In this document: positions 1-64,000 of the stretch, piece after piece
Position numbering within the stretch: the first letter of the stretch is position 1
How the letters are laid out: every line of letters begins with the position of its first letter
Origin: Vicinamibacteria bacterium
GTDB taxonomy: Bacteria; Acidobacteriota; Vicinamibacteria; Vicinamibacterales; JAENWD01
Length of the DNA: 64,000 nt
NCBI GenBank assembly: GCA_963697705.1
Contig: CAVOPA010000003.1
Location: 832,176-896,175 of the forward strand
Reading direction: 5' to 3'
Notes under the pieces: model-generated
Seen by the model: the letters and a program-made list of their open reading frames with translations, nothing else
Database searches by the model: none
What the model was told of the DNA's origin: nothing
Position numbers and translations under genes: made by a program

Positions 1-828
1 CTGTTCGACGCGAGCCTGGGCCCGCTCGACCGGCTGCCCGTGATCGCCGGCCTGGCCCTGCTGTCGCTCGTCACCGCGGCCGCCGTTCTCCTGGCGTTCA
101 AGTGGACCGCCGATCAGCGGGCGCTGGTCGCTGCCAAACGAGCGATGCAGGCGGCCATCTTCGAGATGCGGCTGTTCAACGACGACATCGTCGCGCTGTT
201 TCGCGCACAGGGCGACGTGTTGCGCCACACGCTCCACTATCTGCGGCTGTCACTCGCGCCGACGCTGTGGCTGATCGTGCCCATGCTGGCGCTGATGCTG
301 CACATGGAGTTCCGCTACGGCTATACGGGGCTGACGATCGGGGTACCCGTTCTGGTAAAGCTTCGGCTTGGAGACGCCATTCAAGGCCGGGAGATGGGCG
401 CGCGCGAGACAGCGCCGGAGACCCGCGCAGTCCCGGTGTTGGAGGCTCCCGATGGCGTGAGCGTCGAGACGCCGGCGGTGTCGTTGCCGTCCGACCGTGA
501 GATTGCGTGGCGAGTCAGGCCCCGGGCCGGCGGCTCGTATCAACTGCGCGTGCACGTGGCCGGCACCGTGCTCACCAAGACGCTGGTGGTGTCTGATGGC
601 GTGGCACGTCGATCGCCGGTGCGGCCCGACGCCGGGCTGCTCAATCAGCTGCGGTATCCATCCGAGACGCCACTGCCGGGCGGTTCGGGCCTGGCGGCAA
701 TCACGATCGCGTATCCCGAACGCCCCTTCTCCGTCGCCGGCTGGGACATCGGCTGGTCGGGCGTCTACCTGGCCCTCACGCTCGTGTTTGCGCTGGTCCT
801 CAAGCGACCGCTCGGCGTAGCGATGTAG
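1..828 (+). CDS. Membrane protein of unknown function, 5' end outside window
   Basis: Frame 1 is open from base 1 (LFDASLGPLDRLP precedes the GTG at 40). Hydrophobic helices IAGLALLSLVTAAAVLLAF, TLWLIVPMLALML and the C-terminal WSGVYLALTLVFALVL. No family recognised. Confidence 0.5.
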   Translation: MFDASLGPLDRLPVIAGLALLSLVTAAAVLLAFKWTADQRALVAAKRAMQAAIFEMRLFNDDIVALFRAQGDVLRHTLHYLRLSLAPTLWLIVPMLALMLHMEFRYGYTGLTIGVPVLVKLRLGDAIQGREMGARETAPETRAVPVLEAPDGVSVETPAVSLPSDREIAWRVRPRAGGSYQLRVHVAGTVLTKTLVVSDGVARRSPVRPDAGLLNQLRYPSETPLPGGSGLAAITIAYPERPFSVAGWDIGWSGVYLALTLVFALVLKRPLGVAM

Positions 829-970
829 GCAGGCTCATCGCTGACTGCCGACAGCGTCCGTCTATGTACGCTCGCTCCGATGCTTCAGGATCCGGCCTGA
901 GTGCGGCTGTGCGTCGTCGAGCCGTTGGCACGCTGAGCTGGTCTCGCACCCTCGTGTATGCTCGATTCAG

Positions 971-2485
971 ATGAAGACTGCGTGCACAGTCGGCCTGCTC
1001 GTCCTCGGCCTGGCAGGAACCCCGCATGGCGTCACCGCGCAGGCGACCGGCGACTCAGCTGAATCCCGAGCGGCGCAGGGCTCCGCTGCCATGCAGGCCG
1101 GCGATTACGCGGCCGCCGCCGAGATCTATGCGGAGCTCGCCAGGGAGCGGCCGAAGGACGCAGGCCTGCTGATGAACCTCGGGATGGCGCATTACATGGG
1201 CGGGCAGGCGCCTCTCGCGATCGCACCGCTGCAGCGAGCCGCGGCGCTGCAACCCTCGCTGGCGCCGGTCGCGCTCTTCCTCGGCGCATCCCTCCTGGAG
1301 GTGGGACGTGTGAAGGAAGCCGTTCCGCCGCTGCAGCAAGCGGTGACCGCCATGCCGGAGAACGCCCAGGCGCGCGAGATGCTGGCACGGGCGAAGCTGA
1401 CCCTCGGCGACTCCGCCAGTGCCGCCGTCCACTACCGCACGCTGACGACGCTCGATGGCCAGAATCCAAAGGCGTGGTACGGATTGGCCCGCAGCTACCA
1501 GGGCATTGCTGAAGAGGCGTTCAGCGCGTTGCAGCAGCAGGCACCCGACTCGCCGCTGCTAGAGCTGATCGTTGCGGAGGTCGCCGCGACGGGAGAGAAG
1601 TTCGCGGCCGCCCTTGCGATCTACCGCCGCGTGCTCGAAGGCACCCCGCCGGTCGGCGGTCTGCACGAATCGATTGCGGAATTGTATGACCGTGCCGAGA
1701 AGCCTGAGTGGGCGGCCGCAGAGCTCCAGAAAGCGCCGCCACGCACCCCGGCGACCTGCGCCACCAGGCCGGCCGAATGCCTCTTCCTGGACGGGAAGTT
1801 TCGGGAGGCGCTGCTCGCGGCGCGCAAGGTGAAATCGCCAGTCGGGCTGTACTGGACGATCCGCGCGGCAAACCGGCTGGCGACCGAATCGGTCGCCGCG
1901 CTCGAGGCGTTGCCGCCATCACTCGAACTGCACCTGATCCGAGCGGAGATCGCGCAGGCACAGGGCCGACGCCAGGACGCGGTCACGGCCGTCCGGGCCG
2001 CGCTCGCGCTTGCTCCGGGAGATCCATCAGTGGAGGCGGCGCTCGCCGAGGCGCTGGTGCGAGCCAACGATCCAGGCGAGGCCATCCCGCTGCTCGAGCG
2101 GCTCACGCGGGAGCATCCGGACAACGGCTCGCTGTTGTTCATGTACGGCGACGCGCTGCTCCTGTCCCAGCGGATCGACGAGGCGATCCTGGTGCTCGAG
2201 CGGGCCGTGAAGGCCGATCCGCAGGCGCTCGCCGCACAGGCGTCGCTCGGGCGCGCGTACGTGCTCGCCGGCAAGTTCGAGGCGGCGCTGCCCCACCTCG
2301 AGGCTGCCGCACCGCAAGACGAGGACGGCGACGTGCATTACCAGCTGGCACGGGCCTATCAGGCATTGCAGCGCGCGGACGCGGCGAAGACGGCGATGGC
2401 GGAGTACCAGAGACTCCACGACATGAACGCGCCGGAGGAACCCGCCGGCGGTGCCGCAGACGCCGTGCTGACGCCACCCGAGTAG
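971..2485 (+). CDS. Secreted TPR-repeat protein
   Basis: Signal-like N-terminus MKTACTVGLLVLGLAGTPHGVTAQA, followed by repeated ~34-aa TPR-like units (AGDYAAAAEIYAELARERPKDAGLLMNLGMAHY ... YQALQRADAAKTAMAEYQRL). Confidence 0.8.
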   Translation: MKTACTVGLLVLGLAGTPHGVTAQATGDSAESRAAQGSAAMQAGDYAAAAEIYAELARERPKDAGLLMNLGMAHYMGGQAPLAIAPLQRAAALQPSLAPVALFLGASLLEVGRVKEAVPPLQQAVTAMPENAQAREMLARAKLTLGDSASAAVHYRTLTTLDGQNPKAWYGLARSYQGIAEEAFSALQQQAPDSPLLELIVAEVAATGEKFAAALAIYRRVLEGTPPVGGLHESIAELYDRAEKPEWAAAELQKAPPRTPATCATRPAECLFLDGKFREALLAARKVKSPVGLYWTIRAANRLATESVAALEALPPSLELHLIRAEIAQAQGRRQDAVTAVRAALALAPGDPSVEAALAEALVRANDPGEAIPLLERLTREHPDNGSLLFMYGDALLLSQRIDEAILVLERAVKADPQALAAQASLGRAYVLAGKFEAALPHLEAAAPQDEDGDVHYQLARAYQALQRADAAKTAMAEYQRLHDMNAPEEPAGGAADAVLTPPE

Positions 2486-2525
2486 AACGCACATCGGACC
2501 GGCTGCCGCGAGTGCAGCCAGGCCT

Positions 2526-4211
2526 CTACTTCTTCGGTTCGGTCACCGTCAGCACCTGGCTCGCCGCGACGTTCTCGAGCGTCTGCTTGATACCGCTCGG
2601 CCATGTGATCTCGATGTGCTCGATCGCTTTTGCGCCACCGAGCCCGAAGTGCACGCCGTAGTCGCTCGACGACGCATAGCCGACAGCCGTGGTCATGTGG
2701 TTCCACTGCGTCCCGAGGTGCACCCGCGCGCCGAGCCCGCCGCGGTTGCTCGACTGGCCTGACAGACGCAGCACAATCCACGTGTTCTGGTGCTCGCTCA
2801 CGTTGTGCAGCAGCAGCGGCTGCTCGCCGAGCACGCTGACGACGACGTCGAGCCGGCCATCGTTGTCGAAATCGCCAACGCCGACGCCCCGGTTTGCCCG
2901 CGCCACGCTGAAGTCGGCACCCGCCTGGGCCGAGACGTCCTGGAACTTGCCGTCGACGTTTCTGAAGACGGCGTTGCGTTGCCGGTACGTCGCCGACTCG
3001 AACTCCTCGATTCGATCGTTGGCGTGCGAGTTCGCCGTCACGAGATCCTTGAATCCATCGTTGTCGAAATCCGCGAGCGCGTTGCCCCATCCGCTCATGC
3101 GGATGCTGGCCGCGCCGAGCCCGCTCGCGTAGGTCACGTCACGGAAGAAGCTGCCGTTCTCGTTCTTGAAGAGCGGAAACGTCTCGCCCGTGAGCGCCGT
3201 CACGTTGAGGTCGGGCCGGCCATCGTTGTCGTAATCCCTGAAGTCCACGCCCATGCTCGAGATCGGCCGGCCATGCGCAGGCACCGCCACGCCCGCGAGC
3301 AGCCCCACCTCCTCGAACGTACCGTTACCGCGGTTGTGAAAGAGAAAGTCGGGGATCGCGTCGTTCGTGACGAACACATCGGTGAACCCGTCGCCATCGT
3401 AGTCGGCGAACGCGACGCTCATCCCCTTGCCGGTGTGCGCGGCGATCCCGGAGGTCTCCGATACATCCTCGAACGTGCCATCGTGCCGGTTCCGGAATAG
3501 CGCGTTCGGCAGGCCCTTGTACTGCCGCGGGTGGCAGTAGACGCGGAGACCGCGGGCGCGGTCGCCGCAGAACTTGTTGCCCTCGGGCGTCCAGTCCACG
3601 TAGTTGACGACGAAGAGATCGAGCCATCCGTCGTTGTCGTAGTCGAACCACCCCGCCGCGACCGACCAGGTGAAGTTCTTGATCCCTGCCTTCGCAGTGA
3701 TGTCCTCGAACCGGCCATCGCCCAGATTGCGGAACAACTGATTGCGCTGCACGCCGGCGACGAACAGATCGACGCGGCCGTCGTTGTCGAAGTCGGCTGC
3801 CGCTGCGCCGGTCGTGTATCCCTCCGCCTTCACGCCGGCGCGCTCGGTCACGTCGGTGAACTTCAGACCGCCATCGTTGTGAAACAGGCGATTCCACTCA
3901 CCCGGGCTCTCCTTCCGGAGCGACGGAATCGAGCCGCCGTTGGTGAAGTAGAGGTCAGGCAGGCCGTCGCCGTCGTAATCGAACACCGCGACGCCCCCGG
4001 CCATCGTCTCGACCATGTTCTTCTCGGGCGTGGCATGCTGGTCGAGCACGAAGGTCAGGCCGGACGACGCGGAGACATTCTCGAACTGAATCGAACCAGG
4101 GGCCGCCGGCGTCTGCCGCGCGGCCGCCGCCTGCACGGCGAGCACGATCGCGACGAGCGCAACGCATCCCGTGGAGCCGAACCGCACCCGAATCGGTCTC
4201 GAATCGAACAT
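2526..4211 (-). CDS. CRTAC1-family protein (FG-GAP/VCBS repeats plus ASPIC/UnbV C-terminal domain)
   Basis: Seven Ca-binding-like repeats (DYDGDGLPDLYF, DFDNDGRVDLFV, DYDNDGWLDLFV, DYDGDGFTDVFV, DYDNDGRPDLNV, DFDNDGFKDLV, DFDNDGRLDVVV). UnbV-like tail GARVHLGTQWNHMTTAVGYASSSDYGVHFGLG. Start placed at MFDSRPIRV... before a hydrophobic signal; the track ORF runs on to 4307 through a repeat arm. Confidence 0.85.
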   Translation of the reverse strand: MFDSRPIRVRFGSTGCVALVAIVLAVQAAAARQTPAAPGSIQFENVSASSGLTFVLDQHATPEKNMVETMAGGVAVFDYDGDGLPDLYFTNGGSIPSLRKESPGEWNRLFHNDGGLKFTDVTERAGVKAEGYTTGAAAADFDNDGRVDLFVAGVQRNQLFRNLGDGRFEDITAKAGIKNFTWSVAAGWFDYDNDGWLDLFVVNYVDWTPEGNKFCGDRARGLRVYCHPRQYKGLPNALFRNRHDGTFEDVSETSGIAAHTGKGMSVAFADYDGDGFTDVFVTNDAIPDFLFHNRGNGTFEEVGLLAGVAVPAHGRPISSMGVDFRDYDNDGRPDLNVTALTGETFPLFKNENGSFFRDVTYASGLGAASIRMSGWGNALADFDNDGFKDLVTANSHANDRIEEFESATYRQRNAVFRNVDGKFQDVSAQAGADFSVARANRGVGVGDFDNDGRLDVVVSVLGEQPLLLHNVSEHQNTWIVLRLSGQSSNRGGLGARVHLGTQWNHMTTAVGYASSSDYGVHFGLGGAKAIEHIEITWPSGIKQTLENVAASQVLTVTEPKK

Positions 4212-4277
4212 GTCCCACTCTGCCACAGGGACCATGCGCCGCCAAGCGGCCCCGGGCCGCCTACTGTGAGGCCCGCG

Positions 4278-4547
4278 GAATGCGAAATGCACAATGCAAA
4301 ATGACACCAGCCAGATGCGGGCAGGCGTCGGCGCTCGCGTCAGCGGCGCGGCTTCCGGCGTTCAGCCGCTTGGCGTGAACCGCTGCGCTTAACGCCACGC
4401 CAGACGCAGCCCCTCAGCCAACCGAGCACGGTCCGTTCCCTCCGGCCGGCGCGCGAGTCCAGAGCCGTCGCCCGCCGCCAAGGCCTACCGCCAGCCGCCA
4501 GCCGCCAGCCGCCAGCCGCCAGCCGCCTGTGCATTGTGCATTACACG
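4278..4547. repeat. Word palindrome, ATGCACA-type arms around a ~220-nt core
   Basis: Left gaatgcgaaatgcacaatgcaaaatgaca (4278-4306). Right tgtgcattgtgcattacacg (4528-4547). tgcacaatgca and tgcattgtgca are exact reverse complements. The core ends in (CCGCCAG) x5.7 at 4488-4527. Confidence 0.7.
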
Positions 4548-4565
4548 CGTTAGTACAATCCCGCC

Positions 4566-7250
4566 ATGCTGTGCGCCCCTGCTGTGGTTCGCGCGTGCGC
4601 CTGCGCCGCGGCGATCGGGTCCCTGTGTGTGCTGGCGCGCGGGCAATCGGTGCCTCCGTCTGGAGACGTTCTGGACGGGTCTGCGACTCGAACCTGGGAG
4701 CGCCTCCTGAAGCTGCGCACCACAGCGAGCCTCCTGCACACCACCGCGCACCCGGACGATGAGCAGGGCGCGATGCTGGCACGGGTGAGCCGCCGCGACG
4801 GGGCGCGCACGGCGCTACTGACCCTCAATCGTGGCGAGGCCGGCGACAACGCACTCGGGCCCGAGCTGTTCGACGGCCTCGGGCTGATCCGGACAGCCGA
4901 GCTCGTGGCTGCCGGACGGTATTACGGGGTCGACGAGCAGTACTTCACGGCCGTTGCCGACTACGGCTTCTCGAAGCGGCTGGACGAAGCGCTGGAGCAC
5001 TGGGATCGCGCCGACGTGCTTCGCGACATGGTTCGCGTCATCCGCCGCACGCGTCCGCTCGTCGTCGTGTCGCGCTGGCAGGGCAACGAGCGCGATGGAC
5101 ACGGGCAGCACCAGGCAGCGGGCGCGCTCACGCCAGACGCGGTGCGACTGGCGGGCGACCCGTCAGCGTACCCGGAGCTGCAAAACGAAGGTCTCCGGCC
5201 ATGGGCGGTTCGGAAGCTGTTCGTCGGCGGCGTGCGCGAGGCGGAACCGTGGAACGTGCGCCTCGACACCAACGCGTACGATCCGGCGCTTGGCGCGTCG
5301 TACAGCCTGCTCGGACGCCTTGGCCTGAGCATGCAGCGGTCGCAGACGAGCGGGCGTTTCGATCCGTATGCCGCTGGCCAACCGCTCTTCTATCGGCGCG
5401 TGCGGCCCGACGTGGCGCCCGAGCACGAAGACGGATTTTTCCAGGGCCTCGACATCAGCCTGCCAGGTCTGTACGCGCTGCTCGGCGTGCCAGCGCCTGC
5501 CGGGCACGTGGCCGCGCTCGAAGCCATCGCTCGGGAGGTCGAGGCGGCACCCGCGGCCTTCGCGATCACCGATCCGTCCGCGTGCGTTCCGCCGCTCGCG
5601 CGCGGCCTGGCCGCCGTCCGCCACCTTCGCGATGCCACGGCGGATCCGGACGCCCGGTTCATCCTCGAGATCAAGGCACGCCAACTGGAAGAGGCACTCG
5701 TCTCCGCTGCCGGTCTGGAGCTCGTGGCGATGGCGGAGCCGCCACGTTCGGCGGGCGATGCACCGAGCCCGTTTGCGCAGCCACCGACGCTCGGGCCCGT
5801 AACGCCAGGGCAAACGGTGAGTGTTCGCGTCGTCGCCACGAACCGCGGACTCGGGGAACTCTCGGTATTACGGCTGGCGGTCACGCATCCCGGCGGGACG
5901 CTGATGACCGACGTACCGGCCGATGTCGCAGCGCTTCATCCGATGGAGCCGCGCGTGCACATGTTCGCCGTCACCATTCCCACGGATGCGCCGCCTACGC
6001 GCCCGTACTTCACGCGTGCATCCCCTGAGGACACGCGTTACGAGCTGCGCGACGCGTCCATGGCGGGACGCGCGGAGGCGCCGCCTCCGTTCACCGCATC
6101 TGCCGACGTGCGGATCAGTGGCGTGCCGCTGACGCTGAGGGTGCCCGTCATGCGGCGTGAGGCGGACCTGCCGTTCGGATACGAGCTCTATCCGCTCGAG
6201 ATCCTGCCGGCGGTCAGCGTCTCACTGCTCCCGCGGTCCGGGATCCTGGTGCGCGGTTCGGGGGGCGCGATCAGTATCGAGGCGCGCGTCACCAATCACG
6301 CGGCGCAGCCAACCGCGGGTACCGTCGCGCTCACGTTGCCCACCGGCTGGACGTCGTCTCCCGAGCGTGAGCCATTCTCGCTTGCAGCGGCTGGCGCAAG
6401 CCACTCGACGGTGTTCACGGTGCGGGTGCCTTCGCTTGCCGCAGAGGCACAGGCCGTCTCCGCGGCTGTCACGGTCGGCGGCCGCGTCTACACGAGTGAC
6501 ATAGAGGCGATCCGGCATCGCGACCTGCCGGTTCAGTACGTGTATCGCGAAGCCCGCACGGTCGTGCGGGGTGTGGATGTGTCGGTCGTACCCGGATTGA
6601 ACGTCGGCTACGTCATGGGCGTGGGCGATGAGGTGCCAGCGGCGATCACACAGCTCGGCGCGACGGTTCACCTGCTGAGCGACGTGGAGCTGGCATCGGG
6701 CGATCTGGCGCGCTTCGATACGATCATCACAGGCACCCGGGCCTACGCCGTGCGTGCCGATCTCCACGCCCACAACGACCGGCTGCTGGCCTTTGTGAAG
6801 GCCGGGGGCAACCTCGTCGTGCTGTACAACACGCCCGAGTTCACGCCGGCAACGCTGGCGCCCTTCCCGGCATCGCTGCCGGACGATGCGGAGGAAGTGT
6901 GCGAGGAAGGAGCTGCCGTCGAGATCCTGACCCAAGCAGACCCGTTGCTGCTGCGGCCGAACCGGATTGGACCCTCTGATTTTGCCGGCTGGATCGAGCA
7001 GCGCGGCTCGAAGTTCTTTGCCACCTGGGACGCGCAGTACACGCCTCTGCTCTCAACCCACGATCGCGGCCAACCGCCGCAACGAGGCGGCATGCTGCAC
7101 GCGCGGTACGGGAAAGGGCACTACACGTACATGGCGTACGCGCTCCACCGGCAACTGCCGGCCGGTGTGCCCGGGGCTTACCGGCTGCTCGCTAATCTAA
7201 TCTCTTTGGGACGGAGCGACGACCCCGGTGCTTCCGGGCGGCGGCCGTGA
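4566..7250 (+). CDS. PIG-L/LmbE-family deacetylase, long form with C-terminal GATase1/ThuA-like module
   Basis: LmbE signature LHTTAHPDDEQGAMLARVS...LTLNRGEAGDN. C-terminal FDTIITGTRAY...AGGNLVVLYNTPEF. Signal-like N-terminus. Confidence 0.85.
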   Translation: MLCAPAVVRACACAAAIGSLCVLARGQSVPPSGDVLDGSATRTWERLLKLRTTASLLHTTAHPDDEQGAMLARVSRRDGARTALLTLNRGEAGDNALGPELFDGLGLIRTAELVAAGRYYGVDEQYFTAVADYGFSKRLDEALEHWDRADVLRDMVRVIRRTRPLVVVSRWQGNERDGHGQHQAAGALTPDAVRLAGDPSAYPELQNEGLRPWAVRKLFVGGVREAEPWNVRLDTNAYDPALGASYSLLGRLGLSMQRSQTSGRFDPYAAGQPLFYRRVRPDVAPEHEDGFFQGLDISLPGLYALLGVPAPAGHVAALEAIAREVEAAPAAFAITDPSACVPPLARGLAAVRHLRDATADPDARFILEIKARQLEEALVSAAGLELVAMAEPPRSAGDAPSPFAQPPTLGPVTPGQTVSVRVVATNRGLGELSVLRLAVTHPGGTLMTDVPADVAALHPMEPRVHMFAVTIPTDAPPTRPYFTRASPEDTRYELRDASMAGRAEAPPPFTASADVRISGVPLTLRVPVMRREADLPFGYELYPLEILPAVSVSLLPRSGILVRGSGGAISIEARVTNHAAQPTAGTVALTLPTGWTSSPEREPFSLAAAGASHSTVFTVRVPSLAAEAQAVSAAVTVGGRVYTSDIEAIRHRDLPVQYVYREARTVVRGVDVSVVPGLNVGYVMGVGDEVPAAITQLGATVHLLSDVELASGDLARFDTIITGTRAYAVRADLHAHNDRLLAFVKAGGNLVVLYNTPEFTPATLAPFPASLPDDAEEVCEEGAAVEILTQADPLLLRPNRIGPSDFAGWIEQRGSKFFATWDAQYTPLLSTHDRGQPPQRGGMLHARYGKGHYTYMAYALHRQLPAGVPGAYRLLANLISLGRSDDPGASGRRP

Positions 7251-7253
7251 CAG

Positions 7254-7400
7254 CCGGAATGCACGATGCACAATGCACAATGACAGACGCGGGCACCGTC
7301 CTCGACATGAACACCGCGTGTGGCCGTGTCGAGCATGGTCGTTAGCTTCAGTCGCATCCAGTCTGCCGGCCGTTGTGCATTGTGCCTTGTGCATTACTCG
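7254..7400. repeat. Word palindrome, ATGCACA-type, between convergent genes
   Basis: Left ccggaatgcacgatgcacaatgcacaatgacag (7254-7286). Right ccggccgttgtgcattgtgccttgtgcattactcg (7366-7400). Loop contains a nested hairpin ctcgaca (7301-7307) / tgtcgag (7327-7333). Confidence 0.8.
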
Positions 7401-7412
7401 AGCAAGGCCGTG

Positions 7413-8213
7413 TTACCGCTTTCGCCGAACCGTCTTCGCGGGCGGGGGCGGCGGGGCGGGCTTGTATTCCACCACCACCTGGCTGATCACCGCGACGGGC
7501 CGGCCAGGGGCGGTGTAGAGGGCGTCGCCATCCAGGCGCGACGTGGCGAGCTTCTCACCGAGGATGCTCACGCGGTCGATGTCGGCCGGAATGTCGATCA
7601 CGATCGACTCGACGCCCGTCGGCGCGACGGCCTTCACGCCCGCCGTCCCGCTCGCCCCGGGCGCCGAACTCGCGACGATACGGTCGAAGAGATCGGCTTC
7701 CTTCCGGAACTCACTCTGAATCACTGCCCGCGACAGCAGCGTGTTCTCCATGGTCAGGACGCCGACCGTGGCGGTGTAGCGCGTGTACGCGCGACCGGCC
7801 TTCTCCTGTTCGGCCGAGTAGGTGTGCCGGTTGTGCAGGTCGAAATAGATCGTCGCCGGCCCGGTGTGCTTCGGGAGTCGCACGATGATGCCGCCGCTCG
7901 GCTCGCGGCCGGAGAGCACATCGCAGAACGTGCGCCCGGTTCGCACACCAGTGCCGAGGGTCGCGTTGCACGAGATATCGGCTGGCTCGGTACGAAGGAC
8001 CTCGTGCGGCTTCGGCTTCGGTGGCAGCTTGCGGGTCTGGGCGAGCGCCGGTGACGCGCAGAGCACGATGGCGAGGCACACACACGCGGGCCGCGTGATG
8101 ACCCGATACGCGTCGGCAACAGGGCGGCGTGGCGCGGCGCACGATCCGGCGCCGAAAGCACGCTCGCGGTGCCGCCGATCGGCCGTGGCGGGGCCGGCGC
8201 GGGGGGGCTTCAC
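7413..8213 (-). CDS. Secreted hypothetical protein
   Basis: Coding-looking region after the signal [18 protein letters not shown]. Pro-rich basic tail [15 protein letters not shown]. The only in-frame start between the signal and folE is a GTG at 8213, which overlaps the folE stop as GTGA. The track ORF to 8603 overlaps folE and is rejected. Confidence 0.55.
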
Positions 8214-8812
8214 TCCGAGACGCACGTGAGGCTGGAGGCGATCGCGTCCGCGGCCGAGGGCACCGACTGCCGATGCCTGATCAGCTCGAGGAACTCGTTG
8301 CGGGTCCGGGCATTGTCGCGGAACGCGCCCAGCATCGCGCTCGTGACCGCAAACGAGTTCTGCTTCTCGACGCCGCGCATCGACATGCAGAGGTGCGTGC
8401 CTTCCATCACGACCGCGACGCCGAGCGGGTCGATCTTGTCGCGAATGACTTCGGCGATCTGGTGCGTCAGCCGCTCCTGCACCTGGAGGCGCCGCGCGAA
8501 CACGTCGACGAGGCGCGGAATCTTGCTGAGCCCGATGACACGCTTCTGCGGAATGTACGCGATGTGACATTTGCCGAAGAACGGCAGGAGGTGGTGCTCG
8601 CACAAGCTGTAGAAGTCTATGTCCTTGACGATCACCATCTCGCTGTAATCGACGGTGAACAGCGCGTTGTTGATGACCGCGTCCACGTCGGCACGGTATC
8701 CGCTTGTGAGGAACTGGAGCGCCTTCTCCACGCGCCGGGGCGTCGCCAGCAGCCCCTCCCGGCCAGGGTCCTCCCCCAGCTCCTCTAGCAGCTGGGTAAT
8801 CAGCTCTTGCAT
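8210..8812 (-). CDS. folE: GTP cyclohydrolase I
   Basis: Full-length match to type I FolE: [71 protein letters not shown]. Confidence 0.95.
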
Positions 8813-8899
8813 CCCGTTATTGTACACAGCAAGCGAGGCGGCTCAGCGGGACGCTCGCCACCCTCGAACCCGCCGCATCGTCGCACTGTGCTTTGTGCC

Positions 8900-9766
8900 T
8901 TACGCATAGTCATAGAACCCCTTCCCCACCTTCTTGCCCACCCGCCCTGCCAGCACCATTCGCTTGAGCAGCGGCGGCGGCGCGTAAGCGGGCTCCCGGA
9001 ACTCCTCGAACATGATGTTCGCGATGTAGTAGGTGGTGTCGAGACCGACGAAATCCAGCAGCGTGAACGGGCCCATCGGGTAGCCGCACCCGAGCTTCAT
9101 GCCCTTGTCGATGTCGTCGAGGGTGCCGAGCCCGTTCTCGTAGGCGCGGATCGCGTCGAGCAGGTACGGCACGAGCAGTCGATTGACGATGAAGCCGGGC
9201 CGGTCGGGGGCGGTGATGGGTTCCTTCCCAAGCGACTGTGCGAACGCGAAAAGCGCCTCGTAGGTCGGCTCTGTCGTGCTCAAGCCGCGGACCACTTCGA
9301 CGAGCTTCATCAGGGGCACGGGATTGAAGAAGTGCAACCCGCCGAACCGGTCGGGGCGCGTCGTGGCGGCCGCAAGCTCGGTGATGCACAGAGACGAAGT
9401 GTTCGACACGATCAGCGTCCCGGCCCCGACGACTGCTTCGACGGCGGCGTAGGCCTGTCGCTTCGCATCCAGGTTTTCTACGATCGCCTCGATCACGAGA
9501 TCGCAGCCCGCGAGCGCGTCGAAGCTGGTAGCGCCAGACAGGTTCGCGAGCGTCGCATCGCGAGCCTCCTCCGTCACCTTCCCCTTCTGGACCCCCTCGT
9601 CGAGGAACTTGCGGACGCGGCCGAGACCCTTATCGAGTACGCCCTGGTCGACCTCACGCACAACGGTCCGGTAGCCGCTCTGTGCGCACACCTGCGCGAT
9701 GCCGGCCCCCATCAGGCCGCAGCCGAGAACTCCGACGGATTGATGGACATGGACGCTGTACCTCAC
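8900..9766 (-). CDS. 3-hydroxybutyryl-CoA / 3-hydroxyacyl-CoA dehydrogenase
   Basis: NAD fold VGVLGCGLMGAGIAQV, HFFNPVPLMKLVEVV, PGFIVNRLLVPYL, GYPMGPFTLLDFVGLD. Start set at the GTG (VRYSVHVHQS...). The track TTG at 9790 lies inside a repeat arm. Confidence 0.9.
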   Translation of the reverse strand: MRYSVHVHQSVGVLGCGLMGAGIAQVCAQSGYRTVVREVDQGVLDKGLGRVRKFLDEGVQKGKVTEEARDATLANLSGATSFDALAGCDLVIEAIVENLDAKRQAYAAVEAVVGAGTLIVSNTSSLCITELAAATTRPDRFGGLHFFNPVPLMKLVEVVRGLSTTEPTYEALFAFAQSLGKEPITAPDRPGFIVNRLLVPYLLDAIRAYENGLGTLDDIDKGMKLGCGYPMGPFTLLDFVGLDTTYYIANIMFEEFREPAYAPPPLLKRMVLAGRVGKKVGKGFYDYA

Positions 9767-9767
9767 G

Positions 9768-9900
9768 AAAGGCCAAAGGCTAAGGGCCAAAGGCTTAGGG
9801 CCAACCGCTGAAGGCCCAAGCGCGAGTCGGCTCGTGACCGCGAGCTCGCCAAGGGGCCTTTAGCCATTGGCCCTTAGCCATCAGTCCTTAGCCCTGAACC
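9768..9900. repeat. Word palindrome, GGCTAAGGGCCAA-type, filling the thiolase-hbd spacer
   Basis: Left aaaggccaaaggctaagggccaaaggcttagggcc. Right ggcctttagccattggcccttagccatcagtccttagccc. The right arm contains the thiolase stop codon and the left arm abuts the hbd GTG. Confidence 0.8.
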
Positions 9901-11063
9901 AGCGCCGCGATCCCCTGCCCGCCGCCGATACACGCCGCCGCCACGCCGCGATGTGCGCCGCGCCGTCGCATTTCGAGGGCGAGCGTGAGCAGCAGGCGCG
10001 TGCCACTCATGCCGAGCGGATGACCGAGGGCGATGGCGCCGCCGTTGACGTTCACCGCCTCGCGAGGCAGACCCAGCTCCTGTTCGACCGCGAGGTACTG
10101 CGCGGCAAAGGCCTCGTTGATCTCGAACAAATCGATGTCGCCGAGCGTCAGCCCCGTGCGCTCGAGCAGCATCCGTGTAGCCGGTGCCGGCCCCATTCCC
10201 ATCAGCGTCGGCTCCACCCCCGTCGTCGCCCAACCCGCGAGCCTGCCGAGCGGCGTGACGCCGAGACGCTCCACCGCCGCGCCCGAAGCCAGGATCAACG
10301 CCGCGCCGCCATCGACGATGCCGCTGGCGTTGCCGGCGGTCACACACCCGTTCTTCGAGAAGGCCGCAGGCAGCTTCGCCAAGACTTCGAGCGTTGTCTG
10401 CGGCCGCATGTGATCGTCGCGAGTGAAAGCTTCGACACCCTTGCGCGATTTCACCTCCACGGCAACGACTTCGTCCGAGAATCGCCCCGCGTCCCAGGCG
10501 GCCGCCGCGCGCTGCTGGCTGAGTAGCGCGTACTCGTCCTGGGCGTTCCGCGAGATGCCGTATTTACCGGCACAATTCTCGGCCGTCACCGCCATGCTGC
10601 AGCCGCAATGCGTGTCGGTGAGGGCCTCCCAGAGCGAATCTTCGAGGGTGCCCTGTCCAAGGCGCAGACCGCCGCGCAGCCCGCGGATCACGTGGGGCGC
10701 CTGGCTCATGCTCTCGGCGCCACCGGTCAGCACGACGTCAGCTTCGCCCAGCAGGATCATCTGCGCACCGCTGATCGCGGCCTGAATGCCAGACCCGCAG
10801 AGGCGATTCACGGTGAGCGCAGGCACGTCCACCGGCACGCCGGCTTTGAGCCCGATATGGCGCGCACCGTAGATCGCATCCGCGCTCGTTTGCAGCACAT
10901 TACCGAACACGACGTGGGCGATCTGATCCGGGCGAACGCCCGTCCGTGTGAACGCCGCCCGGGCCGCGATGGCGCCGAGGTCGAGCGCGGAGATGTCCTT
11001 CAACGCGCCGACATACTCCGCCATCGGCGTGCGGGCGCCGCCCACTATGAAGACTTCAGTCAT
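9888..11063 (-). CDS. Acetyl-CoA C-acetyltransferase (thiolase II)
   Basis: NRLCGSGIQA (active Cys), NEAFAAQ, GHPLGMSGTRLL, ACIGGGQGIA. Confidence 0.93.
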   Translation of the reverse strand: MTEVFIVGGARTPMAEYVGALKDISALDLGAIAARAAFTRTGVRPDQIAHVVFGNVLQTSADAIYGARHIGLKAGVPVDVPALTVNRLCGSGIQAAISGAQMILLGEADVVLTGGAESMSQAPHVIRGLRGGLRLGQGTLEDSLWEALTDTHCGCSMAVTAENCAGKYGISRNAQDEYALLSQQRAAAAWDAGRFSDEVVAVEVKSRKGVEAFTRDDHMRPQTTLEVLAKLPAAFSKNGCVTAGNASGIVDGGAALILASGAAVERLGVTPLGRLAGWATTGVEPTLMGMGPAPATRMLLERTGLTLGDIDLFEINEAFAAQYLAVEQELGLPREAVNVNGGAIALGHPLGMSGTRLLLTLALEMRRRGAHRGVAAACIGGGQGIAALVQG

Positions 11064-11064
11064 T

Positions 11065-11241
11065 CCCGTGATCCGTTATCCGTGATCCGTTGGTTCGTCG
11101 ATCCGCTGTTCGTCGTCCGTTCCGTCGTTCCGTCATCCGCTGACCGCGCATTCGCCGCCGTGGGAGAGGCCGACTTGTGAATCGCTCCGGCGATCAGCGT
11201 CAACGCGGCGGATACCGGATAACGGATAACGTGTCAACGGG
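11065..11241. repeat. Word palindrome, ATCCGTT-type, filling the IPMDH-thiolase spacer
   Basis: Left cccgtgatccgttatccgtgatccgttggttcgtcgatccgctgttcgtcgtccgttccgtcgttccgtcatccg. Right ggcggataccggataacggataacgtgtcaacggg. cgttatccg pairs with cggataacg. Confidence 0.75.
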
Positions 11242-11264
11242 AAGTGATTGCGTCGACAATCGCC

Positions 11265-12287
11265 TCACCCACCGCAATCGTCCCCCTGCGTACCGCCGAT
11301 ATCAGGCGTGCCGATGCCGTCGTTGACCACGTGGCGGACGGCCCGGTCGATCGCAGCCGCTTCGTCAGTCAGACCGAGATGCGCGAGCATCAGGCCGGCG
11401 GACAGGATCGCACCCATCGGGTTCGCCACGTTCCGGCCCGCCAGCGGCGGCGCCGAACCGTGCACCGGCTCGAACATCGAGGTGCGGCCAGGGTGCACGT
11501 TCGCCGACGCGGCCATTCCGAGGCCTCCCTGTAGGGCGGCGCCAAGGTCGGTGATGATGTCGCCGAACAGGTTATTGGTCACGATGACGTCGAACTGCGC
11601 CGGCTCGCGCACCATCTGCAGCACCAGGGCGTCGATGTACTGGTGTGACGCATGGATGTCCGGAAATTCCGGTGCCACGGCGCGGAAGATGCGCTGCCAC
11701 AGGGCATGCCCGTCGGCCATGGCGTTGCTCTTGTCGGTCATGCACACGCGCGTGCGGCCGTGCACGCGTGCCCATTCGAACGCATACCGCACGATGCGGT
11801 TGACGCCCTTCCACGTATTGACCTCTTCCTGGATTGCGATCTCGTCCTCGGTGCCAGGCTTCACGCGACCGCCGACGCCAACATACACACCCTCGGTGTT
11901 CTCACGGAAGATCGCCATGTCGATGTCGGCCGGTGTGCGGTCCTTCAGCGGACAGAGCCGCGCGTCGAAGAGCGTGACGGGCCGGTAGTTCACGTACAAA
12001 TCGAGCTCGAAACGAATCCCGAGCAGGATGTCGCGCGCGTGCCGGCTGTCGGGCACCCGCGGATCGCCGAGCGCCCCGACGAGCACCGCGTCGAAGTCGT
12101 CCCTGAGCATCACGTACCCATTCGCGGGCACGGTGACGCCGGTCTCGAGGTAGTAGTCGGCGCCCCAAGGGATTTGTTCGATCTCGAACGTGCGCCCGAA
12201 GACATCGCCGACACGCCGGATCGCGCGGAGGGCTTCGGCTACGACCTCTTTGCCTATGCCGTCGCCGGGGATGACCGCCAGCCGCAT
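11265..12287 (-). CDS. Isocitrate/isopropylmalate dehydrogenase family enzyme (3-IPM or tartrate dehydrogenase-like)
   Basis: MRLAVIPGDGIGKEV, YVNYRPV, FRENTEGVY, NLFGDIITDLGAALQGGLG, EPVHGSAP. The C-terminus looks frameshifted (see findings); a corrected frame would end near 11234. Confidence 0.85.
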   Translation of the reverse strand: MRLAVIPGDGIGKEVVAEALRAIRRVGDVFGRTFEIEQIPWGADYYLETGVTVPANGYVMLRDDFDAVLVGALGDPRVPDSRHARDILLGIRFELDLYVNYRPVTLFDARLCPLKDRTPADIDMAIFRENTEGVYVGVGGRVKPGTEDEIAIQEEVNTWKGVNRIVRYAFEWARVHGRTRVCMTDKSNAMADGHALWQRIFRAVAPEFPDIHASHQYIDALVLQMVREPAQFDVIVTNNLFGDIITDLGAALQGGLGMAASANVHPGRTSMFEPVHGSAPPLAGRNVANPMGAILSAGLMLAHLGLTDEAAAIDRAVRHVVNDGIGTPDIGGTQGDDCGG

Positions 12288-12326
12288 GTCATGCAGGATG
12301 TCGGATGACGGATGCCGAATGCAAGG
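12285..12326. repeat. Low-coordinate arm of the GGATGNCG-word palindrome enclosing the four-helix-bundle ORF
   Basis: catgtcatgcaggatgtcggatgacggatgccgaatgcaagg. Includes the IPMDH start codon (12285-12287). Confidence 0.8.
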
Positions 12327-12415
12327 CTCGTCGATTCTGTCCGCCGGCGCCGAGCACAGAAGCATGTCGGATGGCGGGGGCCGGCCCCCGCGCCTAGATA
12401 TTCGACGATCCCGAT

Positions 12416-12788
12416 TCAGCCGCGACCTGGGTTGGAGCGCGCGTTGCGCAGAATCACAGTTAGTACCTGACACCAAGCCGTTAGCCTCGCGCAGCAATGG
12501 CGTAGCTGCCTCGACGAGCGCCGGCCGCTTGTTGCTGATCACGCGGAGCCAAAAATACGACTCGCGCGCCTCCTTCAAAGCGATAGCGCCCTTTGCGATG
12601 AAATCTGCCTTGCTCTGTCCAGCAGAGGCCTCCTCGAGGTTCGAGCCTATGCTCGTAGCGGCCTTGAACAATTGCCAGATCAAATGCCGGGTGGTGGCTC
12701 GCAGGTCCCGAACGGAATCGCAGAAATCGATCACGTCGCAGGCGAAGTTGAACGCACGATCATGAATATCTCGCGGCTTCTGCGTCAC
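12416..12788 (-). CDS. Four-helix-bundle protein (23S rRNA intervening-sequence protein family, TIGR02436/PF05635-like), apparent frameshift near the 3' end
   Basis: FNFACDVIDFC...QLFKAATSIGSNLEEASAGQSKADFIAKGAIALKEARESYFWLRVI. After ...LLREANGLV the family-typical tail (QVLTVILRNARSNPGRG-stop at about 12416) is in the neighbouring frame. As sequenced, the ORF reads through into the IPMDH gene, giving the 507-aa track ORF. Confidence 0.75.
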
Positions 12789-12860
12789 AGCGGCACGCGC
12801 ATGCGAAGGCCATGCCTGAGGTCAGCAATCGTCAAATCGTCCCTGCCGACCTGCAGTGCT

Positions 12861-13012
12861 ATGCGCCATCCGCCATCCGCATCCGCCATCCTGCATCCGC
12901 CATCCTGGCATCCGGCATCCGTCGCATTCGGCATCCGGCATTCGACATCCGGCATTCGACATTCATCGACATCCGACATCCGACATCCGGCATCCGGCAT
13001 CAGGCATCCGAG
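12861..13012. repeat. High-coordinate arm (CATCCG/CATTCG words, ~150 nt) of the same palindrome
   Basis: ...gcattcggcatccggcattcgacatccggcattcgacattcatcgacatccgacatccgacatccggcatccggcatcaggcatccgag. Ends 3 nt from the thiolase stop at 13015. Confidence 0.8.
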
Positions 13013-13014
13013 AA

Positions 13015-14226
13015 TCAGCCGTTCGTGTCGCACCTTTCAATGGCGAGCGCCATCCCCATCCCCCCGCTCACGCACAACGTGGCCAGGCCCCGGCGGGCCT
13101 GGCGGCGGTGCAGTTCGTGGAGCAGCGTGACGAGGATCCGTGTGCCGGTGCAGCCGATCGGATGTCCGAGCGCAATGGCGCCGCCGTTGACGTTCAGGCG
13201 CTCACGATCGATCGGGAGGTCGGCGAGCACGGCGAGCACCTGCGGGGCGAAGGCTTCGTTCAGCTCCACCAGATCGAAGTCGTCGAGCGTGAGCTGGAGG
13301 CGATCGAGCAGCTTGCGGACTGCGGGGACCGGCCCGATGCCCATGCGGGCCGGATCGACGCCGACGGTGGCCCAGCCAAGGATCCGCGCGAGGGGACGCA
13401 GGCCGTGCTTGCGTATGGCGGCCGCACTGGCCACGAGCACGGCGGCACCGCCGTCAGTGATGCCGGACGAGGAACCTGCCGTGATGATGCCGGGCAAGCC
13501 CGCCACCTGCGGAAACACCGGCGGCAGTTTCTTCAGCGCCTCGATCGTCGTCCCTGCCCTCGGATGCTCGTCGGCGGCGATCGTCGTGCCGCTTTTCGGC
13601 CCGGGCACGTGGACGGCCGTGATCTCGGCAGCGAAACGGCCCTCGCGCGTTGCGGCGTCGGCCCGATGCTGACTGAGGAGCGCGTAGTCGTCGGATGCCT
13701 CCCGCGTGATGCCATAGTCGCGCGCGAGCAGCTCCGCCGTCTCACCCATGATCAGCCCTGAAAGGGGGCACTGGAAACCGTCGCGATACATTGCGTCGAC
13801 GAGTGCGAAGTGCCCCATCTTGTGCCCCCACCGCGCATCGTCAGCGTCAAGCAGGTAGGGCATGCGGCTCATCGATTCGATGCCGCCCGCGAGCACGACG
13901 TCGGCGTCGCCCGCTGCGATCGCCTGCGCGGCCGAGGCGACGGCCTGCAGGCCCGACGCGCACGCCTGGTTCAGCGTCCACGCGGGCACGCGATCGGCAA
14001 GGCCGACATGGCGACCGACCTGCCGCGCGGGGTTCGGGCCAGACCCCGCCTGACGCGCGTGCCCGATGACGACGAGATCGATCAGCCCGGGATCGATCGC
14101 AGCGCGCTCAATCGCTGCGCGCGCGGCGATGGCGCCGAGCTCCGCAGGATGCACGCTCTTCAAGCCTCCGCCATAGCGCCCGATCGGCGTGCGCGCTCCA
14201 GCGACGATGAACGTCTCCGTCATCAC
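13015..14226 (-). CDS. Acetyl-CoA acetyltransferase / thiolase (second paralog)
   Basis: NQACASGLQA, NEAFAPQ, GHPIGCTGTRIL, LCVSGGMGMA. Confidence 0.93.
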   Translation of the reverse strand: MMTETFIVAGARTPIGRYGGGLKSVHPAELGAIAARAAIERAAIDPGLIDLVVIGHARQAGSGPNPARQVGRHVGLADRVPAWTLNQACASGLQAVASAAQAIAAGDADVVLAGGIESMSRMPYLLDADDARWGHKMGHFALVDAMYRDGFQCPLSGLIMGETAELLARDYGITREASDDYALLSQHRADAATREGRFAAEITAVHVPGPKSGTTIAADEHPRAGTTIEALKKLPPVFPQVAGLPGIITAGSSSGITDGGAAVLVASAAAIRKHGLRPLARILGWATVGVDPARMGIGPVPAVRKLLDRLQLTLDDFDLVELNEAFAPQVLAVLADLPIDRERLNVNGGAIALGHPIGCTGTRILVTLLHELHRRQARRGLATLCVSGGMGMALAIERCDTNG

Positions 14227-14311
14227 TGAACGATCTTATCCGGTGTCACAGACACCCGACGATGGGTCGTCGGCGATGACGGGTTCGGTCAGCACCCGGC
14301 GGCCCGCCGAC

Positions 14312-15748
14312 CTACGGTCCCGCACGCCGATACACCCGCATCCGCTCACCGTCGCCCGGCCGGTCCGAGAACCGCACCAGGCGCTCACCGAATGGGCGCA
14401 GCGGCAGGTGCGGATTGTCGCCGAGCCATTCGTTCGTCAGGAGGACTCCCTCAGGCGCAAGCATCGCCGCGATGTTTGCCGTGGCAAGCGCCTGCTCGAA
14501 GATGTCGTAGTAGATCAGCACGTTGGTGGCGACCACCACGTCGAAGCGCTCGCCCGGCGGGAGATCCAGGCGCTGGTAGACGATGTCGAGGTCGAGCGCA
14601 GTCAAGAGACGAGGGACGTCGGCGGAGAGCCGGACGGCTCGGCGTTCGAGCGTGCCGGCGTTGTTGGGGGGCGCCAGGGGATGAGCCGCGGCGCCGACCC
14701 GTGTGCCCACAGCCTGCCACCAGGCGCGCGCCTCCGGCGTCCACGGCACGGCCGGATCGAGCGTGAGCTGCAGGTCGTACGGTCTGGCTTTCGGAGAATC
14801 GACGAGCCGACGCAGGTGCTGATTGACGCGAGGGCTGACGTCGAAGGTCGTGAGGCGAAGGTCTCGTGAGGCGACGCCGAGGGTCGCGAGCGAATCGATC
14901 ACGGCGAACGGCTGGAAGGTCTGCGGCGGGTAGTAATCCTGTCCCTCGGCCTTGTCGATGAAGTCGAGGCCAGGACCAATCACCGCGATGCGCCGCACGC
15001 CGCTCGCAGGCAGGATACTCCTGGCTTGCAGATCCGCGAGGGCGCCGTGGACTGCAAATGCGATCGGCCACGATGTGTCGGACGCCAGCGCGCGCGACGC
15101 AAAGAGGTGCGCCCGCCGCGCGATGTCCGCGCGTTCCCCGCCCGACTCCCCTGCCGCGAGCGCGGCGCCGAGTTCCCGGCTCTCGCGCGTGACCCGCGCG
15201 AAGTTTGCGAGCAGGTAGGCGCGCGCGCGAGTCGCGCCGGCCGGCGTTTCCACGGGCAGGCCGAGGCGATCGAACGTCGCGCGCACCCACGCCAGCCGTT
15301 CGTCACCCGCCGGAGTTCCGGCCGCAGTGACCAGGTCGGAGACGCGCGCGTGGATCGCGCCGCCAACCACGCGCTCGACTCCCGCCGTTCCCGTTCCGTC
15401 GGCCGCCGCGCGCGCAGTCGCATCGGCAATGAACGCGACCGTGATCCGTGGCGCCGTGGTGAAGCTCGTGCCGTAGACGAGCAGATACGCGAGCGCGTCT
15501 TCTTCGGCGCGGAGGACGCGGCCGCGAACGGCGGCGTCGCGCGCCCTCACCCAAGCGGTCCACCGCGCCGCGCCCTCCGTGTCGGACGGCAGGTCTGCTG
15601 GCGCGTGCTCGGCCACCGCGGGGAGCACGGAGGCGATCTCGCCGCGGAACACGAAGCGGACGCGAGATCCGTCGGCGGCGGCGAGCCCGAGCGCGAGAGC
15701 GCCGAGGGGGAGCCACACGAGAAACGGGGTGCGGCGGAACGGAGGCAC
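14312..15748 (-). CDS. Hypothetical exported/membrane-anchored protein with a methyltransferase-like C-terminal region
   Basis: GTG start before FLVWLPLGALALGLAAA. C-terminal RIAVIGPGLDFID...FDVVVATNVLIYYDIFEQALATANIAAMLAPEGVLLTNE resembles a class I MTase fold. The track start at 15868 lies in REP-like repeats. Confidence 0.55.
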   Translation of the reverse strand: MPPFRRTPFLVWLPLGALALGLAAADGSRVRFVFRGEIASVLPAVAEHAPADLPSDTEGAARWTAWVRARDAAVRGRVLRAEEDALAYLLVYGTSFTTAPRITVAFIADATARAAADGTGTAGVERVVGGAIHARVSDLVTAAGTPAGDERLAWVRATFDRLGLPVETPAGATRARAYLLANFARVTRESRELGAALAAGESGGERADIARRAHLFASRALASDTSWPIAFAVHGALADLQARSILPASGVRRIAVIGPGLDFIDKAEGQDYYPPQTFQPFAVIDSLATLGVASRDLRLTTFDVSPRVNQHLRRLVDSPKARPYDLQLTLDPAVPWTPEARAWWQAVGTRVGAAAHPLAPPNNAGTLERRAVRLSADVPRLLTALDLDIVYQRLDLPPGERFDVVVATNVLIYYDIFEQALATANIAAMLAPEGVLLTNEWLGDNPHLPLRPFGERLVRFSDRPGDGERMRVYRRAGP

Positions 15749-15814
15749 GCGCCGAGTGTAGCAGCGGGAGTACGCGACGGCGGGCCACCGGAAGGGGGCA
15801 CTAACTTGGGCACT

Positions 15815-15881
15815 GGCCTGCCTAAAGGCAGGCACTACACGGGATCCACCTGCGCGAAAGGCGGGCACTACACGGGACTAC
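15815..15881 (+). repeat. Two REP-like hairpin units (GCACTAC family)
   Basis: ggcctgcctaaaggcaggcactacacgggatcca and cctgcgcgaaaggcgggcactacacgggactac. Confidence 0.75.
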
Positions 15882-15954
15882 GTGGGATGGTGCGCGGCGG
15901 CGACAGGCCGTGGCCCCTCCTGGGCGGTCCAGAAGAGGCCACGGTTAGGCCGGT

Positions 15955-18900
15955 CTAGAACTCGAACTTCAGACCGAGCTGCACTCGGCGCATGTCGGGC
16001 GCGAAAGGCGTACGAATGCCCTTGTAGCCGTAGATTGCATCGAAGCTGCTGATGTCGGCATTACCGCTGTCCACGAACATGTTCGGCATGGTTCAGCAGG
16101 TTGTATGCCTCGAAGCGGAACTGAACGGCATAATGGTCGTTGAACCGGATACGCTTGCTGAGCGTCGCGTCGACGTTCCACCATCCCGGACCGCGAAACG
16201 CGTCGCGCTTCGTCATGTCGGATGGATACGGGCCGTAGTCGCTCGTCCCCTGCACCGGGTGCACATACCCGCCGGCGAACGGAACAACCGGTGTGAGGTC
16301 GAGGAGCTTGAACTGGTTCGGGTCTCCCGTGGCCGCCCCGCCCGTCGCGCTCCGGCTGATGCCGACGGGATCCTCCATGCGCATGCAGAGCACGAGGCCG
16401 TTCGTGCAGTCGAAGATCGAGAACGAATAGCCCGTCCTCGCGTTGAACAGGAACGCCATCTGCCAGTCGCCGAACAAGGCCCGCTTGACCCCGTAACCAT
16501 CGTTGAAGAACGGCAGCTGCCAGATCCCGCTGAACGCGACGCGGTGCCGCACGTCGAACTCGGCGTATCCGTAGTCGAGCATCGGGTCGAATGCGTCGAG
16601 GTAACCCAGGTTGAAGTTGTTGCCCGCGATGTTGTCGCTGAACGTGCTGCTCAGGTTGTCCTTCGCCTTCCCGTAACGTGTACGAGCCGTTGAACTGCAG
16701 GCCCGTGTTCGCCACGCGACGGCTTTCGAGCGAGAACTGCACGCCGTGGTACTGCGAACGGCCGCGGTTGCCGCGCGTGTTGAACGCCGTGTACTGCGTA
16801 TTCGGACGCGCGGTTGCGCCGCCAGCTCCCAGGTAGACGAGCGCGGCACCGGGCTTGTTCGGGTCGGCCAGATCGTACAGCTTCCGCCCGAGCGACCCGG
16901 AGTACTCGACCTTCGCGACGAGGTTCGCAGCCACCTCGTGCTGGTACGACAGGCCGTAGAAGTGCGAGTAGGCCGTCTCGATGTTCTGGTCCACGTGCCT
17001 GACGCTGCCGCGCGGGATGGTCTTCGTCACACCGGCCACACCGCCGAACGGACCGGCCGAGTCTACGAAGATCGGCATCGTCGGAACGTCCGTCGGGGCG
17101 TCGATGGAGGCGACCAGATACTGGGGCGGGTTGAACAGCACGTTGTAGGTGACGTTGCCGAAGTTGCGCTCGTACGACATGCCGTACCCGCCGCGGACGC
17201 TCGTCTTGCCGTCCCCGCGGACGTCCCACGCAAAGCCGACGCGTGGCGCCCAGTTGTTCTTGTCGGGCTTCCACAATTTACCGATCGGGCTCTCGTTACT
17301 CGGGAGCACATGTCCGTGCGCGAGGTTCTGGACCAACTCCGCCGGGCTGCTCGTGTTCACCGACGCGTTCGGGTCGCCGTAATAGAAGTTCGAATCGTAC
17401 TTCGGGTCGCTCTTCGTCTGCGGTCCGTAGTACTCGTAGCGCATACCCAGGTTGATGGTCAGGCGGTTCCCGAGCGCCAGTTGTCGTTTGCGTACAGCGC
17501 GAACTCGTTGTAGCGGTTGTTGCTGAAGAAGCTCGGGAGCGGGACCGGGGTCGTGTAAGTCCCACCTGGGAAGCCGCCAGGATTGATCGCCGTCTGGAAG
17601 CGCGCGAGCCGGCCCAGAACGAAGTTGTCCAGGGACGGCAGCTGCAGCCGCAGTCAGGTTCAGCGCCTCGACGGAGTTCGCGTAGGCGCCGAACGTCCGC
17701 TCGTCCTTGATGTGCACGTAGGAGCCGCCGAACCGGAAATCGTGCTTGCCCTTGATCCAGGTCTGGTCCTGATACAGCTGGAACAGCTGCTGCGGGCCTC
17801 CAAACGGAATGGCGCTTCCCGGGCTCCAGGGCAGGTAGCCGGGGAATGCGATGCGGTACCTCTGTAGGCGCACCGGCGTCGTCGGGTTCATGTAGAGCGT
17901 CGGCTGCGGGTCACCGTTCAAGCGGCTGATCTTCCATCAGACGATTCCAGACCACCTTGCTCTGCGCGGTGAACGTGGGCGAGAAGACATGCGTGAACGA
18001 GCCGAGGAGGTTGTGGTTCTTGTTCAGATACCCCGTTTCGAACCCGTCGTACGGACTGGAGGCGTTCGTGCCTGGCTCTGCTTCCTGGTTCTGGTACGCA
18101 TACCGCACGTACAGCTGCGTGTTCGGGCCCATGCTGTAGTCGACTCGATTCACCCACTGATAGTTGTCCTGCGGGTCGCCGCCGCCGGCGTCGATCGGCA
18201 GGCTCTTCTCGACGCGTCCGAACACCGGGAGGTCCGCAGGCAGACTGTTGAAAGCTCCGGCATCGGCGCCCACGATCCCCGTCACGTCGGCGCGGGTCAG
18301 CGTCGGACCGTTGATGTTGGCTCCCCCGTACGCGTTGAAGAACGCCTGGGTCTCGGGTGCGGAAGCCGAGAGGAACTGAGGCGTCGGTACCCAGGAGATC
18401 TCCGTGTCCGCGCTGCGCACGCGGATGTACTCGAGGCTCGAGAAGAAGTGCAGCTTGTCTTTCACCACCGGGCCGCCGATGCTGAAGCCGGTCTGATCGC
18501 GGCGGTACTTCCCCTTGTCGATGTCGTTCGACGTGTTGTCGTAGGAGTTGGCCGTCAGCTTCTCGTTTCGGAAGAACTCGTAGGCCGTGCCGCGGAACGT
18601 GTTCGTGCCCGACTTGGTGGCTACGTTGACGATGCCGCCGGTGGCGCGGCCGTACTGCGCCGAGAAGTTGTTGGTGATGACGCTGAACTCCTGAACGGAG
18701 TCGAGCGGCACGTCCTGGCCGACGGTCGCGTCGAACTCGTTGTTGTTGGCCGAACCGTCGAGCAGGATGTTCGTGCTGGCCGAACGGGCGCCGTTGATCG
18801 AGTATCCGGTGCCGCGGTCCGACGCGAGGTCGCGCGACACGTTGCCCGAGACGCCGACCAGGTCGTAGACGTTTCGCGTGAGGGTCGGCAGCTCGCGGAT

Positions 18901-19343
18901 CTGCGACTCCGATATCGTCGTGGCCTGCTCCGCGTTCACCACGTTGACGGTCGGCGTCTCAGACACGACCTGGATCGTCTCCGACGTGCCTGCCAGGCCC
19001 GAGCTTCGGGTTGAACTCCATGGCGCCGCCCACCGGCACGATGACCTTGCCCGGAGTTCTTCGCAAAACCGGCGAGCTCGGCAGAAATTTCATACGTGCC
19101 GGGCTGCAGGTTCGTGAAAACGAAACGGCCGTTCGAGTCGGTCACGGCCGAGCGCGAGACCCCCGTGCCGACGTTGGTCGCGGTGATCGTCGCACCGGGC
19201 AAGACACCGCCCTGTTCGTCCATGGCCGTGCCGCTGATGCGGCCGGTCTCGGTCTGCCCGAGTGCCAGCGCCGGCACGAGCAGCACCACGGCCAGCAGCA
19301 TCCAGAATGCGCGGCACAACGTCCACGGCCTTCTCGATCTCAT
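15955..19343 (-). pseudogene. CarboxypepD_reg / TonB-dependent receptor-like outer-membrane protein, about 7 frameshifts
   Basis: N-terminus with signal and GRISGTAMDEQGGVLPGATITA...SNGRFVFTNLQPGTYEISAELAGFAK. Plug-like INGARSASTNILLDGSANNNEF. Terminal strand ...RRVQLGLKFEF-stop at 15955. The continuous protein can only be read by switching frame near 19045, 18995, 17920, 17650, 17475, 16680 and 16085. Confidence 0.8.
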
Positions 19344-19584
19344 TGCAAGCCTCCCTCTGGGATGAAATACGGTTCGGGATTGAGCGCGTCAGCACCGAGT
19401 CCAAGGCGTGGGAACGAACCCGGGCGCGCACGACGCAACGTGTATACCAATGAGGTAAAAGTGCCGCAGCGCAGAAATTCCTAGCAAAACGTGGCAATCA
19501 TGGCAACCCTGCCGCTGCGCCTCCTTCCAGCTCCGATGCCGATCCGGATCGTTGGACGCCCGATAAGGCTCGATTCGACTTCCT

Positions 19585-19720
19585 GAACTTACGGGGACGA
19601 ACGGCGGCCCATCACAGCATCCGCGCATGACGGTTCACGTCAGGTTTTACACCATTCGTCCCTGGAATGGCGTCGTTCATCACAGCGCAAGCTAAACCAT
19701 TCATCCCTCAGGACTTACGG
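19585..19720. promoter_or_regulatory. Cluster of TTCGTCCC-type motifs in the divergent receptor-gene spacer
   Basis: ccgttcgtccccgtaagttc (reverse, 19585-19604), accattcgtccctggaa (19651-19667), accattcatccctcaggacttacgg (19696-19720). A related tttcgtccccg lies at 23151-23161 upstream of the third receptor. Confidence 0.4.
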
Positions 19721-19836
19721 TACATCACGTGCTCTAGACTCCACCGCAACGCACTGAGCTGGTGCGGGCGGCCGTCCTCGGGATACCGGCGTTGCCGACG
19801 ACCGATGCCGCACCCATGCAAGGGGAGAAAGAACTG

Positions 19837-22770
19837 ATGAAATCTCGAATTCTAGCCTTCGTCGCGGCCCTGATGGTCGCGAACGCTGGCTACGGATGGG
19901 CCCAGGAAACCACAGGGTCCATCGCCGGCCGTGTGTCCGACCCGCAAGGGCTGGCGGTGCCCGGCGCCACGGTGACAGTCACCGGCGCGCGGGGAGCGCA
20001 GACCTTCACCGCGGACGCGGAGGGACGTTTCAACGCTCCGTTCCTTACGCCTGGCACCTACACGGTTCGGGCAGAGCTGCAGGGCTTCAAGGCGACCGAG
20101 CAGAAGGACGTGGTCGTGCGCCTCGGGCAGCGCGTCGATCTGCCGATCACCATGGCAGTGGGTGGCCTCACCGAAACGGTTGAAGTCACCGGAGGATCGC
20201 CGACGATAGACACCTCGACGACGACCGTCGGAGCGGTGATCAACTCTGACCTGTTGCAGCGCGTGCCGATCGGCCGGCGCTTCAGCGACGCACTCTACAT
20301 CGCGCCTGGCGTGACTGACAGCGGCGCGGGCGCAGCCAACCCGTCCGTCGCCGGAGGCAGCGGCCTCGAGAACCAGTACGTCGTCGACGGCGTGAACATC
20401 ACGAACACCGGCTACGGTGCGCTTGGCTCGTACTCCATCTACCACGGGTCGCTCGGCAATGGCGTCACCTACGACTTCGTGAACGAGATCCAGGTCAAGA
20501 CCGCGGGCTACGAGGCCGAGTACGGGCAGTCCACGGGCGGTGTCGTGAACGTGCTCACCAAGAGCGGCAGCAACAGCCTGCGCGGCAGCGTGTTCGGCTA
20601 CGCGCGGCCCTCGGCGCTCGAAGGCGAGTTCAAGCAGATCCAGACGGAGAACGGCTCCATCAACACGTCCGGCACGCAGACGAGCGACGCCGGGTTCACG
20701 GTCGGCGGCCCGGTGCTGCGCGACAGGATCTTCTTCTTCGGCGCGTACAACCCATCGTGGGAGACGCGCACGATCACCGCGCCGGCCGGCTTCCCGCTCG
20801 AGAGCCTCGGTGAGGTCGATCGCAAGCGGCACATCAACTCGTACTCCGCCAAGGGGAGCGCGCAGCTCGGGAACGGTCACCGCGTCGACGCGTCGTTTTT
20901 CGGTGACCCGGCAAAGGGCGACATGGGACCACAGCGGCTGTCGTCGCTCGTCCGCACCGATACATCGGCGTTCAGCTCACTCGAGTACGGCGGTCACAAC
21001 CAGACGCTGAAGTACGACGGTGTCATCCGTCCGAGCTGGCTCGTCGAAGCGACGTGTCTCGCGCGCGAAGAACAACCTGCAGGAGTTTCCGTCGGTCAAC
21101 TCGTTCCAGATTCAGGACACCACCGTGGTGCCCAACATCGTGAGCGGCGGCATCGGGTTCTACGAGGCGGGCAACGAGGGCATCAACCTGCAGTACCAGG
21201 CCAAGTCCACACACATCTTCGGCGGACACCAGATCCGGTACGGGGTGCTCTACGAGGACATCGAGTACAACAACATCAACCAGTACACGGGCCCGACCTT
21301 CACGCTGTCGGACGGGCAGCAGACGGCGACCGGAGCGAGCGTCCGCGTGCTGAGCGACCCCAATGTCGGGAAGATCTACCGCGCGATTCGGGCAAACCTG
21401 AACACGGACCGCTCGACGACGCAGCAGTACACCAGCTTCTTCGCGCAGGACACGTGGCGGGTGGGCAACCGGCTCACGATTCGACCGGGCATCCGCTACG
21501 AGCAGCAGAAGCTGGTCGGAACGCTTGACGGACTTCAAGTGGAGCGGCAACTGGGCGCCACGCATCGGCGCCACCTATGACGTGCTCGGGAACGGCCGCT
21601 CGAAGCTGTATGCGAACTGGGGCCGCTTCTTCGCCAAGGTGCCGAACGATCTCGCGGCCCGTGCGCTGTCGGCCGACGCGGGCGTGACGCGCGCGGACTA
21701 CTACGACGCCGCGCTGACGCAGCCGATTCCCGAGGGTGTGCCCGCCGGGCCCAACCTCGAGACGCGACACCTGAACTTCGCCGGGCTCTCGCCGTCGGAT
21801 TTCGATCCGGACGCCAAGTCCACCTACCTGGACGAGACGCTGGTCGGGTTCGAGTTCGAGCCGTTCACGAACCTGAACGTCGGCGCGCGGTGGGTCCACC
21901 GCCGGTTCGGGCGGATTCTCGAGGACGTGGGCACCGTGCCGATGGTCGGGTTCTTCCTCCCGGACAGCGGGGCGGACAGCGTCGAGTACTTCATCACCAA
22001 CCCAGGACCGAAGACGCCTGTCGTTCCGATTCCCGGCTTCGACATCAGCTTCGAAAACGCGATCCACGACTACGACGCCGTAGAACTGACAGCAGACAAG
22101 CGGTTCGGCAACAACTGGGGCCTGCAGGCGTCCTACCGCTGGTCGCGGCTGTATGGCACGTTCGAGGGCTTCTTCAGGAACGACAACGGCCAGTCGGACC
22201 CGGCGATCACCTCGCTGTTCGACTTCCCGACCAACGACCCGAGCTACGCCGCGATCGGCGTGCCGGAGTTCGGCTTCCGCGGCGATATCCGGTATCTGGG
22301 GTCGGCCGGCGCCGGTCCGCTCCCGACCGATCGGCCGCACCAGGTCAAGGTGTACGGCAACTACTCGATGAACTGGGGCCTCAACCTGGGCGCGGGCGTG
22401 ACAGCTCGGTTCCGGGATACCGCTCACGGCCCTCGCCGCGAACCCGTACTACGAGAACGAGGGCGAGATTCCGGAAGGGCCTCGCGGCTCGGGCGTCCAG
22501 ACGGCGGACGGGTTCAAGACGCGGACGCCGTTCACCTACGACGTCAACCTGCACACCGACTATGCGGTCAAGATGGGCGGGACGCGGAGGGTCGTGCTCC
22601 TGGCCGACATGTTCAACCTGTTCAACGTGAGGCGCGCGACGGGCTACGATCAGGACACGGAGTCCTCGTTCGGTGCGCTGAACCCCGATTACGGGCAGCC
22701 GGTGATCGCCCGGGTGCCGCAGTTCCAGACGCCGTTCCAGCTGCGGTTGGGCGCGCGGTTCGAGTTCTAG
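19837..22770 (+). pseudogene. CarboxypepD_reg / TonB-dependent receptor-like outer-membrane protein, about 3 frameshifts
   Basis: RBS GGGGAG then MKSRILAFVAALMVANAGYGWAQETTGSIAGRVSDPQGLAVPGATVTV...; ends ...FQLRLGARFEF-stop. Frame switches are needed near 21052, 21522 and 22400. Confidence 0.8.
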
Positions 22771-22780
22771 CAGACAACAC

Positions 22781-22816
22781 GAAGAGGGCGAGCGGGAAGA
22801 CCCGCCCGCCCTCTTC
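22781..22816 (+). terminator. Stem-loop downstream of the second receptor gene
   Basis: GAAGAGGGCGAGCGGG-aaga-CCCGCCCGCCCTCTTC (15/16 paired), 11 nt after the stop at 22770. No strong U-tract. Confidence 0.6.
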
Positions 22817-22908
22817 GATTCGCAACCGGGGTCCCCGGGCGCCGTTTGGGTCCGGGTGCCTGAACAGGCCCGCCCCACTCGCTCGGGCCCCACGGACCTC
22901 CGGCCCCG

Positions 22909-22980
22909 ACCTCCCGCCTCCAGCCTCCAGCCTCCAGCCCTCCAAGCCCCTCAGCCCTCAGCCTTGGTTGGCCTTAGCCG
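22909..22980. repeat. One-armed simple-word tract (CCTCCAG / CCCTCAG words)
   Basis: cctcccgcctccagcctccagcctccagccctccaagcccctcagccctcagccttggttggccttagccg. No complementary arm seen nearby. Confidence 0.7.
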
Positions 22981-23253
22981 ATAGTCTGCTTACCACCCGT
23001 CTCACATCACGACGTAGCAGGGTCCAGTGGACATACCTCTGTGACGAGCTGCATTCAACTTCTTGGATGGCGATCCAGCCGATCCGCAAATTGTCACGGA
23101 TCCGCACTGTTCACCACGGGGATATCGCCTTTCGTCACATCAAGTTAGAGTTTCGTCCCCGATTGGCACGGAGCTTCCTTATTGCTGCGTATCCAGGTGC
23201 CCACCCGTTTTTGCCTGGGCTCGTTTATTTGAACCCCTAGAGGAGGATGGAAG

Positions 23254-26200
23254 ATGTTTAGACGCGCTATAGCTGTGCTGGTGTGTGCGCTGGCGTTCGC
23301 GACGCCAGCTCTCGCCCAGGAGCAGCGAGGGTCGCTCGAGGGCACGATCAAGGACGCACAAGGCGCTGTGCTCCCCGGTGCCGTCGTTGAAGCCCGCAGC
23401 GCCGCCCTCATCGGCGTGCGCACCGAAACGACGGATGCCAACGGCATGTACCGGTTCCCGGCACTGCCGCCTGGCACCTACCAGGTCACGGCAGCGCTCA
23501 GTGGCTTCCAGTCCGCCAAGTCACAGATCGTCCAGCTGTCGGTCGGAGAGGTCCTGAGAGTCGACGTGACGCTCGCCCTCGGAGGCGTCACCGAAGCCGT
23601 CCAAGTGACGGCCGAGTCGACCGTGCTCGACGTTGCGTCCGCCCGCACGGCAACGACGCTGTCGGCGAAGGTCATCGAGGGGCTCCCCCGCGGCCGCACG
23701 TTCAACACACTGCTGCAGCTCGCCCCTGGCGTGCGCGCCGAAACGAAGTCCGGAACGGCGGGCGTCGGCGGCTACCAGTTCGACGGTACCAGCGGCTCCG
23801 AGAACGTGTTCGTGGTTGACGGCGTCGATGTCTCGAACATCCGCAATTCATCGCTGGGCGTCCAGGACGCCATCCCGTTCGAGTTCGTGCAGGAGCTGCA
23901 GATCAAGAGCGGCGGGTTCGAAGCCGAGTACGGCGGCGCGCTCGGCGGCGTGGTGAACGTGATCAGCAAGTCCGGCACCGACACGTTCCGCGGCGAAGCC
24001 CTGTATCAGTTCTCCGGCGATGTACTGAACGCAACGCCCCGCGCGGCCAGTCCGGTTGCGGGTCAAACGGCGACGTTCGTGGGGACCGGCTACCGAAGAG
24101 ATCCGTTCAACGTGACGCAGTCGGAGTTCTTCGAGCCCAGCGAAGACCAGTACACGCAACAGACCTACGGCTTCACGCTCGGCGGCCCGATCGCGAAAGA
24201 CAAGCTGCGGTTCTTCGTCGGGTACATGCCCGAGCGGTACCAGACCGACCGGTCGATCGACTTCGTCAACAGCCAGGGTGTCGTGACGCCCAAGGACTCC
24301 TCGTCCACGGTGCTCCGTCATCGCGGCACGGGCCGTCTCGACTACTCCCCGTTCCAGAAGCTGCAGTTGAACGCGTCCTATTTCTGGAATCCGCAGAAGA
24401 CCACCGGCCTGCTGACCACCAACGACCCCAAGGTGGCACCGCCGACGACTGACCTCGCGAAGCAGGGCGGCTACGTTCCGTCGAATGCCACGACGTTCGG
24501 CGCCAACTACCTGCCTTCGTCGAAGCTGCTCTTCAGCGCGCGATATGGCTACAAGTACGTGAACGACAAGGGCAACAGCTACGGCAAAGACCAGGTGCCG
24601 TACCTCGTGTACAACACCAGCTCGAATAACGGCGGCCTGACGGGCGTACCGGCGCAGTACACGGGAGCGGCCGGCTACACCAACGTCGCCAGCACATTGA
24701 CGACCCAACAGGACCTGCTCACGCGTCACAACGTGTATCTCGATGCCACCTACTTCGGAAACGTGCTCGGCCAGAACCACACGATCAAGGGGGGCTACGC
24801 GCTGAACCGGGTGGGCGACGACGTCCTCACCAACTACACGCAGGGGCGTTTCAACATCAACTGGGGTGAGGGCTACACGCGTGGCTCGATCGTCGACGTG
24901 CGCGGTCCCTACGGCTACTACACGTGGCAGGACGGCGTCCGGCTGAACTCCAAGGTCACGAGCCGCAACCAGGGCCTCTACATCCAGGATGCCTGGCAGA
25001 TTCACCCGCGCATCACGGTGAACCTCGGCCTCCGCATCGAGGACGAGTTCCTCCCGCCCTTCCGTGCGGAGCAGGAAGTCGACGGCCAGCTCGTCAAGAT
25101 CGCGAATCCGATCTCGTTCGGCTGGGGAGACAAGATCGCTCCGCGCATCGGCGGCGCATGGGACGTGCTCGGGAACGGACGCTGGAAGATCGCGTCGAGC
25201 TGGGTGCGCGTCAATGACGTGCTCAAGTACGAGCTCGCACGCGGATCCTTCGGCGGCGACTACTGGCACGACCACGTGTACACGCTCGACAACCCGGACC
25301 TGAACCAGCTCTCGCTCTCGACTCCGGGCGCGCTCGGGCAGAAGATCCAGGAGATCGACAACCGCACGGTGCCCATCAACGCCCAGGGCCAGATCGAGGG
25401 CGTGGACCCGGACATCAAGCCGATGTCGAACAACAACTTCGATGTCTCGACCGAGTACTTGCTCCGTCCCCAGACGACGTTGACGGTGCGCTACACGCAC
25501 AAGCACCTGCGGTATGGGATCGAGGACATCGGCGTGCTCGACGCCGACGAGAACGAGGTCTACACGATCGGCAACCCCGGGTTCGGCGCGACACCGGATT
25601 CGATCCGGACGGCGACCGGCGCCTCGCTGACGCCGCGCGCCCAGCGTGATTACGACGCGCTCGAGTTCCGCGTGACGGGCCGTATGACGCACTTCTTCTA
25701 CAACGCGTCGTACACCTACTCGAAGCTGTTCGGCAATTGGTCGGGCCTTGCGAACTCCGACGAAGCCGGCCGCTCCGACCCGAACGTGAGCCGCGCGTTC
25801 GACCTGTCGCCCGGCAACTTCGACGAGAACGGTCACAACGTCTACGGCCGTCTCGCCACGGATCGTCCGCACAGCCTCAAGCTGTTCGGCAACTACGCGC
25901 TCGAATCGAAGCTCGGCACCACCATGTTGGGGGTTTCGCAGCTTGCCTACAGCGGCACGCCCCTGAGCTCCGAGGTGACGTTCATCGTGCCGGTGCTTTA
26001 CAACGGCCGCGGCGATCTCGGGTCCACGCCGACCTTCACGCAGACCGACCTGCTCGCCTCGCACGCCATTCGCTTCGGCGCCAACAAGCGGGCGGTGTTC
26101 GAGTTCAACGTGACCAACCTGTTCGACCAGGACATCGTGACGAACGTCACGACCCGGTACAACCGCAACGGCAGCGTGCCGTCGACGTTCGCGAACGACC

Positions 26201-26343
26201 TCTACAACGGAACCATCGGTGACGTGACCCGCTTCGTGAGCGCTCCGGGCGGAGCATCGCCGAGCTACAACCCGATCTACAACCAGCCCCTTGCCTACCA
26301 GGAAGGGCGCCGGGCCACTCTCTCGCTCCGCTTCCAGTTCTAA
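23254..26343 (+). CDS. CarboxypepD_reg / TonB-dependent receptor-like outer-membrane protein (intact, 1029 aa)
   Basis: RBS GAGGAGG. Signal MFRRAIAVLVCALAFATPALAQE. GSLEGTIKDAQGAVLPGAVVEA...TDANGMYRFPALPPGTYQVTA. FVVDGVDVSN. Terminal strand RATLSLRFQF. Confidence 0.9.
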   Translation: MFRRAIAVLVCALAFATPALAQEQRGSLEGTIKDAQGAVLPGAVVEARSAALIGVRTETTDANGMYRFPALPPGTYQVTAALSGFQSAKSQIVQLSVGEVLRVDVTLALGGVTEAVQVTAESTVLDVASARTATTLSAKVIEGLPRGRTFNTLLQLAPGVRAETKSGTAGVGGYQFDGTSGSENVFVVDGVDVSNIRNSSLGVQDAIPFEFVQELQIKSGGFEAEYGGALGGVVNVISKSGTDTFRGEALYQFSGDVLNATPRAASPVAGQTATFVGTGYRRDPFNVTQSEFFEPSEDQYTQQTYGFTLGGPIAKDKLRFFVGYMPERYQTDRSIDFVNSQGVVTPKDSSSTVLRHRGTGRLDYSPFQKLQLNASYFWNPQKTTGLLTTNDPKVAPPTTDLAKQGGYVPSNATTFGANYLPSSKLLFSARYGYKYVNDKGNSYGKDQVPYLVYNTSSNNGGLTGVPAQYTGAAGYTNVASTLTTQQDLLTRHNVYLDATYFGNVLGQNHTIKGGYALNRVGDDVLTNYTQGRFNINWGEGYTRGSIVDVRGPYGYYTWQDGVRLNSKVTSRNQGLYIQDAWQIHPRITVNLGLRIEDEFLPPFRAEQEVDGQLVKIANPISFGWGDKIAPRIGGAWDVLGNGRWKIASSWVRVNDVLKYELARGSFGGDYWHDHVYTLDNPDLNQLSLSTPGALGQKIQEIDNRTVPINAQGQIEGVDPDIKPMSNNNFDVSTEYLLRPQTTLTVRYTHKHLRYGIEDIGVLDADENEVYTIGNPGFGATPDSIRTATGASLTPRAQRDYDALEFRVTGRMTHFFYNASYTYSKLFGNWSGLANSDEAGRSDPNVSRAFDLSPGNFDENGHNVYGRLATDRPHSLKLFGNYALESKLGTTMLGVSQLAYSGTPLSSEVTFIVPVLYNGRGDLGSTPTFTQTDLLASHAIRFGANKRAVFEFNVTNLFDQDIVTNVTTRYNRNGSVPSTFANDLYNGTIGDVTRFVSAPGGASPSYNPIYNQPLAYQEGRRATLSLRFQF

Positions 26344-26364
26344 CCGGATTGGGGCAGTAGACGC

Positions 26365-26398
26365 GCCCCGCCACTCCGAAAGGGGTGGCGGGGCTTTT
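26365..26398 (+). terminator. Intrinsic terminator of the intact receptor gene
   Basis: GCCCCGCCAC-tccgaaagg-GTGGCGGGGC followed by TTTTC, 22 nt after the stop at 26343. Confidence 0.8.
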
Positions 26399-26410
26399 CA
26401 CGTACCGGAA

Positions 26411-26515
26411 GGGCTAAAGGCTAAGGGCCAAGGGCTTAGGGACGGCCGGGGTTAAGGCCCAGAACTCGACTAGCCCTCAGCGGTGCCCTTAGCCCTCAGC
26501 CTTTAGCCCTCAGCC
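26411..26515. repeat. Word palindrome, GGCTAAGGGCC-type, between convergent genes
   Basis: Left gggctaaaggctaagggccaagggcttaggg (26411-26441). Right cccttagccctcagcctttagccctcagcc (26486-26515), ending 1 nt from the M14 stop codon. Confidence 0.8.
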
Positions 26516-26516
26516 T

Positions 26517-29336
26517 TCAGTAGAGCGCGTTGAAGAGCAGCTTGAAGGTAGCGTGGGGCTGGGCGCGGAACTGGGGCGGGAAGGCGAAGAGGACGACACG
26601 GCCGGCGCCATATGGTGCGTCGAGCAGCGCGTGGCGGGTGGCGATGCGATCGGCGCCGAGCAGCCAGCCGCTCATGAGCACGACGTCGGCGGGCGCGTAC
26701 TGCGCAATGCTCTGCACCGTCGGATCGGCAGTGTCGAAGGCGCGCGAGGCCTCGAAATAGGCGGCGCTCTCACGCGCCATCCCCCAGGCCACCGGCTGGT
26801 TGATGTCGACGGTGATCCGCACCACAGACCCCGGGCAGTAGAACACCGAGCGATCCAACCCGCGCGTCACGTCGCGAATGCGATCGAACACGCCGCCGAA
26901 GCGTTCGAGCGGGAGGTCGCTGGCCGCATCGAGGGTCACGAGTGTGCCGCCATCGTGCACGAAGCGCTTCAGCGCCTCCACCCCGGACTCGCCGATCCCG
27001 CCCTGGTACTCCGGTGGCACGGGGTTGGAGGGCCCATCGTGCCGGGATGACGCGGAGGGCTCGTGGCCGCGAACGATCGCCGCCGGTGACTGGCGCGGCA
27101 GGATGATGACGTCGAACGACCTGCGGAGATCGCCGGCGCGGACATCGCGGTCGACCAGCGTCGCGTATGGGAATCCGTACTGCTCCAGCAGCCACCGCGT
27201 CCAGCCTTCGTCGATATTGGCGACCCAGCTCTTATACAGGCCGATGCGGCGTGCGGCGATGGGCTGCGTGGGGTCCGCAGGCGCGCGATCGATTGACCAC
27301 GCGCGGAGACCGAGATCCTCCACCAGGCGGCGGACCAGCGCTGCGAGCCCCGGTCCGCGGTTTCGCGCCCCGGCGGGCTGCGATCGGCTGAATGCCATGT
27401 CGCTATCGCCGGACGCCCGGCTCGACTCGGGCGCGACAAGAGCCTTTCCTCCGCGGCCGGCCACCTTGATGACCCACGCTCCCGCTGGCAAGGTGACGCC
27501 CGGGCGGGGACTGAAGGGAGCGCGGAGGCGGCTGACGGCTGCGCCGTGCGCCAGCAGCCGGTTGACGGCGAGTGCGCTCACGTTCGCACGGTCATCAATC
27601 ACATACCCCCACGGGCCGGAGCCGGGTGCGATGGTGATGGCGCCCGCCGCGCGCGGTGCCGTCTCGAGGCGCACGAGGGCCGTCGTGTCGAATGGCGTGG
27701 CGACAGGAACGGCGGTGACGCCCATCTGATACGCGAGCGTCCAGCCGGCCGTGTCGTAGGGCGGGATTGGCGGTCCACCCGGGTGCGCGCGCAGATCCGG
27801 GTACACCTGGCGCTCGAGCAGGTCCTTGGCAAAAGGCCGGAACGGCTGCGCGAGCAGCACGGCGTGCGTACCGGCGGGATACGTGACCCCGTCCGCGGCG
27901 AGCGGCGCCGTCGCACGATGCACCTCGATTCCGCCCTTCATCAGCGTGTCGATGAACGCCATGCTCGCCGGCACGTCGTGCTGCGGGGCAGGAATGATGT
28001 AGGCCACAGGCGCTTCGGTCCGGCCCTTGGCGATCTGCCGCGCGCCGACCTGGTAGATGCCGTAGAGGAGCTGCTCGCGCCACTTCGCCGCAAGGTCGAG
28101 GACGCCCAACGAGCCCGTGAGCATGTAATCGACGGCGTCGGCGAGGTGCAGCGTGCCGCCCTTCCAGGGATTCGGATACGTCACGCTCGGCACGAGCGTG
28201 GACACGCCGTTCGAGAGCGTCCGCGGGAAATCGGCGGGGTCGTACGTGTACGGCGTGGCCGAGGCGTGGCCGGTCTCCGTCAGGATGCCGATGATGTTGT
28301 GGAAATAGCTCGTCGTGCGGACCGAACCGTTGTACCAGATCGAGAACGAGTATCGCGAGATGACGCCGTCCTTTCCCTCGCGCTCGAACCGGTCCTGCAT
28401 CGCGCCGCCGACCAGATCCACGCCGCGCACGATCTGCGGATCGATGTTGGGGTTCACCGGGTCGGGAAACGGCGGCACGAAGATGCGCGGCGGGTACGTG
28501 CCCTGATGCTGGTTGTACATGATTTGCGGCAGCCACTCCGCGAACAGCAGGTGACTGACGACCTGCGTTTCCTTCTGCGTCTGCATGTAGCCGTCGCGGT
28601 TGTTGTCGTGCCCGACATACTTCTGATAGAGCCACGGCATCGGACTGTCCTGGTGCGGCGTGTGGAGCGTGCGCCGGTACCAGTCGACCACCATGTTCAT
28701 GCCGTCCGGGTTGATGCACGGCGCGAGAACGAGGATCACGTTGTCGCGGATCGCCTGCATCTCGGCGCTGTCGTCGGTGGCCACACGGTAGGCGAGCCGG
28801 ATCGCGTGCTGCGCGGTCGCGACCTCGCTCGCGTGGAGGCCGCTGTCGATCCAGACGACTGCCTTGCCCTCCCGCGCGAGCGCGCGCGCCTCGCGGTCGC
28901 TCAAGCCGCCGACGAGCGCGAGCCGCCGCGAGATGTCACGGTAGTGCCCAAGCCGGGCGAGGTTCGCTTCCGACGAGATGATCGCGACGAGCATCTCGTT
29001 GCCTTCAGTGGATTGTCCCGCGATCTCGAGCTGCACCCGGTCGGAGGCCGCATCGAGCCGCTGGAAATACGCGCGCAGCTGCCGGAAGTCCGCGAGCGTG
29101 TAGTCGTCGCCGGGCTCGAACCCGAGGACGTCGCGCGGCGAAGGCACCCCGGTGGGCGCCTGCGGCGCGGCGCGCAGCTGTCCGGCAGGCTGCGGGAGCA
29201 GCAGGAGCGCGCACACTCCGAGGAGCTGCAGGAGATGTCCTGCGCACGTCCGGGTCGGCACGGGAGCTAGAGTGCCCGACGCTGCGAGGCTGCGCAACCC
29301 GACGCTGTCCCGTCGGCCAATGGCAGCTTTATCCAT
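26517..29336 (-). CDS. M14-family zinc carboxypeptidase-like protein, long form with C-terminal GATase1-like module
   Basis: GLHASEVATAQHAIRLAY, CINPDGMNMVVDWY, KYVGHDNNRDGYM. C-terminal IGLYKSWVANIDEGWTRWLLEQYGFPY...FDVIILP. Confidence 0.85.
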   Translation of the reverse strand: MDKAAIGRRDSVGLRSLAASGTLAPVPTRTCAGHLLQLLGVCALLLLPQPAGQLRAAPQAPTGVPSPRDVLGFEPGDDYTLADFRQLRAYFQRLDAASDRVQLEIAGQSTEGNEMLVAIISSEANLARLGHYRDISRRLALVGGLSDREARALAREGKAVVWIDSGLHASEVATAQHAIRLAYRVATDDSAEMQAIRDNVILVLAPCINPDGMNMVVDWYRRTLHTPHQDSPMPWLYQKYVGHDNNRDGYMQTQKETQVVSHLLFAEWLPQIMYNQHQGTYPPRIFVPPFPDPVNPNIDPQIVRGVDLVGGAMQDRFEREGKDGVISRYSFSIWYNGSVRTTSYFHNIIGILTETGHASATPYTYDPADFPRTLSNGVSTLVPSVTYPNPWKGGTLHLADAVDYMLTGSLGVLDLAAKWREQLLYGIYQVGARQIAKGRTEAPVAYIIPAPQHDVPASMAFIDTLMKGGIEVHRATAPLAADGVTYPAGTHAVLLAQPFRPFAKDLLERQVYPDLRAHPGGPPIPPYDTAGWTLAYQMGVTAVPVATPFDTTALVRLETAPRAAGAITIAPGSGPWGYVIDDRANVSALAVNRLLAHGAAVSRLRAPFSPRPGVTLPAGAWVIKVAGRGGKALVAPESSRASGDSDMAFSRSQPAGARNRGPGLAALVRRLVEDLGLRAWSIDRAPADPTQPIAARRIGLYKSWVANIDEGWTRWLLEQYGFPYATLVDRDVRAGDLRRSFDVIILPRQSPAAIVRGHEPSASSRHDGPSNPVPPEYQGGIGESGVEALKRFVHDGGTLVTLDAASDLPLERFGGVFDRIRDVTRGLDRSVFYCPGSVVRITVDINQPVAWGMARESAAYFEASRAFDTADPTVQSIAQYAPADVVLMSGWLLGADRIATRHALLDAPYGAGRVVLFAFPPQFRAQPHATFKLLFNALY

Positions 29337-29629
29337 ACCGCTGAACGGCCGACCTGCCGATGAAGTGGACAGGCGTCGTCGCCGGCGACGCTCGCAGAAA
29401 ATCGGTTTCGGAAACCGTCGCGTGCCTGGCGACGTCTGACAGAGAAAGACGCCTATGAAATCAGCAGCTTAGGTCGCCCGTCGGTGACCGAGGCGCTGGG
29501 CAGTGACTCCAAAGGGGGGCAACTCGCCAGCTCAGGACCCATCATAGGCACAGCAAAGGGCCGGTTCCGACCGAAGCCTGGCGTGGCGCGATTCTTGGAT
29601 GGAGTACCTGGCAGGAGAGGGTGACCGAC

Positions 29630-30010
29630 ATGCACATGATGCAGACTCCCCGGCGGGCGCCTGACACCGACCTGCAGAAGGTCGTCGTGGTGAATGGCAG
29701 CCCGGAAATCCTCGAGATGCTCGAGACGGTTCTCGACGCCGGGCGGTACGACATGGTGTTTGTCGAATCGAGCGCCCGGGCGTACTCGCGTGTGCGCCAC
29801 GTCCAGCCGAACCTGGTCATCGTGTGCATGCGTATCGACGATGTCGAGGTGTTCCAGCTGCTCTCCATGCTCAAGCTCGATGCTGAGACCCGGCGTATCC
29901 CGGTCGTCACCTACACCACGCACCTGGAGGCCGACAACGACGAATCGGAAGATGATGTCATCGAGGAAGACGAGTTCCCGCTCGCCCGCCCGACGGTGAC
30001 GATGAACTGA
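29630..30010 (+). CDS. Receiver-like single-domain protein lacking canonical phospho-acceptor residues
   Basis: CheY-like beta-alpha pattern KVVVVNGSPEILEMLETVL...PNLVIVCMRIDDVEVFQLLSMLK...RIPVVTYTT, then an acidic tail. GGAGAGGG RBS about 9 nt before the ATG at 29630 (the track GTG at 29621 is the alternative). Confidence 0.6.
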   Translation: MHMMQTPRRAPDTDLQKVVVVNGSPEILEMLETVLDAGRYDMVFVESSARAYSRVRHVQPNLVIVCMRIDDVEVFQLLSMLKLDAETRRIPVVTYTTHLEADNDESEDDVIEEDEFPLARPTVTMN

Positions 30011-30243
30011 CCTCGCGCGCAAGCGCCCGGTCGGCAGAAGGGGACAGCCGCCAGCGGCCGGATGGACGCGGCGCCTGTCCCCTCCGTATGTACGCGCGAC
30101 TGGGCGCGGTGCCGGCGCTTCAAGGGTGACGAAAAAGGCACCCCCGTGAAGAATGCCGGATGGATGACGGATGCAGGGTGTCGGTCCGGTGTGCGACATC
30201 CGGCACGCGACGGTCTGCATTTGGACTGCTGTTCAGCAGCCTG

Positions 30244-30645
30244 TTAGCGCACTTTGAGATATTCCAGGTAATCGCCGGAATCGATTCGCGGCGCCTTGCC
30301 AAGCGGGGCGTTGTAGAAGTAGACCCACGCCTGCTCGGTCGTGCCGTCGGGGAGGTGCACCGGCACCTGCGAGCGAATGTAGAGACTGCTGTCAGGCTCT
30401 CCCGGGCGGTATCCTTCCATCTCGTCGAGCGCCCGCAACACGCCCTCGGGGTCGAGCATGTCGAACAGTTCGCCCCACACGCGCCCGGAGTCGGCGGGCA
30501 CTGCCGCCGGATAAATCCCGAGGTCGAACAGGGCCGCTTGCACCCAGCCGCGGGTGCGATATTTCATCCGCGGGTCGATGCCCATCTGGCGCCGCCGATC
30601 GAACCCGGTCATCAGCGTGCCGTAGAAGAACACCAGATCAGCCAT
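30244..30645 (-). CDS. Gamma-glutamylcyclotransferase (AIG2/GGACT-like) family protein
   Basis: MADLVFFYGTLMTGF...GWVQAALFDLGIYPAAV...VWGELF...LDEMEGY. Start chosen at MADL; the upstream part of the track ORF overlaps the GNAT gene. Confidence 0.8.
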   Translation of the reverse strand: MADLVFFYGTLMTGFDRRRQMGIDPRMKYRTRGWVQAALFDLGIYPAAVPADSGRVWGELFDMLDPEGVLRALDEMEGYRPGEPDSSLYIRSQVPVHLPDGTTEQAWVYFYNAPLGKAPRIDSGDYLEYLKVR

Positions 30646-31246
30646 GCTCGCCGTCGGCCTCAGGCGCATCGGGCCCCGCACCAGGGACTGAACGGCGGGA
30701 TGCCCGCCACTCGGGCGCGAGAATCGCGTAGAGATGCTGGTCCAGCACGGTGCCGTTCTTACGAAACGACTGGCGGAGCGTTCCTTCGAGACAGCCGCCG
30801 AGCTTCGCGAACGCATTCCGGGACCGGCCGTTCTCGACCGCGATACGCGCTTCGATCCGGTGCAGGCCTAGGGGTCCAAACGCGTACGCAAGCAGCAGCC
30901 CTTTTGCCTCCGCGTTCACGCCAGCTCCCCAGCTCTGGCGGCGTACCCAGGTGCCGATCTGCGCCGTGCCCATCACCGGATCGAGGTGACGCAGGCTGGT
31001 GATGCCCAGCGGTTCGTCAGTAAGCCGATCGGCAATGATGAACACGTACTCCGCGTCGCAGCCACGGAGCACGCTCGCACGCTCGATGAAGCGCAACGAC
31101 TCCGCGACAGAGCGCGGCGAATCGAACGCGAGATAGCGCGTAACCTCGGGGTCGGACGTGTACAAGAAGAGAGGCTCGGCATCCGCAGCACGCGGCTCGC
31201 GCAGAAGTATTCGGGGGCCCGCCAGCAGCGGCAGTGAATTGTCCAT
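30638..31246 (-). CDS. GNAT family N-acetyltransferase (RimJ/RimL-like)
   Basis: ILLREPRAADAEPLF...DPEVTRYL...IGTWVRRQSWGAGVNAEAKGLLLAYAFGPLGLHRIEARIAVENGRSRNAFAKLG. Confidence 0.85.
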   Translation of the reverse strand: MDNSLPLLAGPRILLREPRAADAEPLFLYTSDPEVTRYLAFDSPRSVAESLRFIERASVLRGCDAEYVFIIADRLTDEPLGITSLRHLDPVMGTAQIGTWVRRQSWGAGVNAEAKGLLLAYAFGPLGLHRIEARIAVENGRSRNAFAKLGGCLEGTLRQSFRKNGTVLDQHLYAILAPEWRASRRSVPGAGPDAPEADGEHG

Positions 31247-31310
31247 CGAGCGCCGGAGCGCTTCGAAGTGTAGGGACTCGGCGGGAGGGAGTCAAGGAGG
31301 AGAGGGGATC

Positions 31311-31400
31311 CAATTTCGAAATCCGGAAGGCGGAGTGCGGAGACAAATTTCGAATGCGGAGTTCGGAATTTGGGATTCGGAAACTCGGATATCCGGAGTT
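31311..31400 (+). repeat. CGGA-word tract (CGGAGT/CGGAAT/TTCGAA words)
   Basis: caatttcgaaatccggaaggcggagtgcggagacaaatttcgaatgcggagttcggaatttgggattcggaaactcggatatccggagtt. Confidence 0.75.
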
Positions 31401-31485
31401 CAGCGGTCCGTCCCGGGTGGATCCGCTCTTGGGGTCGCGCTGGTGAGGAATAGCCGGCTATCGCGTCACCGGCTCCGGCACGCGC

Positions 31486-32511
31486 TCAGCGGGCCTCGCG
31501 CTCGTGGACCTGGTGCTCGCCGCTGCGGTGGGCCGCGCCTGCGGCTGCGCCAAGCGCCTCGATGGCTTCGCTCGGTAGCGAGAAGCTCAAGGTTACCGTC
31601 CGGCCCGTCCCGCTGACCTGGAGCGTCGATACGAGGGCCTGCATCTCGGGCTTGCTGCCGGCCTGCATACGGGCCAGGGCGAGGAACCCCTGCACGACGT
31701 CACGAAGGTTCTGTCCGGCCTGATCGTCGCGCGTCTCGGCGCGCAGCAGCCCCGACAATCCGCCGTTCACGTGACCGCTCGCCGAGAACCACTTCACGGC
31801 CGGAATCTGGCTGGCCACACCCTCCGGCAGGTTGGCGTGCATGATGAGCGCATCGAAGCGGCCGACCGCCCAGGCATTGCTGTCATCGATGTCGTGAATG
31901 AGGTTCATCAGTTCCGTATTGCCCGTGATGTTCGCCCCGCCGACGCCGTCGATGCCCCGCTTGACCGAGGCGGTGTCGCCAACAGCCACGAGGCCTGACT
32001 TCAGGAAGGCAACGCTGACGCTCTTTTGCCCGTCGGTCTGTTCCCTGTCGTCGACCACCCGCGTGATCATCCGCTTGCCCTTGTAGTCGGTCACGTCGCC
32101 GCCGTGTTGGCGCGCCAGCCCCTCGAGTCGGACCACGTCGAACCGCCCACTCGCCACCACCATGCCGCGATAGCCGTCTTTCGTGCCGGTCGGGACCAGG
32201 AAACCGACAATGCGGTCGATATCGCGCTCGATGTTGAGGCCGGTCTCCTGCTCGAACTGGCGCTGCCCTTCCTCGTGATTGGGCATGTTGCGCTGGAGCG
32301 TCTGCCGGAGTTGCGAGTGCATCACATCCTGCACGTTGCAGTACGCCACCACGGCGGCATCGGCGGGCACGTAGGAAAGCTCGGAGGGGGTGTCCTGCTG
32401 CCCGAAGGCGCCCATCGGGAGGCCGGAATAGAACGCCACGACACCCGTACACAGGCCGATGAGCAGGAAAGCGACCGAGCCGAACAGGAAATAGCGGGTC
32501 CGTGGTGTCAT
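31486..32511 (-). CDS. Membrane-anchored periplasmic protein of unknown function (last gene of the ABC operon)
   Basis: Single N-terminal helix YFLFGSVAFLLIGLCTGVVAFY followed by a ~300-aa soluble domain. No family recognised. Confidence 0.6.
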   Translation of the reverse strand: MTPRTRYFLFGSVAFLLIGLCTGVVAFYSGLPMGAFGQQDTPSELSYVPADAAVVAYCNVQDVMHSQLRQTLQRNMPNHEEGQRQFEQETGLNIERDIDRIVGFLVPTGTKDGYRGMVVASGRFDVVRLEGLARQHGGDVTDYKGKRMITRVVDDREQTDGQKSVSVAFLKSGLVAVGDTASVKRGIDGVGGANITGNTELMNLIHDIDDSNAWAVGRFDALIMHANLPEGVASQIPAVKWFSASGHVNGGLSGLLRAETRDDQAGQNLRDVVQGFLALARMQAGSKPEMQALVSTLQVSGTGRTVTLSFSLPSEAIEALGAAAGAAHRSGEHQVHEREAR

Positions 32512-32617
32512 TGTCGGTCCTCACCGGGTGTATACGCGGGCACGTCAGGGGGGGTTCCCACCGGTTGCCGCCGGCTCGGCGCCCCCCGCCCGAACAGATC
32601 CGTGGCGACGCCCGCCG

Positions 32618-33484
32618 TCACTGCTCGAGCACGTATTCTCTCCTCGCCACCGCCCGGGCGGCGAGGGCGAGAAACGTCACGAGTATCACGACCAGCGCCG
32701 CCAGGCTCGAGAGCGGCGAGGGACCGTCCCTGAAGAATACCTGCAGTGCCGTCACCGCACTGTCCTGTGGCATCGCCTGTGGGACGAGTGCCTGCAGGTA
32801 GTACGCCACCGTGAACCGCTTCAGGTAGCCTGGCAACGCCAGCACGACGTACTCCCACCCGACGATGAAGAAGAGGCCGATCAGCAGCGGGCGCTTGAGT
32901 TGTGCGCCGATGAAGGCGAACACGCCGCCGTACACGGCCAGACCGAGCCCGAGCAGCCCGAGATCCTTGAGCAGGTCCGGGAAGCCGCGCGCAATTGCCG
33001 CCACTCCGCCCCCGCCGAGCGGCATGACGAGGAAGAACACCAGCATCACCGACGGCAGCACGATCAGCCCCGTGCACGCCAGGTACGCCAGGTACTTGCC
33101 GATCAGCACCGCACCACGCGGAATCGGCCGTGTGAACAGGTAGGTCAGCGTCCGGTCTTCGACCTCGTCGGCCATCAGGGACGTTCCGTAGAACACGCCG
33201 AGAACGGGCACAATGACCCAGAGGTACAGGGCCCAAATCATCAACCCGAACATCACGGCGCCGCTGACGCGAGTGCCGTTGACGCGCAGCGCGGGCAGGT
33301 TGAAGAACTCCACCGTGCGCGCGATGACGGCGATGACGACCGGGCCGCCGACCACGAGGCCGAGAAACACGCTGCGGCGCGACCACAGCATCTCGCCGAG
33401 CGACAAATCGAAGATGCGCAGCGAGGCCGTCAGCAACGAGGGCGCTCTGGACGGCATCGGGCGGGTCGAAGCCTGTGTGGTCAT
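32618..33484 (-). CDS. ABC-2 type transporter permease
   Basis: Six-helix hydrophobic profile. ADEVEDRTLTYLFTRPIPR motif typical of ABC-2 exporter permeases. Confidence 0.75.
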   Translation of the reverse strand: MTTQASTRPMPSRAPSLLTASLRIFDLSLGEMLWSRRSVFLGLVVGGPVVIAVIARTVEFFNLPALRVNGTRVSGAVMFGLMIWALYLWVIVPVLGVFYGTSLMADEVEDRTLTYLFTRPIPRGAVLIGKYLAYLACTGLIVLPSVMLVFFLVMPLGGGGVAAIARGFPDLLKDLGLLGLGLAVYGGVFAFIGAQLKRPLLIGLFFIVGWEYVVLALPGYLKRFTVAYYLQALVPQAMPQDSAVTALQVFFRDGPSPLSSLAALVVILVTFLALAARAVARREYVLEQ

Positions 33485-33556
33485 GGTCGGATCAGTGTCA
33501 CCGGCGGGGCGCTCCGCGGCGGCGAGGCAACCTTCATCAACGTGTGCATTGCCGCC

Positions 33557-34495
33557 CTATTTGACCAGGTACTGGAAGACCGCCTGCAGGTTGTCGTCGG
33601 GCGACGTGACCTCGTCGATCGAACCGAGCTCGCCGGTCGCGGCCAAATCCGTCAGCCGGGTGTAGAACGCATCCGGCTTGCCCGTCTGCACGACCACGGC
33701 GCCCAGCTCGAACCGCAGGCTCAGCACGTCGTCGTCGGCAAGGAACCGGCGCGCGAGGGCCCGCGGATCGGCGGCCCTGATGTGCACGGTGTGCGGGTGC
33801 TCGTCGATCAGATCGCGAATCTGGTGAACGTTGCCTTCCGCAAGGATCCGCCCGTTGTTGATCAACAGGATGTTCGAGGTCATCGACTCGACTTCGTGCA
33901 GGATATGGCTCGATACCAGGATGCTCTTGCCGGCGCGGGCCCAGTCTTTCACCTGGCGGATCGTCTTGCGACGGGCGATCGGATCCATGCCCGACAGCGG
34001 TTCGTCGAGGATGAGCAGCTGCGGATCGTGCACGATCGCCTGCGCCAGCTTGATGCGCTGCCGCATGCCCTTGCTGTATGCACCGATTCTCTTGTTCGCC
34101 GCGTCGACCAAGTCCACTTGTTCGAGAGCGGCCTGGGCGGCCGTTCGCGCCGCCGCGTCGTCGAAGCCGTTCAACCGCACGAGCGCGGTGATCCACTCGA
34201 GTCCGGTCATGCGCTCGTAGAAGGCGTCCTGCTCCGGGCAGAACCCGATCCGGAAATACAGCGCCGGGTTGCCCCAGATCGGCTCGCCGAAGACAGTGAT
34301 GCGGCCCTTGCTCGGCTTCAGCTGCCCGGTCACGAGCTTCATGAACGTCGACTTGCCCGCGCCGTTCGGGCCGAGCAGGCCCGTGATGCCCGGAGGCACC
34401 GACACGGACACGTCGTTCAGGCCGATGACCTGGCCGTACCACTTCGACAGCTGCTGTGCCTCCACAATCGGCGCGGCGGCGGCGGCGACGGTCAT
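33557..34495 (-). CDS. ABC transporter ATP-binding protein
   Basis: Walker A GPNGAGKST, signature YSKGMRQR, Walker B LLILDEP, H-loop SSHIL. The start ATG overlaps the upstream permease stop (ATGA). The 627-aa track ORF is a read-through artefact. Confidence 0.92.
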   Translation of the reverse strand: MTVAAAAAPIVEAQQLSKWYGQVIGLNDVSVSVPPGITGLLGPNGAGKSTFMKLVTGQLKPSKGRITVFGEPIWGNPALYFRIGFCPEQDAFYERMTGLEWITALVRLNGFDDAAARTAAQAALEQVDLVDAANKRIGAYSKGMRQRIKLAQAIVHDPQLLILDEPLSGMDPIARRKTIRQVKDWARAGKSILVSSHILHEVESMTSNILLINNGRILAEGNVHQIRDLIDEHPHTVHIRAADPRALARRFLADDDVLSLRFELGAVVVQTGKPDAFYTRLTDLAATGELGSIDEVTSPDDNLQAVFQYLVK

Positions 34496-35331
34496 GCGAC
34501 CACCTCCACGCCCCGGACGCGCCGCTCGAGCACCAGGACGGAGGCGGCCACGATCGCTGTGACCATGAAGAGCGAGAGGGCCGCCGGCGTTTCGTACCTC
34601 GGAGGCACGCGGAAGATCACGTCGCCGAGCTGGTTCAGAGACGCGGTCGGCGAGATGAGCGAGGCGGCCGAAGAGCGCGTCATCGCCCAGAACATCGCCT
34701 GGATAGCGCTGCTGAAGAGGATGACGCCGGCGTACATCGCCGCGACGAACCGGCTGCTCTTCGACAGCGACGACAGAGCGAGCATCGTGAAAGTCGCCAT
34801 CAGCACCTGGAGCAAGGCGAACACCGTGATGGCCGGAAACAGGAACAGATTCTTCTGCACGAACGCGAAGCTGCCGGCCAGCAGGATCTGCACGAACAGC
34901 AGCAGCAGCGCGGGCACCCACGTCACGAACAGCAGGAACGCCATCAGCGCGGCGGCCTTGCCCGCGACGTACTCGAGCCGCGTGAGCGGCTTCGACAGGT
35001 AGATCTGCAGCGCGTTCGCCCGCCGATCGTTCGCAATCAACCCTGCGCCGACGTAGACGGTGACGAAGAACACGAACGGGTTCTGCTGCTCCAGGAACTC
35101 GCGGAACGTCTTGGCCGTGGGCGCAAGAAACGCGACCTGCGGGAAATTGGTCGAGGCGTACACCTGGACCGCTCGCACCAGAAACGGCCCCCAGGCGAGC
35201 AGCAGCAGGCCCATGAACTTGCGGTTGCGGAGCGTGTTCCGGATTGCCGTCATCGCGATGACCAGCCACGCGTTGCCGCGCGCGGCCCGCGTGCCGCCAA
35301 AGCGTCGGTAGCCCTGATCGTGAATCGGCAT
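34492..35331 (-). CDS. ABC-2 type transporter permease
   Basis: Polytopic hydrophobic profile. IANDRRANALQIYLSKPLTR motif. Confidence 0.75.
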   Translation of the reverse strand: MPIHDQGYRRFGGTRAARGNAWLVIAMTAIRNTLRNRKFMGLLLLAWGPFLVRAVQVYASTNFPQVAFLAPTAKTFREFLEQQNPFVFFVTVYVGAGLIANDRRANALQIYLSKPLTRLEYVAGKAAALMAFLLFVTWVPALLLLFVQILLAGSFAFVQKNLFLFPAITVFALLQVLMATFTMLALSSLSKSSRFVAAMYAGVILFSSAIQAMFWAMTRSSAASLISPTASLNQLGDVIFRVPPRYETPAALSLFMVTAIVAASVLVLERRVRGVEVVA

Positions 35332-35333
35332 GG

Positions 35334-36308
35334 CTACTGCTCCCCGACTGCTCGCGCGAACACGTCTTCGAGCGTCGGGACGCTGGGACGAAGGTGCCGC
35401 AGCTGGATCCGCTCGCGGGCGGCCACCTCGAAGACGGCACGCGCGGTCAGTCCTTCGGGCACGAACACGCGCATCACGTCTTCATCGGTCGCATGGCAGT
35501 CCATGCCGGCCGCGCGCAACGCGCTCACGAGCCGGTCGGTATCGATCTTCGCGCGCAGCTCGTAGACGCTGCCCCTCGGCCCCTTCAGCTCCGCGATTGG
35601 CCCCTGGGCGGCGATCCGGCCCTTGTCCATCACGACGACGCGGTCGCAGGTGTACTCGACATCGGGCAGAAGGTGGGATGACAGAATCAGGTTCACGCCC
35701 TTGTTGTGCGCAAGATCGCGAATGAGCTCCAGCATCTCGTCGCGGCCCTTCGGATCCATGCCGTTGGTCGGCTCGTCGAGGAAGAGCAGGTCGGGGTCGT
35801 GGACGAGGGCCTGCGCGAGCTTGATCCGCTGTTTCATGCCGGTCGAATACGTCTCGACATTGCGGTAGCGGGCCTCGCCGAGGCCGACGTAGTACAGGAC
35901 CTCGTGGGCACGCTGCATCGCATCGACAGCGTCGAGCCCCGCCAGCTCGCCGCAGTACGCCACAAACGACACGGCGTTCATGCCGGGGATGTGTGCATCG
36001 TTCTCCGGCATGTAGCCGATCCTGGAGCGAATCTCGAGCGGCGAGTGGGCCACGTCGAGGCCGAGCACCGTCATCTGTCCCTGGTCGGGCTTGATGAACC
36101 CGAGCAGGCTCTTGATCATCGTGCTCTTGCCGGCGCCGTTCGGACCGAGCAGCCCGACCGCGCCGGTCTCGAACGTGGCGGCGACGTCGCGCAGGGCGAA
36201 GTTCCGACCGTAGCGGACGCTGACGTTGGCCAGACGCACCACCACGCTGTCTGGCGGCGTGGGCATGGCCACGGGAGGAGCAAGAGGCTGGGAAGCGATC
36301 TCAGGCAT
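35334..36308 (-). CDS. ABC transporter ATP-binding protein
   Basis: Walker A GPNGAGKST, signature YSTGMKQR, Walker B LLFLDEP, SSHLL. Start at MPEIAS (36308); the alternative is MPTPPD at 36266. Confidence 0.9.
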   Translation of the reverse strand: MPEIASQPLAPPVAMPTPPDSVVVRLANVSVRYGRNFALRDVAATFETGAVGLLGPNGAGKSTMIKSLLGFIKPDQGQMTVLGLDVAHSPLEIRSRIGYMPENDAHIPGMNAVSFVAYCGELAGLDAVDAMQRAHEVLYYVGLGEARYRNVETYSTGMKQRIKLAQALVHDPDLLFLDEPTNGMDPKGRDEMLELIRDLAHNKGVNLILSSHLLPDVEYTCDRVVVMDKGRIAAQGPIAELKGPRGSVYELRAKIDTDRLVSALRAAGMDCHATDEDVMRVFVPEGLTARAVFEVAARERIQLRHLRPSVPTLEDVFARAVGEQ

Positions 36309-36429
36309 GCTGCTTTCACTATACGCATTGGGCAGATTCGGCGTTCGACATGGCCTCTCCATGGGCGCGGTTTGTCACGCGACGGCCTCTGCCCGTGGAT
36401 TCCGCGGTCGAAGCTCGGACGTCGAAAAT

Positions 36430-37023
36430 TTATTCCGTCTTCCGCACTCCGGCCTCCGAATTTCCCCTGAGCCCCAGTTCGTCGGCGCGCTCCTGCATGA
36501 AGCGAATCACGTTGTCGATGTGCTCGGCGAGGGGCAGACCGAGCTCGTCGGCGCCTCGGCGCAGGTCGTCACGGTTCACTGCACGGGCAAAGGCCTTGTC
36601 CTTCATCCGCTTGATCACCGAGCCGGACTCGAGGTCCATGATGCTTTTGCTCGGCCGCACCAGGGCTGCCGCGGTGACAAAGCCCGCCATCTCGTCACAC
36701 GCGAAGAGCACGTGCTCCAGCCGCGACTCGCGGGGGACGCCGCTGTAGTCGGCGTGCGACAGAATCGCCCGCGTCACCCACGACGGGTAGCCCAGGCGCT
36801 CGAGAATCTCCACACCCCGAAACGGATGGTTCACCGCATCCGGGTACTGCTCGTAATCGAAATCGTGAACGAGCGCCACGAAGCCCCAGGCGTCTTCGTC
36901 TTCGCCGAACATCCGCGCGTATCCCCGCACGGCGGCCTCGACGGCCAGCATGTGCTTGCGAAGGCTCTCGCTCGTCGTGTGGGCGGTCACGAGCGCCCAG
37001 GCGGCTTCACGTGTCAGTACCAT
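36430..37023 (-). CDS. HD/HDIG-domain metal-dependent phosphohydrolase
   Basis: LRKHMLAVEAAVRGYA, ALVHDFDY, ILSHADY. Confidence 0.85.
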   Translation of the reverse strand: MVLTREAAWALVTAHTTSESLRKHMLAVEAAVRGYARMFGEDEDAWGFVALVHDFDYEQYPDAVNHPFRGVEILERLGYPSWVTRAILSHADYSGVPRESRLEHVLFACDEMAGFVTAAALVRPSKSIMDLESGSVIKRMKDKAFARAVNRDDLRRGADELGLPLAEHIDNVIRFMQERADELGLRGNSEAGVRKTE

Positions 37024-37081
37024 CGGGCCCCTCCGCCAGCGTTCCAGGTGCCCCGTGCCGGGCTCCTGATCAGCACACTTT

Positions 37082-38338
37082 CTATCGTAAGAGGTTCAAG
37101 AAACCCGTAATCACGAGCGCGTTCGTGAAGTCGATGAAGAACGCACCAACCATGGGAACGACCAGGAACGCTCGCGGCGCCGGACCGTAACGCTCGACGA
37201 GCGCCTCCATGTTCGCCATCGCATTGGCGGTGGTGCCGAGCATGAACCCGCAGTAGCCGCTCGCGATGACGGCTCCTTCGTAGTCGCGGCCCATCGTGCG
37301 GTACACCGCCCAGATTGCCAGCGCCGCCACGGACACAATCTGCACCCCGAGGATGATCGCGAGCGGCACCGCCACGTGGACGATTTCATAGAGTCGCAGC
37401 GTCATGAGCGCGAGCACGAGAAAGAGCGACAGCGCGACGTTCCCGAGATCGTCCACGATCTGCTGCGGAAGACCTATGATCCCGGTGAGGTCGTCGGCGT
37501 TCCGGATTGCTGCTGCCGCGAGCATCGCGCCGATGTAGGCCGGCAGCGCCAGCCCGACCCCGGCCAGGGTGCGGTTGATCCAGGCGCTGATCAGGCCGCC
37601 GATCCACATGGCCACGAGCATCACCACCAGCGTCTTCAGGATCGCGTACGCCTCTCGATCCTCGCCCTCCGGCACGCGCACGGGCGGAACCGGCATCTGC
37701 TCTTCGACGATACTCTGCGCGGTCACGATCGGCGCCTGGACCGGCACGTGGACAGGCGCCGTCCTGGGCGTCGAGAGCCGCCGGCCGGCGATCAGCCACG
37801 TCGCCACGGGCCCGCCGACGAGACCGCCGGCGACGATCCCCGCCATCGCGGCCGCGAGCGCGAGCGGTCCCGCCGCGGCCACCCCCGCAGCCTCGAACTG
37901 CGGCGCGAAGGCAAGCGCGGTGGCCGGACCGCCCGTCAGCGACACCGAGCCCGCGAGCACCCCCATCAGCACGGGTTGGCCGAGGGCGACCGCAAGGAGC
38001 GCGCCGACGACATTCTGAAACACCGCCGTGACGGTGGCGATGGCAAAGAAGATGAGGACCAGCGGCCCACCCACGCGAAGCAGCGCGAAGCTGGCGCCGA
38101 AGCCGACCGACGTGAAGAACGCAATCATGAGCGGCGGCTGCAGCGTCGTGTCGAACGTGACGACGGTCACGCCGCGGCTCGTAGCAAAGCTGAGGATCGC
38201 AGCGACGAGCAACCCGCCGATGACCGGCGCGGGGATGTTGTATCGCGCGAGCACCGGCACGGCACGACGGATTCCGTAGCCGCCGAAGAGCACGACGCCC
38301 GCGAAGGCGACCGTCTGAATCAGATCGAGAGACAGCAC
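37082..38338 (-). CDS. gltS: Sodium/glutamate symporter
   Basis: GltS-like N-terminus LDLIQTVAFAGVVLFGGYGIRRAVPVLARYNIPAPVIGGLLVA and C-terminus GPAPRAFLVVPMVGAFFIDFTNALVI. Start uncertain (GTG at about 38338 chosen; the track ORF extends to 38533). Confidence 0.8.
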   Translation of the reverse strand: MLSLDLIQTVAFAGVVLFGGYGIRRAVPVLARYNIPAPVIGGLLVAAILSFATSRGVTVVTFDTTLQPPLMIAFFTSVGFGASFALLRVGGPLVLIFFAIATVTAVFQNVVGALLAVALGQPVLMGVLAGSVSLTGGPATALAFAPQFEAAGVAAAGPLALAAAMAGIVAGGLVGGPVATWLIAGRRLSTPRTAPVHVPVQAPIVTAQSIVEEQMPVPPVRVPEGEDREAYAILKTLVVMLVAMWIGGLISAWINRTLAGVGLALPAYIGAMLAAAAIRNADDLTGIIGLPQQIVDDLGNVALSLFLVLALMTLRLYEIVHVAVPLAIILGVQIVSVAALAIWAVYRTMGRDYEGAVIASGYCGFMLGTTANAMANMEALVERYGPAPRAFLVVPMVGAFFIDFTNALVITGFLNLLR

Positions 38339-38496
38339 GACGGGTGGCGGCAGAGTGCTGGTGTCAGCCTTCGGGTACCTTTTCCGGATCGTCAACGCAC
38401 GCGCCCGGCCGATCGCCGACGCGAGCTGTCTTGCGGCCCGTGAACGCGGCAGATATAGTGCGTTCGACCCTGCATCGTATTTCAGAAGGAGCCTGG

Positions 38497-39996
38497 ATGG
38501 CGAATCCGCGCACGGCGGTGGCGAGCGGCGCAACGGCGCTCGACACCGAGTTCAACCGCGGCCTCGGTCTCTATGACGCCACGATGGTGGTGGTAGGGTC
38601 GATGATCGGCTCCGGCATCTTCATCGTGCCAGCAGACATGGCGCGCCAGCTGGGGAGCCCCGGGTGGCTGCTGGTGGCGTGGGTGGTGACCGGTGTGCTC
38701 ACGATTGCGGCGGCGCTGTCGTACGGCGAGCTGGCGGCGATGATGCCCCGTGCCGGCGGTCAGTATGTATACCTGCGCGAGGCGTTCTCGCCGCTGTGGG
38801 GCTTCCTCTACGGCTGGACGCTGTTCCTCATCATCCAGACGGGAACGATCGCCGCCGTTGCCGTCGCGTTCGCGCGCTTCCTCGGCGTGATCTGGCCCGC
38901 CATCGGCGAGGAACACTACATCGTCGCGCCCGTGCACCTGAGCGCCGGGTACGCGGTGTCGCTGTCGACGGCGCAGCTGGTCGGCGTGCTCCTCATCGCC
39001 TTGCTCACGTGGAGCAATACGCGCGGGCTGGAGTACGGAAAGATCGTTCAGAACGTCTTCACGACGGCAAAGACCGGCGCCGTGATCGCGCTCATCGGCC
39101 TCGGGCTCGTGCTGGGGTGGAACGCCACGGCGGTCGATGCGAACTTCGGCGCCTTCTGGACGCCGCGCGGCCAGGTCGACATCGTTCCCGGCCTCTCGGC
39201 ACTCACGGCGTTCGGTCTCTTCGCGGCCATCTGCGTTGCCCAGACCGGGTCGCTCTTCTCGGCCGACTCGTGGCACAACGTGACGTTCACCGCCGGCGAG
39301 GTGAAGGATCCGAGGCGCAATCTGCCGCTCTCGCTTGCGCTTGGCACCGGCATCGTCATCACGCTCTACCTGCTCGCGAACGTGGCCTACATCGTCACGC
39401 TGCCCCTCGAGGCGATTCAGCACGCGCCGTCGGATCGTGTTGCCACTGCCACACTGAACGCGATCTTTCCTGGGCTCGGCGCGACCCTGATGGCGGCCGC
39501 CATCATGATCTCGACTTTCGGGTGCAACAACGGCCTGATCCTGGCTGGCGCGCGAGCCTACTACGCGATGGCGCGCGACGGCCTGTTCTTCAGGCGCGTG
39601 GGGCACTTGAATGCCGCGAAGGTGCCAGCGGCCGGTCTGGTGCTGCAAGGCGTCTGGGCCGCCGTGTTGGTATTGCCTCGCACCTACGACACCGCGACCG
39701 GCAAGTATGGCAACCTGTACGGCAACCTGCTCGACTACGTGATCTCGGCGGCGTTAATCTTCTACATCCTGACCATCGCCGGCGTGTTCAGGCTCCGCCA
39801 CACGCGCCCCAACGCCGATCGGCCGTACCGCGCGTTCGGCTATCCGGTCGTGCCCGCGCTGTACATGCTCGGAGCCAGCGCCATTCTCATCGTGCTCTTC
39901 GTGTACCGCGCATCCACGACCTGGCCCGGACTGCTCATCGTGCTGCTCGGGCTGCCGGTGTACTACGCGTGGCACGGGCGGGAGGAAGGGACGTAA
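38497..39996 (+). CDS. APC-family amino acid permease
   Basis: MANPRTAV...LGLYDATMVVVGSMIGSGIFIVP...YGELAAMMPRAGGQYVYL. About 12 hydrophobic segments. Confidence 0.88.
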   Translation: MANPRTAVASGATALDTEFNRGLGLYDATMVVVGSMIGSGIFIVPADMARQLGSPGWLLVAWVVTGVLTIAAALSYGELAAMMPRAGGQYVYLREAFSPLWGFLYGWTLFLIIQTGTIAAVAVAFARFLGVIWPAIGEEHYIVAPVHLSAGYAVSLSTAQLVGVLLIALLTWSNTRGLEYGKIVQNVFTTAKTGAVIALIGLGLVLGWNATAVDANFGAFWTPRGQVDIVPGLSALTAFGLFAAICVAQTGSLFSADSWHNVTFTAGEVKDPRRNLPLSLALGTGIVITLYLLANVAYIVTLPLEAIQHAPSDRVATATLNAIFPGLGATLMAAAIMISTFGCNNGLILAGARAYYAMARDGLFFRRVGHLNAAKVPAAGLVLQGVWAAVLVLPRTYDTATGKYGNLYGNLLDYVISAALIFYILTIAGVFRLRHTRPNADRPYRAFGYPVVPALYMLGASAILIVLFVYRASTTWPGLLIVLLGLPVYYAWHGREEGT

Positions 39997-40075
39997 TGCA
40001 AAATGCACGATGCACGATGCGACGATGCGACGATGCGACGATGGACAGACTGACATGTCGGATGCGGGATGCCGG
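39995..40075 (+). repeat. Direct octamer/heptamer word tract between convergent genes
   Basis: aatgcaaaatgcacgatgcacgatgcgacgatgcgacgatgcgacgatggacagactgacatgtcggatgcgggatgccgg. Confidence 0.75.
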
Positions 40076-40112
40076 CTCGTAGAAAATTCGGACTGCCGAT
40101 AATTGCCCGCAC

Positions 40113-40913
40113 TCACACCGATTCCGCCGCTCGCCGCGACACGATCGTGGCCAGTCGCCGCGGCAGCAGCCGCAAGAGCACGGGCACCAATCGATTCGTG
40201 GCCCCGGGAATGACGACGGCCTGGCCGGCGAGCATGCCGCGGTAACCCGCCTCCGCTACGTCGACCGCGCTCATGATCGCCCCCTGAAACAGCCGCGATT
40301 TCTGCATCCCCGCCACCCGCTGGAACGCGGTCTCGGTCGGGCCGGGGCAGAGCGCCGTGACGGTGACTCCGGTATCGCGCAGCTCGTCGCCGATCGCCTC
40401 CGAAAACGACAGCACGAATGCTTTCGTGGCGTAGTAGACCGCCATGTTGGGTCCTGGCAGGAAGGCGGCCGTCGAGGCGACGTTCAGCACGCGTCCGCGG
40501 CGGCGATCCAGCATCCCAGGCAGGAACAGCTTGGTCAGCGTCACGAGCGCGCTGATGTTGAGATCGATCATCCGCTGCTCGCTTTCGAGCGGCGTCCCGG
40601 CAAAGAGACCGAAGAGGCCGAAACCCGCGTTGTTCACGAGCACGTCGACCGTGACGCCCGCCGACGCGATCTCCTGCACGAGGTCGTGCGCCCCGCGTGG
40701 AGAGGCGAGGTCGGCTGACACGGCGTGCACGACCGCGCGGTAGGTGGACGACAGCTCGCGCGCCACCTGGTCGAGCGCTGGTTGGCTTCGCGCCGTGATG
40801 ACCAGGTCGTACCCTCCGCGCGCGAGCACGCGAGCGAGCTCGAGACCGATGCCGTTCGACGCGCCCGTGACGAGCGCCCGCTGCCTCGGAGTGGGTGCCG
40901 CCATGTTGCTCAT
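40113..40913 (-). CDS. SDR-family oxidoreductase
   Basis: TGASNGIGLELA, NNAGFG, YYATKAF. The 548-aa track ORF upstream part overlaps the Nudix gene in another frame. Confidence 0.9.
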   Translation of the reverse strand: MSNMAAPTPRQRALVTGASNGIGLELARVLARGGYDLVITARSQPALDQVARELSSTYRAVVHAVSADLASPRGAHDLVQEIASAGVTVDVLVNNAGFGLFGLFAGTPLESEQRMIDLNISALVTLTKLFLPGMLDRRRGRVLNVASTAAFLPGPNMAVYYATKAFVLSFSEAIGDELRDTGVTVTALCPGPTETAFQRVAGMQKSRLFQGAIMSAVDVAEAGYRGMLAGQAVVIPGATNRLVPVLLRLLPRRLATIVSRRAAESV

Positions 40914-41791
40914 TCGAGGGCCGGAGTGAAAGACCGCAAGGCGGAGGTGCTGAACGCCTCGGGGGCCATGCGCAGCCCTCGCTCGGCCACCGCGACCGCT
41001 TTGGCGGTCATACGGTAGCCGGCCAGTTCGCCAGGGGAGGCCAGGACGGCATCGGCAACATCGGAACCGGCGACCAGCCGGCCGCCGATCGGGCGGCACA
41101 GGTAATCGATCAGGACGAAGTGATACCGCACCCGCCCGTCCGGGTCGAGCAGGATGCGGTCGAACACCTCGACGACCGGCCCGACCTCGATCTCGAGCCC
41201 GGTCTCCTCGTGAATCTCGCGCGCGACACCGGTCTCGAGCGTCTCGCCGAGCTCCAGCGTTCCACCTGGCAGGCTCCACTGTCCAGCGAGCGGCTCGAAC
41301 TTGCGCTTGATCAGGACGACGCGGCCCTCCTGCACGATCACCGCCCCGACGCCCACGATCGGCCGTTCGGGGTACCGCCGCGTCGAGGGGCGCAGGGATT
41401 CGGCGAGCGACGCCGCGCCGGACTCCTGCGGCCGGACCACCTGGCGCTGACGCGCGATGCAGCCGTCGACGATCGTGAAGTGATCGTACCCGGTCGCGTC
41501 GAGCACGTCGCCGGTGGCGCGCCTGATCTCGCGGCCCACCCATTCGGTCGCGATGCCCGTTTCGATGCTGCCCATGGTGCGGAGGCGGCACCGCGCGCCG
41601 CCGTCGAGTGCGGGTTCCCAGGCCTTGCAGTGATCGGCAAGCGCCCGTACGATCGCTTCGCGCCCGTGCAGCACACCGGCATCGCGATCCAGCTGCGCAT
41701 CCACGGCGTAGAGGGCCTCGAGCGCCGGCACGTCGCTGCGATTGAATGCCGCGAACCACGCGCGGACGATCGCAAACGGGTCCTCGCTCAC
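40910..41791 (-). CDS. SnoaL/NTF2-like domain fused to a Nudix hydrolase
   Basis: N-terminal [21 protein letters not shown]. Nudix box [28 protein letters not shown] start overlaps the yjbQ-like stop (GTGA). Confidence 0.8.
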
Positions 41792-42204
41792 CGCTCGCCC
41801 ATCACCTTGACGACGACGCGCTTGCGCCGGCGGCCGTCGAACTCGGCATAGAACACCTGCTCCCACGGCCCGAGATCGAGCGCACCGGCCGTGATCGGCA
41901 GGATCACCTGGTGCCCGAGGATCGTGCGCTTCAGGTGCGCATCGGCATTGTCCTCACCTGTTTGATGATGCCGGTAGTCCAGACCGGCCGGCGCCAGCTT
42001 CTCGAGCCACACCTGGATGTCGCTGATCAGCCCGCTCTCCCAGTCGTTCACGTAGACGCCCGCCGTGATGTGCATCGCGGAGACCAGCACCATGCCGTCC
42101 GTGACGCCGCTCGCCTGGACGATGGACGCGACCTCGTCGGTGATGCGCACGATCTCCTGCCGCTTGGTGGTGTTGAACCAGAGGTAATCGGTGTGGACGG
42201 GCAT
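41788..42204 (-). CDS. YjbQ/UPF0047 family protein (secondary thiamine-phosphate synthase-like)
   Basis: [25 protein letters not shown]...[18 protein letters not shown]...[21 protein letters not shown]. Confidence 0.88.
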
Positions 42205-42221
42205 AGGGGATGATACTCGGA

Positions 42222-42375
42222 GGTAAAGGGCCAAGGGCTGGGGCCAGGGGCCAGCGCTTGCGCGCCATGACGATCGCTCCCGCGTTGGCCACGGCCCTCC
42301 TGCGTCTTCGCGTGTCCGCAGCAGCAGCAGCTCGACTGAAGTCTTTAGTCTTGGCCCTCTAGCCCGCAGCCCCTT
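42222..42375. repeat. Weak GGGCCAAGGGC-word palindrome in the tsaD-yjbQ spacer
   Basis: Left gtaaagggccaagggctggggccaggggcc. Right gtctttagtcttggccctctagcccgcagcccctt. Complementary words are present but the register is not collinear. Confidence 0.45.
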
Positions 42376-43508
42376 CAAAGCGCCAGGCTCGCCTCAGCGT
42401 TGAGATCCCAGCCCGCGCGGACGCCGGCGTGGTAGGCACGCAGGCCGGCGGCGGCGATCATCGCCGCGTTGTCGGTCGAGAGCGCCAGGCTCGGGATGAA
42501 CACGGGCAGCCCTTCGCGCGCGCCGCGTGCCAGGGCGTCGGCGCGCAGCCGGCTGTTCGCCGACACGCCGCCGGCGATGCCCACGCTAGCGGCACCGAAA
42601 CCGCGCGCCGCCGCGAACGTGCGATCGAGCAGCGTCTCGACGACGGTTCGCTGGAAACTGGCGCAGAGGTCCGCAACCTGTGCAGGGGTCAGGATTTCGC
42701 CATCAGGGTTGTTGCCCGCCTGAAGGCGGGCACTACCGGGATCACGGCCTCTGCGCTGACCATGCGTCGTCTTGCTCGCGACTCCACCTGGGTCGCGGAC
42801 CACGCGCAGCACCGCGGTCTTGAGGCCGCTGAAGCTGAAATCGAGACGGCCGGGATCATCTGGTGTGCGCCGATCCGCATGGGTGATGCGCATCTGCGGA
42901 AATTCGAAGGCGCGGTCGTTGCCATCGCGGGCGGCCCGATCGATCGCCGGCCCGCCCGGATACCCCAGACCGAGAAGCTTCGCGACCTTGTCGTAGGCTT
43001 CCCCCGCCGCATCATCTCGCGTGCGGCCCAGCGTGCGATAGTCGCCCGGCGCGGTCACTGCGTAGAGGCTCGTGTGCCCACCCGACACAACCAGCACCAC
43101 GGCTGGCAATGGCAGTGGGCCGTTCTGGAGGAAGAGCGACTCGATGTGGCCCGCCAGGTGGTGCACCGGCACCAGCGGCAGCCCGCGGGATGCGGCGAGC
43201 GCCTTCGCGAACGACACGCCGACGAGCAGTGATCCGACCAGCCCCGGCCCGGCGGTGACCGCAATCGCGCCGATGTCGTCCAGCGTCGAGCCCGCCTGCG
43301 CGAGGGCGCTCTCGACCACGCCGCAGATGTCTCGCACGTGCTGTCTCGACGCGATTTCCGGCACGACACCGCCCCACTCGCGGTGGATGTCCGCCTGGGA
43401 CGCGACCACGTTGGACCGCACCATCCAGGGACGTGCAGGGTCGTCCACCTCCTCGACGACCGCCGCCGCCGTCTCATCGCAGGAGGTCTCGATGCCGAGC
43501 ATCCGCAT
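42375..43508 (-). CDS. tsaD: tRNA N6-adenosine threonylcarbamoyltransferase
   Basis: [45 protein letters not shown]. Carries an extra segment containing a REP-like element (see findings). Confidence 0.93.
42712..42749 (+). repeat. REP-like hairpin unit (GCACTAC family) inside the tsaD coding sequence
   Basis: ttGCCCGCCTGAAGGCGGGCACTACcgggatcacggcc. The 23-nt core is identical to the array units at 48466-48570. Confidence 0.85.
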
Positions 43509-43526
43509 GCGAAGGATCGCGCCCGA

Positions 43527-44588
43527 TTAGCTCTGAGCCACCGGGTCAACCGCACAGGCCACGCGCAGGCTCTCCGTGTACGGCGCCCGGAAGATGCCGC
43601 GTTCGGTGATGATCCCCGCGATGAGCCGATGTGGCGTGACGTCGAAGGCCGGATTGCGAATGAGCGCGCCGACGGGCGTGAGCCGCAGGTTTCTGAGGTG
43701 GGTCACCTCCCGCTGGTCGCGCTCCTCGATCGGGATATGCGTGCCGTCGGGCGTAGCCAGGTCGATTGTCGAGACCGGGGCCGCGATGTAGAACGGAATC
43801 TGGTGCTCGTGTGCGAGCACGGCGACGGTGTAGGTGCCGATTTTGTTCGCCGTGTCACCGTTCGCCGCGATGCGATCCGCCCCCACGACGACGACGTCGA
43901 TCTCGCCATCGCGCATCAGCGGTCCCGCCATGCTGTCGGTGATGACCGTCGTCTCGATGCCGTCGCGCAGCAGTTCCCACGCGGTGAGGCGCGCCCCCTG
44001 CAGAAAGGGGCGCGTCTCGTCGGCGAGCACGCACACCCGCTTGCCCTGCTCCACGGCCGCCCGCACGACGCCGAGCGCGCTGCCGTACCCTGCCGTCGCC
44101 AGGGCCCCGGCGTTGCAGTGCGTGAGCACGCGGGCCACGTCCGGAATCACTGCCGCGCCGAACCCGCCGAGCATCCGGCAGCTCGCGACGTCCTCGTCGT
44201 GGATCAGGCGTGCTTCCGTGCGCAGCCGCTCCTGCAGCTGTTCCACCGACTCGCCAGCCTCGACGCCCGCGGCGAAGCTGCGCTTCATGCGATCGATGGC
44301 CCAGAACAGATTGACCGCCGTCGGTCGCGTGGCGGCCATCACGTCGCACATCCGGTAGAACTCGACGGCAAGCTTCTGCGTGCCCGTGGCCTTGCTCTGG
44401 CGCACGCAGAGGGCCAAACCCATCGCCGCGGCCACACCAATCGCCGGCGCGCCGCGAATCACCATCGTCTTGATCGCCTTGGCGACCTCCTGAGCCGTGC
44501 GGCAGCGCACGTAGAGCTCTTCGGCGGGCAGCTTGCGCTGATCCACCATCACGATGGCATCGTCGGTCCACTCGATGGTCGGAAGCAT
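43527..44588 (-). CDS. mtnA: S-methyl-5-thioribose-1-phosphate isomerase
   Basis: [55 protein letters not shown]. Confidence 0.92.
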
Positions 44589-44627
44589 GGGCCGATCATA
44601 CCGAAATGTACCGGCGGCGGAACGGCT

Positions 44628-44740
44628 GTAGTACGGCCTTCAGGCTGGCCCCTGCGTCAATGCCGTCGCCACACGAGCTGACTCGTTACTGTCTGGCCTT
44701 CGCGACTTCGCGACTTCTAGTGCCTGCCTTCGGACTGGCC
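44628..44740 (-). repeat. Two degenerate REP-like units in inverted orientation (cdd-mtnA spacer)
   Basis: gtagtacggccttcaggctggcc (44628-44650) and ctagtgcctgccttcggactggcc (44717-44740), compared with the reverse unit GTAGTGCCCGCCTTCAGGCGGGCC. (cttcgcga) x2 lies between them. Confidence 0.6.
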
Positions 44741-44749
44741 CGTGTTCCC

Positions 44750-45157
44750 TCACCGAGGCTGCGACGAGAGCACTCCCGCATCGAACGGCACGGGGAGCAG
44801 CTCGGACACGCGGTGGCGCCCGGTTTCCTGCGTCAGGTTCGCGAGGATCACTTCGCTGTCGCCGGCGAACTCCCACAGGATCTGCCGGCAGGCGCCACAA
44901 GGCGCCGTCGGCGCCGGCGTGTCGGCGACAATGGCGATGCGGCGGAAGGCCCGGTGTCCGTCGGACACCGCCTTGAAGATCGCGACGCGCTCCGCGCACA
45001 TCGTCAGGCCGTAGCTCGCGTTCTCGATGTTGCAGCCGGTCACGATGGTGCCGTCGGCGGTCTCGAGCGCCGCACCCACCTTGAATCCGGAGAACGGGGC
45101 CACGGCGTGCTCCCTGGCCTGGCGCGCGGCATCGACGAGGAGGTCAGAGTCGGCCAA
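44750..45157 (-). CDS. cdd: Cytidine deaminase
   Basis: FKVGAAL, CAERVAIF, PCGACRQIL. Confidence 0.92.
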   Translation of the reverse strand: MADSDLLVDAARQAREHAVAPFSGFKVGAALETADGTIVTGCNIENASYGLTMCAERVAIFKAVSDGHRAFRRIAIVADTPAPTAPCGACRQILWEFAGDSEVILANLTQETGRHRVSELLPVPFDAGVLSSQPR

Positions 45158-45962
45158 TGGTGTACTCCAGCAGGCGCATGAAATCGGCGGCCACGCGGCG
45201 CGCGGTCCTCATCACCTCGGCGTGATCGAGCGGTTGCGGCAGCACTCCGGCGGCCATGTTGGTGATGCACGAGATGCCGAGCACGTCGAGACCCATGTGG
45301 CGGGCGACGATCGCCTCGGGCACCGTCGACATGCCGACCGCGTCGGCACCGATGGTGCGCAGGTAGCGAATCTCCGCCGGCGTCTCGTAACTGGGACCGT
45401 GCAGCGCCGCATACACGCCATGGGTGATGGTGACCCCGGCATCGGCTGCGGCCGCATCGGCGAGCCGCCGCAGATGGCGGGAGTAGACTTCGCTCATGTC
45501 GGGGAAGCGCGGACCGAAGCGATCCTCGTTCGGTCCGACGAGCGGGTTGGCGCCGATCAGGTTGAGATGATCGTCGATGATCATCAGCCCGCCCTGGGTG
45601 AACGCCGTGTTCACGCCCCCGGCGGCGTTGGTGAGGATCAGAACCTTGACGCCCAGCAGGCCGAGCACGCGGGTCGGGAAGGTGACCGTCCGGAGATCGT
45701 GTCCCTCGTAGAAGTGCGCGCGTCCGGCGAGCACCGCCACCTCGCGCCCGCAGACGCGGCCCAGAACGAGGCTGCCGGCGTGGCCGACGACGGCAGCGGC
45801 AGGCCAGTGCGGGATGTCTCCATACGCGAACTGCCGCGCGCCCTCGACCCGCTCGGCGAAGCTTCCAAGTCCTGAGCCGAGCACGATGGCGACTTCCGGC
45901 GCGTGCCCGCCGTGACCACGCACCCAGGTCGCCGCTTCGGCGACCGCATCGTAGTAGGACAT
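45144..45962 (-). CDS. Purine nucleoside phosphorylase (PNP/MTAP family)
   Basis: VLGSGLGSFA, GRAHFYEGH, LILTNAAGGVN, GMSTVPEAIVARHMG. Start at MSYYD. Confidence 0.9.
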   Translation of the reverse strand: MSYYDAVAEAATWVRGHGGHAPEVAIVLGSGLGSFAERVEGARQFAYGDIPHWPAAAVVGHAGSLVLGRVCGREVAVLAGRAHFYEGHDLRTVTFPTRVLGLLGVKVLILTNAAGGVNTAFTQGGLMIIDDHLNLIGANPLVGPNEDRFGPRFPDMSEVYSRHLRRLADAAAADAGVTITHGVYAALHGPSYETPAEIRYLRTIGADAVGMSTVPEAIVARHMGLDVLGISCITNMAAGVLPQPLDHAEVMRTARRVAADFMRLLEYTIGRL

Positions 45963-46061
45963 GTCAATCGAAGTGTACTCTGGCACCGATACGACGGGGA
46001 GCGCCACGAAGTGCCCGGCCCTCCCACGACGTGGCCGGCGTAACGTCCGCCGAAACTTCCA

Positions 46062-47001
46062 ATGGCTACTGCGAATCTGCGCGTCGTCCTCATCCTGGCG
46101 CTGACGGCCGGCTTCGCGACGGCGAGCGCCAGCCGTGCAGCAACGCAGCCTGCGGCTACCACCTTGTCGGTGACCCGCGCAGGCCCCAGAGGCGAAGTCG
46201 GCAGCCTCGCCGAGGCGAACGAGGTGCGGGTCGTGTTCTCGGAGCCGATGGTCTCGCTCGGCCGCATACCGCGCGTCGAGACCGCGCCGTTCGTCCGGAT
46301 CTCTCCGGCAGTGGCTGGTACATTTCGCTGGTCCGGAACAACGACGCTGATCTTCACGCCGGACCCGAAGCGGCCGCTCCCGTTCGCCACGCGGTTCGAC
46401 GTCACGATCACGTCCGCCGCGACGGCGGTGAGCGGGCGGCGGCTCGCCACGCCGTACACGTTCACGTTCATCACGCCTGCGGCGCGTCTGCTGCGCACGA
46501 CGTGGTCACGGCGGGGCGGCCTCTCCAGCGCGCCGGTCGTCGTGCTGCTCCGCTTCAATCAGCGTGTGCAGCCTGCGGATGTCTTCTCGCACCTGGCCGC
46601 GAGCTTCGAGCCGCACGACTGGGCGGAGCCCTCGCTGTCGGACGATTCGGTCGCGCGCACGACGGCTGCCGATCCCACTCGACGAGCGTCTGCGCGTACG
46701 GCCGGCGATCGCGATGGGCGAGACGCGCGCCAGACGTGACCCGTCCGCCATCGTCATCGCCAACCCGCCTTCCGGTGCGACCTACTCTATCGATCCGACC
46801 CTGCGGCGCGAGTTCCAGACGCTCGCGCTCCGAGCGGTGACGGCTGAGCACACGCGCGTGGAGCGGCACATCGACGGCCGCACAGTGGGCAGTTCGACTT
46901 CGGAGAGCGCCGTGATGTGGCCGCTCCGCGCAGGTCGGCACCGTATCTCGGCCAACGACCCGCGCGGCCGAACCGCCGAAGCTACGATCGTCGTGCGGTG
47001 A
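46062..47001 (+). pseudogene. Deletion remnant: alpha-2-macroglobulin-like N-terminus joined to a PBP1C C-terminal domain
   Basis: Frame A (46062-46739) has a signal plus an MG1-like fold: EVRVVFSEPMV...ISPAVAGTFRWSGTTTLIFTPDPKRPLPFATRFDVTI. Frame B (to 47001) has a BiPBP_C-like tail: IANPPSGATYSIDPTL...HIDGRTVG...WPLRAGRHRISANDPRGRTAEATIVV. Confidence 0.6.
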
Positions 47002-47006
47002 CTTCC

Positions 47007-48326
47007 TCAGAGCAGCATTGACGCGATCGCGGCGTTGATCAGGGTGGCAAGAAAGCCCACGAGCAACGCCCGAGAGGCGAGCCGGGCCAGGTCGCCTCGG
47101 CGCGTGGGGGCCATTCCGCCGATGCCGCCGAGCTGGATGCCAATCGAAGCGAAGTTCGCGAAGCCGGTGAGCGCATATGTGGCGAGCGTGTACGACCGCG
47201 GGCTCAGCGTGTGGCGGTACTGCGTCGTCAGCTTCACGAACGAGACGAACTCCGTGGCCACGAGCTTCGTGCCGAGAAGATCGGCGACGGCCGGCACATC
47301 AGCACGCGGCACGCCCATGAGCACGGCGGCAGGTGAGAAGACCACCGCGAAAACGCTCGCGAGCGTCAGGCCCGGGCGAATTGCACCGAGCACGAAGTCA
47401 AACAGCGCCAGGAACGCCAGGAAGGCGATGAGCATGGCGGCGACGTTCAGCGCCAGGGTCAGTCCGTCCGCGGCGCCAGCGGCCGCAGCGTCGATGACGT
47501 TGACGTGCTGGCGCTCGACGGCCGTTTTTACGCGCCCCTGAGTCTCGGGGCGTTCGAGCTCGGGCAGCATTATCTTCGAGAGGTACAACCCACACGGTGC
47601 CGCCATGACGCTCGTCGTCAGAATGGCAATCGGGTCTGCGCCGAGCCCGATGTAGACGGCCATGACCCCGCCGGAGATAGTGGCCATCCCGCCAACCATC
47701 ATCGCGAGCAGCTCCGACTGCGTCATCCGGGGCACGTACGGTTTCACGATGATTGGCGCCTCGGTTTGGCCCATGAAGACGTTCGCCGCCGCCGACAATG
47801 TTTCTGCGCCGCTCGTTCGCATCAGGTACATCATGGCGCGCGCCATCATGGCGACGATGAACTGGAGGACACCAAAGTAGTACAAGACCGTGAAGAACGA
47901 CGATATGAAGATGATCGTCGGCAGCGCCGTAAACGCGAAGACGAACCCGCGCGGCAGCACCTTGCCGAGGACCTGCTGGTTCGCGAGATCACCAAACACG
48001 AACTGCGAGCCCAGGTTCGTGAACTCGAGAAAACGCGCGACACCTCGCGCCACCGCGCTGAACAGCTCATAGCCCGGGCGGACGCCGTTCACCTCGAGCT
48101 TCAGGATGAAGAACGCCAGCAGCAGCTGCAGCGCGATGCCCCAGCCAACCGTGCGCCAGCTCACGGCGCGCAGGTTGGAGGAGGCGGCGGCCACGATGGC
48201 GATGAAGCACAGCGCGCCGATGCCGCCCTGCAGGCGGGGATCGATCACCCCCTGCGAGAGCCAGGCGAGTGCGGCGAGTACAACGGCGACGCCGCCGGCG
48301 GCGATGCGTAACGAGAGATTCGACAT
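47007..48326 (-). CDS. Concentrative nucleoside transporter (NupC/CNT family)
   Basis: GFVFAFTALPTIIFISSFFTVLYYFGVLQ, GAETLSAAANVFMGQTEAP, TGFANFASIGIQLGGIG. Confidence 0.88.
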   Translation of the reverse strand: MSNLSLRIAAGGVAVVLAALAWLSQGVIDPRLQGGIGALCFIAIVAAASSNLRAVSWRTVGWGIALQLLLAFFILKLEVNGVRPGYELFSAVARGVARFLEFTNLGSQFVFGDLANQQVLGKVLPRGFVFAFTALPTIIFISSFFTVLYYFGVLQFIVAMMARAMMYLMRTSGAETLSAAANVFMGQTEAPIIVKPYVPRMTQSELLAMMVGGMATISGGVMAVYIGLGADPIAILTTSVMAAPCGLYLSKIMLPELERPETQGRVKTAVERQHVNVIDAAAAGAADGLTLALNVAAMLIAFLAFLALFDFVLGAIRPGLTLASVFAVVFSPAAVLMGVPRADVPAVADLLGTKLVATEFVSFVKLTTQYRHTLSPRSYTLATYALTGFANFASIGIQLGGIGGMAPTRRGDLARLASRALLVGFLATLINAAIASMLL

Positions 48327-48397
48327 GTGCGCTGAATCCTGGTCAGAGTCTCGTGGCGGCGACGTTTCGGCTGCGCTCGATGCGCTCGCGGGATCGC

Positions 48398-48632
48398 GGC
48401 CCGCCTGAAGGCGGGCACTACGTGACGATCACGGCCCACCTTGAGGCGGGCACTACGGACATCACGGCCCGCCTGAAGGCGGGCACTACGCGACGATCAC
48501 GGCCCGCCTGAAGGCGGGCACTACGCGACGATCACGGCCCGCCTGAAGGCGGGCACTACGCGACGATCACGGCCCGCCTGAGGCGGGCACTACGACGATC
48601 CGGCCCGCCTGGCGGGCACTACCTGACGATCC
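48398..48632 (+). repeat. Tandem array of 7 REP-like hairpin units (31-35 nt) between deoA and nupC
   Basis: Units start at 48398, 48433, 48466, 48501, 48536, 48571 and 48602. Consensus GGCCCGCCTGAAGGCGGGCACTACGCGACGATCAC. Three central units are identical. The last unit overlaps the deoA stop at 48619. Confidence 0.9.
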
Positions 48633-49920
48633 CGTGAATGAGGGGAACCGGCGGGGGCGGCTCGGCGCTTATCGTCACGGCGCGGGCGAGCAGCTCCCGT
48701 GCCTCGTCGGACCGCGCGCCGGCCCCGGGGTGCAGGCGGACGATCGGGTCCCCTGCCTCGACCCGGTCCCCCGGCTTGGCCAGCAGCACGAGCCCCGCGC
48801 CCGGATCGATCCGCGTGTCGAGGCGCTCGCGGCCGGCGCCGAGCACCATCGACGCGCGGCCGATGAGCGCGGCGTCCATCCCGGCCACGAAGCCGGAACG
48901 CGCAGCCGTGAACGGATCCGCGGCGGCCACGTGCGGCAGGCGGGCACGGTCCTCGATGATGCGGCGATCGCCGCCCTGGTTTTCCACCACCTGCCCGAAC
49001 TTCTCGAGCGCCGCACCCGAGGCGAGCGCCCGCCGCACGCGCTCGCCGGCGTCACGATCGTCGCCGGCTCCGGCGAGTCGCAGCATGCGCGCGGCAAGCG
49101 CCACGCACAGGTGCTCCAGATCCGAGGGGCCGCGCCCGGCCAGCGTGTCCAGGCACTCGCCGATCTCGAGCGCGTTGCCGATCGCGCGACCGAGCGGCGC
49201 ATCCATCGCGGTGAGCATGGCCTCGGTCTCGAGCCCCACCCGCGCGCCGATTGTCACCATCGCTTCAGCCAGCCGGCGGGCGTCGGCCTCCGTTTTCATG
49301 AAAGCGCCGCGGCCGACTTTCACGTCGAGCACCAGCACGTCGGTGCCCTCGGCGATCTTCTTACTCATGATCGATGACGCGATGAGCGGAATGCTCTCGA
49401 TCGTGCCGGTGACATCGCGCAACGCGTACAGTTTCTTGTCGGCGGGGGCGATATCCGCCGTCTGGCCGATGAAGGCACACCCGATCCGCTGCAGCGCCGC
49501 GAGGAACGCGTCGCGCTCCATCGCGACGCGGAACCCCGGAATGGACTCCAGCTTGTCGATGGTGCCGCCGGTGTGCCCGAGCCCTCGTCCTGAGCTCTTG
49601 GGCACCACCACTCCGCAGGCGGCCACGATCGGCGCGACCACGATCGACGTCTTATCGCCGACGCCGCCGGTGCTGTGCTTGCCTGCTTTCGTGCCCGGGA
49701 TTGCGGACAGGTCGACGCGGCGCCCCGATGCAACCATCGCCTCTGTGAGCCAGCCCGTCTCGTCCGCGCTCATGCCGCGAAGCAGCATGGCCATCAGCAG
49801 CGCCGACGTCTGGTACTCCGGGATGGTGTTCGCCGCGACGCCCGAGACGAAGAACTCGAGTTCCTCGCGCGTGAGAGCGGCGCCGTCCCGCTTCCGGACG
49901 ATGATGTCGACAATGCGCAT
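48619..49920 (-). CDS. deoA: Thymidine / pyrimidine-nucleoside phosphorylase
   Basis: MRIVDIIVRKRDG, KHSTGGVGDKTS, GRGLGHTGGTIDKLESIPG. The track ORF upstream extension to 50226 overlaps the divergent M14 gene. Confidence 0.92.
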   Translation of the reverse strand: MRIVDIIVRKRDGAALTREELEFFVSGVAANTIPEYQTSALLMAMLLRGMSADETGWLTEAMVASGRRVDLSAIPGTKAGKHSTGGVGDKTSIVVAPIVAACGVVVPKSSGRGLGHTGGTIDKLESIPGFRVAMERDAFLAALQRIGCAFIGQTADIAPADKKLYALRDVTGTIESIPLIASSIMSKKIAEGTDVLVLDVKVGRGAFMKTEADARRLAEAMVTIGARVGLETEAMLTAMDAPLGRAIGNALEIGECLDTLAGRGPSDLEHLCVALAARMLRLAGAGDDRDAGERVRRALASGAALEKFGQVVENQGGDRRIIEDRARLPHVAAADPFTAARSGFVAGMDAALIGRASMVLGAGRERLDTRIDPGAGLVLLAKPGDRVEAGDPIVRLHPGAGARSDEARELLARAVTISAEPPPPVPLIHGIVR

Positions 49921-49928
49921 GAGGCCGG

Positions 49929-49958
49929 GGAAAAGTATAGGGCAGACTATACTTTTCC
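49929..49958. promoter_or_regulatory. Perfect 12-bp AT-rich inverted repeat in the 43-bp deoA / M14 divergent spacer
   Basis: GGAAAAGTATAG-ggcaga-CTATACTTTTCC. Each arm contains TATACT read towards the adjacent gene. It lies 9 nt from the deoA start and 6 nt from the M14 start. Confidence 0.7.
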
Positions 49959-49963
49959 GTTCG

Positions 49964-52654
49964 ATGCCTGCCGCCTCCCCGCGATCGCACCTGACGCATA
50001 CCGGCCGCCGCCGGTTCCTGCCCGTCGTCCTGCTCGGCGTGCTCGCGACGCTCGCGTCTGGCGCGGCTGTGCGCGGCGAGTCCGCGGTCCCGTCCCCTGA
50101 GCAGTTCTTTGGCTTCCGCATGGGCGCCGACCGCCGCATCGCCGGCTGGTCGCGCATCGTCGAGTATTTCCGCACGGTCGACCGCCTCTCCGACCGCGTG
50201 ACCGTGCAGGATCTCGGGCCGACCACCGACGGCCGTCCCTACCTGCTGGCCGTCATCTCGGCGCCGGACACGATTGCCGACCTGCCGCGCTACCAGGCGA
50301 TGCAGAAGCGCCTCGCCGATCCGCGCATCACCTCGCCGGCGGAGGCCGATCGGATCGCGCGGGACGGCAAGGTGGTCGTGCTCATTGGCGCCAACGTCCA
50401 CGCCAACGAGATCGGCAGCAGCCAGACGGCCAACGACCTGCTGTATTGGCTCGCGACGTCCGACGATTCCCGCGTCAAGCGCGTGCTCGACAACGTGATC
50501 CTGCTGCTCGTGCCCTCGCAGAATCCCGACGGTCAGCAGATGATGACCGACTGGTACGCGCAGACGGTCGGCACACCCTACGAGGACGCGCCGCTTCCGG
50601 AGCTGTACCAGCGCTACGCGGGTCACGACAACAACCGCGACAGCTACATGCTCACGCAGGTCGAAACGCGCTACCTCGCCCAGATCACCTACCGCGACTG
50701 GCTGCCCGAGGTGTACCTCGATCAGCATCAAATGGGCAGCGGACGCGCGCGCATCTTCGTGCCGCCGTTCAAGAACCCGCCCAACCCCAACGTGGATCCG
50801 CTCGTGTGGAGCGAGGTGAACCTGCTCGGACAGGCAATGGCCGCCCGCCTGCAGGAGGCGGGCAAGCCAGGCGTGATGTGGGGTGAGATCTACAGCGGCT
50901 TCTGGCAAGGTGCGAACAGCACCAACCCGTGGTGGCACAACATGGTGGCGCTGCTCGCCGAAGTTGCGGGCGCACGCGGCGCGTCGCCCATTTTCCAGCA
51001 CACGCCACCGGGCGCGTCCCTCTCAGGCGCCGAGACGAAGATCGAGTCGGGCGACATGCCGATCCCTCCGCCACCGGACCTTCAGTTCCGGATGAACTAC
51101 CCGGAGCCCTGGCTTGGCGGTCGCTGGACCTTCGCGGACGTTGTCGAGCACCATCGGCTCGCGGCAGAAGGCCTGCTCGAAGCCGCGGCGGATCGGCGCG
51201 AGAGCCTGAAGCGCAACTTCTACCTGATGAACCGGCGGACCGTCGAGCGGTTCTCCAGCGGTCAGCCGTTCGCGTTCATCGTGCCTCGGGCACAGCATGA
51301 CCCGGGGAGCGCCGTGCGCCTGCTCGGTCTCATTCAAGACGGCGGCGCCGACGTCGACGAGGCCAGCGCGCCGTTCACGGCGGGGGGCGTGCAATATCCG
51401 GCAGGGACGGCCGTGATCCGCCTCGCGCAGCCGTTCGGGCGATGGGTGAAGGATCTGCTCGAAGCGCAGTCGTACCCGGACATCCGGTGGCCCTCGCCTT
51501 CCGCGCCCATCGATCGGCCGTACGACATGACCGCGTGGACGCTCGGCCTGTTGATGGGCGTCACCGTCGTCGAAGTGCCGGCGCCGTTCGACGCGGCGCT
51601 CACGCGGCTCGGCCGTGACCTGGCGTGGCCACGGGGAGTTGTGACCGGCAGCGGCACCACATGGGTGCTGTCGCACAGCCCGAACGCGTCGAGCACGGCC
51701 ACATACCGGCTGCTCGCCGCAGGCGCCGACGTCTCGTGGGCGACCGAACCAGTCCGCGTGGGCGAACGGCAATTCGAGAGCGGCGCCGTCATCGTTGGCA
51801 ACGTGGCGCCGGGGCTGATGGCCACACTCGCAGCAGACCTCGGCCTCGAGATCGCGGCCACGTCGCAGCCGCTGCGGTCAGAGCGTCTCGCGCTTCGGCT
51901 GCCGCGCGTGGCGTTGTACGAACCATGGGGCGGTCTCGCCGATGCGGGTTGGACGCGGTGGATCTTCGAGCAACACGACGTTCCGTACACGCGCGTGCGG
52001 CATGACGACGTGCAGGATCCGTCGTTCGGCCGCCGGTTCGACGTGCTCGTCCTGGCCGATGCGCCAGGGACGCTCCTGCTGCGGGGCCTGCCGGGCGCGA
52101 ACGTCATGCCGCGCCACAAGGGCGGTCTCGGTGACACCGGCGTCGCAGCCCTTCGCCGCTTCGTGCAAGGGGGCGGGACGATTATCACGCTCGGCAACAG
52201 CGCGTTGTTCGCCATCGAGCACCTCGGCGTTCCCGTGGCCAACGTCATCCCCACCGACGATCCCGACGCGTTCTTCTGCCCCGGCTCTCTACTCCGCCTG
52301 GACGTCGATACCGAGCACCCAATCGGCTACGGCATGCCGCCCGGTGCGGCGGCGATGTTCGTGAACAACGGCGGCTATGCGATCACAGACGGTCCGAACA
52401 CCGCCGTGACCACAGTGGCACGCTACCCTCAGGGTCCGCTGCTCCTGAGCGGCTGGATGCTGGGCGAACAGCGCCTCCGCGGAGCCGGCGCCGTGCTCGA
52501 CGTGCCGATGGGCCGCGGACGCATCATCATGCTGACCTTCAGGGTGCAGCACCGGGCGCAGACGTCAGGCACGTTCAAGTTGCTCTTCAACGCAATTCTC
52601 TATGGGCCGGCCGCCGCGGCGCGGCAGGTCGGCGCTCCAACGCAGCAATTCTGA
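49964..52654 (+). CDS. M14-family zinc carboxypeptidase-like protein (paralog of 26517-29336)
   Basis: ATG at 49964, Arg-rich then hydrophobic signal RRRFLPVVLLGVLATLASGAA. NVHANEIGSSQ, SQNPDGQQMMTDWY, RYAGHDNNRDSYM. C-terminal VALYEPWGGLADAGWTRWIFEQHDVPY...FDVLVLAD. Confidence 0.85.
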   Translation: MPAASPRSHLTHTGRRRFLPVVLLGVLATLASGAAVRGESAVPSPEQFFGFRMGADRRIAGWSRIVEYFRTVDRLSDRVTVQDLGPTTDGRPYLLAVISAPDTIADLPRYQAMQKRLADPRITSPAEADRIARDGKVVVLIGANVHANEIGSSQTANDLLYWLATSDDSRVKRVLDNVILLLVPSQNPDGQQMMTDWYAQTVGTPYEDAPLPELYQRYAGHDNNRDSYMLTQVETRYLAQITYRDWLPEVYLDQHQMGSGRARIFVPPFKNPPNPNVDPLVWSEVNLLGQAMAARLQEAGKPGVMWGEIYSGFWQGANSTNPWWHNMVALLAEVAGARGASPIFQHTPPGASLSGAETKIESGDMPIPPPPDLQFRMNYPEPWLGGRWTFADVVEHHRLAAEGLLEAAADRRESLKRNFYLMNRRTVERFSSGQPFAFIVPRAQHDPGSAVRLLGLIQDGGADVDEASAPFTAGGVQYPAGTAVIRLAQPFGRWVKDLLEAQSYPDIRWPSPSAPIDRPYDMTAWTLGLLMGVTVVEVPAPFDAALTRLGRDLAWPRGVVTGSGTTWVLSHSPNASSTATYRLLAAGADVSWATEPVRVGERQFESGAVIVGNVAPGLMATLAADLGLEIAATSQPLRSERLALRLPRVALYEPWGGLADAGWTRWIFEQHDVPYTRVRHDDVQDPSFGRRFDVLVLADAPGTLLLRGLPGANVMPRHKGGLGDTGVAALRRFVQGGGTIITLGNSALFAIEHLGVPVANVIPTDDPDAFFCPGSLLRLDVDTEHPIGYGMPPGAAAMFVNNGGYAITDGPNTAVTTVARYPQGPLLLSGWMLGEQRLRGAGAVLDVPMGRGRIIMLTFRVQHRAQTSGTFKLLFNAILYGPAAAARQVGAPTQQF

Positions 52655-52813
52655 TGACGGCGGGCGACGGGCGATGCGGTCGGGCGACAGCGGCCTGGGC
52701 CGTGACGGTGCAACGCGGCGGCGGGCAACCCCGGTGTGCGACTCTATCGAGTCGCCTCACGCGGGAGCGGCTCGCGCAGCAAGGCGCTGACTTCCGCTGA
52801 GAACGTGGCCTGC

Positions 52814-54481
52814 ATGCGTTCAACCCCTCTCATCCTGCTGGCCGCGTCGGCAATGCTTTCCGCACGTCAAACCGCGTTACCGGGCGCGCCAGCGGACCTG
52901 ATCGTGCACCACGCTGTCGTGTACACGATGGCGGACGGGCAACAGACGGCCGAAGCCTTTGCCGTCACGGGCGACCGGTTCGTCGCGGTCGGCACGTCGG
53001 CCGACGTGTTGCGCTGGCGCGGACCGTCGACGCGCGTCGTCGATGGCGCCGGCCAGGCGATCGTGCCGGGCCTGCAGGATGCGCACGGGCACGTGCTGGG
53101 ACTCGGTGCGTCGCTCGAAGAGCTCGACCTTCGCGATACGCCCACCTTCGACGCGATCGTCGCGAAGGTGCGTACGCGCGCCAGCGCCGCGCGCCCTGGC
53201 GAGTGGATCATCGGGCGCGGCTGGGATCAGAACCGGTGGCCGGTTCCCGATTGGCCAGCGCCCGGTCCGCTGGACGACGCCGCTCCCCGAAACCCGGTGT
53301 TTCTGATTCGCATCGACGGGCATGCCGCACTGGCGAACCGCAGCGCGCTGGCAGCGGCGGCGATCACCCCGGAGACGGCCGACCCGGCCGGTGGGCGGCT
53401 GATTCGGGACCGATCGGGGCTGCCGACCGGCGTACTGGTGGATGCGGCGCGCTCACTCGTCGAACGGCGAATCCCGCAGGCGACCACGCAGCAGCTGACC
53501 GAGCAGCTGCTCCTGGCCGATCGTGAGCTGCGCAGGGTCGGACTGACGATGGTGCACGACGCGGGCGTCTCGCCAGCGGTCGTCGATCTGTACCGTGAAT
53601 TGGTGGCCGGCGATCGCTTTTCCACGCGCGTCTACGTAATGCTCACGGGACTCAGCCCAGGCGACTGGTTCACACGCGGGCCGCTCCTCGATCCCCGGCA
53701 GCGCCTTACGGTGCGAGCCGTGAAGCTGATCGCCGACGGGGCTCTCGGCTCACGCGGCGCAGCCCTGCTCGACGACTACGCCGACGAGCCCGGAAACCGC
53801 GGTCTGCTCGTGACCGAACCCGATCGGTTGTACGCGGTGACGCGGGCGGCGTCCGAGGCAGGCTTCCAGACCGCGATTCACGCCATCGGCGATCGGGCGA
53901 ACCGCGAAGTGCTCGACATCTTCGAGCGCGTGGAGCGCGAGGTGCCGCGCGCCCGCGAGCTGCGCCTGCGCGACGAGCACGCGCAGATCGTGGCCGCGAG
54001 CGACATCCCGCGATTCGCGAAGCTCGGAGTCATCGCGTCGATCCAGGCCACCCACTGTACTTCGGACATGCCGTGGGCGCCGCGCCGGCTCGGTGACGCC
54101 CGCATTGCCGAAGGCGCCTACGCGTGGCGGAAGCTGATCGCGTCCGGTGCCGCGCTCGCCCATGGATCCGACTTCCCCGTCGAGCGGCCGGATCCACTCC
54201 TCGGTTTCTACGCGGCCATCACGCGGCAGGACGCCCACGGGCAACCGCCGGGCGGCTGGGCACCCGACCAGCGGCTCACACGCGAGGAGGCGCTGCACGC
54301 CATGACGCGTGGCGCCGCGTTTGCCGCGCACGCCGAGCGCGACCTCGGCTCGATCGAGCCGGGCAAGCTGGCGGATTTCGTCGTCCTCTCCCGCGACATC
54401 ATGCAGGTCGAACCGCACGACGTGCTCTCGACGGCCATCGTCCGCACGGTCGTGGGCGGCCGGACCGTGTACGAACGATAG
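52814..54481 (+). CDS. Amidohydrolase-family metal hydrolase (Amidohydro_3/YtcJ-like)
   Basis: Signal MRSTPLILLAASAMLSA. PGLQDAHGHVLGLG, TAIHAIGDRANREVLD, DEHAQIV, HGSDFPVE. Confidence 0.88.
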   Translation: MRSTPLILLAASAMLSARQTALPGAPADLIVHHAVVYTMADGQQTAEAFAVTGDRFVAVGTSADVLRWRGPSTRVVDGAGQAIVPGLQDAHGHVLGLGASLEELDLRDTPTFDAIVAKVRTRASAARPGEWIIGRGWDQNRWPVPDWPAPGPLDDAAPRNPVFLIRIDGHAALANRSALAAAAITPETADPAGGRLIRDRSGLPTGVLVDAARSLVERRIPQATTQQLTEQLLLADRELRRVGLTMVHDAGVSPAVVDLYRELVAGDRFSTRVYVMLTGLSPGDWFTRGPLLDPRQRLTVRAVKLIADGALGSRGAALLDDYADEPGNRGLLVTEPDRLYAVTRAASEAGFQTAIHAIGDRANREVLDIFERVEREVPRARELRLRDEHAQIVAASDIPRFAKLGVIASIQATHCTSDMPWAPRRLGDARIAEGAYAWRKLIASGAALAHGSDFPVERPDPLLGFYAAITRQDAHGQPPGGWAPDQRLTREEALHAMTRGAAFAAHAERDLGSIEPGKLADFVVLSRDIMQVEPHDVLSTAIVRTVVGGRTVYER

Positions 54482-54489
54482 GGTGAACC

Positions 54490-56139
54490 ATGCGACGTGT
54501 GACAGGAGTGCTCCTTTGCCTGACGCTGCTCTTTCCCGTGTCACAAGGGGCCAGCACTCCCCCGCCCGAGCGCCCAAAGCTGGTGGTGGTGCTCGTCGTC
54601 GACCAGATGCGGAACGACTACGTCGATGATTACGGTGGGCACTGGACGAAGGGGTTGCGCCGCCTCATCACGGACGGCGCCCGGTTCCGCAACGCGGCGT
54701 ACCCGTACTTCAACACCGTCACCTGTGCCGGGCACGCCACGATCTCCACCGGAACGGTACCCGCGGTCCACGGGATCATCCTCAACCAGTGGTGGCATCG
54801 AGACGAGCAGAAGGAACTGACGTGTACGGACGACCCCGCAGCGCCGACGATCCGGTACGGCAGCGGCCAACCGAGCGGCGGCCACAGCGCCAAGCGGCTG
54901 CGCGTACCGAGCTTCGCGCAGACGCTCGATCGCGCCCAGGCCGACCGGGCGCACGTCGTGACGATGTCGATGAAGCCGCGAAGCGCGATCATGCTGGCCG
55001 GCGGAAAGGCCGACGCGGTGACGTGGTTCGAGGGCAGGAGCTTCGCGACGTCGGCGGCCTTCAGCCCGGGACGTGTGCCGTTCGTGCAGCAGTTCACCGC
55101 GTCGTCGCCGGTCGAGCGCGATCTCGGGAAGACGTGGGAGCGGCTGCTGCCGCTCACGGCATACAAGTACGCAGACGATGCGGAGGGAGAGAAGCCGCAG
55201 AAGGGCTGGACGCGGGTGTTCCCGCACGCTCTCGGGACGTCTGGAAACCCATCCGACGAGTTCTACGGCCAATGGACGGCGAGTCCATTCTCGGATGCGT
55301 ACCTCGAGCAGATGGCGGAGGCCGCGATCGACGGCCTGGCGCTCGGGCAGGGCACGACAACCGATTTCCTCGGCGTGAGCTTCTCGGCGCTCGACAGCGT
55401 GGGCCACAAGTTCGGGCCGCGCAGCCACGAGGTGCAGGACCTGCTGGCGCGGCTGGACGTCACGATCGGCCGCCTGCTCGATCACCTGGACGCGCGCGTT
55501 GGGCGCGGCAAGTACGTGGTCGCCCTGTCCGCCGACCACGGCGTGGCCGTCATCCCAGAGCAACTGAGACGCGAGGGCCAGGATGCTGGCCGCGCGGTCA
55601 TGGAAGCGGCATCGGCCCGCGCAGAATCGGCAGCTGCCGCTGCACTGGGGCCGGGTAAGTACGTCGCTCGCATGAACTACACCAACCTCTACTTCCGTCC
55701 CGGCGTGTTCGAACGCTTGTCGGCGCCGGCGGCGCGGCTCGCGGCGGTCATGCAGCAGATCCAGCAGGTACCCGGCGTGCTGCGGGTGATCGACAGCCGC
55801 ACGCTCGATCCGCATGCGGACACCCCCGACCCGTTGCTGCACGCCGTCGCGCTCAGCGAGTTCCCGGGGCGCAGCGGGGACCTGCTCGTGCTCCCGAAGA
55901 CGAACTGGATCTGGGTCGCCGACGATGGAACCGCGACACCGGGCGACGCCACCACGCACGGCACCGCGTATCCGTACGACACGCGCGTGCCGCTGCTGTT
56001 GTTCGGCGTCGGTGTGCGCCCGGGGCAGTACGAACAGTCAGCCACGCCGGCGGACATCGCACCGACACTCGCGAAGATCTGCGGCATCGCGCTGCCATCG
56101 GCGACAGGCCGGGCGCTTACGGAAGCCGTCGGACCATGA
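54490..56139 (+). CDS. Alkaline-phosphatase-superfamily protein (type I phosphodiesterase / nucleotide pyrophosphatase-like)
   Basis: LVVVLVVDQMRNDY, TVTCAGHATISTGTVPAVHGII, LDSVGHKFGP, LSADHG. Confidence 0.85.
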   Translation: MRRVTGVLLCLTLLFPVSQGASTPPPERPKLVVVLVVDQMRNDYVDDYGGHWTKGLRRLITDGARFRNAAYPYFNTVTCAGHATISTGTVPAVHGIILNQWWHRDEQKELTCTDDPAAPTIRYGSGQPSGGHSAKRLRVPSFAQTLDRAQADRAHVVTMSMKPRSAIMLAGGKADAVTWFEGRSFATSAAFSPGRVPFVQQFTASSPVERDLGKTWERLLPLTAYKYADDAEGEKPQKGWTRVFPHALGTSGNPSDEFYGQWTASPFSDAYLEQMAEAAIDGLALGQGTTTDFLGVSFSALDSVGHKFGPRSHEVQDLLARLDVTIGRLLDHLDARVGRGKYVVALSADHGVAVIPEQLRREGQDAGRAVMEAASARAESAAAAALGPGKYVARMNYTNLYFRPGVFERLSAPAARLAAVMQQIQQVPGVLRVIDSRTLDPHADTPDPLLHAVALSEFPGRSGDLLVLPKTNWIWVADDGTATPGDATTHGTAYPYDTRVPLLLFGVGVRPGQYEQSATPADIAPTLAKICGIALPSATGRALTEAVGP

Positions 56140-56145
56140 GCCCCT

Positions 56146-56220
56146 GCAATTCGGAACGCGGAGTACGGAGTTCGCAATTCGGTCGGAGTTTGGGCTTCGG
56201 ACAGCCAGGTACGGAGCTCA
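56146..56220 (+). repeat. CGGA-word tract upstream of the MGMT-like gene
   Basis: gcaattcggaacgcggagtacggagttcgcaattcggtcggagtttgggcttcggac. Shares TTCGCAATTCGG with 57046-57128 and ggagtttgggcttcgg with 31365-31380. Confidence 0.7.
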
Positions 56221-56352
56221 GGAAGGAAGAAGGGTTGCCGCTTACACACCTCGATTCCGGGTCCACCACGAACGGCTGCGAGCGGTTCGCACACGCGTTC
56301 GGTGGGCAGCACTCTGCCCCTGAACCGCAGGCTTGATCGAAGGTGGTGAACG

Positions 56353-56724
56353 GTGAACCGTCAACGGCCAACGAAACAGCAGGACCAGTCGACTTTCACG
56401 CGTCAGGTGCTGTCGCTCGTGTGCCGCATTCCTGTAGGGCGGGTGGCGAGCTACGGCGACATCGCGGCAGCAGCGGGACGTCCGCGGGCGTACCGGGCGG
56501 TGGGGAACATCATGGCAACGTGCACGCGTCCTGGCGTGCCGTGCCACCGGGTCATCGCCGCGGGCGGGCGGCTCGGCGGCTTTGGCGGCAACCTGGCGCT
56601 CAAGCGGGCCCTGCTCATCAGCGAAGGGGTGGTCGTGTCCGGAATGCGAGTGAAAGACTGGAAAACTCGCAGCTGGAAGCGCGCTGGCAGCGATGCGGAC
56701 CGTCGCGTCGGACGCGTACGGTAA
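56353..56724 (+). CDS. MGMT-family DNA-binding protein (methylated-DNA--protein-cysteine methyltransferase C-terminal domain)
   Basis: IPVGRVASYGDIA...RAVGNIM...VPCHRVI...GGF. Confidence 0.85.
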   Translation: MNRQRPTKQQDQSTFTRQVLSLVCRIPVGRVASYGDIAAAAGRPRAYRAVGNIMATCTRPGVPCHRVIAAGGRLGGFGGNLALKRALLISEGVVVSGMRVKDWKTRSWKRAGSDADRRVGRVR

Positions 56725-56794
56725 GCACCAACCCAGGTTCCGAATTCGGAGAATCGGCTGGCCAGGAACCGAGTCCCCGGCCAGCCTCGCCACG

Positions 56795-57004
56795 TCAGTC
56801 CTTCAGGTCGTCGACGGCGTCGCTCAGTTTCTCTCCAGCCCGCCCGACCTTCTGGCGAATGTCGCCCTTCGCCTGATCCATTTCGCCGTCCGCCGCCCAG
56901 TCGTCGCGGCCTGTGAGGTCACCCGCCGCTTCCTTCATCTGCCCCTTCGTCTTCTCCGCGGCTCCCTTGACCTGCTGCTTCATCGACTCGTCTTTCAGGC
57001 TCAT
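56795..57004 (-). CDS. CsbD-family stress protein
   Basis: MSLKDESMKQQVKGAAEKTKGQMKEAAGDLTG...GEMDQAKGDIRQKVG. Confidence 0.85.
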   Translation of the reverse strand: MSLKDESMKQQVKGAAEKTKGQMKEAAGDLTGRDDWAADGEMDQAKGDIRQKVGRAGEKLSDAVDDLKD

Positions 57005-57045
57005 GCGATCCTCCTCGGACCGTGTTGATTTCAACATCTGTACCC

Positions 57046-57128
57046 CATTCGCAATTCGGAATTCGGAATGCGGCGCTCGGAATTAGAGCCGACTTCGGAG
57101 CGCGGAGTGCGGAAAGCGAGGCACGGAG
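57046..57128 (+). repeat. CGGA-word tract beside csbD
   Basis: cattcgcaattcggaattcggaatgcggcgctcggaattagagccgacttcggagcgcggagtgcggaaagcgagg. Confidence 0.7.
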
Positions 57129-57204
57129 GGGTGAACCGAGTAAGTTGCTCACCTCGACGGCCAAGCTGCTTCGCCAGTCCGGAGCCCTCGCTCGTGAAAC
57201 ACGC

Positions 57205-57262
57205 CCCTTAGCCTTTAGTCTTCAGCTTTAGCTCCTGGACTACGCTTCAGCCCCTCTGTCCT
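57205..57262. repeat. One-armed CTTAGCC-word tract
   Basis: cccttagcctttagtcttcagctttagctcctggactacgcttcagcccc. Same word family as 9851-9900 and 26486-26515. Confidence 0.6.
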
Positions 57263-57374
57263 CCGAACATTGCCTCGAAGTGGCCGTATTCACAGTGTCG
57301 AGTAATTACGGGACCGTCCTCGGCGGCAGGCAACGCTGCAACCGGGCCGTTCCGTCTAAGCAGGCAAGGATGGC

Positions 57375-57941
57375 GTGACGTCCGACGAAGCCGACCTGAT
57401 AGACCGCTGCAAACGCCGCGAGCCCGGAGCGTTCGAGCAACTGTACCGATTGCACGCGGGCAGGGTGTACAACCTGGCATGCCGGCTGACGGGCAGCCTG
57501 TCGGATGGTGAAGACCTGATGCAGGAGATTTTCGTGCAGGTCTTTCGCAAACTCGACGGATTCAAGGGAGAGTCGGCCGTGGGCACGTGGATCTACCGGC
57601 TGGCGACGAACCAGTGCCTCGATTTCCTGCGCGGACGCGAGGCGCAGAATCGTAAGGTTACCGATCCCATCGAAAACGAGGACACGCTGCGGCCGCAGGC
57701 TGCACGCCCGATGCGGGCGGATCGCCTCGACCTCGAGCGGGCGATTGCGCGGCTGGCGCCGGGGTATCGGGCCGCATTCGTGCTGCACGACGTCGAAGGG
57801 TTCGAACACCACGAGGTGGCCTCGATCCTGGGCATTGCCGAAGGCACCTCGAAGTCGCAGGTGCACAAGGCGCGCCTGAAGATTCGCGAGTACCTCACCG
57901 CCGGCCGGCCGCTCGAGGCCGCAGGCCGCTTCCGTGGGTGA
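57375..57941 (+). CDS. ECF (sigma-70 family) RNA polymerase sigma factor
   Basis: Region 2 FEQLYRLHAGRVYNLACRLTG...DLMQEIFVQVFRKLDGF. Region 4 YRAAFVLHDVEGFEHHEVASILGIAEGTSKSQVHKARLKIREYL. Confidence 0.9.
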   Translation: MTSDEADLIDRCKRREPGAFEQLYRLHAGRVYNLACRLTGSLSDGEDLMQEIFVQVFRKLDGFKGESAVGTWIYRLATNQCLDFLRGREAQNRKVTDPIENEDTLRPQAARPMRADRLDLERAIARLAPGYRAAFVLHDVEGFEHHEVASILGIAEGTSKSQVHKARLKIREYLTAGRPLEAAGRFRG

Positions 57942-57960
57942 CGGAAGCCGGGAACAAACC

Positions 57961-58680
57961 ATGAGCTGCGATCGCGACGACGATATCAACCGGCTGATTG
58001 ACGGTTCGCTCGAACCGGCGGCACGGCGCGACGTCGAGGCGCACCTGCATTCGTGCGACGAGTGCGCGGCGATGGCCGACGACCTGCGGCGCGTCCGCGC
58101 GCTCGCCGGGTCGCTCGAGCGGCTCGAGCCGCCGAGCGCGGCATGGGACCGCGTCGCGCGCCGAACGGTGGCGCCGCTCCAGGGGCGGCTCCTCTGGATG
58201 TCTCGCGCGCGCCGTGCCGTGGTGCCACTGGCGACGGCGGCGTGCCTCGTGCTCGCCGTTGGCCTCGTCTACCTCTGGAACCGCCCGTCGCCGCCCGCAC
58301 CAGGCACGCGGACGGCAGTCGAGGCGCCTCGGACGAGCAGCGAAGTGACCGGCTCGGTCGAAGCCGAGCTGCGGCAGGCCGCGCTGCACTACGAGAATGC
58401 GATCCATGGTCTCGAGGCGCTGGCCAAGGAACAGGAAGGCGTGGATCCGCAGGTTGCGGCGACGCTCCAGAAGAACCTGCAGCTGATCGATCAGGCGATC
58501 GGTGAGAGCCGCGCGGCGCTTGCGCGCGAGCCAGCCAGCGGGCCGGCACAACAGAGCCTGTTCGAAGCGTTCCGCACGAAGATTGCCTTCCTGCAGGACA
58601 CCATCGCGCTCGTCAACGAAATGCGGAAGGGAAACCAGGCCGAGGCGGCCCGAATCGCCGAAGGTCTCAAGAAGTCATGA
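57961..58680 (+). CDS. Anti-sigma factor (zf-HC2 type), single-pass membrane
   Basis: MSCDRDDDINRLIDGSLEPAARRDVEAHLHSCDECAAMADDL, then TM VVPLATAACLVLAVGLVYL. Confidence 0.8.
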   Translation: MSCDRDDDINRLIDGSLEPAARRDVEAHLHSCDECAAMADDLRRVRALAGSLERLEPPSAAWDRVARRTVAPLQGRLLWMSRARRAVVPLATAACLVLAVGLVYLWNRPSPPAPGTRTAVEAPRTSSEVTGSVEAELRQAALHYENAIHGLEALAKEQEGVDPQVAATLQKNLQLIDQAIGESRAALAREPASGPAQQSLFEAFRTKIAFLQDTIALVNEMRKGNQAEAARIAEGLKKS

Positions 58681-59828
58681 AGGCACCAGCCATGCGCGTC
58701 ACACCGTCACTCGTCGTCACGTCATTCTGCGTGCTGCTCGGCACCGGCGCGGCGGCTGAGGGCCCATTCCCACGGGCCGTTTCGTCCCCGCCCTCGGCGG
58801 CGGCCTCGCCGAGGCCCGCCTGGTTCGAGCGGTTCCAGGAGTCCCGCAGCGGTCCGGAGAGCAGCGACCGCTGGAGCCGGACGTTCAAGGTGGGGCCGTC
58901 CGGCTCGCTCGATCTTTCCAACGTGGCCGGCGACATCACCGTCACCGGCGGCGCCGGCGACGAGATTCACGTCGAAGCCGTCAAGCGGGTGCGTGCGCAC
59001 GACGCGGCCGAAGCGAAGAAACAGCTGGAGGCGGTCACGATCGAGGCCGCCGAGCGCGCAGGGCGCGTCGAGATTACGACGTCCTATCCGCAGAAGCAGA
59101 ACATTCAAATAGAGGTGGACTACACCGTCCAGGTGCCCGCAGCGACGACCGTGTCGCTGCGCAGCGTGTCCGGCAGCCTTCAGCTGACGGGTCTCAAGGG
59201 CGAGGCCCGCCTCGAAACCGTGAGCGGCGACGTGACCACCGCCAACAGCGGACAGCTCGCGCGGGTCAAGAGCGTGTCTGGGGACGTCTCCGTGACCGAA
59301 GGCGGGGCCGGCGACGTGCTCAGCCTCGGGACGGTGAGCGGGAACCTCGTCGTGAAGCGCCTGAAGGCGCACACTCTCGAGGTACAGACGATCAGCGGCG
59401 ACCTGTTGCTCGCCGACACCGTTTGCGATCGCGTGCTCGCCAAGTCGGTGAGCGGCGACCTGCAGTTCAGCGGCCCCCTCGCGAAGACCGGCCGCTACGA
59501 GTTCAACACGCACTCGGGCGACGTGAGACTCGCCGTGCAGGGCTCCATCGGCTTCGAGCTCACCGCCAACACCTTCAGCGGCGAGCTCCGGTCCGACCTC
59601 CAGCTGGCGGGCCGCGGAGGCGACAGCAGCGCCGTCGCGGCCGGCGACGGCGATCGCCACCACGGCCCACGCCGCCAGGAACTGCGCGGCACGTTCGGCG
59701 ACGGCAGTGCCCTCATGGTCGTTCAGACGTTCAGCGGAGACGTGCTCGTCACCAGCGGCGCCGCGGACAGGCGCAACGGTCAAAAGGACAAAGAGAAGCA
59801 GAAGGACAAAGACAGGGATCAGGAGTAG
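58677..59828 (+). CDS. DUF4097-like beta-strand-repeat protein (putative adhesin fold)
   Basis: Signal. Repeated VSGSL/VSGDV/ISGDL/FSGDV units every ~20 aa. Lys/Asp-rich tail KDKEKQKDKDRDQE. Start overlaps the anti-sigma stop (ATGA). Confidence 0.8.
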   Translation: MKAPAMRVTPSLVVTSFCVLLGTGAAAEGPFPRAVSSPPSAAASPRPAWFERFQESRSGPESSDRWSRTFKVGPSGSLDLSNVAGDITVTGGAGDEIHVEAVKRVRAHDAAEAKKQLEAVTIEAAERAGRVEITTSYPQKQNIQIEVDYTVQVPAATTVSLRSVSGSLQLTGLKGEARLETVSGDVTTANSGQLARVKSVSGDVSVTEGGAGDVLSLGTVSGNLVVKRLKAHTLEVQTISGDLLLADTVCDRVLAKSVSGDLQFSGPLAKTGRYEFNTHSGDVRLAVQGSIGFELTANTFSGELRSDLQLAGRGGDSSAVAAGDGDRHHGPRRQELRGTFGDGSALMVVQTFSGDVLVTSGAADRRNGQKDKEKQKDKDRDQE

Positions 59829-59866
59829 GCGCTGCGGGCTCCGGGCCGGAGCTCTGGCCTCCGACT

Positions 59867-60097
59867 GGTGCTGGGCTGGGCTGATGGGCTGTGCGCGGGC
59901 AGCGGCTCGAGGCTGGGGCACTCCGGGCTGGTCGTGACGGCGACGGCGCTCCGCCTGCCGGTCGTCGCAAAGCGCGACAGTAGCCGTACGGAAATCCGCT
60001 CCCCTGCCCTCGCTCGACAACAGGTATCATCTCTAAGACGTGCGCGGTCCCTCGGTTTTTCTGAACGCCCTGCAGTGCCAGCCTCCAGCCCCAGCCC
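59867..60097. repeat. Word palindrome, GGGCTGG-type arms around a ~180-nt core
   Basis: Left ggtgctggggctgggctgatgggctg-like tract (59867-59895, plus ggctcgaggctggggc at 59904-59919). Right ccagcctccagccccagccc (60078-60097). Confidence 0.5.
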
Positions 60098-60224
60098 TTT
60101 CAGCTGGTGGAATGCGGTTTGCTGCTCAGGCGGTGTTCTGGTGTCTCCGCTCCGACGACGATCCCTCGGGCCGTCTACTGGGGGGCGGGCTTTCGGACTG
60201 GGTCCATCCACAGGAGGCAATCCA

Positions 60225-60728
60225 ATGAAGCAGGTAGTCCTCGCTGGCCTCGTTGCTGGCGCACTCGCGGCAGGGCAGCCCGGAGTGGCCTTCGCGCAGG
60301 CAACGGCCGGCAGTACGGAGCACAAGACGGCGGGCGCCGCGGCCAAAACCGGCCCGGCGAAAACCGCGTCCGCTCCCGGCGGCGCCACCTCGCTCGGGTC
60401 GGTGCGGATCACGCACGCCGTGAAAGCCAACGGCGAACCCCTCAAACCGGGTACCTACAGCGTGCGGCTCACGCCGGAAGAAGCCAAGCCCGATGTGAAG
60501 GGTCAGACGGCGGGGCTCGAGCGCTGGGTCGAGTTCCTGCAGGGCAACCAGGTGAAAGGACGCGAGGTCGTCAGCATCGTGCCCGACACCGAGATCGCCC
60601 AGGTCGCCGAGGGCAAACGCGTGCCGAGCGGCAGCTCACGCGTCGAAATGCTGAAGGGCAACGAATACGTGCGCGTGTGGATCAACCGCGGAGGGAACAA
60701 CTATCTGATTCACCTGCCGCCGGCGTAA
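60225..60728 (+). CDS. Small secreted hypothetical protein
   Basis: GGAGG RBS then MKQVVLAGLVAGALAAGQPGVAFAQA. Coding-like remainder. No family recognised. Confidence 0.6.
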   Translation: MKQVVLAGLVAGALAAGQPGVAFAQATAGSTEHKTAGAAAKTGPAKTASAPGGATSLGSVRITHAVKANGEPLKPGTYSVRLTPEEAKPDVKGQTAGLERWVEFLQGNQVKGREVVSIVPDTEIAQVAEGKRVPSGSSRVEMLKGNEYVRVWINRGGNNYLIHLPPA

Positions 60729-60730
60729 CG

Positions 60731-60819
60731 AAATGTCGGATGCAGGATGGCGGATGCCGGATGCCAGAAAGTCCTTGGCGTCACATTCGACATCCAGCAT
60801 CCGACATCCCGCATCCTCT
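60731..60819. repeat. Word palindrome, GGATGNCG-type, between convergent genes
   Basis: Left aaatgtcggatgcaggatggcggatgccggatgccag. Loop aaagtccttggcgtcac. Right attcgacatccagcatccgacatcccgcatcctct, abutting the rng stop at 60818. Confidence 0.8.
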
Positions 60820-62341
60820 ACCCCACCGCCATCACGTCGAACTGCTCGTGGTGGAGGTGGGTGTCGGGTTGGATCGTGACTTCCTTGCCAAGCACCACGC
60901 GGAGATCTTTCAAGACCGCGATCTCTTCTTCCTTCAGCGCCCGCGCGATGTCCGGGTTGACCCGGAGCACCACCGCGTGGCCGTTCAGCTCCGCGCCGAG
61001 CTTCTTCACTTCCGCCAGGATCTCGTAGCAGATCGTCGAGCTCGCCTTGATGACGCCGCTGCCCGAGCAGTACGGACAGGGCTCGGTCAGCACCCGTTCG
61101 AGGCTCTGCTTCACGCGCTTGCGGGTAATCACGATCAGACCGAAGTCCGACACCTGCAGCGCCTTGGACGGCGCGCGATCGTGTTTCAACTCCTGTTCGA
61201 GCGCCTGGAAGACCTTCTGGCGGTTCTTGCGGTCTTCCATGTCGATGAAATCCAGCACGATGATCCCGCCGAGATCCCGCAGCCGGATCTGCCGCACGAT
61301 CTCCTTGGCGGCCTCGAGGTTCGTCTTGACGATGGTGTCTTCGAGTCGCCCGGCCGTGCGCTTTCCGACGTAGCGTCCGGTGTTGACGTCGATGGCGACC
61401 AGGGCTTCCGTCTGGTTGATCACGATAGAGCCGCCGGACTTCAGCCACACCTTGCTTCGGAGCGCCTTGTCGAGCTCGGCCTGGACTCCGTATTCCTCGA
61501 AGATGGGAAACGGCTTGTCGTACAGCTTTACGCGCGGCGCGAGCGCGGGCAGGATCCGCTCGACGAGCTGCAGCACTCGCTGGTGCTCCTGGGGATGATC
61601 GATGCGAACCGCGGAGAACTCCTCGGTGAGCAGATCGCGCAGCAGCTTTGCCACGAGGCTGTCCTCGCGGTAGACAACCGCCGGGGCACGGAGGGCGTCG
61701 GTCTTCTTCCGCACCTCGGTCCAGATGCGGTTGAAGTAGTCGAGATCGACCACGATGTCGTCTTTCGAGCGGCCGGCGGCGGCCGTGCGGATGATGATGC
61801 CGCCAGTGAACCCCTGCTGCTCGCGGTACTCGCGCACGATCCCGCGCAGCCGCGCGCGTTCGTCGCGTGATTCGATCTTCCGCGACACGCCGATGTGATC
61901 GACCGTCGGCATGAACACGAGGAAGCGGCCGGCGAGGGATGCATGCGATGTCAGCCGCGCACCCTTCGTGCCGAGCGGCTCTTTGGCCACCTGCGCGAGC
62001 ACTTCCTGCCCCTCCCGGAGCAGGTCCTCGATTTTCGGCTCCTCGCGCGGCCCCTTGGCCCCCTCCTCTTTCTTGTCTTCGCTCTCCTCGTCGGGATCGA
62101 GCTTCTCGAACTCCTCGTTGACCACGTCCGACACGTACAGGAACCCGTCCCGCTCGAGCCCGATGTCCACGAACGCCGACTGCATGCCGGGCAGGACCTT
62201 CGAAACGCGTCCCTTGTAGATGTTGCCGACGACCCCGCGCTGCCGTTCCCGCTCGACGAAGATCTCGCTGACGAGATCGTCTTCGAGGATCGCGACGCGC
62301 GTCTCGTGGTCGTTCGAGCAGATGATCATCTCCTTGTTCAT
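60818..62341 (-). CDS. rng: Rne/Rng-family ribonuclease (RNase G-like)
   Basis: S1 domain GNIYKGRVSKVLPGMQSAFVDIG, ITRKRV, GGIIVLDFIDM, CPYCSGSG. Confidence 0.9.
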   Translation of the reverse strand: MNKEMIICSNDHETRVAILEDDLVSEIFVERERQRGVVGNIYKGRVSKVLPGMQSAFVDIGLERDGFLYVSDVVNEEFEKLDPDEESEDKKEEGAKGPREEPKIEDLLREGQEVLAQVAKEPLGTKGARLTSHASLAGRFLVFMPTVDHIGVSRKIESRDERARLRGIVREYREQQGFTGGIIIRTAAAGRSKDDIVVDLDYFNRIWTEVRKKTDALRAPAVVYREDSLVAKLLRDLLTEEFSAVRIDHPQEHQRVLQLVERILPALAPRVKLYDKPFPIFEEYGVQAELDKALRSKVWLKSGGSIVINQTEALVAIDVNTGRYVGKRTAGRLEDTIVKTNLEAAKEIVRQIRLRDLGGIIVLDFIDMEDRKNRQKVFQALEQELKHDRAPSKALQVSDFGLIVITRKRVKQSLERVLTEPCPYCSGSGVIKASSTICYEILAEVKKLGAELNGHAVVLRVNPDIARALKEEEIAVLKDLRVVLGKEVTIQPDTHLHHEQFDVMAVG

Positions 62342-62432
62342 CGATGGCACTCCCGGCGACGGCGGGGGGCCGGTGGACCGGGCGGCCGCGCGCTCGCGGC
62401 GCGCCGCCGCAGCGGTCCCCCATATCGCCGCG

Positions 62433-63521
62433 TCAATTCGTGAACCGGCGCATTCGCACGTTGAGGATCAGGCCGAAGCCTGCCAACGTGGCGATGAGCG
62501 ACGAGCCGCCGTAACTCATGAGCGGCAGCGTCAGGCCCTTCACCGGGGCCAGTCCGGCTGACATGGATATGTTGTACAGCACCTGAAACGTGAAGCCGGC
62601 CAGGATCCCGAGCACGAGGTACGCCCCGAGCCGATCCTTCGCCAGCCGTGCGGCGTCGAGCGATCGCATGATCACGAACAGGTAGAGCCCGAGCGCGACG
62701 ATGACGCCGGCGAAGCCCTGCTCTTCGCCCCAGACCGAAAAGATGAAATCGTTGTGGGCGACCGGCAGGAAGCGCAATTGCCCCTGCGTACCCTTCATGT
62801 AGCCCTTGCCCCACAGGCCGCCCGAACCGGTGGTGATGCGGGCCTGGATCTGCTGGTAGCCAGCGCCGCGCGTGTCTTTCGACGGATCGACGAAGGTCAT
62901 CACACGCTGCCGTTGGTAGTCCTTGAGAACGAACTTCCACGCGACCGGCGCCGCCAGCACGGCGACAATCGCCGCCACCGCGAGAATGCGAGTGGGCAGG
63001 CCCGCCACGTAGGCAATGGCGAGGTACACCGGGATGACCGTGACCGCCGTGCCGAGATCCGGCTGGCGCATGATGAGCAGCACCGGCAGCACCGCCAGGC
63101 CGCCGGCAATCGCCAGATCGGTCAGCGTCGGGTTGCCGCGGCGGTTCTCGCCGAAGTACTTCGCGAGCACCAGCGCGACCGCCATGCGCGCGAACTCCGA
63201 CGGCTGGAGGTTGAAGAGGCCGAGCGGGATCCAACGCCGCGCGCCGCCGCGGACCGCGCCGAAGAACATCACGTACAGCAGCAGGCAGACGACTGCAGCG
63301 TAGATGAAATGGGAGCGATCCGCGAGCGTGCGGTAGTCGATGGCGAGCATCACGACGAGGGCGGTGGCGCCGAGCCCGAGTGCATACAGCTGCGAGACGT
63401 AGAGGCGCGGCGCCGTGCTCTGCGTAGCGCTGTAGATCATCAGGATCCCCATGCCGCAGAGCGCGAACACGGCGATCACGAGCGCCCAGTCGACGTGGAA
63501 GTAGAGGCGGCGTTCGAACAT
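62433..63521 (-). CDS. rodA: Rod shape-determining protein RodA (SEDS family)
   Basis: LQPSEFARMAVALVLAKYF, RQPDLGTAV, HNDFIFSVWGEEQGF, TLPLMSYGGSS. Start at MFERRL. Confidence 0.92.
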   Translation of the reverse strand: MFERRLYFHVDWALVIAVFALCGMGILMIYSATQSTAPRLYVSQLYALGLGATALVVMLAIDYRTLADRSHFIYAAVVCLLLYVMFFGAVRGGARRWIPLGLFNLQPSEFARMAVALVLAKYFGENRRGNPTLTDLAIAGGLAVLPVLLIMRQPDLGTAVTVIPVYLAIAYVAGLPTRILAVAAIVAVLAAPVAWKFVLKDYQRQRVMTFVDPSKDTRGAGYQQIQARITTGSGGLWGKGYMKGTQGQLRFLPVAHNDFIFSVWGEEQGFAGVIVALGLYLFVIMRSLDAARLAKDRLGAYLVLGILAGFTFQVLYNISMSAGLAPVKGLTLPLMSYGGSSLIATLAGFGLILNVRMRRFTN

Positions 63522-63528
63522 TCCCGCG

Positions 63529-64000
63529 CTATCCTCCGACCGGAGGCGCGGATGGTCCCGTGCCGCTGGCGTATGGGTCCTTGTAATCGAGCCGCAGGTC
63601 GTCGTGGGTCGGCGGCGGGGGCAGCGGCTGCCCATCCTGCTTGGCAAAAAATGTCGCCAGGATGTGATGCGCGACCGACGCGGCGTTCGGGCCGTGGATG
63701 CCGTGTTCCAGGAAGACCACGCCGGCAATCTTCGGGTTGTCCCGCGGCGCGAAGAAGACGAACCAGCCGTTGTCGCGGAGGTCCTTGCCGCTGCCACGCG
63801 CTGCGAGCCGGCCCTGGTTCGAAATGACCTGGGCCGTCCCGGTTTTGCCGGCGACGTCGTGCCCGGTAATCCGGGCACGACCGCCCGTGCCGCCGGCGTT
63901 CACGACCATCCAGAGGCCATCGCGGATCGCTTGCAGCTTCGCCGGGTCGACGTCGATCGCCGACTGCGGTGGAGGCGTCGGGACCGGCTTCCAGCCGCGG
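63529..64000 (-). CDS. mrdA: Penicillin-binding protein 2, C-terminal part (5' end outside window)
   Basis: Frame open to the window edge. VAGKTGTAQV (KTG motif), NGWFVFFAPRDNPKIAGVVFLEHG. Confidence 0.88.
   Translation of the reverse strand, partial: RGWKPVPTPPPQSAIDVDPAKLQAIRDGLWMVVNAGGTGGRARITGHDVAGKTGTAQVISNQGRLAARGSGKDLRDNGWFVFFAPRDNPKIAGVVFLEHGIHGPNAASVAHHILATFFAKQDGQPLPPPPTHDDLRLDYKDPYASGTGPSAPPVGG

Follow-up and report, generated by a model that had tools for sequence, protein, structure and literature searches.

The spacer between deoA and nupC in the window (the whole stretch of DNA analysed here, 64 kb long with a G+C content of 67%) holds a cluster of GTAG-type REPs. REPs are short, GC-rich repeats able to form hairpins, and it is as single-stranded DNA hairpins that they spread through bacterial genomes. 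Seven units stand head to tail in this spacer, the first of them supplying the stop codon of deoA, and we estimate at about 0.8 the probability that they are a selfish or neutral cluster of REPs, with effects on the mRNA that the cell tolerates.

The array between deoA and nupC

Tandem Repeats Finder reported a head-to-tail array at 48392-48631 on the minus strand (period 35, 7.1 copies, 90% matches, score 368), the one strong array that it gave for the window. When the 23-mer GCCCGCCTGAAGGCGGGCACTAC was searched for, we found seven window matches at three or fewer mismatches against 0.00 expected from shuffles, and a unit-by-unit script placed seven minus-strand hairpins at spacings of 29, 34, 35, 35, 33 and 35 nt. 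The seven-unit array that an earlier note on this DNA had described between deoA and nupC is confirmed. On the transcribed (minus) strand a unit reads GTAG-T-GCCCGCC-TTCA-GGCGGGC-C and is followed by a linker of 8-12 nt, most often GTGATCGTCGC. The note had further named ACTAC as a conserved tail; the conservation holds, but on the transcribed strand this motif is the 5' GTAG head of the unit. A covariance model matched all seven units, with E values from 1.9e-07 to 2.8e-04. The features of the junction, from deoA to nupC, are the following.

48619-49920, minus strand: deoA, thymidine/pyrimidine-nucleoside phosphorylase of 433 aa, ending in ...IHGIVR before the stop (Pfam and NCBIfam models above cut-offs)
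48602-48622, minus strand: unit 1, deoA-proximal, GTAG-T-GCCCGCC-A-GGCGGGC, with a 1-nt loop and an RNA hairpin of -11.2 kcal/mol
48571-48593, minus strand: unit 2, with a 3-nt loop (TCA), -14.5 kcal/mol
48466-48570, minus strand: units 3-5, identical 35-nt copies of GTAGTGCCCGCCTTCAGGCGGGCC followed by GTGATCGTCGC (identity by script)
48434-48456, minus strand: unit 6, with the variant TCAA loop and a G-U pair (GGTGGGC), -13.4 kcal/mol
48398-48421, minus strand: unit 7, nupC-proximal, perfect consensus and then the unique sequence GCGATCCCGCGAGC
48327-48391, minus strand: unique sequence that separates the array from the nupC ATG (from the sequence)
47007-48326, minus strand: nupC-family (CNT) nucleoside transporter of 439 aa, the downstream gene of the pair (three CNT Pfam domains)

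The script found 48466-48500, 48501-48535 and 48536-48570 to be the same 35 nt, as the earlier note had claimed for the three central units, and the degradation that it had ascribed to the outer units can be seen in the 1-nt and 3-nt loops of the two deoA-proximal ones. The identity of units 3-5 points to very recent slippage and not to conservation, and these units are the youngest part of the array. In six of the units the stem GCCCGCC/GGCGGGC closes on a loop of 3 or 4 nt, unit 6 having one G-U pair, and the unit with the 1-nt centre folds with 6 bp. As RNA the units fold at -11.2 to -15.3 kcal/mol, and a single unit folded as DNA gave about -9.5 kcal/mol. The RNA of the array region as a whole folded much better than its shuffles, with a z-score of -6.15.

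The stop codon of deoA, TAG at 48619-48621, lies inside the GTAG head of unit 1 (AGG-TAG), in agreement with the reported overlap of the array with this codon, and the stem of unit 1 begins 1 nt past it. The distance from the end of the array to the nupC ATG is 65-71 nt, the whole deoA-nupC gap in the window being ~290 nt, and a Shine-Dalgarno-like AGGA was found at 48337-48340, 10 nt upstream of that ATG. The earlier assignment of deoA is supported by the phosphorylase models, which were matched above their cut-offs. For nupC the family assignment stands on all three CNT-transporter Pfam domains, but the NCBIfam nupC model scored under its cut-off (387 vs 442 bits). No sigma-70-like promoter was predicted in a promoter scan of 46900-50400, and a terminator scan of the same interval predicted no terminator inside the array. 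A U-tract is absent after the hairpin of every array unit, the hairpins being followed by GUGAUCGUCGC, and no regulator gene adjoins the array.

Other classes of repeat and of structured RNA were considered for this region and rejected. A CRISPR array was discarded because the 8-12 nt linkers are themselves repeated and because Pfam scans of the window ORFs showed no cas domains, and a coding repeat because its period, 35, is not divisible by 3. Having no U-tracts, the array hairpins are not intrinsic (Rho-independent) terminators, and none was predicted in the array. The window gave no match to an Rfam 15 family at gathering thresholds; at E <=10 only sub-threshold chance matches, such as che1 and miRNA families, were obtained for 48200-48800. 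A search of the window for tRNA and tmRNA genes found none.

A dispersed GTAG-type family

Quentin et al. (PMC6006769) define a REP operationally by a stem of 7-20 nt that pairs throughout, a loop of 2-5 nt, and GTAG or GTGG on the 5' side at a distance of 0-2 nt from the stem. In the portion of their 2013 survey used here, Di Nocera, De Gregorio and Rocco characterise the GTAG super-family by a terminal GTAG beside a GC-rich palindrome of 6-13 bp with a short loop (PMC3733652). In the array, GTAG, then T, then the stem was found in seven of seven units, and the 7-bp stem GCCCGCC/GGCGGGC with its 3- or 4-nt loop in six. The earlier note had called the repeat REP-like, and this description is justified by the GTAG head, the perfect 7-bp GC stem and the 4-nt loop, together with the recurrence of the element and the compensatory changes in its stem. 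The note had also reasoned that absence of the motif elsewhere would tell against its interpretation; we found copies elsewhere in the window and in other Acidobacteriota.

A covariance model built from the REP family gave nine strong full-length matches in the window (E 2e-7 to 3e-4), all on the minus strand. The REP loci of the 64-kb window are four, with nine strong and three to four decayed units. Those outside the deoA-nupC junction are listed here.

42714-42736, minus strand: solitary consensus REP unit, in frame within tsaD, where it encodes GSARLQAGN (motif search and covariance model)
15816-15871, minus strand: second head-to-tail cluster, with one good unit that has the compensated stem GCCTGCC/GGCAGGC and a degenerate unit adjoining it
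44628-44740, plus strand: two degenerate REP-like units in the cdd-mtnA spacer, in the orientation opposite to the array (marginal covariance-model E values of 0.73 and 6.8)

A third, more decayed unit of the 15816-15871 cluster lies at ~15780, and the REP insert of tsaD is also present in L048 and L131, the two near-identical assemblies that are compared with the window below. When one genome per species was scanned with GTAGTGCCCGCCnnnnGGCGGGC, at least 47 stretches with matches were obtained. Among the matches listed, almost all came from Acidobacteriota MAGs, including Vicinamibacterales, Terriglobia and Acidiferrales, and the loci listed hold single units, head-to-tail pairs and GTAG-outward inverted doublets, which is the REPIN arrangement. 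That the family is shared in this way suggests that the window, too, belongs to a member of the Acidobacteriota.

Covariation of the stem was analysed in 30 distinct variants, chosen by their similarity to the consensus (<=4 substitutions) and without a pairing requirement, a limit that slightly favours pair-preserving variants. Four of the seven pairs were changed on both sides, in 15 cells, and 94% of cells were paired, whereas pairing fell to 24-47% when the stem partner was slid by 1-3 columns. The covariation score was reached by none of 500 shuffles. The compensated stems included GCCCGGC/GCCGGGC, GTCCGCC/GGCGGAC, GCCCACC/GGTGGGC and GCCTGCC/GGCAGGC. Dispersal and a covarying stem together indicate that the hairpin is a maintained feature of a dispersed family. 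As a side observation, the TAG of the family closes a long ORF in 3 of 98 units (L015, L027 and L028), a count that is anecdotal, the GC3 filter being too crude for lower-GC genomes.

In other bacteria REPs are mobilised by the RAYT/TnpA-REP transposase, whose gene, with REPs on its flanks, makes up a REPtron. Pfam found no Y1_Tnp domain in ~40 window ORFs, and a regular-expression search for the RAYT motif HxH...YxxNP in six-frame translations of the window and 128 related loci returned one unrelated match only. An ORF located between two inverted REPs in L010 was considered as a transposase and rejected, its sequence reading as CN-hydrolase-like.

The array was then set beside known systems of repeats. 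MIRU-VNTRs are direct tandem repeats in operons that touch the upstream stop codon and vary in copy number between strains; a MIRU is 40-100 bp long, does not have the form of a GTAG-headed palindrome, and maintains coupling through the short ORFs that it contains. The window array is like them in having direct tandem repeats at an upstream stop and a variable copy number, but there is no sequence relation. REPINs are inverted REP doublets (Bertels and Rainey) that form one long hairpin. The hairpin family of the window does form GTAG-outward inverted doublets in the Acidobacteriota MAGs L001, L006, L012, L020, L022 and L023, but the window array is without an inverted partner and is therefore not a REPIN. 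With the REP/BIME elements in operons of E. coli and Salmonella, of which malE-malF and hisJ-hisQ are examples, the array has in common intercistronic GC-rich hairpins that are transcribed with the operon. A BIME was nevertheless rejected, since BIMEs combine Y and Z REPs of alternating orientation, defined linker motifs and imperfect, bulged palindromes, whereas the seven units are all on one strand, in one orientation, with short perfect palindromes. Because its palindromes are perfect, the array falls among the REPs of the 'perfect palindrome' group described in PMC8266576, apart from the bulged REPs of E. coli.

The closest known systems are the GTAG-type REP families of the 2013 survey (PMC3733652), above all the GTAG-1 families that occur in clusters in Thauera sp. 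MZ1T, P. syringae and X. campestris. The same portion describes GTAG REPs with complementary stem variants within a family and with clusters that are reiterated in tandem with flanking DNA. It places the elements between co-directional genes near the 3' end of the upstream one, and it reports that GTAG can supply the TAG stop of the upstream ORF and that in-frame intragenic copies are known. The window array and its family agree with these GTAG-type families in GTAG and palindrome, compensated stems, tandem clusters, TAG stop, in-frame copies and location, and among these features the tandem clusters with flanking DNA, the donation of the TAG stop and the in-frame intragenic copies are already published for GTAG REPs (PMC3733652). 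The family has a stem and loop sequence of its own, and in the array every unit follows the last head to tail, a less common layout for GTAG REPs, among which the cited portion calls dimers of this orientation rare (PMC3733652). For the Acidobacteria that portion of the 2013 survey reports only TIR-flanked tyrosine transposases and mentions no Acidobacteriota GTAG family (PMC3733652). Compared with the catalogue to this extent, a GTAG family of Acidobacteriota and a long, purely head-to-tail array go beyond what it contains.

Copy number, ancestral junction and growth of the array

The exact DeoA protein of the window is also encoded on two other metagenome assemblies. Upstream of the array L048 (ERZ25039579 contig_86816) shares 99.5% identity with the window, and its own array has 9.1 units; L131 (ERZ25039585 contig_58606) is ~99% identical to the window and carries 2 units. 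We found that the 7- and 9-unit alleles have in common the first two (short-loop) units and the last two (TCAA variant and consensus) units and that only the central block differs, which fits the expansion from the centre proposed in the earlier note. In the 2-unit allele of L131 a single linker joins a decayed first unit to the last one. Frameshift-type indels are present in tsaD, nupC and deoA of these comparison assemblies, and single-base differences inside their arrays are therefore unreliable. Collapse or expansion of the array in assembly may also have affected these unit numbers. The occurrence of 2, 7 or 9 units with a varying centre argues against a need for seven hairpins. Judged from the three sequences, the array is a recent, unstable, lineage-specific REP cluster (minisatellite).

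The junction was also compared with that of 80 deoA relatives (58-72% identical) from soil metagenomes. Nearly all of these are 432-433 aa long, end in ...(L)IVGEVR and have a TGA stop, and none of the 80 has a REP at the deoA 3' end. In 69 of the 71 relatives with enough downstream sequence nupC is next to deoA, and in 63 of these 69 the stop codon of deoA and the start codon of nupC overlap, as TGATG in 60. Such an overlap in nearly all relatives indicates that the ancestral state was one of tight translational coupling. The deoA of the window has the length and the terminal Arg of its relatives, but its stop is a TAG from the REP head in place of TGA. Long deoA-nupC spacers were seen in L049 and L115 too, where they are filled with a different type of repeat, inverted heptamer arrays.

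We propose that one REP arrived exactly at the end of deoA, where its GTAG head would then have supplied the stop (AGG-TAG). Replication slippage or unequal recombination would subsequently have multiplied the REP, along with ~12 nt of adjoining sequence, into head-to-tail copies, and the outcome would be the unstable minisatellite of 2, 7 or 9 units in three conspecific assemblies. Growth was probably by slippage and not by transposition of doublets.

The origin of the linker can be read in two ways. The final codons of deoA, GGG ATC GTC AGG, are similar to the linker GTGATCGTCGC, and L049, the closest REP-free relative, has ATC GTT at the homologous codons; the likeness to the deoA end suggests that the amplified unit was the REP together with the last deoA codons. 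The other copies in the window bear on this as well. The tsaD REP at 42714 has GGCCGTGATCCCG just before it, which is like the array linker, and the 15816 copy has GATCCCGT; linker-like GGCCGTGATC / GATCCCG thus stands upstream of both, and the exact 10-mer GGCCGTGATC has only four window occurrences outside the array. This linker-like sequence before the copies at 42714 and 15816 means that the linker may belong to the element and not be derived from deoA. On the four loci of the window, either the whole array period was copied to these places or the linker is part of the element in this genome. An odd linker of L048 has 9 nt, CGCATGGTC, in common with the tsaD insert; this match was dropped, about 1.5 chance occurrences being expected in the window.

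Possible effects on the mRNA and meaning of the array

What is known of REPs in E. coli makes effects of the array on the mRNA plausible. In that species (PMC12306157) REPs influence mRNA decay by shielding the message upstream of them against 3' exonucleases, they can work as attenuators, and a REP placed <16 nt from a stop codon causes ribosomes to stall. Hairpins of -11 to -15 kcal/mol would probably impede 3'-to-5' exonucleases and shield the deoA part of the transcript. With the first stem only 1 nt after the deoA stop, the first hairpin may hinder the termination of deoA translation, as E. coli REPs at <16 nt do. Furthermore, the array would abolish the ancestral translational coupling, nupC then depending on its own AGGA ribosome-binding site. 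These effects are probably tolerated side-effects of the array and not the work of a selected seven-hairpin device.

If selection did keep the array, it would be as an attenuator or a 3'-exonuclease barrier that yields differing levels of phosphorylase and transporter from one transcript. Its position inside a co-directional gene pair and its transcription in the sense orientation would suit this role, but the element is also found at unrelated places, including the inside of tsaD. The seven stable RNA hairpins (fold z-score -6.15) could act as E. coli REPs do in stabilising upstream mRNA, attenuating, and stalling ribosomes <16 nt from the stop (PMC12306157), but no U-tracts follow them, and the identical central units point to very recent slippage. 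Likewise, the array displaces the tight translational coupling that nearly all relatives have kept, yet it is absent from the 80 relatives and has 2, 7 or 9 units in assemblies that are ~99% identical. A selected seven-hairpin regulator is unlikely, given that the copy number varies, that relatives lack the array and that the element also sits at unrelated sites.

A contingency locus is more doubtful still. Slippage in the number of units (2, 7 or 9) would in that case be a heritable rheostat of the deoA:nupC ratio within the population. If true, a change in unit number would alter how well the mRNA is protected from exonucleases, how far ribosomes stall at the stop codon and how much read-through reaches nupC, and the rheostat would replace the fixed 1:1 translational coupling kept by nearly all relatives.

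We regard it as very improbable that a single REP or a dimer was inflated into an array by mis-assembly of repetitive reads. One conspecific assembly has only 2 units and the comparison assemblies carry indel errors, as an artefact would lead one to expect, but long arrays of 7 and 9 units with the same edge units are present in two independent assemblies. In addition, the array is only 240-320 bp, shorter than long reads, and its units are not all identical, unlike simple stutter. An operator or protein-binding array, through which a nucleoside-responsive regulator or a nucleoid protein would act on the deoA-nupC operon, is hardly credible: the sites are palindromic and regularly spaced beside nucleoside catabolism genes, and E. 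coli REP clusters bind gyrase and IHF, but exactly this motif turns up at unrelated loci and across many Acidobacteriota genomes that are only distant relatives, the position is the 3' end of deoA and not a promoter, and no regulator gene is adjacent.

The features of the array leave the current understanding of REPs unchanged. What it adds is a setting. The deoA-nupC junction is a clean natural case in which a REP interrupts a stop/start overlap strongly conserved elsewhere, and its three natural alleles, with 2, 7 and 9 units, could be used to test how REP number relates to mRNA decay, termination and polarity. REP arrays of this kind are also a source of differences in assembly and gene calling between MAGs of one species, and they may serve as VNTR markers. 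The finding also widens the range of GTAG-type REPs, which now takes in soil Acidobacteriota of the Vicinamibacterales type.

A REP within the tsaD coding sequence

We found that the GTAG-headed REP hairpin also occurs inside a gene of the window, tsaD, which is essential and acts in tRNA modification.

Window 42675-42788, minus strand: REP-bearing stretch within tsaD (42375-43508)

Here the window encodes 38 residues at a site that holds 5 residues in solved homologues, and this stretch contains a consensus REP that is in-frame and read as GSARLQAGN. This insert was also found in both conspecific assemblies, L048 and L131 (ENA ERZ25039579 and ERZ25039585 contigs, respectively). In the gene calls of these two assemblies deoA, nupC and tsaD were fragmented because of single-base indels, as in the tsaD of L048, where one G is missing; the base-level differences between the two assemblies and the window are thus partly sequencing error. 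A further small copy-number polymorphism among the conspecific assemblies was observed at an 8-nt tandem array, ATGCGACG (window 40003-40043), with 5.4 copies in the window and L048 and 6.4 in L131.

The REP hairpin in other genomes

When the hairpin was examined in other Acidobacteriota MAGs, it proved to lie at the core of a conserved ~90-120-nt element, most copies of which are delimited by the inverted ends TGTGAGAACTC...GAGTTCTCACA. Doublets of the hairpin were present at six loci (L001, L006, L012, L020, L022 and L023), and four others (L008, L011, L037 and L042) carried single hairpins flanked by GTAG on both sides. Unlike the REP array of the window, the element with its inverted ends is MITE- or REPIN-like. 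Among the matches listed, the GTAG-stem pattern was also found in MAGs labelled Hymenobacteraceae (L003, 688-710), Chitinophagaceae (L040, 7821-7843, in a contig of 7.6 Mb) and Bifidobacteriaceae (L035, 5105-5127). Of these three, L040 alone matched the consensus 23-mer exactly, TTCA loop included; the loop is TCAT in L003 and TTTA in L035. The pattern in MAGs with these labels may reflect transfer, mis-binning or chance.

Other genes of the window

Domains were also assigned in several further ORFs.

Window 46062-47001, plus strand: two overlapping ORFs, one with Big_5 at its N-terminus (Pfam domains)
Window 11265-12788, minus strand: isocitrate/isopropylmalate dehydrogenase, longest ORF

The first two occupy the opposite strand in the interval from punA to nupC, and the ORF overlapping the Big_5 ORF has the PbpC C-terminal domain (BiPBP_C) as its sole domain. 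The pair looks like the remnant of a larger gene pair after deletion, and it parts deoA-nupC from punA-cdd-mtnA-tsaD. The N-terminus of the dehydrogenase ORF matches the '23S rRNA-intervening sequence protein' family, indicating either that a small gene has been fused to it or that its start is over-extended. TonB-dependent receptor and outer-membrane barrel domains were shared out among several adjacent ORFs at 15969-18966 and 21020-21580, which may be frameshifts or pseudogenes.

Heptamer arrays and the deoA-nupC junction

Tandem arrays of 7-nt units occupy many intergenic regions of the window.

Heptamer arrays, first five: window 4279-4545, 7258-7395, 9768-9893, 11066-11231, 12867-13010
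Heptamer arrays, other five: window 22910-22964, 26409-26520, 42228-42254, 57047-57084, 60733-60816

They are usually laid out as paired arrays of mutually complementary heptamers on either side of a spacer of 40-230 bp; (AATGCAC)n...(GTGCATT)n is one such pair and (AAGGGCC)n...(GGCCCTT)n is another. The longest array in the window is CATCCGG x20. These arrays are a second repeat class, distinct from the REPs, and may be documented less fully than the REPs are. Furthermore, the deoA-nupC junction, which is normally overlapping, was also expanded in two other lineages (L049, 1528-1870; L115, 1650-1940), where inverted heptamer arrays of the CCCAACT/GTTGGGA and GAGAACC types, instead of REPs, take up the space. 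The deoA-nupC junction has therefore been repeatedly colonised by repeats.

Follow-up and report, generated by a model that had tools for sequence, protein, structure and literature searches.

Two back-to-back TATACT promoters probably form the palindrome between divergent deoA-like and M14 peptidase genes in Vicinamibacterales

A perfect inverted repeat lies in the short gap between the divergent start codons of a deoA-like nucleoside phosphorylase gene and an M14-family metallopeptidase gene in the window, by which we mean the whole 64,000-nt stretch of DNA that was analysed. We think it probable that this dyad consists of two back-to-back -10 elements without -35 boxes, and that these would yield short-leader mRNAs translated like leaderless ones. 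Judged against about 170 related loci, the reading as a pair of promoters with near-leaderless mRNAs is well supported by comparative evidence; what is conserved, to judge from the alignments, is the two hexamers and their distance to each gene, while the dyad itself is not conserved. The site is thus most likely a compact promoter of an ordinary bacterial type, and not a special regulatory site.

The gap spans 43 nt (49921-49963), and the repeat (49929-49958) reads GGAAAAGTATAG-GGCAGA-CTATACTTTTCC. From the deoA start codon to that of the peptidase, the full layout is CAT GAGGCCGG GGAAAAGTATAG GGCAGA CTATACTTTTCC GTTCG ATG (Table 1). An earlier note on this DNA had described the arms as complementary at 12/12 positions around a 6-bp spacer; direct reading and a repeat finder agree on this, and the repeat finder could extend the arms on neither side. 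The note had also pointed out an outward TATACT in each arm, which is indeed seen on both strands and is conserved upstream of deoA and peptidase orthologues. These are the only two copies of TATACT in the window, one facing outward on each strand. Both fit the sigma-70 type -10 pattern TANNNT, having A in the second and T in the sixth place. Counted from its first T, the hexamer stands 19 nt (deoA) or 16 nt (peptidase) upstream of the A of the ATG, against 15 nt in most relatives. In each arm, a second hexamer (TACTTT) overlaps TATACT 2 nt further downstream, which leaves a 2-nt uncertainty over the hexamer actually used.

Table 1. Positions of genes, repeat parts and predicted promoter elements in the window.
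Feature	Position	Strand	Details
deoA-like pyrimidine-nucleoside (thymidine) phosphorylase gene	48619..49920	-	433 aa; PF02885/PF00591/PF07831
M14-family metallopeptidase gene	49964..52654	+	896 aa; PF00246; signal-peptide-like N-terminus
Left arm GGAAAAGTATAG	49929..49940	.	contains the predicted deoA -10 hexamer (minus strand) and GGAAA
GGAAA of left arm			discriminator just downstream of the deoA hexamer; TTTCC on the minus strand
Centre GGCAGA	49941-49946		
Right arm CTATACTTTTCC	49947..49958	.	predicted peptidase -10 hexamer, then discriminator TTTCC
Predicted deoA -10 hexamer TATACT	49934..49939	-	13 nt upstream of the deoA ATG
Predicted M14 peptidase -10 hexamer TATACT	49948..49953	+	10 nt upstream of the ATG
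Inter-hexamer 8 bp GGGCAGAC	49940..49947	.	position -13 to -20 of both promoters
Predicted deoA transcription start zone	49925..49927	-	7-9 nt past the hexamer; G49926, G49925; from geometry
Predicted peptidase transcription start zone	49959..49960	+	G49959 or T49960; from geometry

Neither gene has a Shine-Dalgarno sequence, as the earlier note had stated; by direct reading there is no GGAG, GAGG or AGGA in the 13 nt before the deoA ATG or in the 10 nt before that of the peptidase. A -35 box (TTGACA with a 16-18-bp spacer) or an extended -10 (TGn) is likewise absent at both promoters (scan and direct reading). The consensus promoter scan found no -35/-10 pair in 48000-51000, a result that is uninformative for -35-less promoters. 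In clades with such promoters, neither a companion -35 box nor an extended -10 is obligatory. The site is also rich in AT (19/30), and this places it among the richest 30-mers of a window of ~67% GC. It is not, as the earlier note had supposed, the most AT-rich local sequence; eighteen clusters of 30-mers in the window have at least 18/30 AT, with a maximum of 20/30 at 19816-19862. By itself, the repeat is only weakly non-random: when the window was simulated as a first-order Markov sequence, 12% of the runs contained a perfect inverted repeat no shorter than 12 bp whose loop did not exceed 12 nt. What makes it significant is where it lies and how well it is conserved (87% column identity for the intergenic region across the eight lineages compared below, vs ~50% at 4-fold sites).

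The deoA-like ORF starts at the ATG at 49920 with an N-terminus (MRIVDIIVRKRDG) typical of the family. It heads a nucleoside-catabolism cluster with genes for a nupC-like transporter, a PNP_UDP_1 phosphorylase and a cytidine deaminase, and an mtnA-like (IF-2B family) gene also lies downstream of it. On the other side of the gap, the M14 peptidase gene is followed by an amidohydrolase gene. For both proteins, homologues carry Vicinamibacterales or Acidobacteriota labels. An exact-protein look-up for the window's peptidase gave no record, and in the near-identical contig L001 the peptidase gene is split by frameshifts. High-GC ORFs cross the 43-nt gap without stop codons, and gene callers therefore over-extend both genes, a warning for annotation of this locus.

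The strongest comparisons come from loci that share one gene or the other. For deoA, we gathered 80 loci from species-representative genomes, ~53 of them from Acidobacteria; the best deoA match among GTDB representatives is 71%, and the window's species is not among these representatives. In the 56 loci that were counted (including the window, L002 and L007), exact TATACT occurs at most 70 nt upstream of the deoA start in 49, and it lies 7-14 nt (mode 9) from the start in 46 of the 56, whichever gene adjoins. The flanks of the hexamer are poorly conserved at these loci and the upstream neighbours differ. There is no conserved -35 box or TG extension in the aligned deoA upstream regions, and the base at -13 is not conserved (A19 C10 G12 T8). 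The deoA loci that lack TATACT are mostly labelled Terriglobia, Blastocatellia or Gemmataceae. Two exceptions are of the Vicinamibacterales type: L120 has TAAGAT 11 nt from the ATG, and L104 carries a heptamer-repeat insertion. The CCGATAT of many deoA loci was also considered as a flagellar sigma-28 -10 element (GCCGATAA), and was rejected, as it lacks a TAAA -35 box and its context is unconserved.

For the peptidase, the comparison drew on 80 loci from metagenomes, 29 of which hold an orthologue at a cut-off of at least 53% identity. TATACT is found upstream of 26 of these 29, most of which do not have deoA as a neighbour, and those that carry it include marine relatives with 44-51% GC. TATACT may stand as close as 7 nt or as far as ~190 nt from the peptidase start, and a Shine-Dalgarno sequence is present in the longer leaders (e.g. 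GAGGA in L007). Since the hexamer is fixed while the leader varies in length, it behaves as a promoter element and not as a translation signal. TATACT also stands 7-11 nt upstream of an SDF-family amino-acid transporter gene that adjoins the peptidase gene in L012 and L015.

The divergent deoA-peptidase arrangement is limited to one sub-clade, in which we distinguish eight lineages (the window, L163/L002, L174, L173, L169, L175, L170 and L162). DeoA is ~80% identical across these lineages, and 4-fold synonymous sites are saturated (~50% identical). The intergenic gap, at 41-44 nt, nevertheless shows 87% column identity, whereas the neighbouring intergenic region of the same lineages is unalignable. 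Read in the direction of deoA, the block AAAAGTATAG-TCTGCC-CTATACT is invariant, and the core AGTATAG-N6-CTATACT with its 6-8-bp centre is invariant in seven of the eight. The hexamers stand 8 bp apart in the window and in all seven sister lineages, and this 8-bp spacer is itself invariant in 7/8. The deoA-side TATACT is also kept in seven; in L162 it has become TGTACT, which breaks the palindrome, and a shifted TANNNT hexamer (TACTCT) lies 9 nt from the deoA ATG. In the outer arm (AAAA/TTTT), the peptidase side is fixed over the outer five positions and the deoA side varies there, so the perfect 12-bp symmetry is peculiar to the window lineage. The repeat in the other lineages of the sub-clade measures 7-8 bp.

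Outside this sub-clade, the hexamers occur in other arrangements. L167 and L168, with a DeoA 77% identical, have the same gene pair with a divergent M14 peptidase, and their hexamers are 37 bp apart. The two hexamers of L007 are fused as AGTATATACT. In many other Vicinamibacterales, deoA diverges from a HEAT-repeat gene, and a common 8-bp palindrome (AGTATACT) supplies TATACT on both strands, each start codon following at 9-10 nt. At most of the remaining loci there is just one hexamer.

To place this layout among the genes of the clade, we took 368 genes with fairly unambiguous starts from the fetched loci. In these, TANNNT hexamers most often end 6-10 nt before the start codon (7-17 counts per position, with 5 more at 11 nt), whereas other distances mostly have 0-3 counts each. 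Shine-Dalgarno-like motifs form a separate peak at ~7 nt and are raised up to 11 nt. Upstream of the mtnA-like gene, a TANNNT hexamer stands 6-9 nt from the ATG both in the window and at ~20 other loci, with eight versions of the hexamer among them, and a thiolase-like gene in the window (recognised from its N-terminal sequence only) has TAAGAT 6 nt before its GTG. Across this sample, a TANNNT hexamer 6-10 nt before the start is a general feature of the genes of the clade, and the layout fits the 13.3% of leaderless genes that were predicted in Acidobacteria (Zheng et al. 2011, PMC3160421). The clade does not use TATACT as its general -10 hexamer; other short-leader genes vary within TANNNT. 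A literature search found no transcription start site or dRNA-seq data for Acidobacteria.

We propose that RNA polymerase, bound in either orientation, would melt the AT-rich hexamer and start transcription ~6-9 nt downstream, which is the established spacing between a -10 element and its start. On this geometry, the predicted leader would be ~5-7 nt for deoA and ~4-5 nt for the peptidase, in both cases without a Shine-Dalgarno sequence. Leaders of ~4-7 nt in the window compare with a predicted 0-3 nt in modal relatives, and the hexamer-to-ATG distances of 13 and 10 nt exceed the canonical leaderless geometry of 6-7 nt. The earlier note had called both mRNAs leaderless or nearly so; at the usual -10-to-start distance the second description is the more accurate, and strictly leaderless mRNAs would not be expected. 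Translation would presumably start in leaderless fashion, with direct recognition of the 5'-proximal AUG.

Each promoter would lie within the footprint of the other, so that polymerase could presumably bind in only one orientation at a time. Competition between the two would matter at high activity only, as has been reported for bidirectional promoters of E. coli (PMC12825309). The palindrome itself would be a by-product of two like promoter cores facing away from each other: a TATACT promoter would have been present at both genes before they became neighbours, and the 12-bp symmetry would have arisen in the window lineage alone. As a -10 hexamer, TATACT works for both sigma-70 (PMC3946193) and sigma-S (PMC5650638) of E. 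coli. UTP-sensitive reiterative transcription at the T-tract was also considered and rejected; the T-run (-6 to -4) precedes the predicted start, and most relatives lack it.

The earlier note had offered an operator as an alternative or an addition to the promoters. Here, a dimeric factor sitting over both -10 boxes would co-repress both genes, which we consider unlikely. Both genes could be silenced economically from one site over the two boxes, the repeat is perfect (12/12) in the window, and the core with its 6-8-bp centre stays invariant in seven of eight lineages despite saturated synonymous sites. However, the spacing of the half-sites is lost outside the genus-level sub-clade, where it is 37 bp (L167/L168), fused (L007) or, at most loci, reduced to a single hexamer. 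The conservation is not dyad-symmetric either, as the outer arm is fixed on the peptidase side only. The earlier note had proposed looking for other copies of the dyad; our search (at most 3 mismatches, gaps of 0-12 nt) of the window and 1.29 Mb of related loci found only the orthologous sites, besides a chance AT-rich hairpin in a Lachnospiraceae MAG (L149). A regulator gene beside the deoA/peptidase pair was found in none of the loci examined, and the closest regulatory genes are an ECF sigma/anti-sigma pair ~6 kb off. These observations disfavour an operator, which keeps some weight because the 8 bp separating the hexamers do not vary within the sub-clade. That invariance, in 7/8 lineages, could reflect an extra bound factor.

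TATACT, with its C at -8, is conserved more strictly than a plain -10 element needs to be. Perhaps TATACT, often as CGATATACTG or CTATACTT, is instead the box of a dedicated sigma factor, or of polymerase together with a starvation signal, marking nutrient-scavenging genes throughout the clade, with the palindrome in the window being two such boxes. We find this quite doubtful. The hexamer is invariant before two unrelated gene families across the clade, precedes the SDF-family transporter gene in L012 and L015 as well, is not the usual -10 of other short-leader genes, and has no further copies in the window. Both arms in the window read CTATACTT, matching the sigma-S type -10 of E. coli (PMC5650638). 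Against this, the base at -13 is unconserved across deoA loci, the base at -14 in the window is A or C instead of K, and sigma-70 of E. coli uses TATACT too (PMC3946193). This analysis identified no candidate sigma factor. To our knowledge, RpoS is known from Proteobacteria only, and we know of none in acidobacteria. Because deoA and the peptidase served to collect the loci, the gene sample is biased and a regulon is not demonstrable from it. A wider version would combine a Vicinamibacterales-wide scavenging box (deoA-nupC-cdd, the M14 peptidase and SDF genes), recognised by a sigma factor of its own or by polymerase together with a factor responding to starvation and giving rise to leaderless mRNAs, with a factor on the 8-bp spacer of the genus; as a joint claim, this too would be a long shot.

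The repeat might also act as a structure, either as an RNA hairpin in a long leader (blocking translation or causing termination) or as a DNA cruciform, but this seems very improbable. The predicted folds are stable for both RNA (-22.9 kcal/mol, z = -3.2) and DNA (-9.9 kcal/mol, z = -5.7). As the genes diverge, however, no sense transcript would run over the repeat unless it began inside the opposite gene. Relatives lose the stem and keep the hexamers, without compensatory changes. No terminator-like site was called at the repeat, and a comparison of 46500-50500 with Rfam gave no match over the repeat at E<=1, only a chance sRNA match inside deoA. Finally, a functionless chance palindrome, which the 12% of Markov simulations might suggest, is scarcely credible, being contradicted by the conservation data: 87% identity across lineages with saturated neutral sites, and hexamers conserved over ~75 loci.

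The Vicinamibacterales are abundant Acidobacteria of soil, most of them uncultured, and we know of no experimental work on their promoters or on the signals that start their translation. Together with its ~75 orthologous sites, this locus may serve as a clean, conserved case of -35-less promoters with leaderless or near-leaderless mRNAs in the phylum. It also illustrates that a palindrome may arise merely from packing two promoters back to back.

Among known systems, the preferred reading of two back-to-back promoters comes close to the promoters of leaderless genes, in which a TANNNT -10 element lies ~10-12 nt upstream of the start. These have been described for Actinobacteria and Deinococcus-Thermus and predicted in Acidobacteria (Zheng et al. 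2011, PMC3160421). The window resembles them in having TANNNT near the ATG, without a Shine-Dalgarno sequence or a -35 box, in a GC-rich genome. Unlike them, its hexamers leave 10-13 nt to the ATG, and those of most relatives 9 nt, as opposed to 6-7 nt; leaders of about 2-7 nt would be expected rather than none. The middle three positions of the hexamer are usually free in leaderless-gene promoters, whereas TATACT is invariant here.

The bidirectional promoters described by Warman, Grainger and colleagues are built on -10 elements that overlap and are nearly symmetric; their divergent starts lie 7-25 bp from each other, preferentially at distances of 18, 10 and 23 bp (PMC10268837, PMC12825309). 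As in these, two outward -10 elements lie pseudo-symmetrically between divergent and possibly functionally linked genes, and polymerase would be bound in only one orientation at a time. However, the hexamers in the window are separated by 8 bp instead of overlapping, and their predicted starts, at a distance of ~33 bp, fall beyond the 7-25-bp range. This makes the site a back-to-back pair and not one shared symmetric -10. By prediction, some relatives do fall within the bidirectional definition, with starts 21 bp apart at AGTATACT and 23 bp apart at AGTATATACT (L007). The pair in the window appears to have evolved from, or alongside, such symmetric bidirectional promoters of the same order.

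A third comparison is the extended -10 of E. coli sigma-S promoters, CTATACT or KCTAYRCTTAA (PMC5650638). Both arms of the window read CTATACTT, with C at -13, T at -6 and no -35 box, and the genes concerned are scavenging or catabolic ones. On the other hand, K at -14 is missing and C at -13 is unconserved in the orthologous promoters, and we take the resemblance as a lead only.

Palindromic operators are familiar from regulators of nucleoside catabolism such as DeoR and CytR of E. coli and DeoR of Bacillus subtilis. The position of the dyad, upstream of a deoA/pdp-type gene, recalls these operators; however, it shows no sequence resemblance to them, has no such regulator nearby, and its spacing is unconserved. 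The site is not a new kind of regulatory element, but a known kind in a neat and unusually well-conserved form.

The TATACT hexamer predicted as the -10 element of the peptidase gene lies within a longer conserved sequence in related loci. In L010-L017, L024 and L027, a 21-nt block, CACTAGACGATATACTGACTG, surrounds the hexamer and precedes the start of the peptidase gene by about 15 nt. This block is retained over contigs ranging from 50% to 63% GC, and its conservation exceeds what a bare -10 element needs. The same hexamer also occurs beyond deoA and the peptidase gene; in two marine relatives (L012 and L015), a gene for an SDF-family amino-acid/dicarboxylate symporter adjoins the peptidase gene, and its ATG is preceded by TATACT at 7-11 nt (coordinates in the table).

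Loci L028-L081 carry distant peptidase homologues with a 258-aa gene (MSxRTDxIVEWLRQRL...) upstream of them. In about 20 of these loci, a conserved box, CCTGATATAGT, is found 7-9 nt before the ATG of this gene. The box represents a further conserved family of predicted short-leader promoters, with TATAGT rather than TATACT. Two more candidate leaderless genes of canonical geometry occur in the window itself, namely the mtnA-like gene and a thiolase-like gene, the latter recognised from its N-terminal sequence only (VMTETFIVAG...). Across the mtnA-like orthologues of about 20 loci, a TANNNT hexamer is retained 6-9 nt from the start, and the hexamer itself varies, occurring in eight different versions.

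Features in the window and in two related loci, with positions and strands
Feature	Position	Strand	Remark
35-bp tandem array	48392-48631		about seven copies
Stop-free ORF enclosing deoA	48619-50226	-	
Stop-free ORF enclosing peptidase gene	48638-52654	+	
mtnA-like gene	start ~44588	-	TATGAT 6 nt before ATG
Thiolase-like gene	start ~14226	-	TAAGAT 6 nt before GTG
Short intergenic tandem arrays	4488-4527, 7258-7282, 9768-9893, 12867-13010, 22910-22964, 26409-26520, 40003-40043, 57047-57084, 60733-60816		units as listed: CCGCCAG, AATGCAC, AAAGGCC, CATCCGG x20, CCTCCAG, AAGGGCT, ATGCGACG, ATTCGGA, ATGCCGG
SDF-family symporter gene	L012 rc coordinate 8346; L015 rc coordinate 5714	-	PF00375

The deoA and peptidase genes are each nested in a far longer stop-free ORF, and both of these ORFs cross the 43-nt gap and enter the opposite gene. 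In relatives, gene callers over-extend both genes; the peptidase of L162 was called at 920 aa, overlapping deoA, and DeoA was called at 467 aa in P0132. A contig nearly identical to the window (L001; ENA ERZ25039579 contig_86816) has a DeoA and a dyad identical to those of the window. In this contig, three genes (those for the peptidase, nupC and tsaD) appear as two separate calls each, suggesting frameshift errors in its assembly.

The intergenic regions of the window hold many short tandem arrays with heptamer or octamer units. Comparable heptamer arrays lie upstream of genes in the related loci L005 and L009, and in L104 a heptamer array stands in place of the TATACT promoter of deoA. A longer array, with the 35-bp unit GATCACGGCCCGCCTGAAGGCGGGCACTACGCGAC, occupies the ~290 nt that separate the stop codon of deoA from the start of the nupC-like gene, and every copy contains a GCCCGCC/GGCGGGC hairpin. 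Since the deoA and nupC-like genes overlap in the related locus L163, this array is a lineage-specific insertion within genes that form an operon elsewhere.
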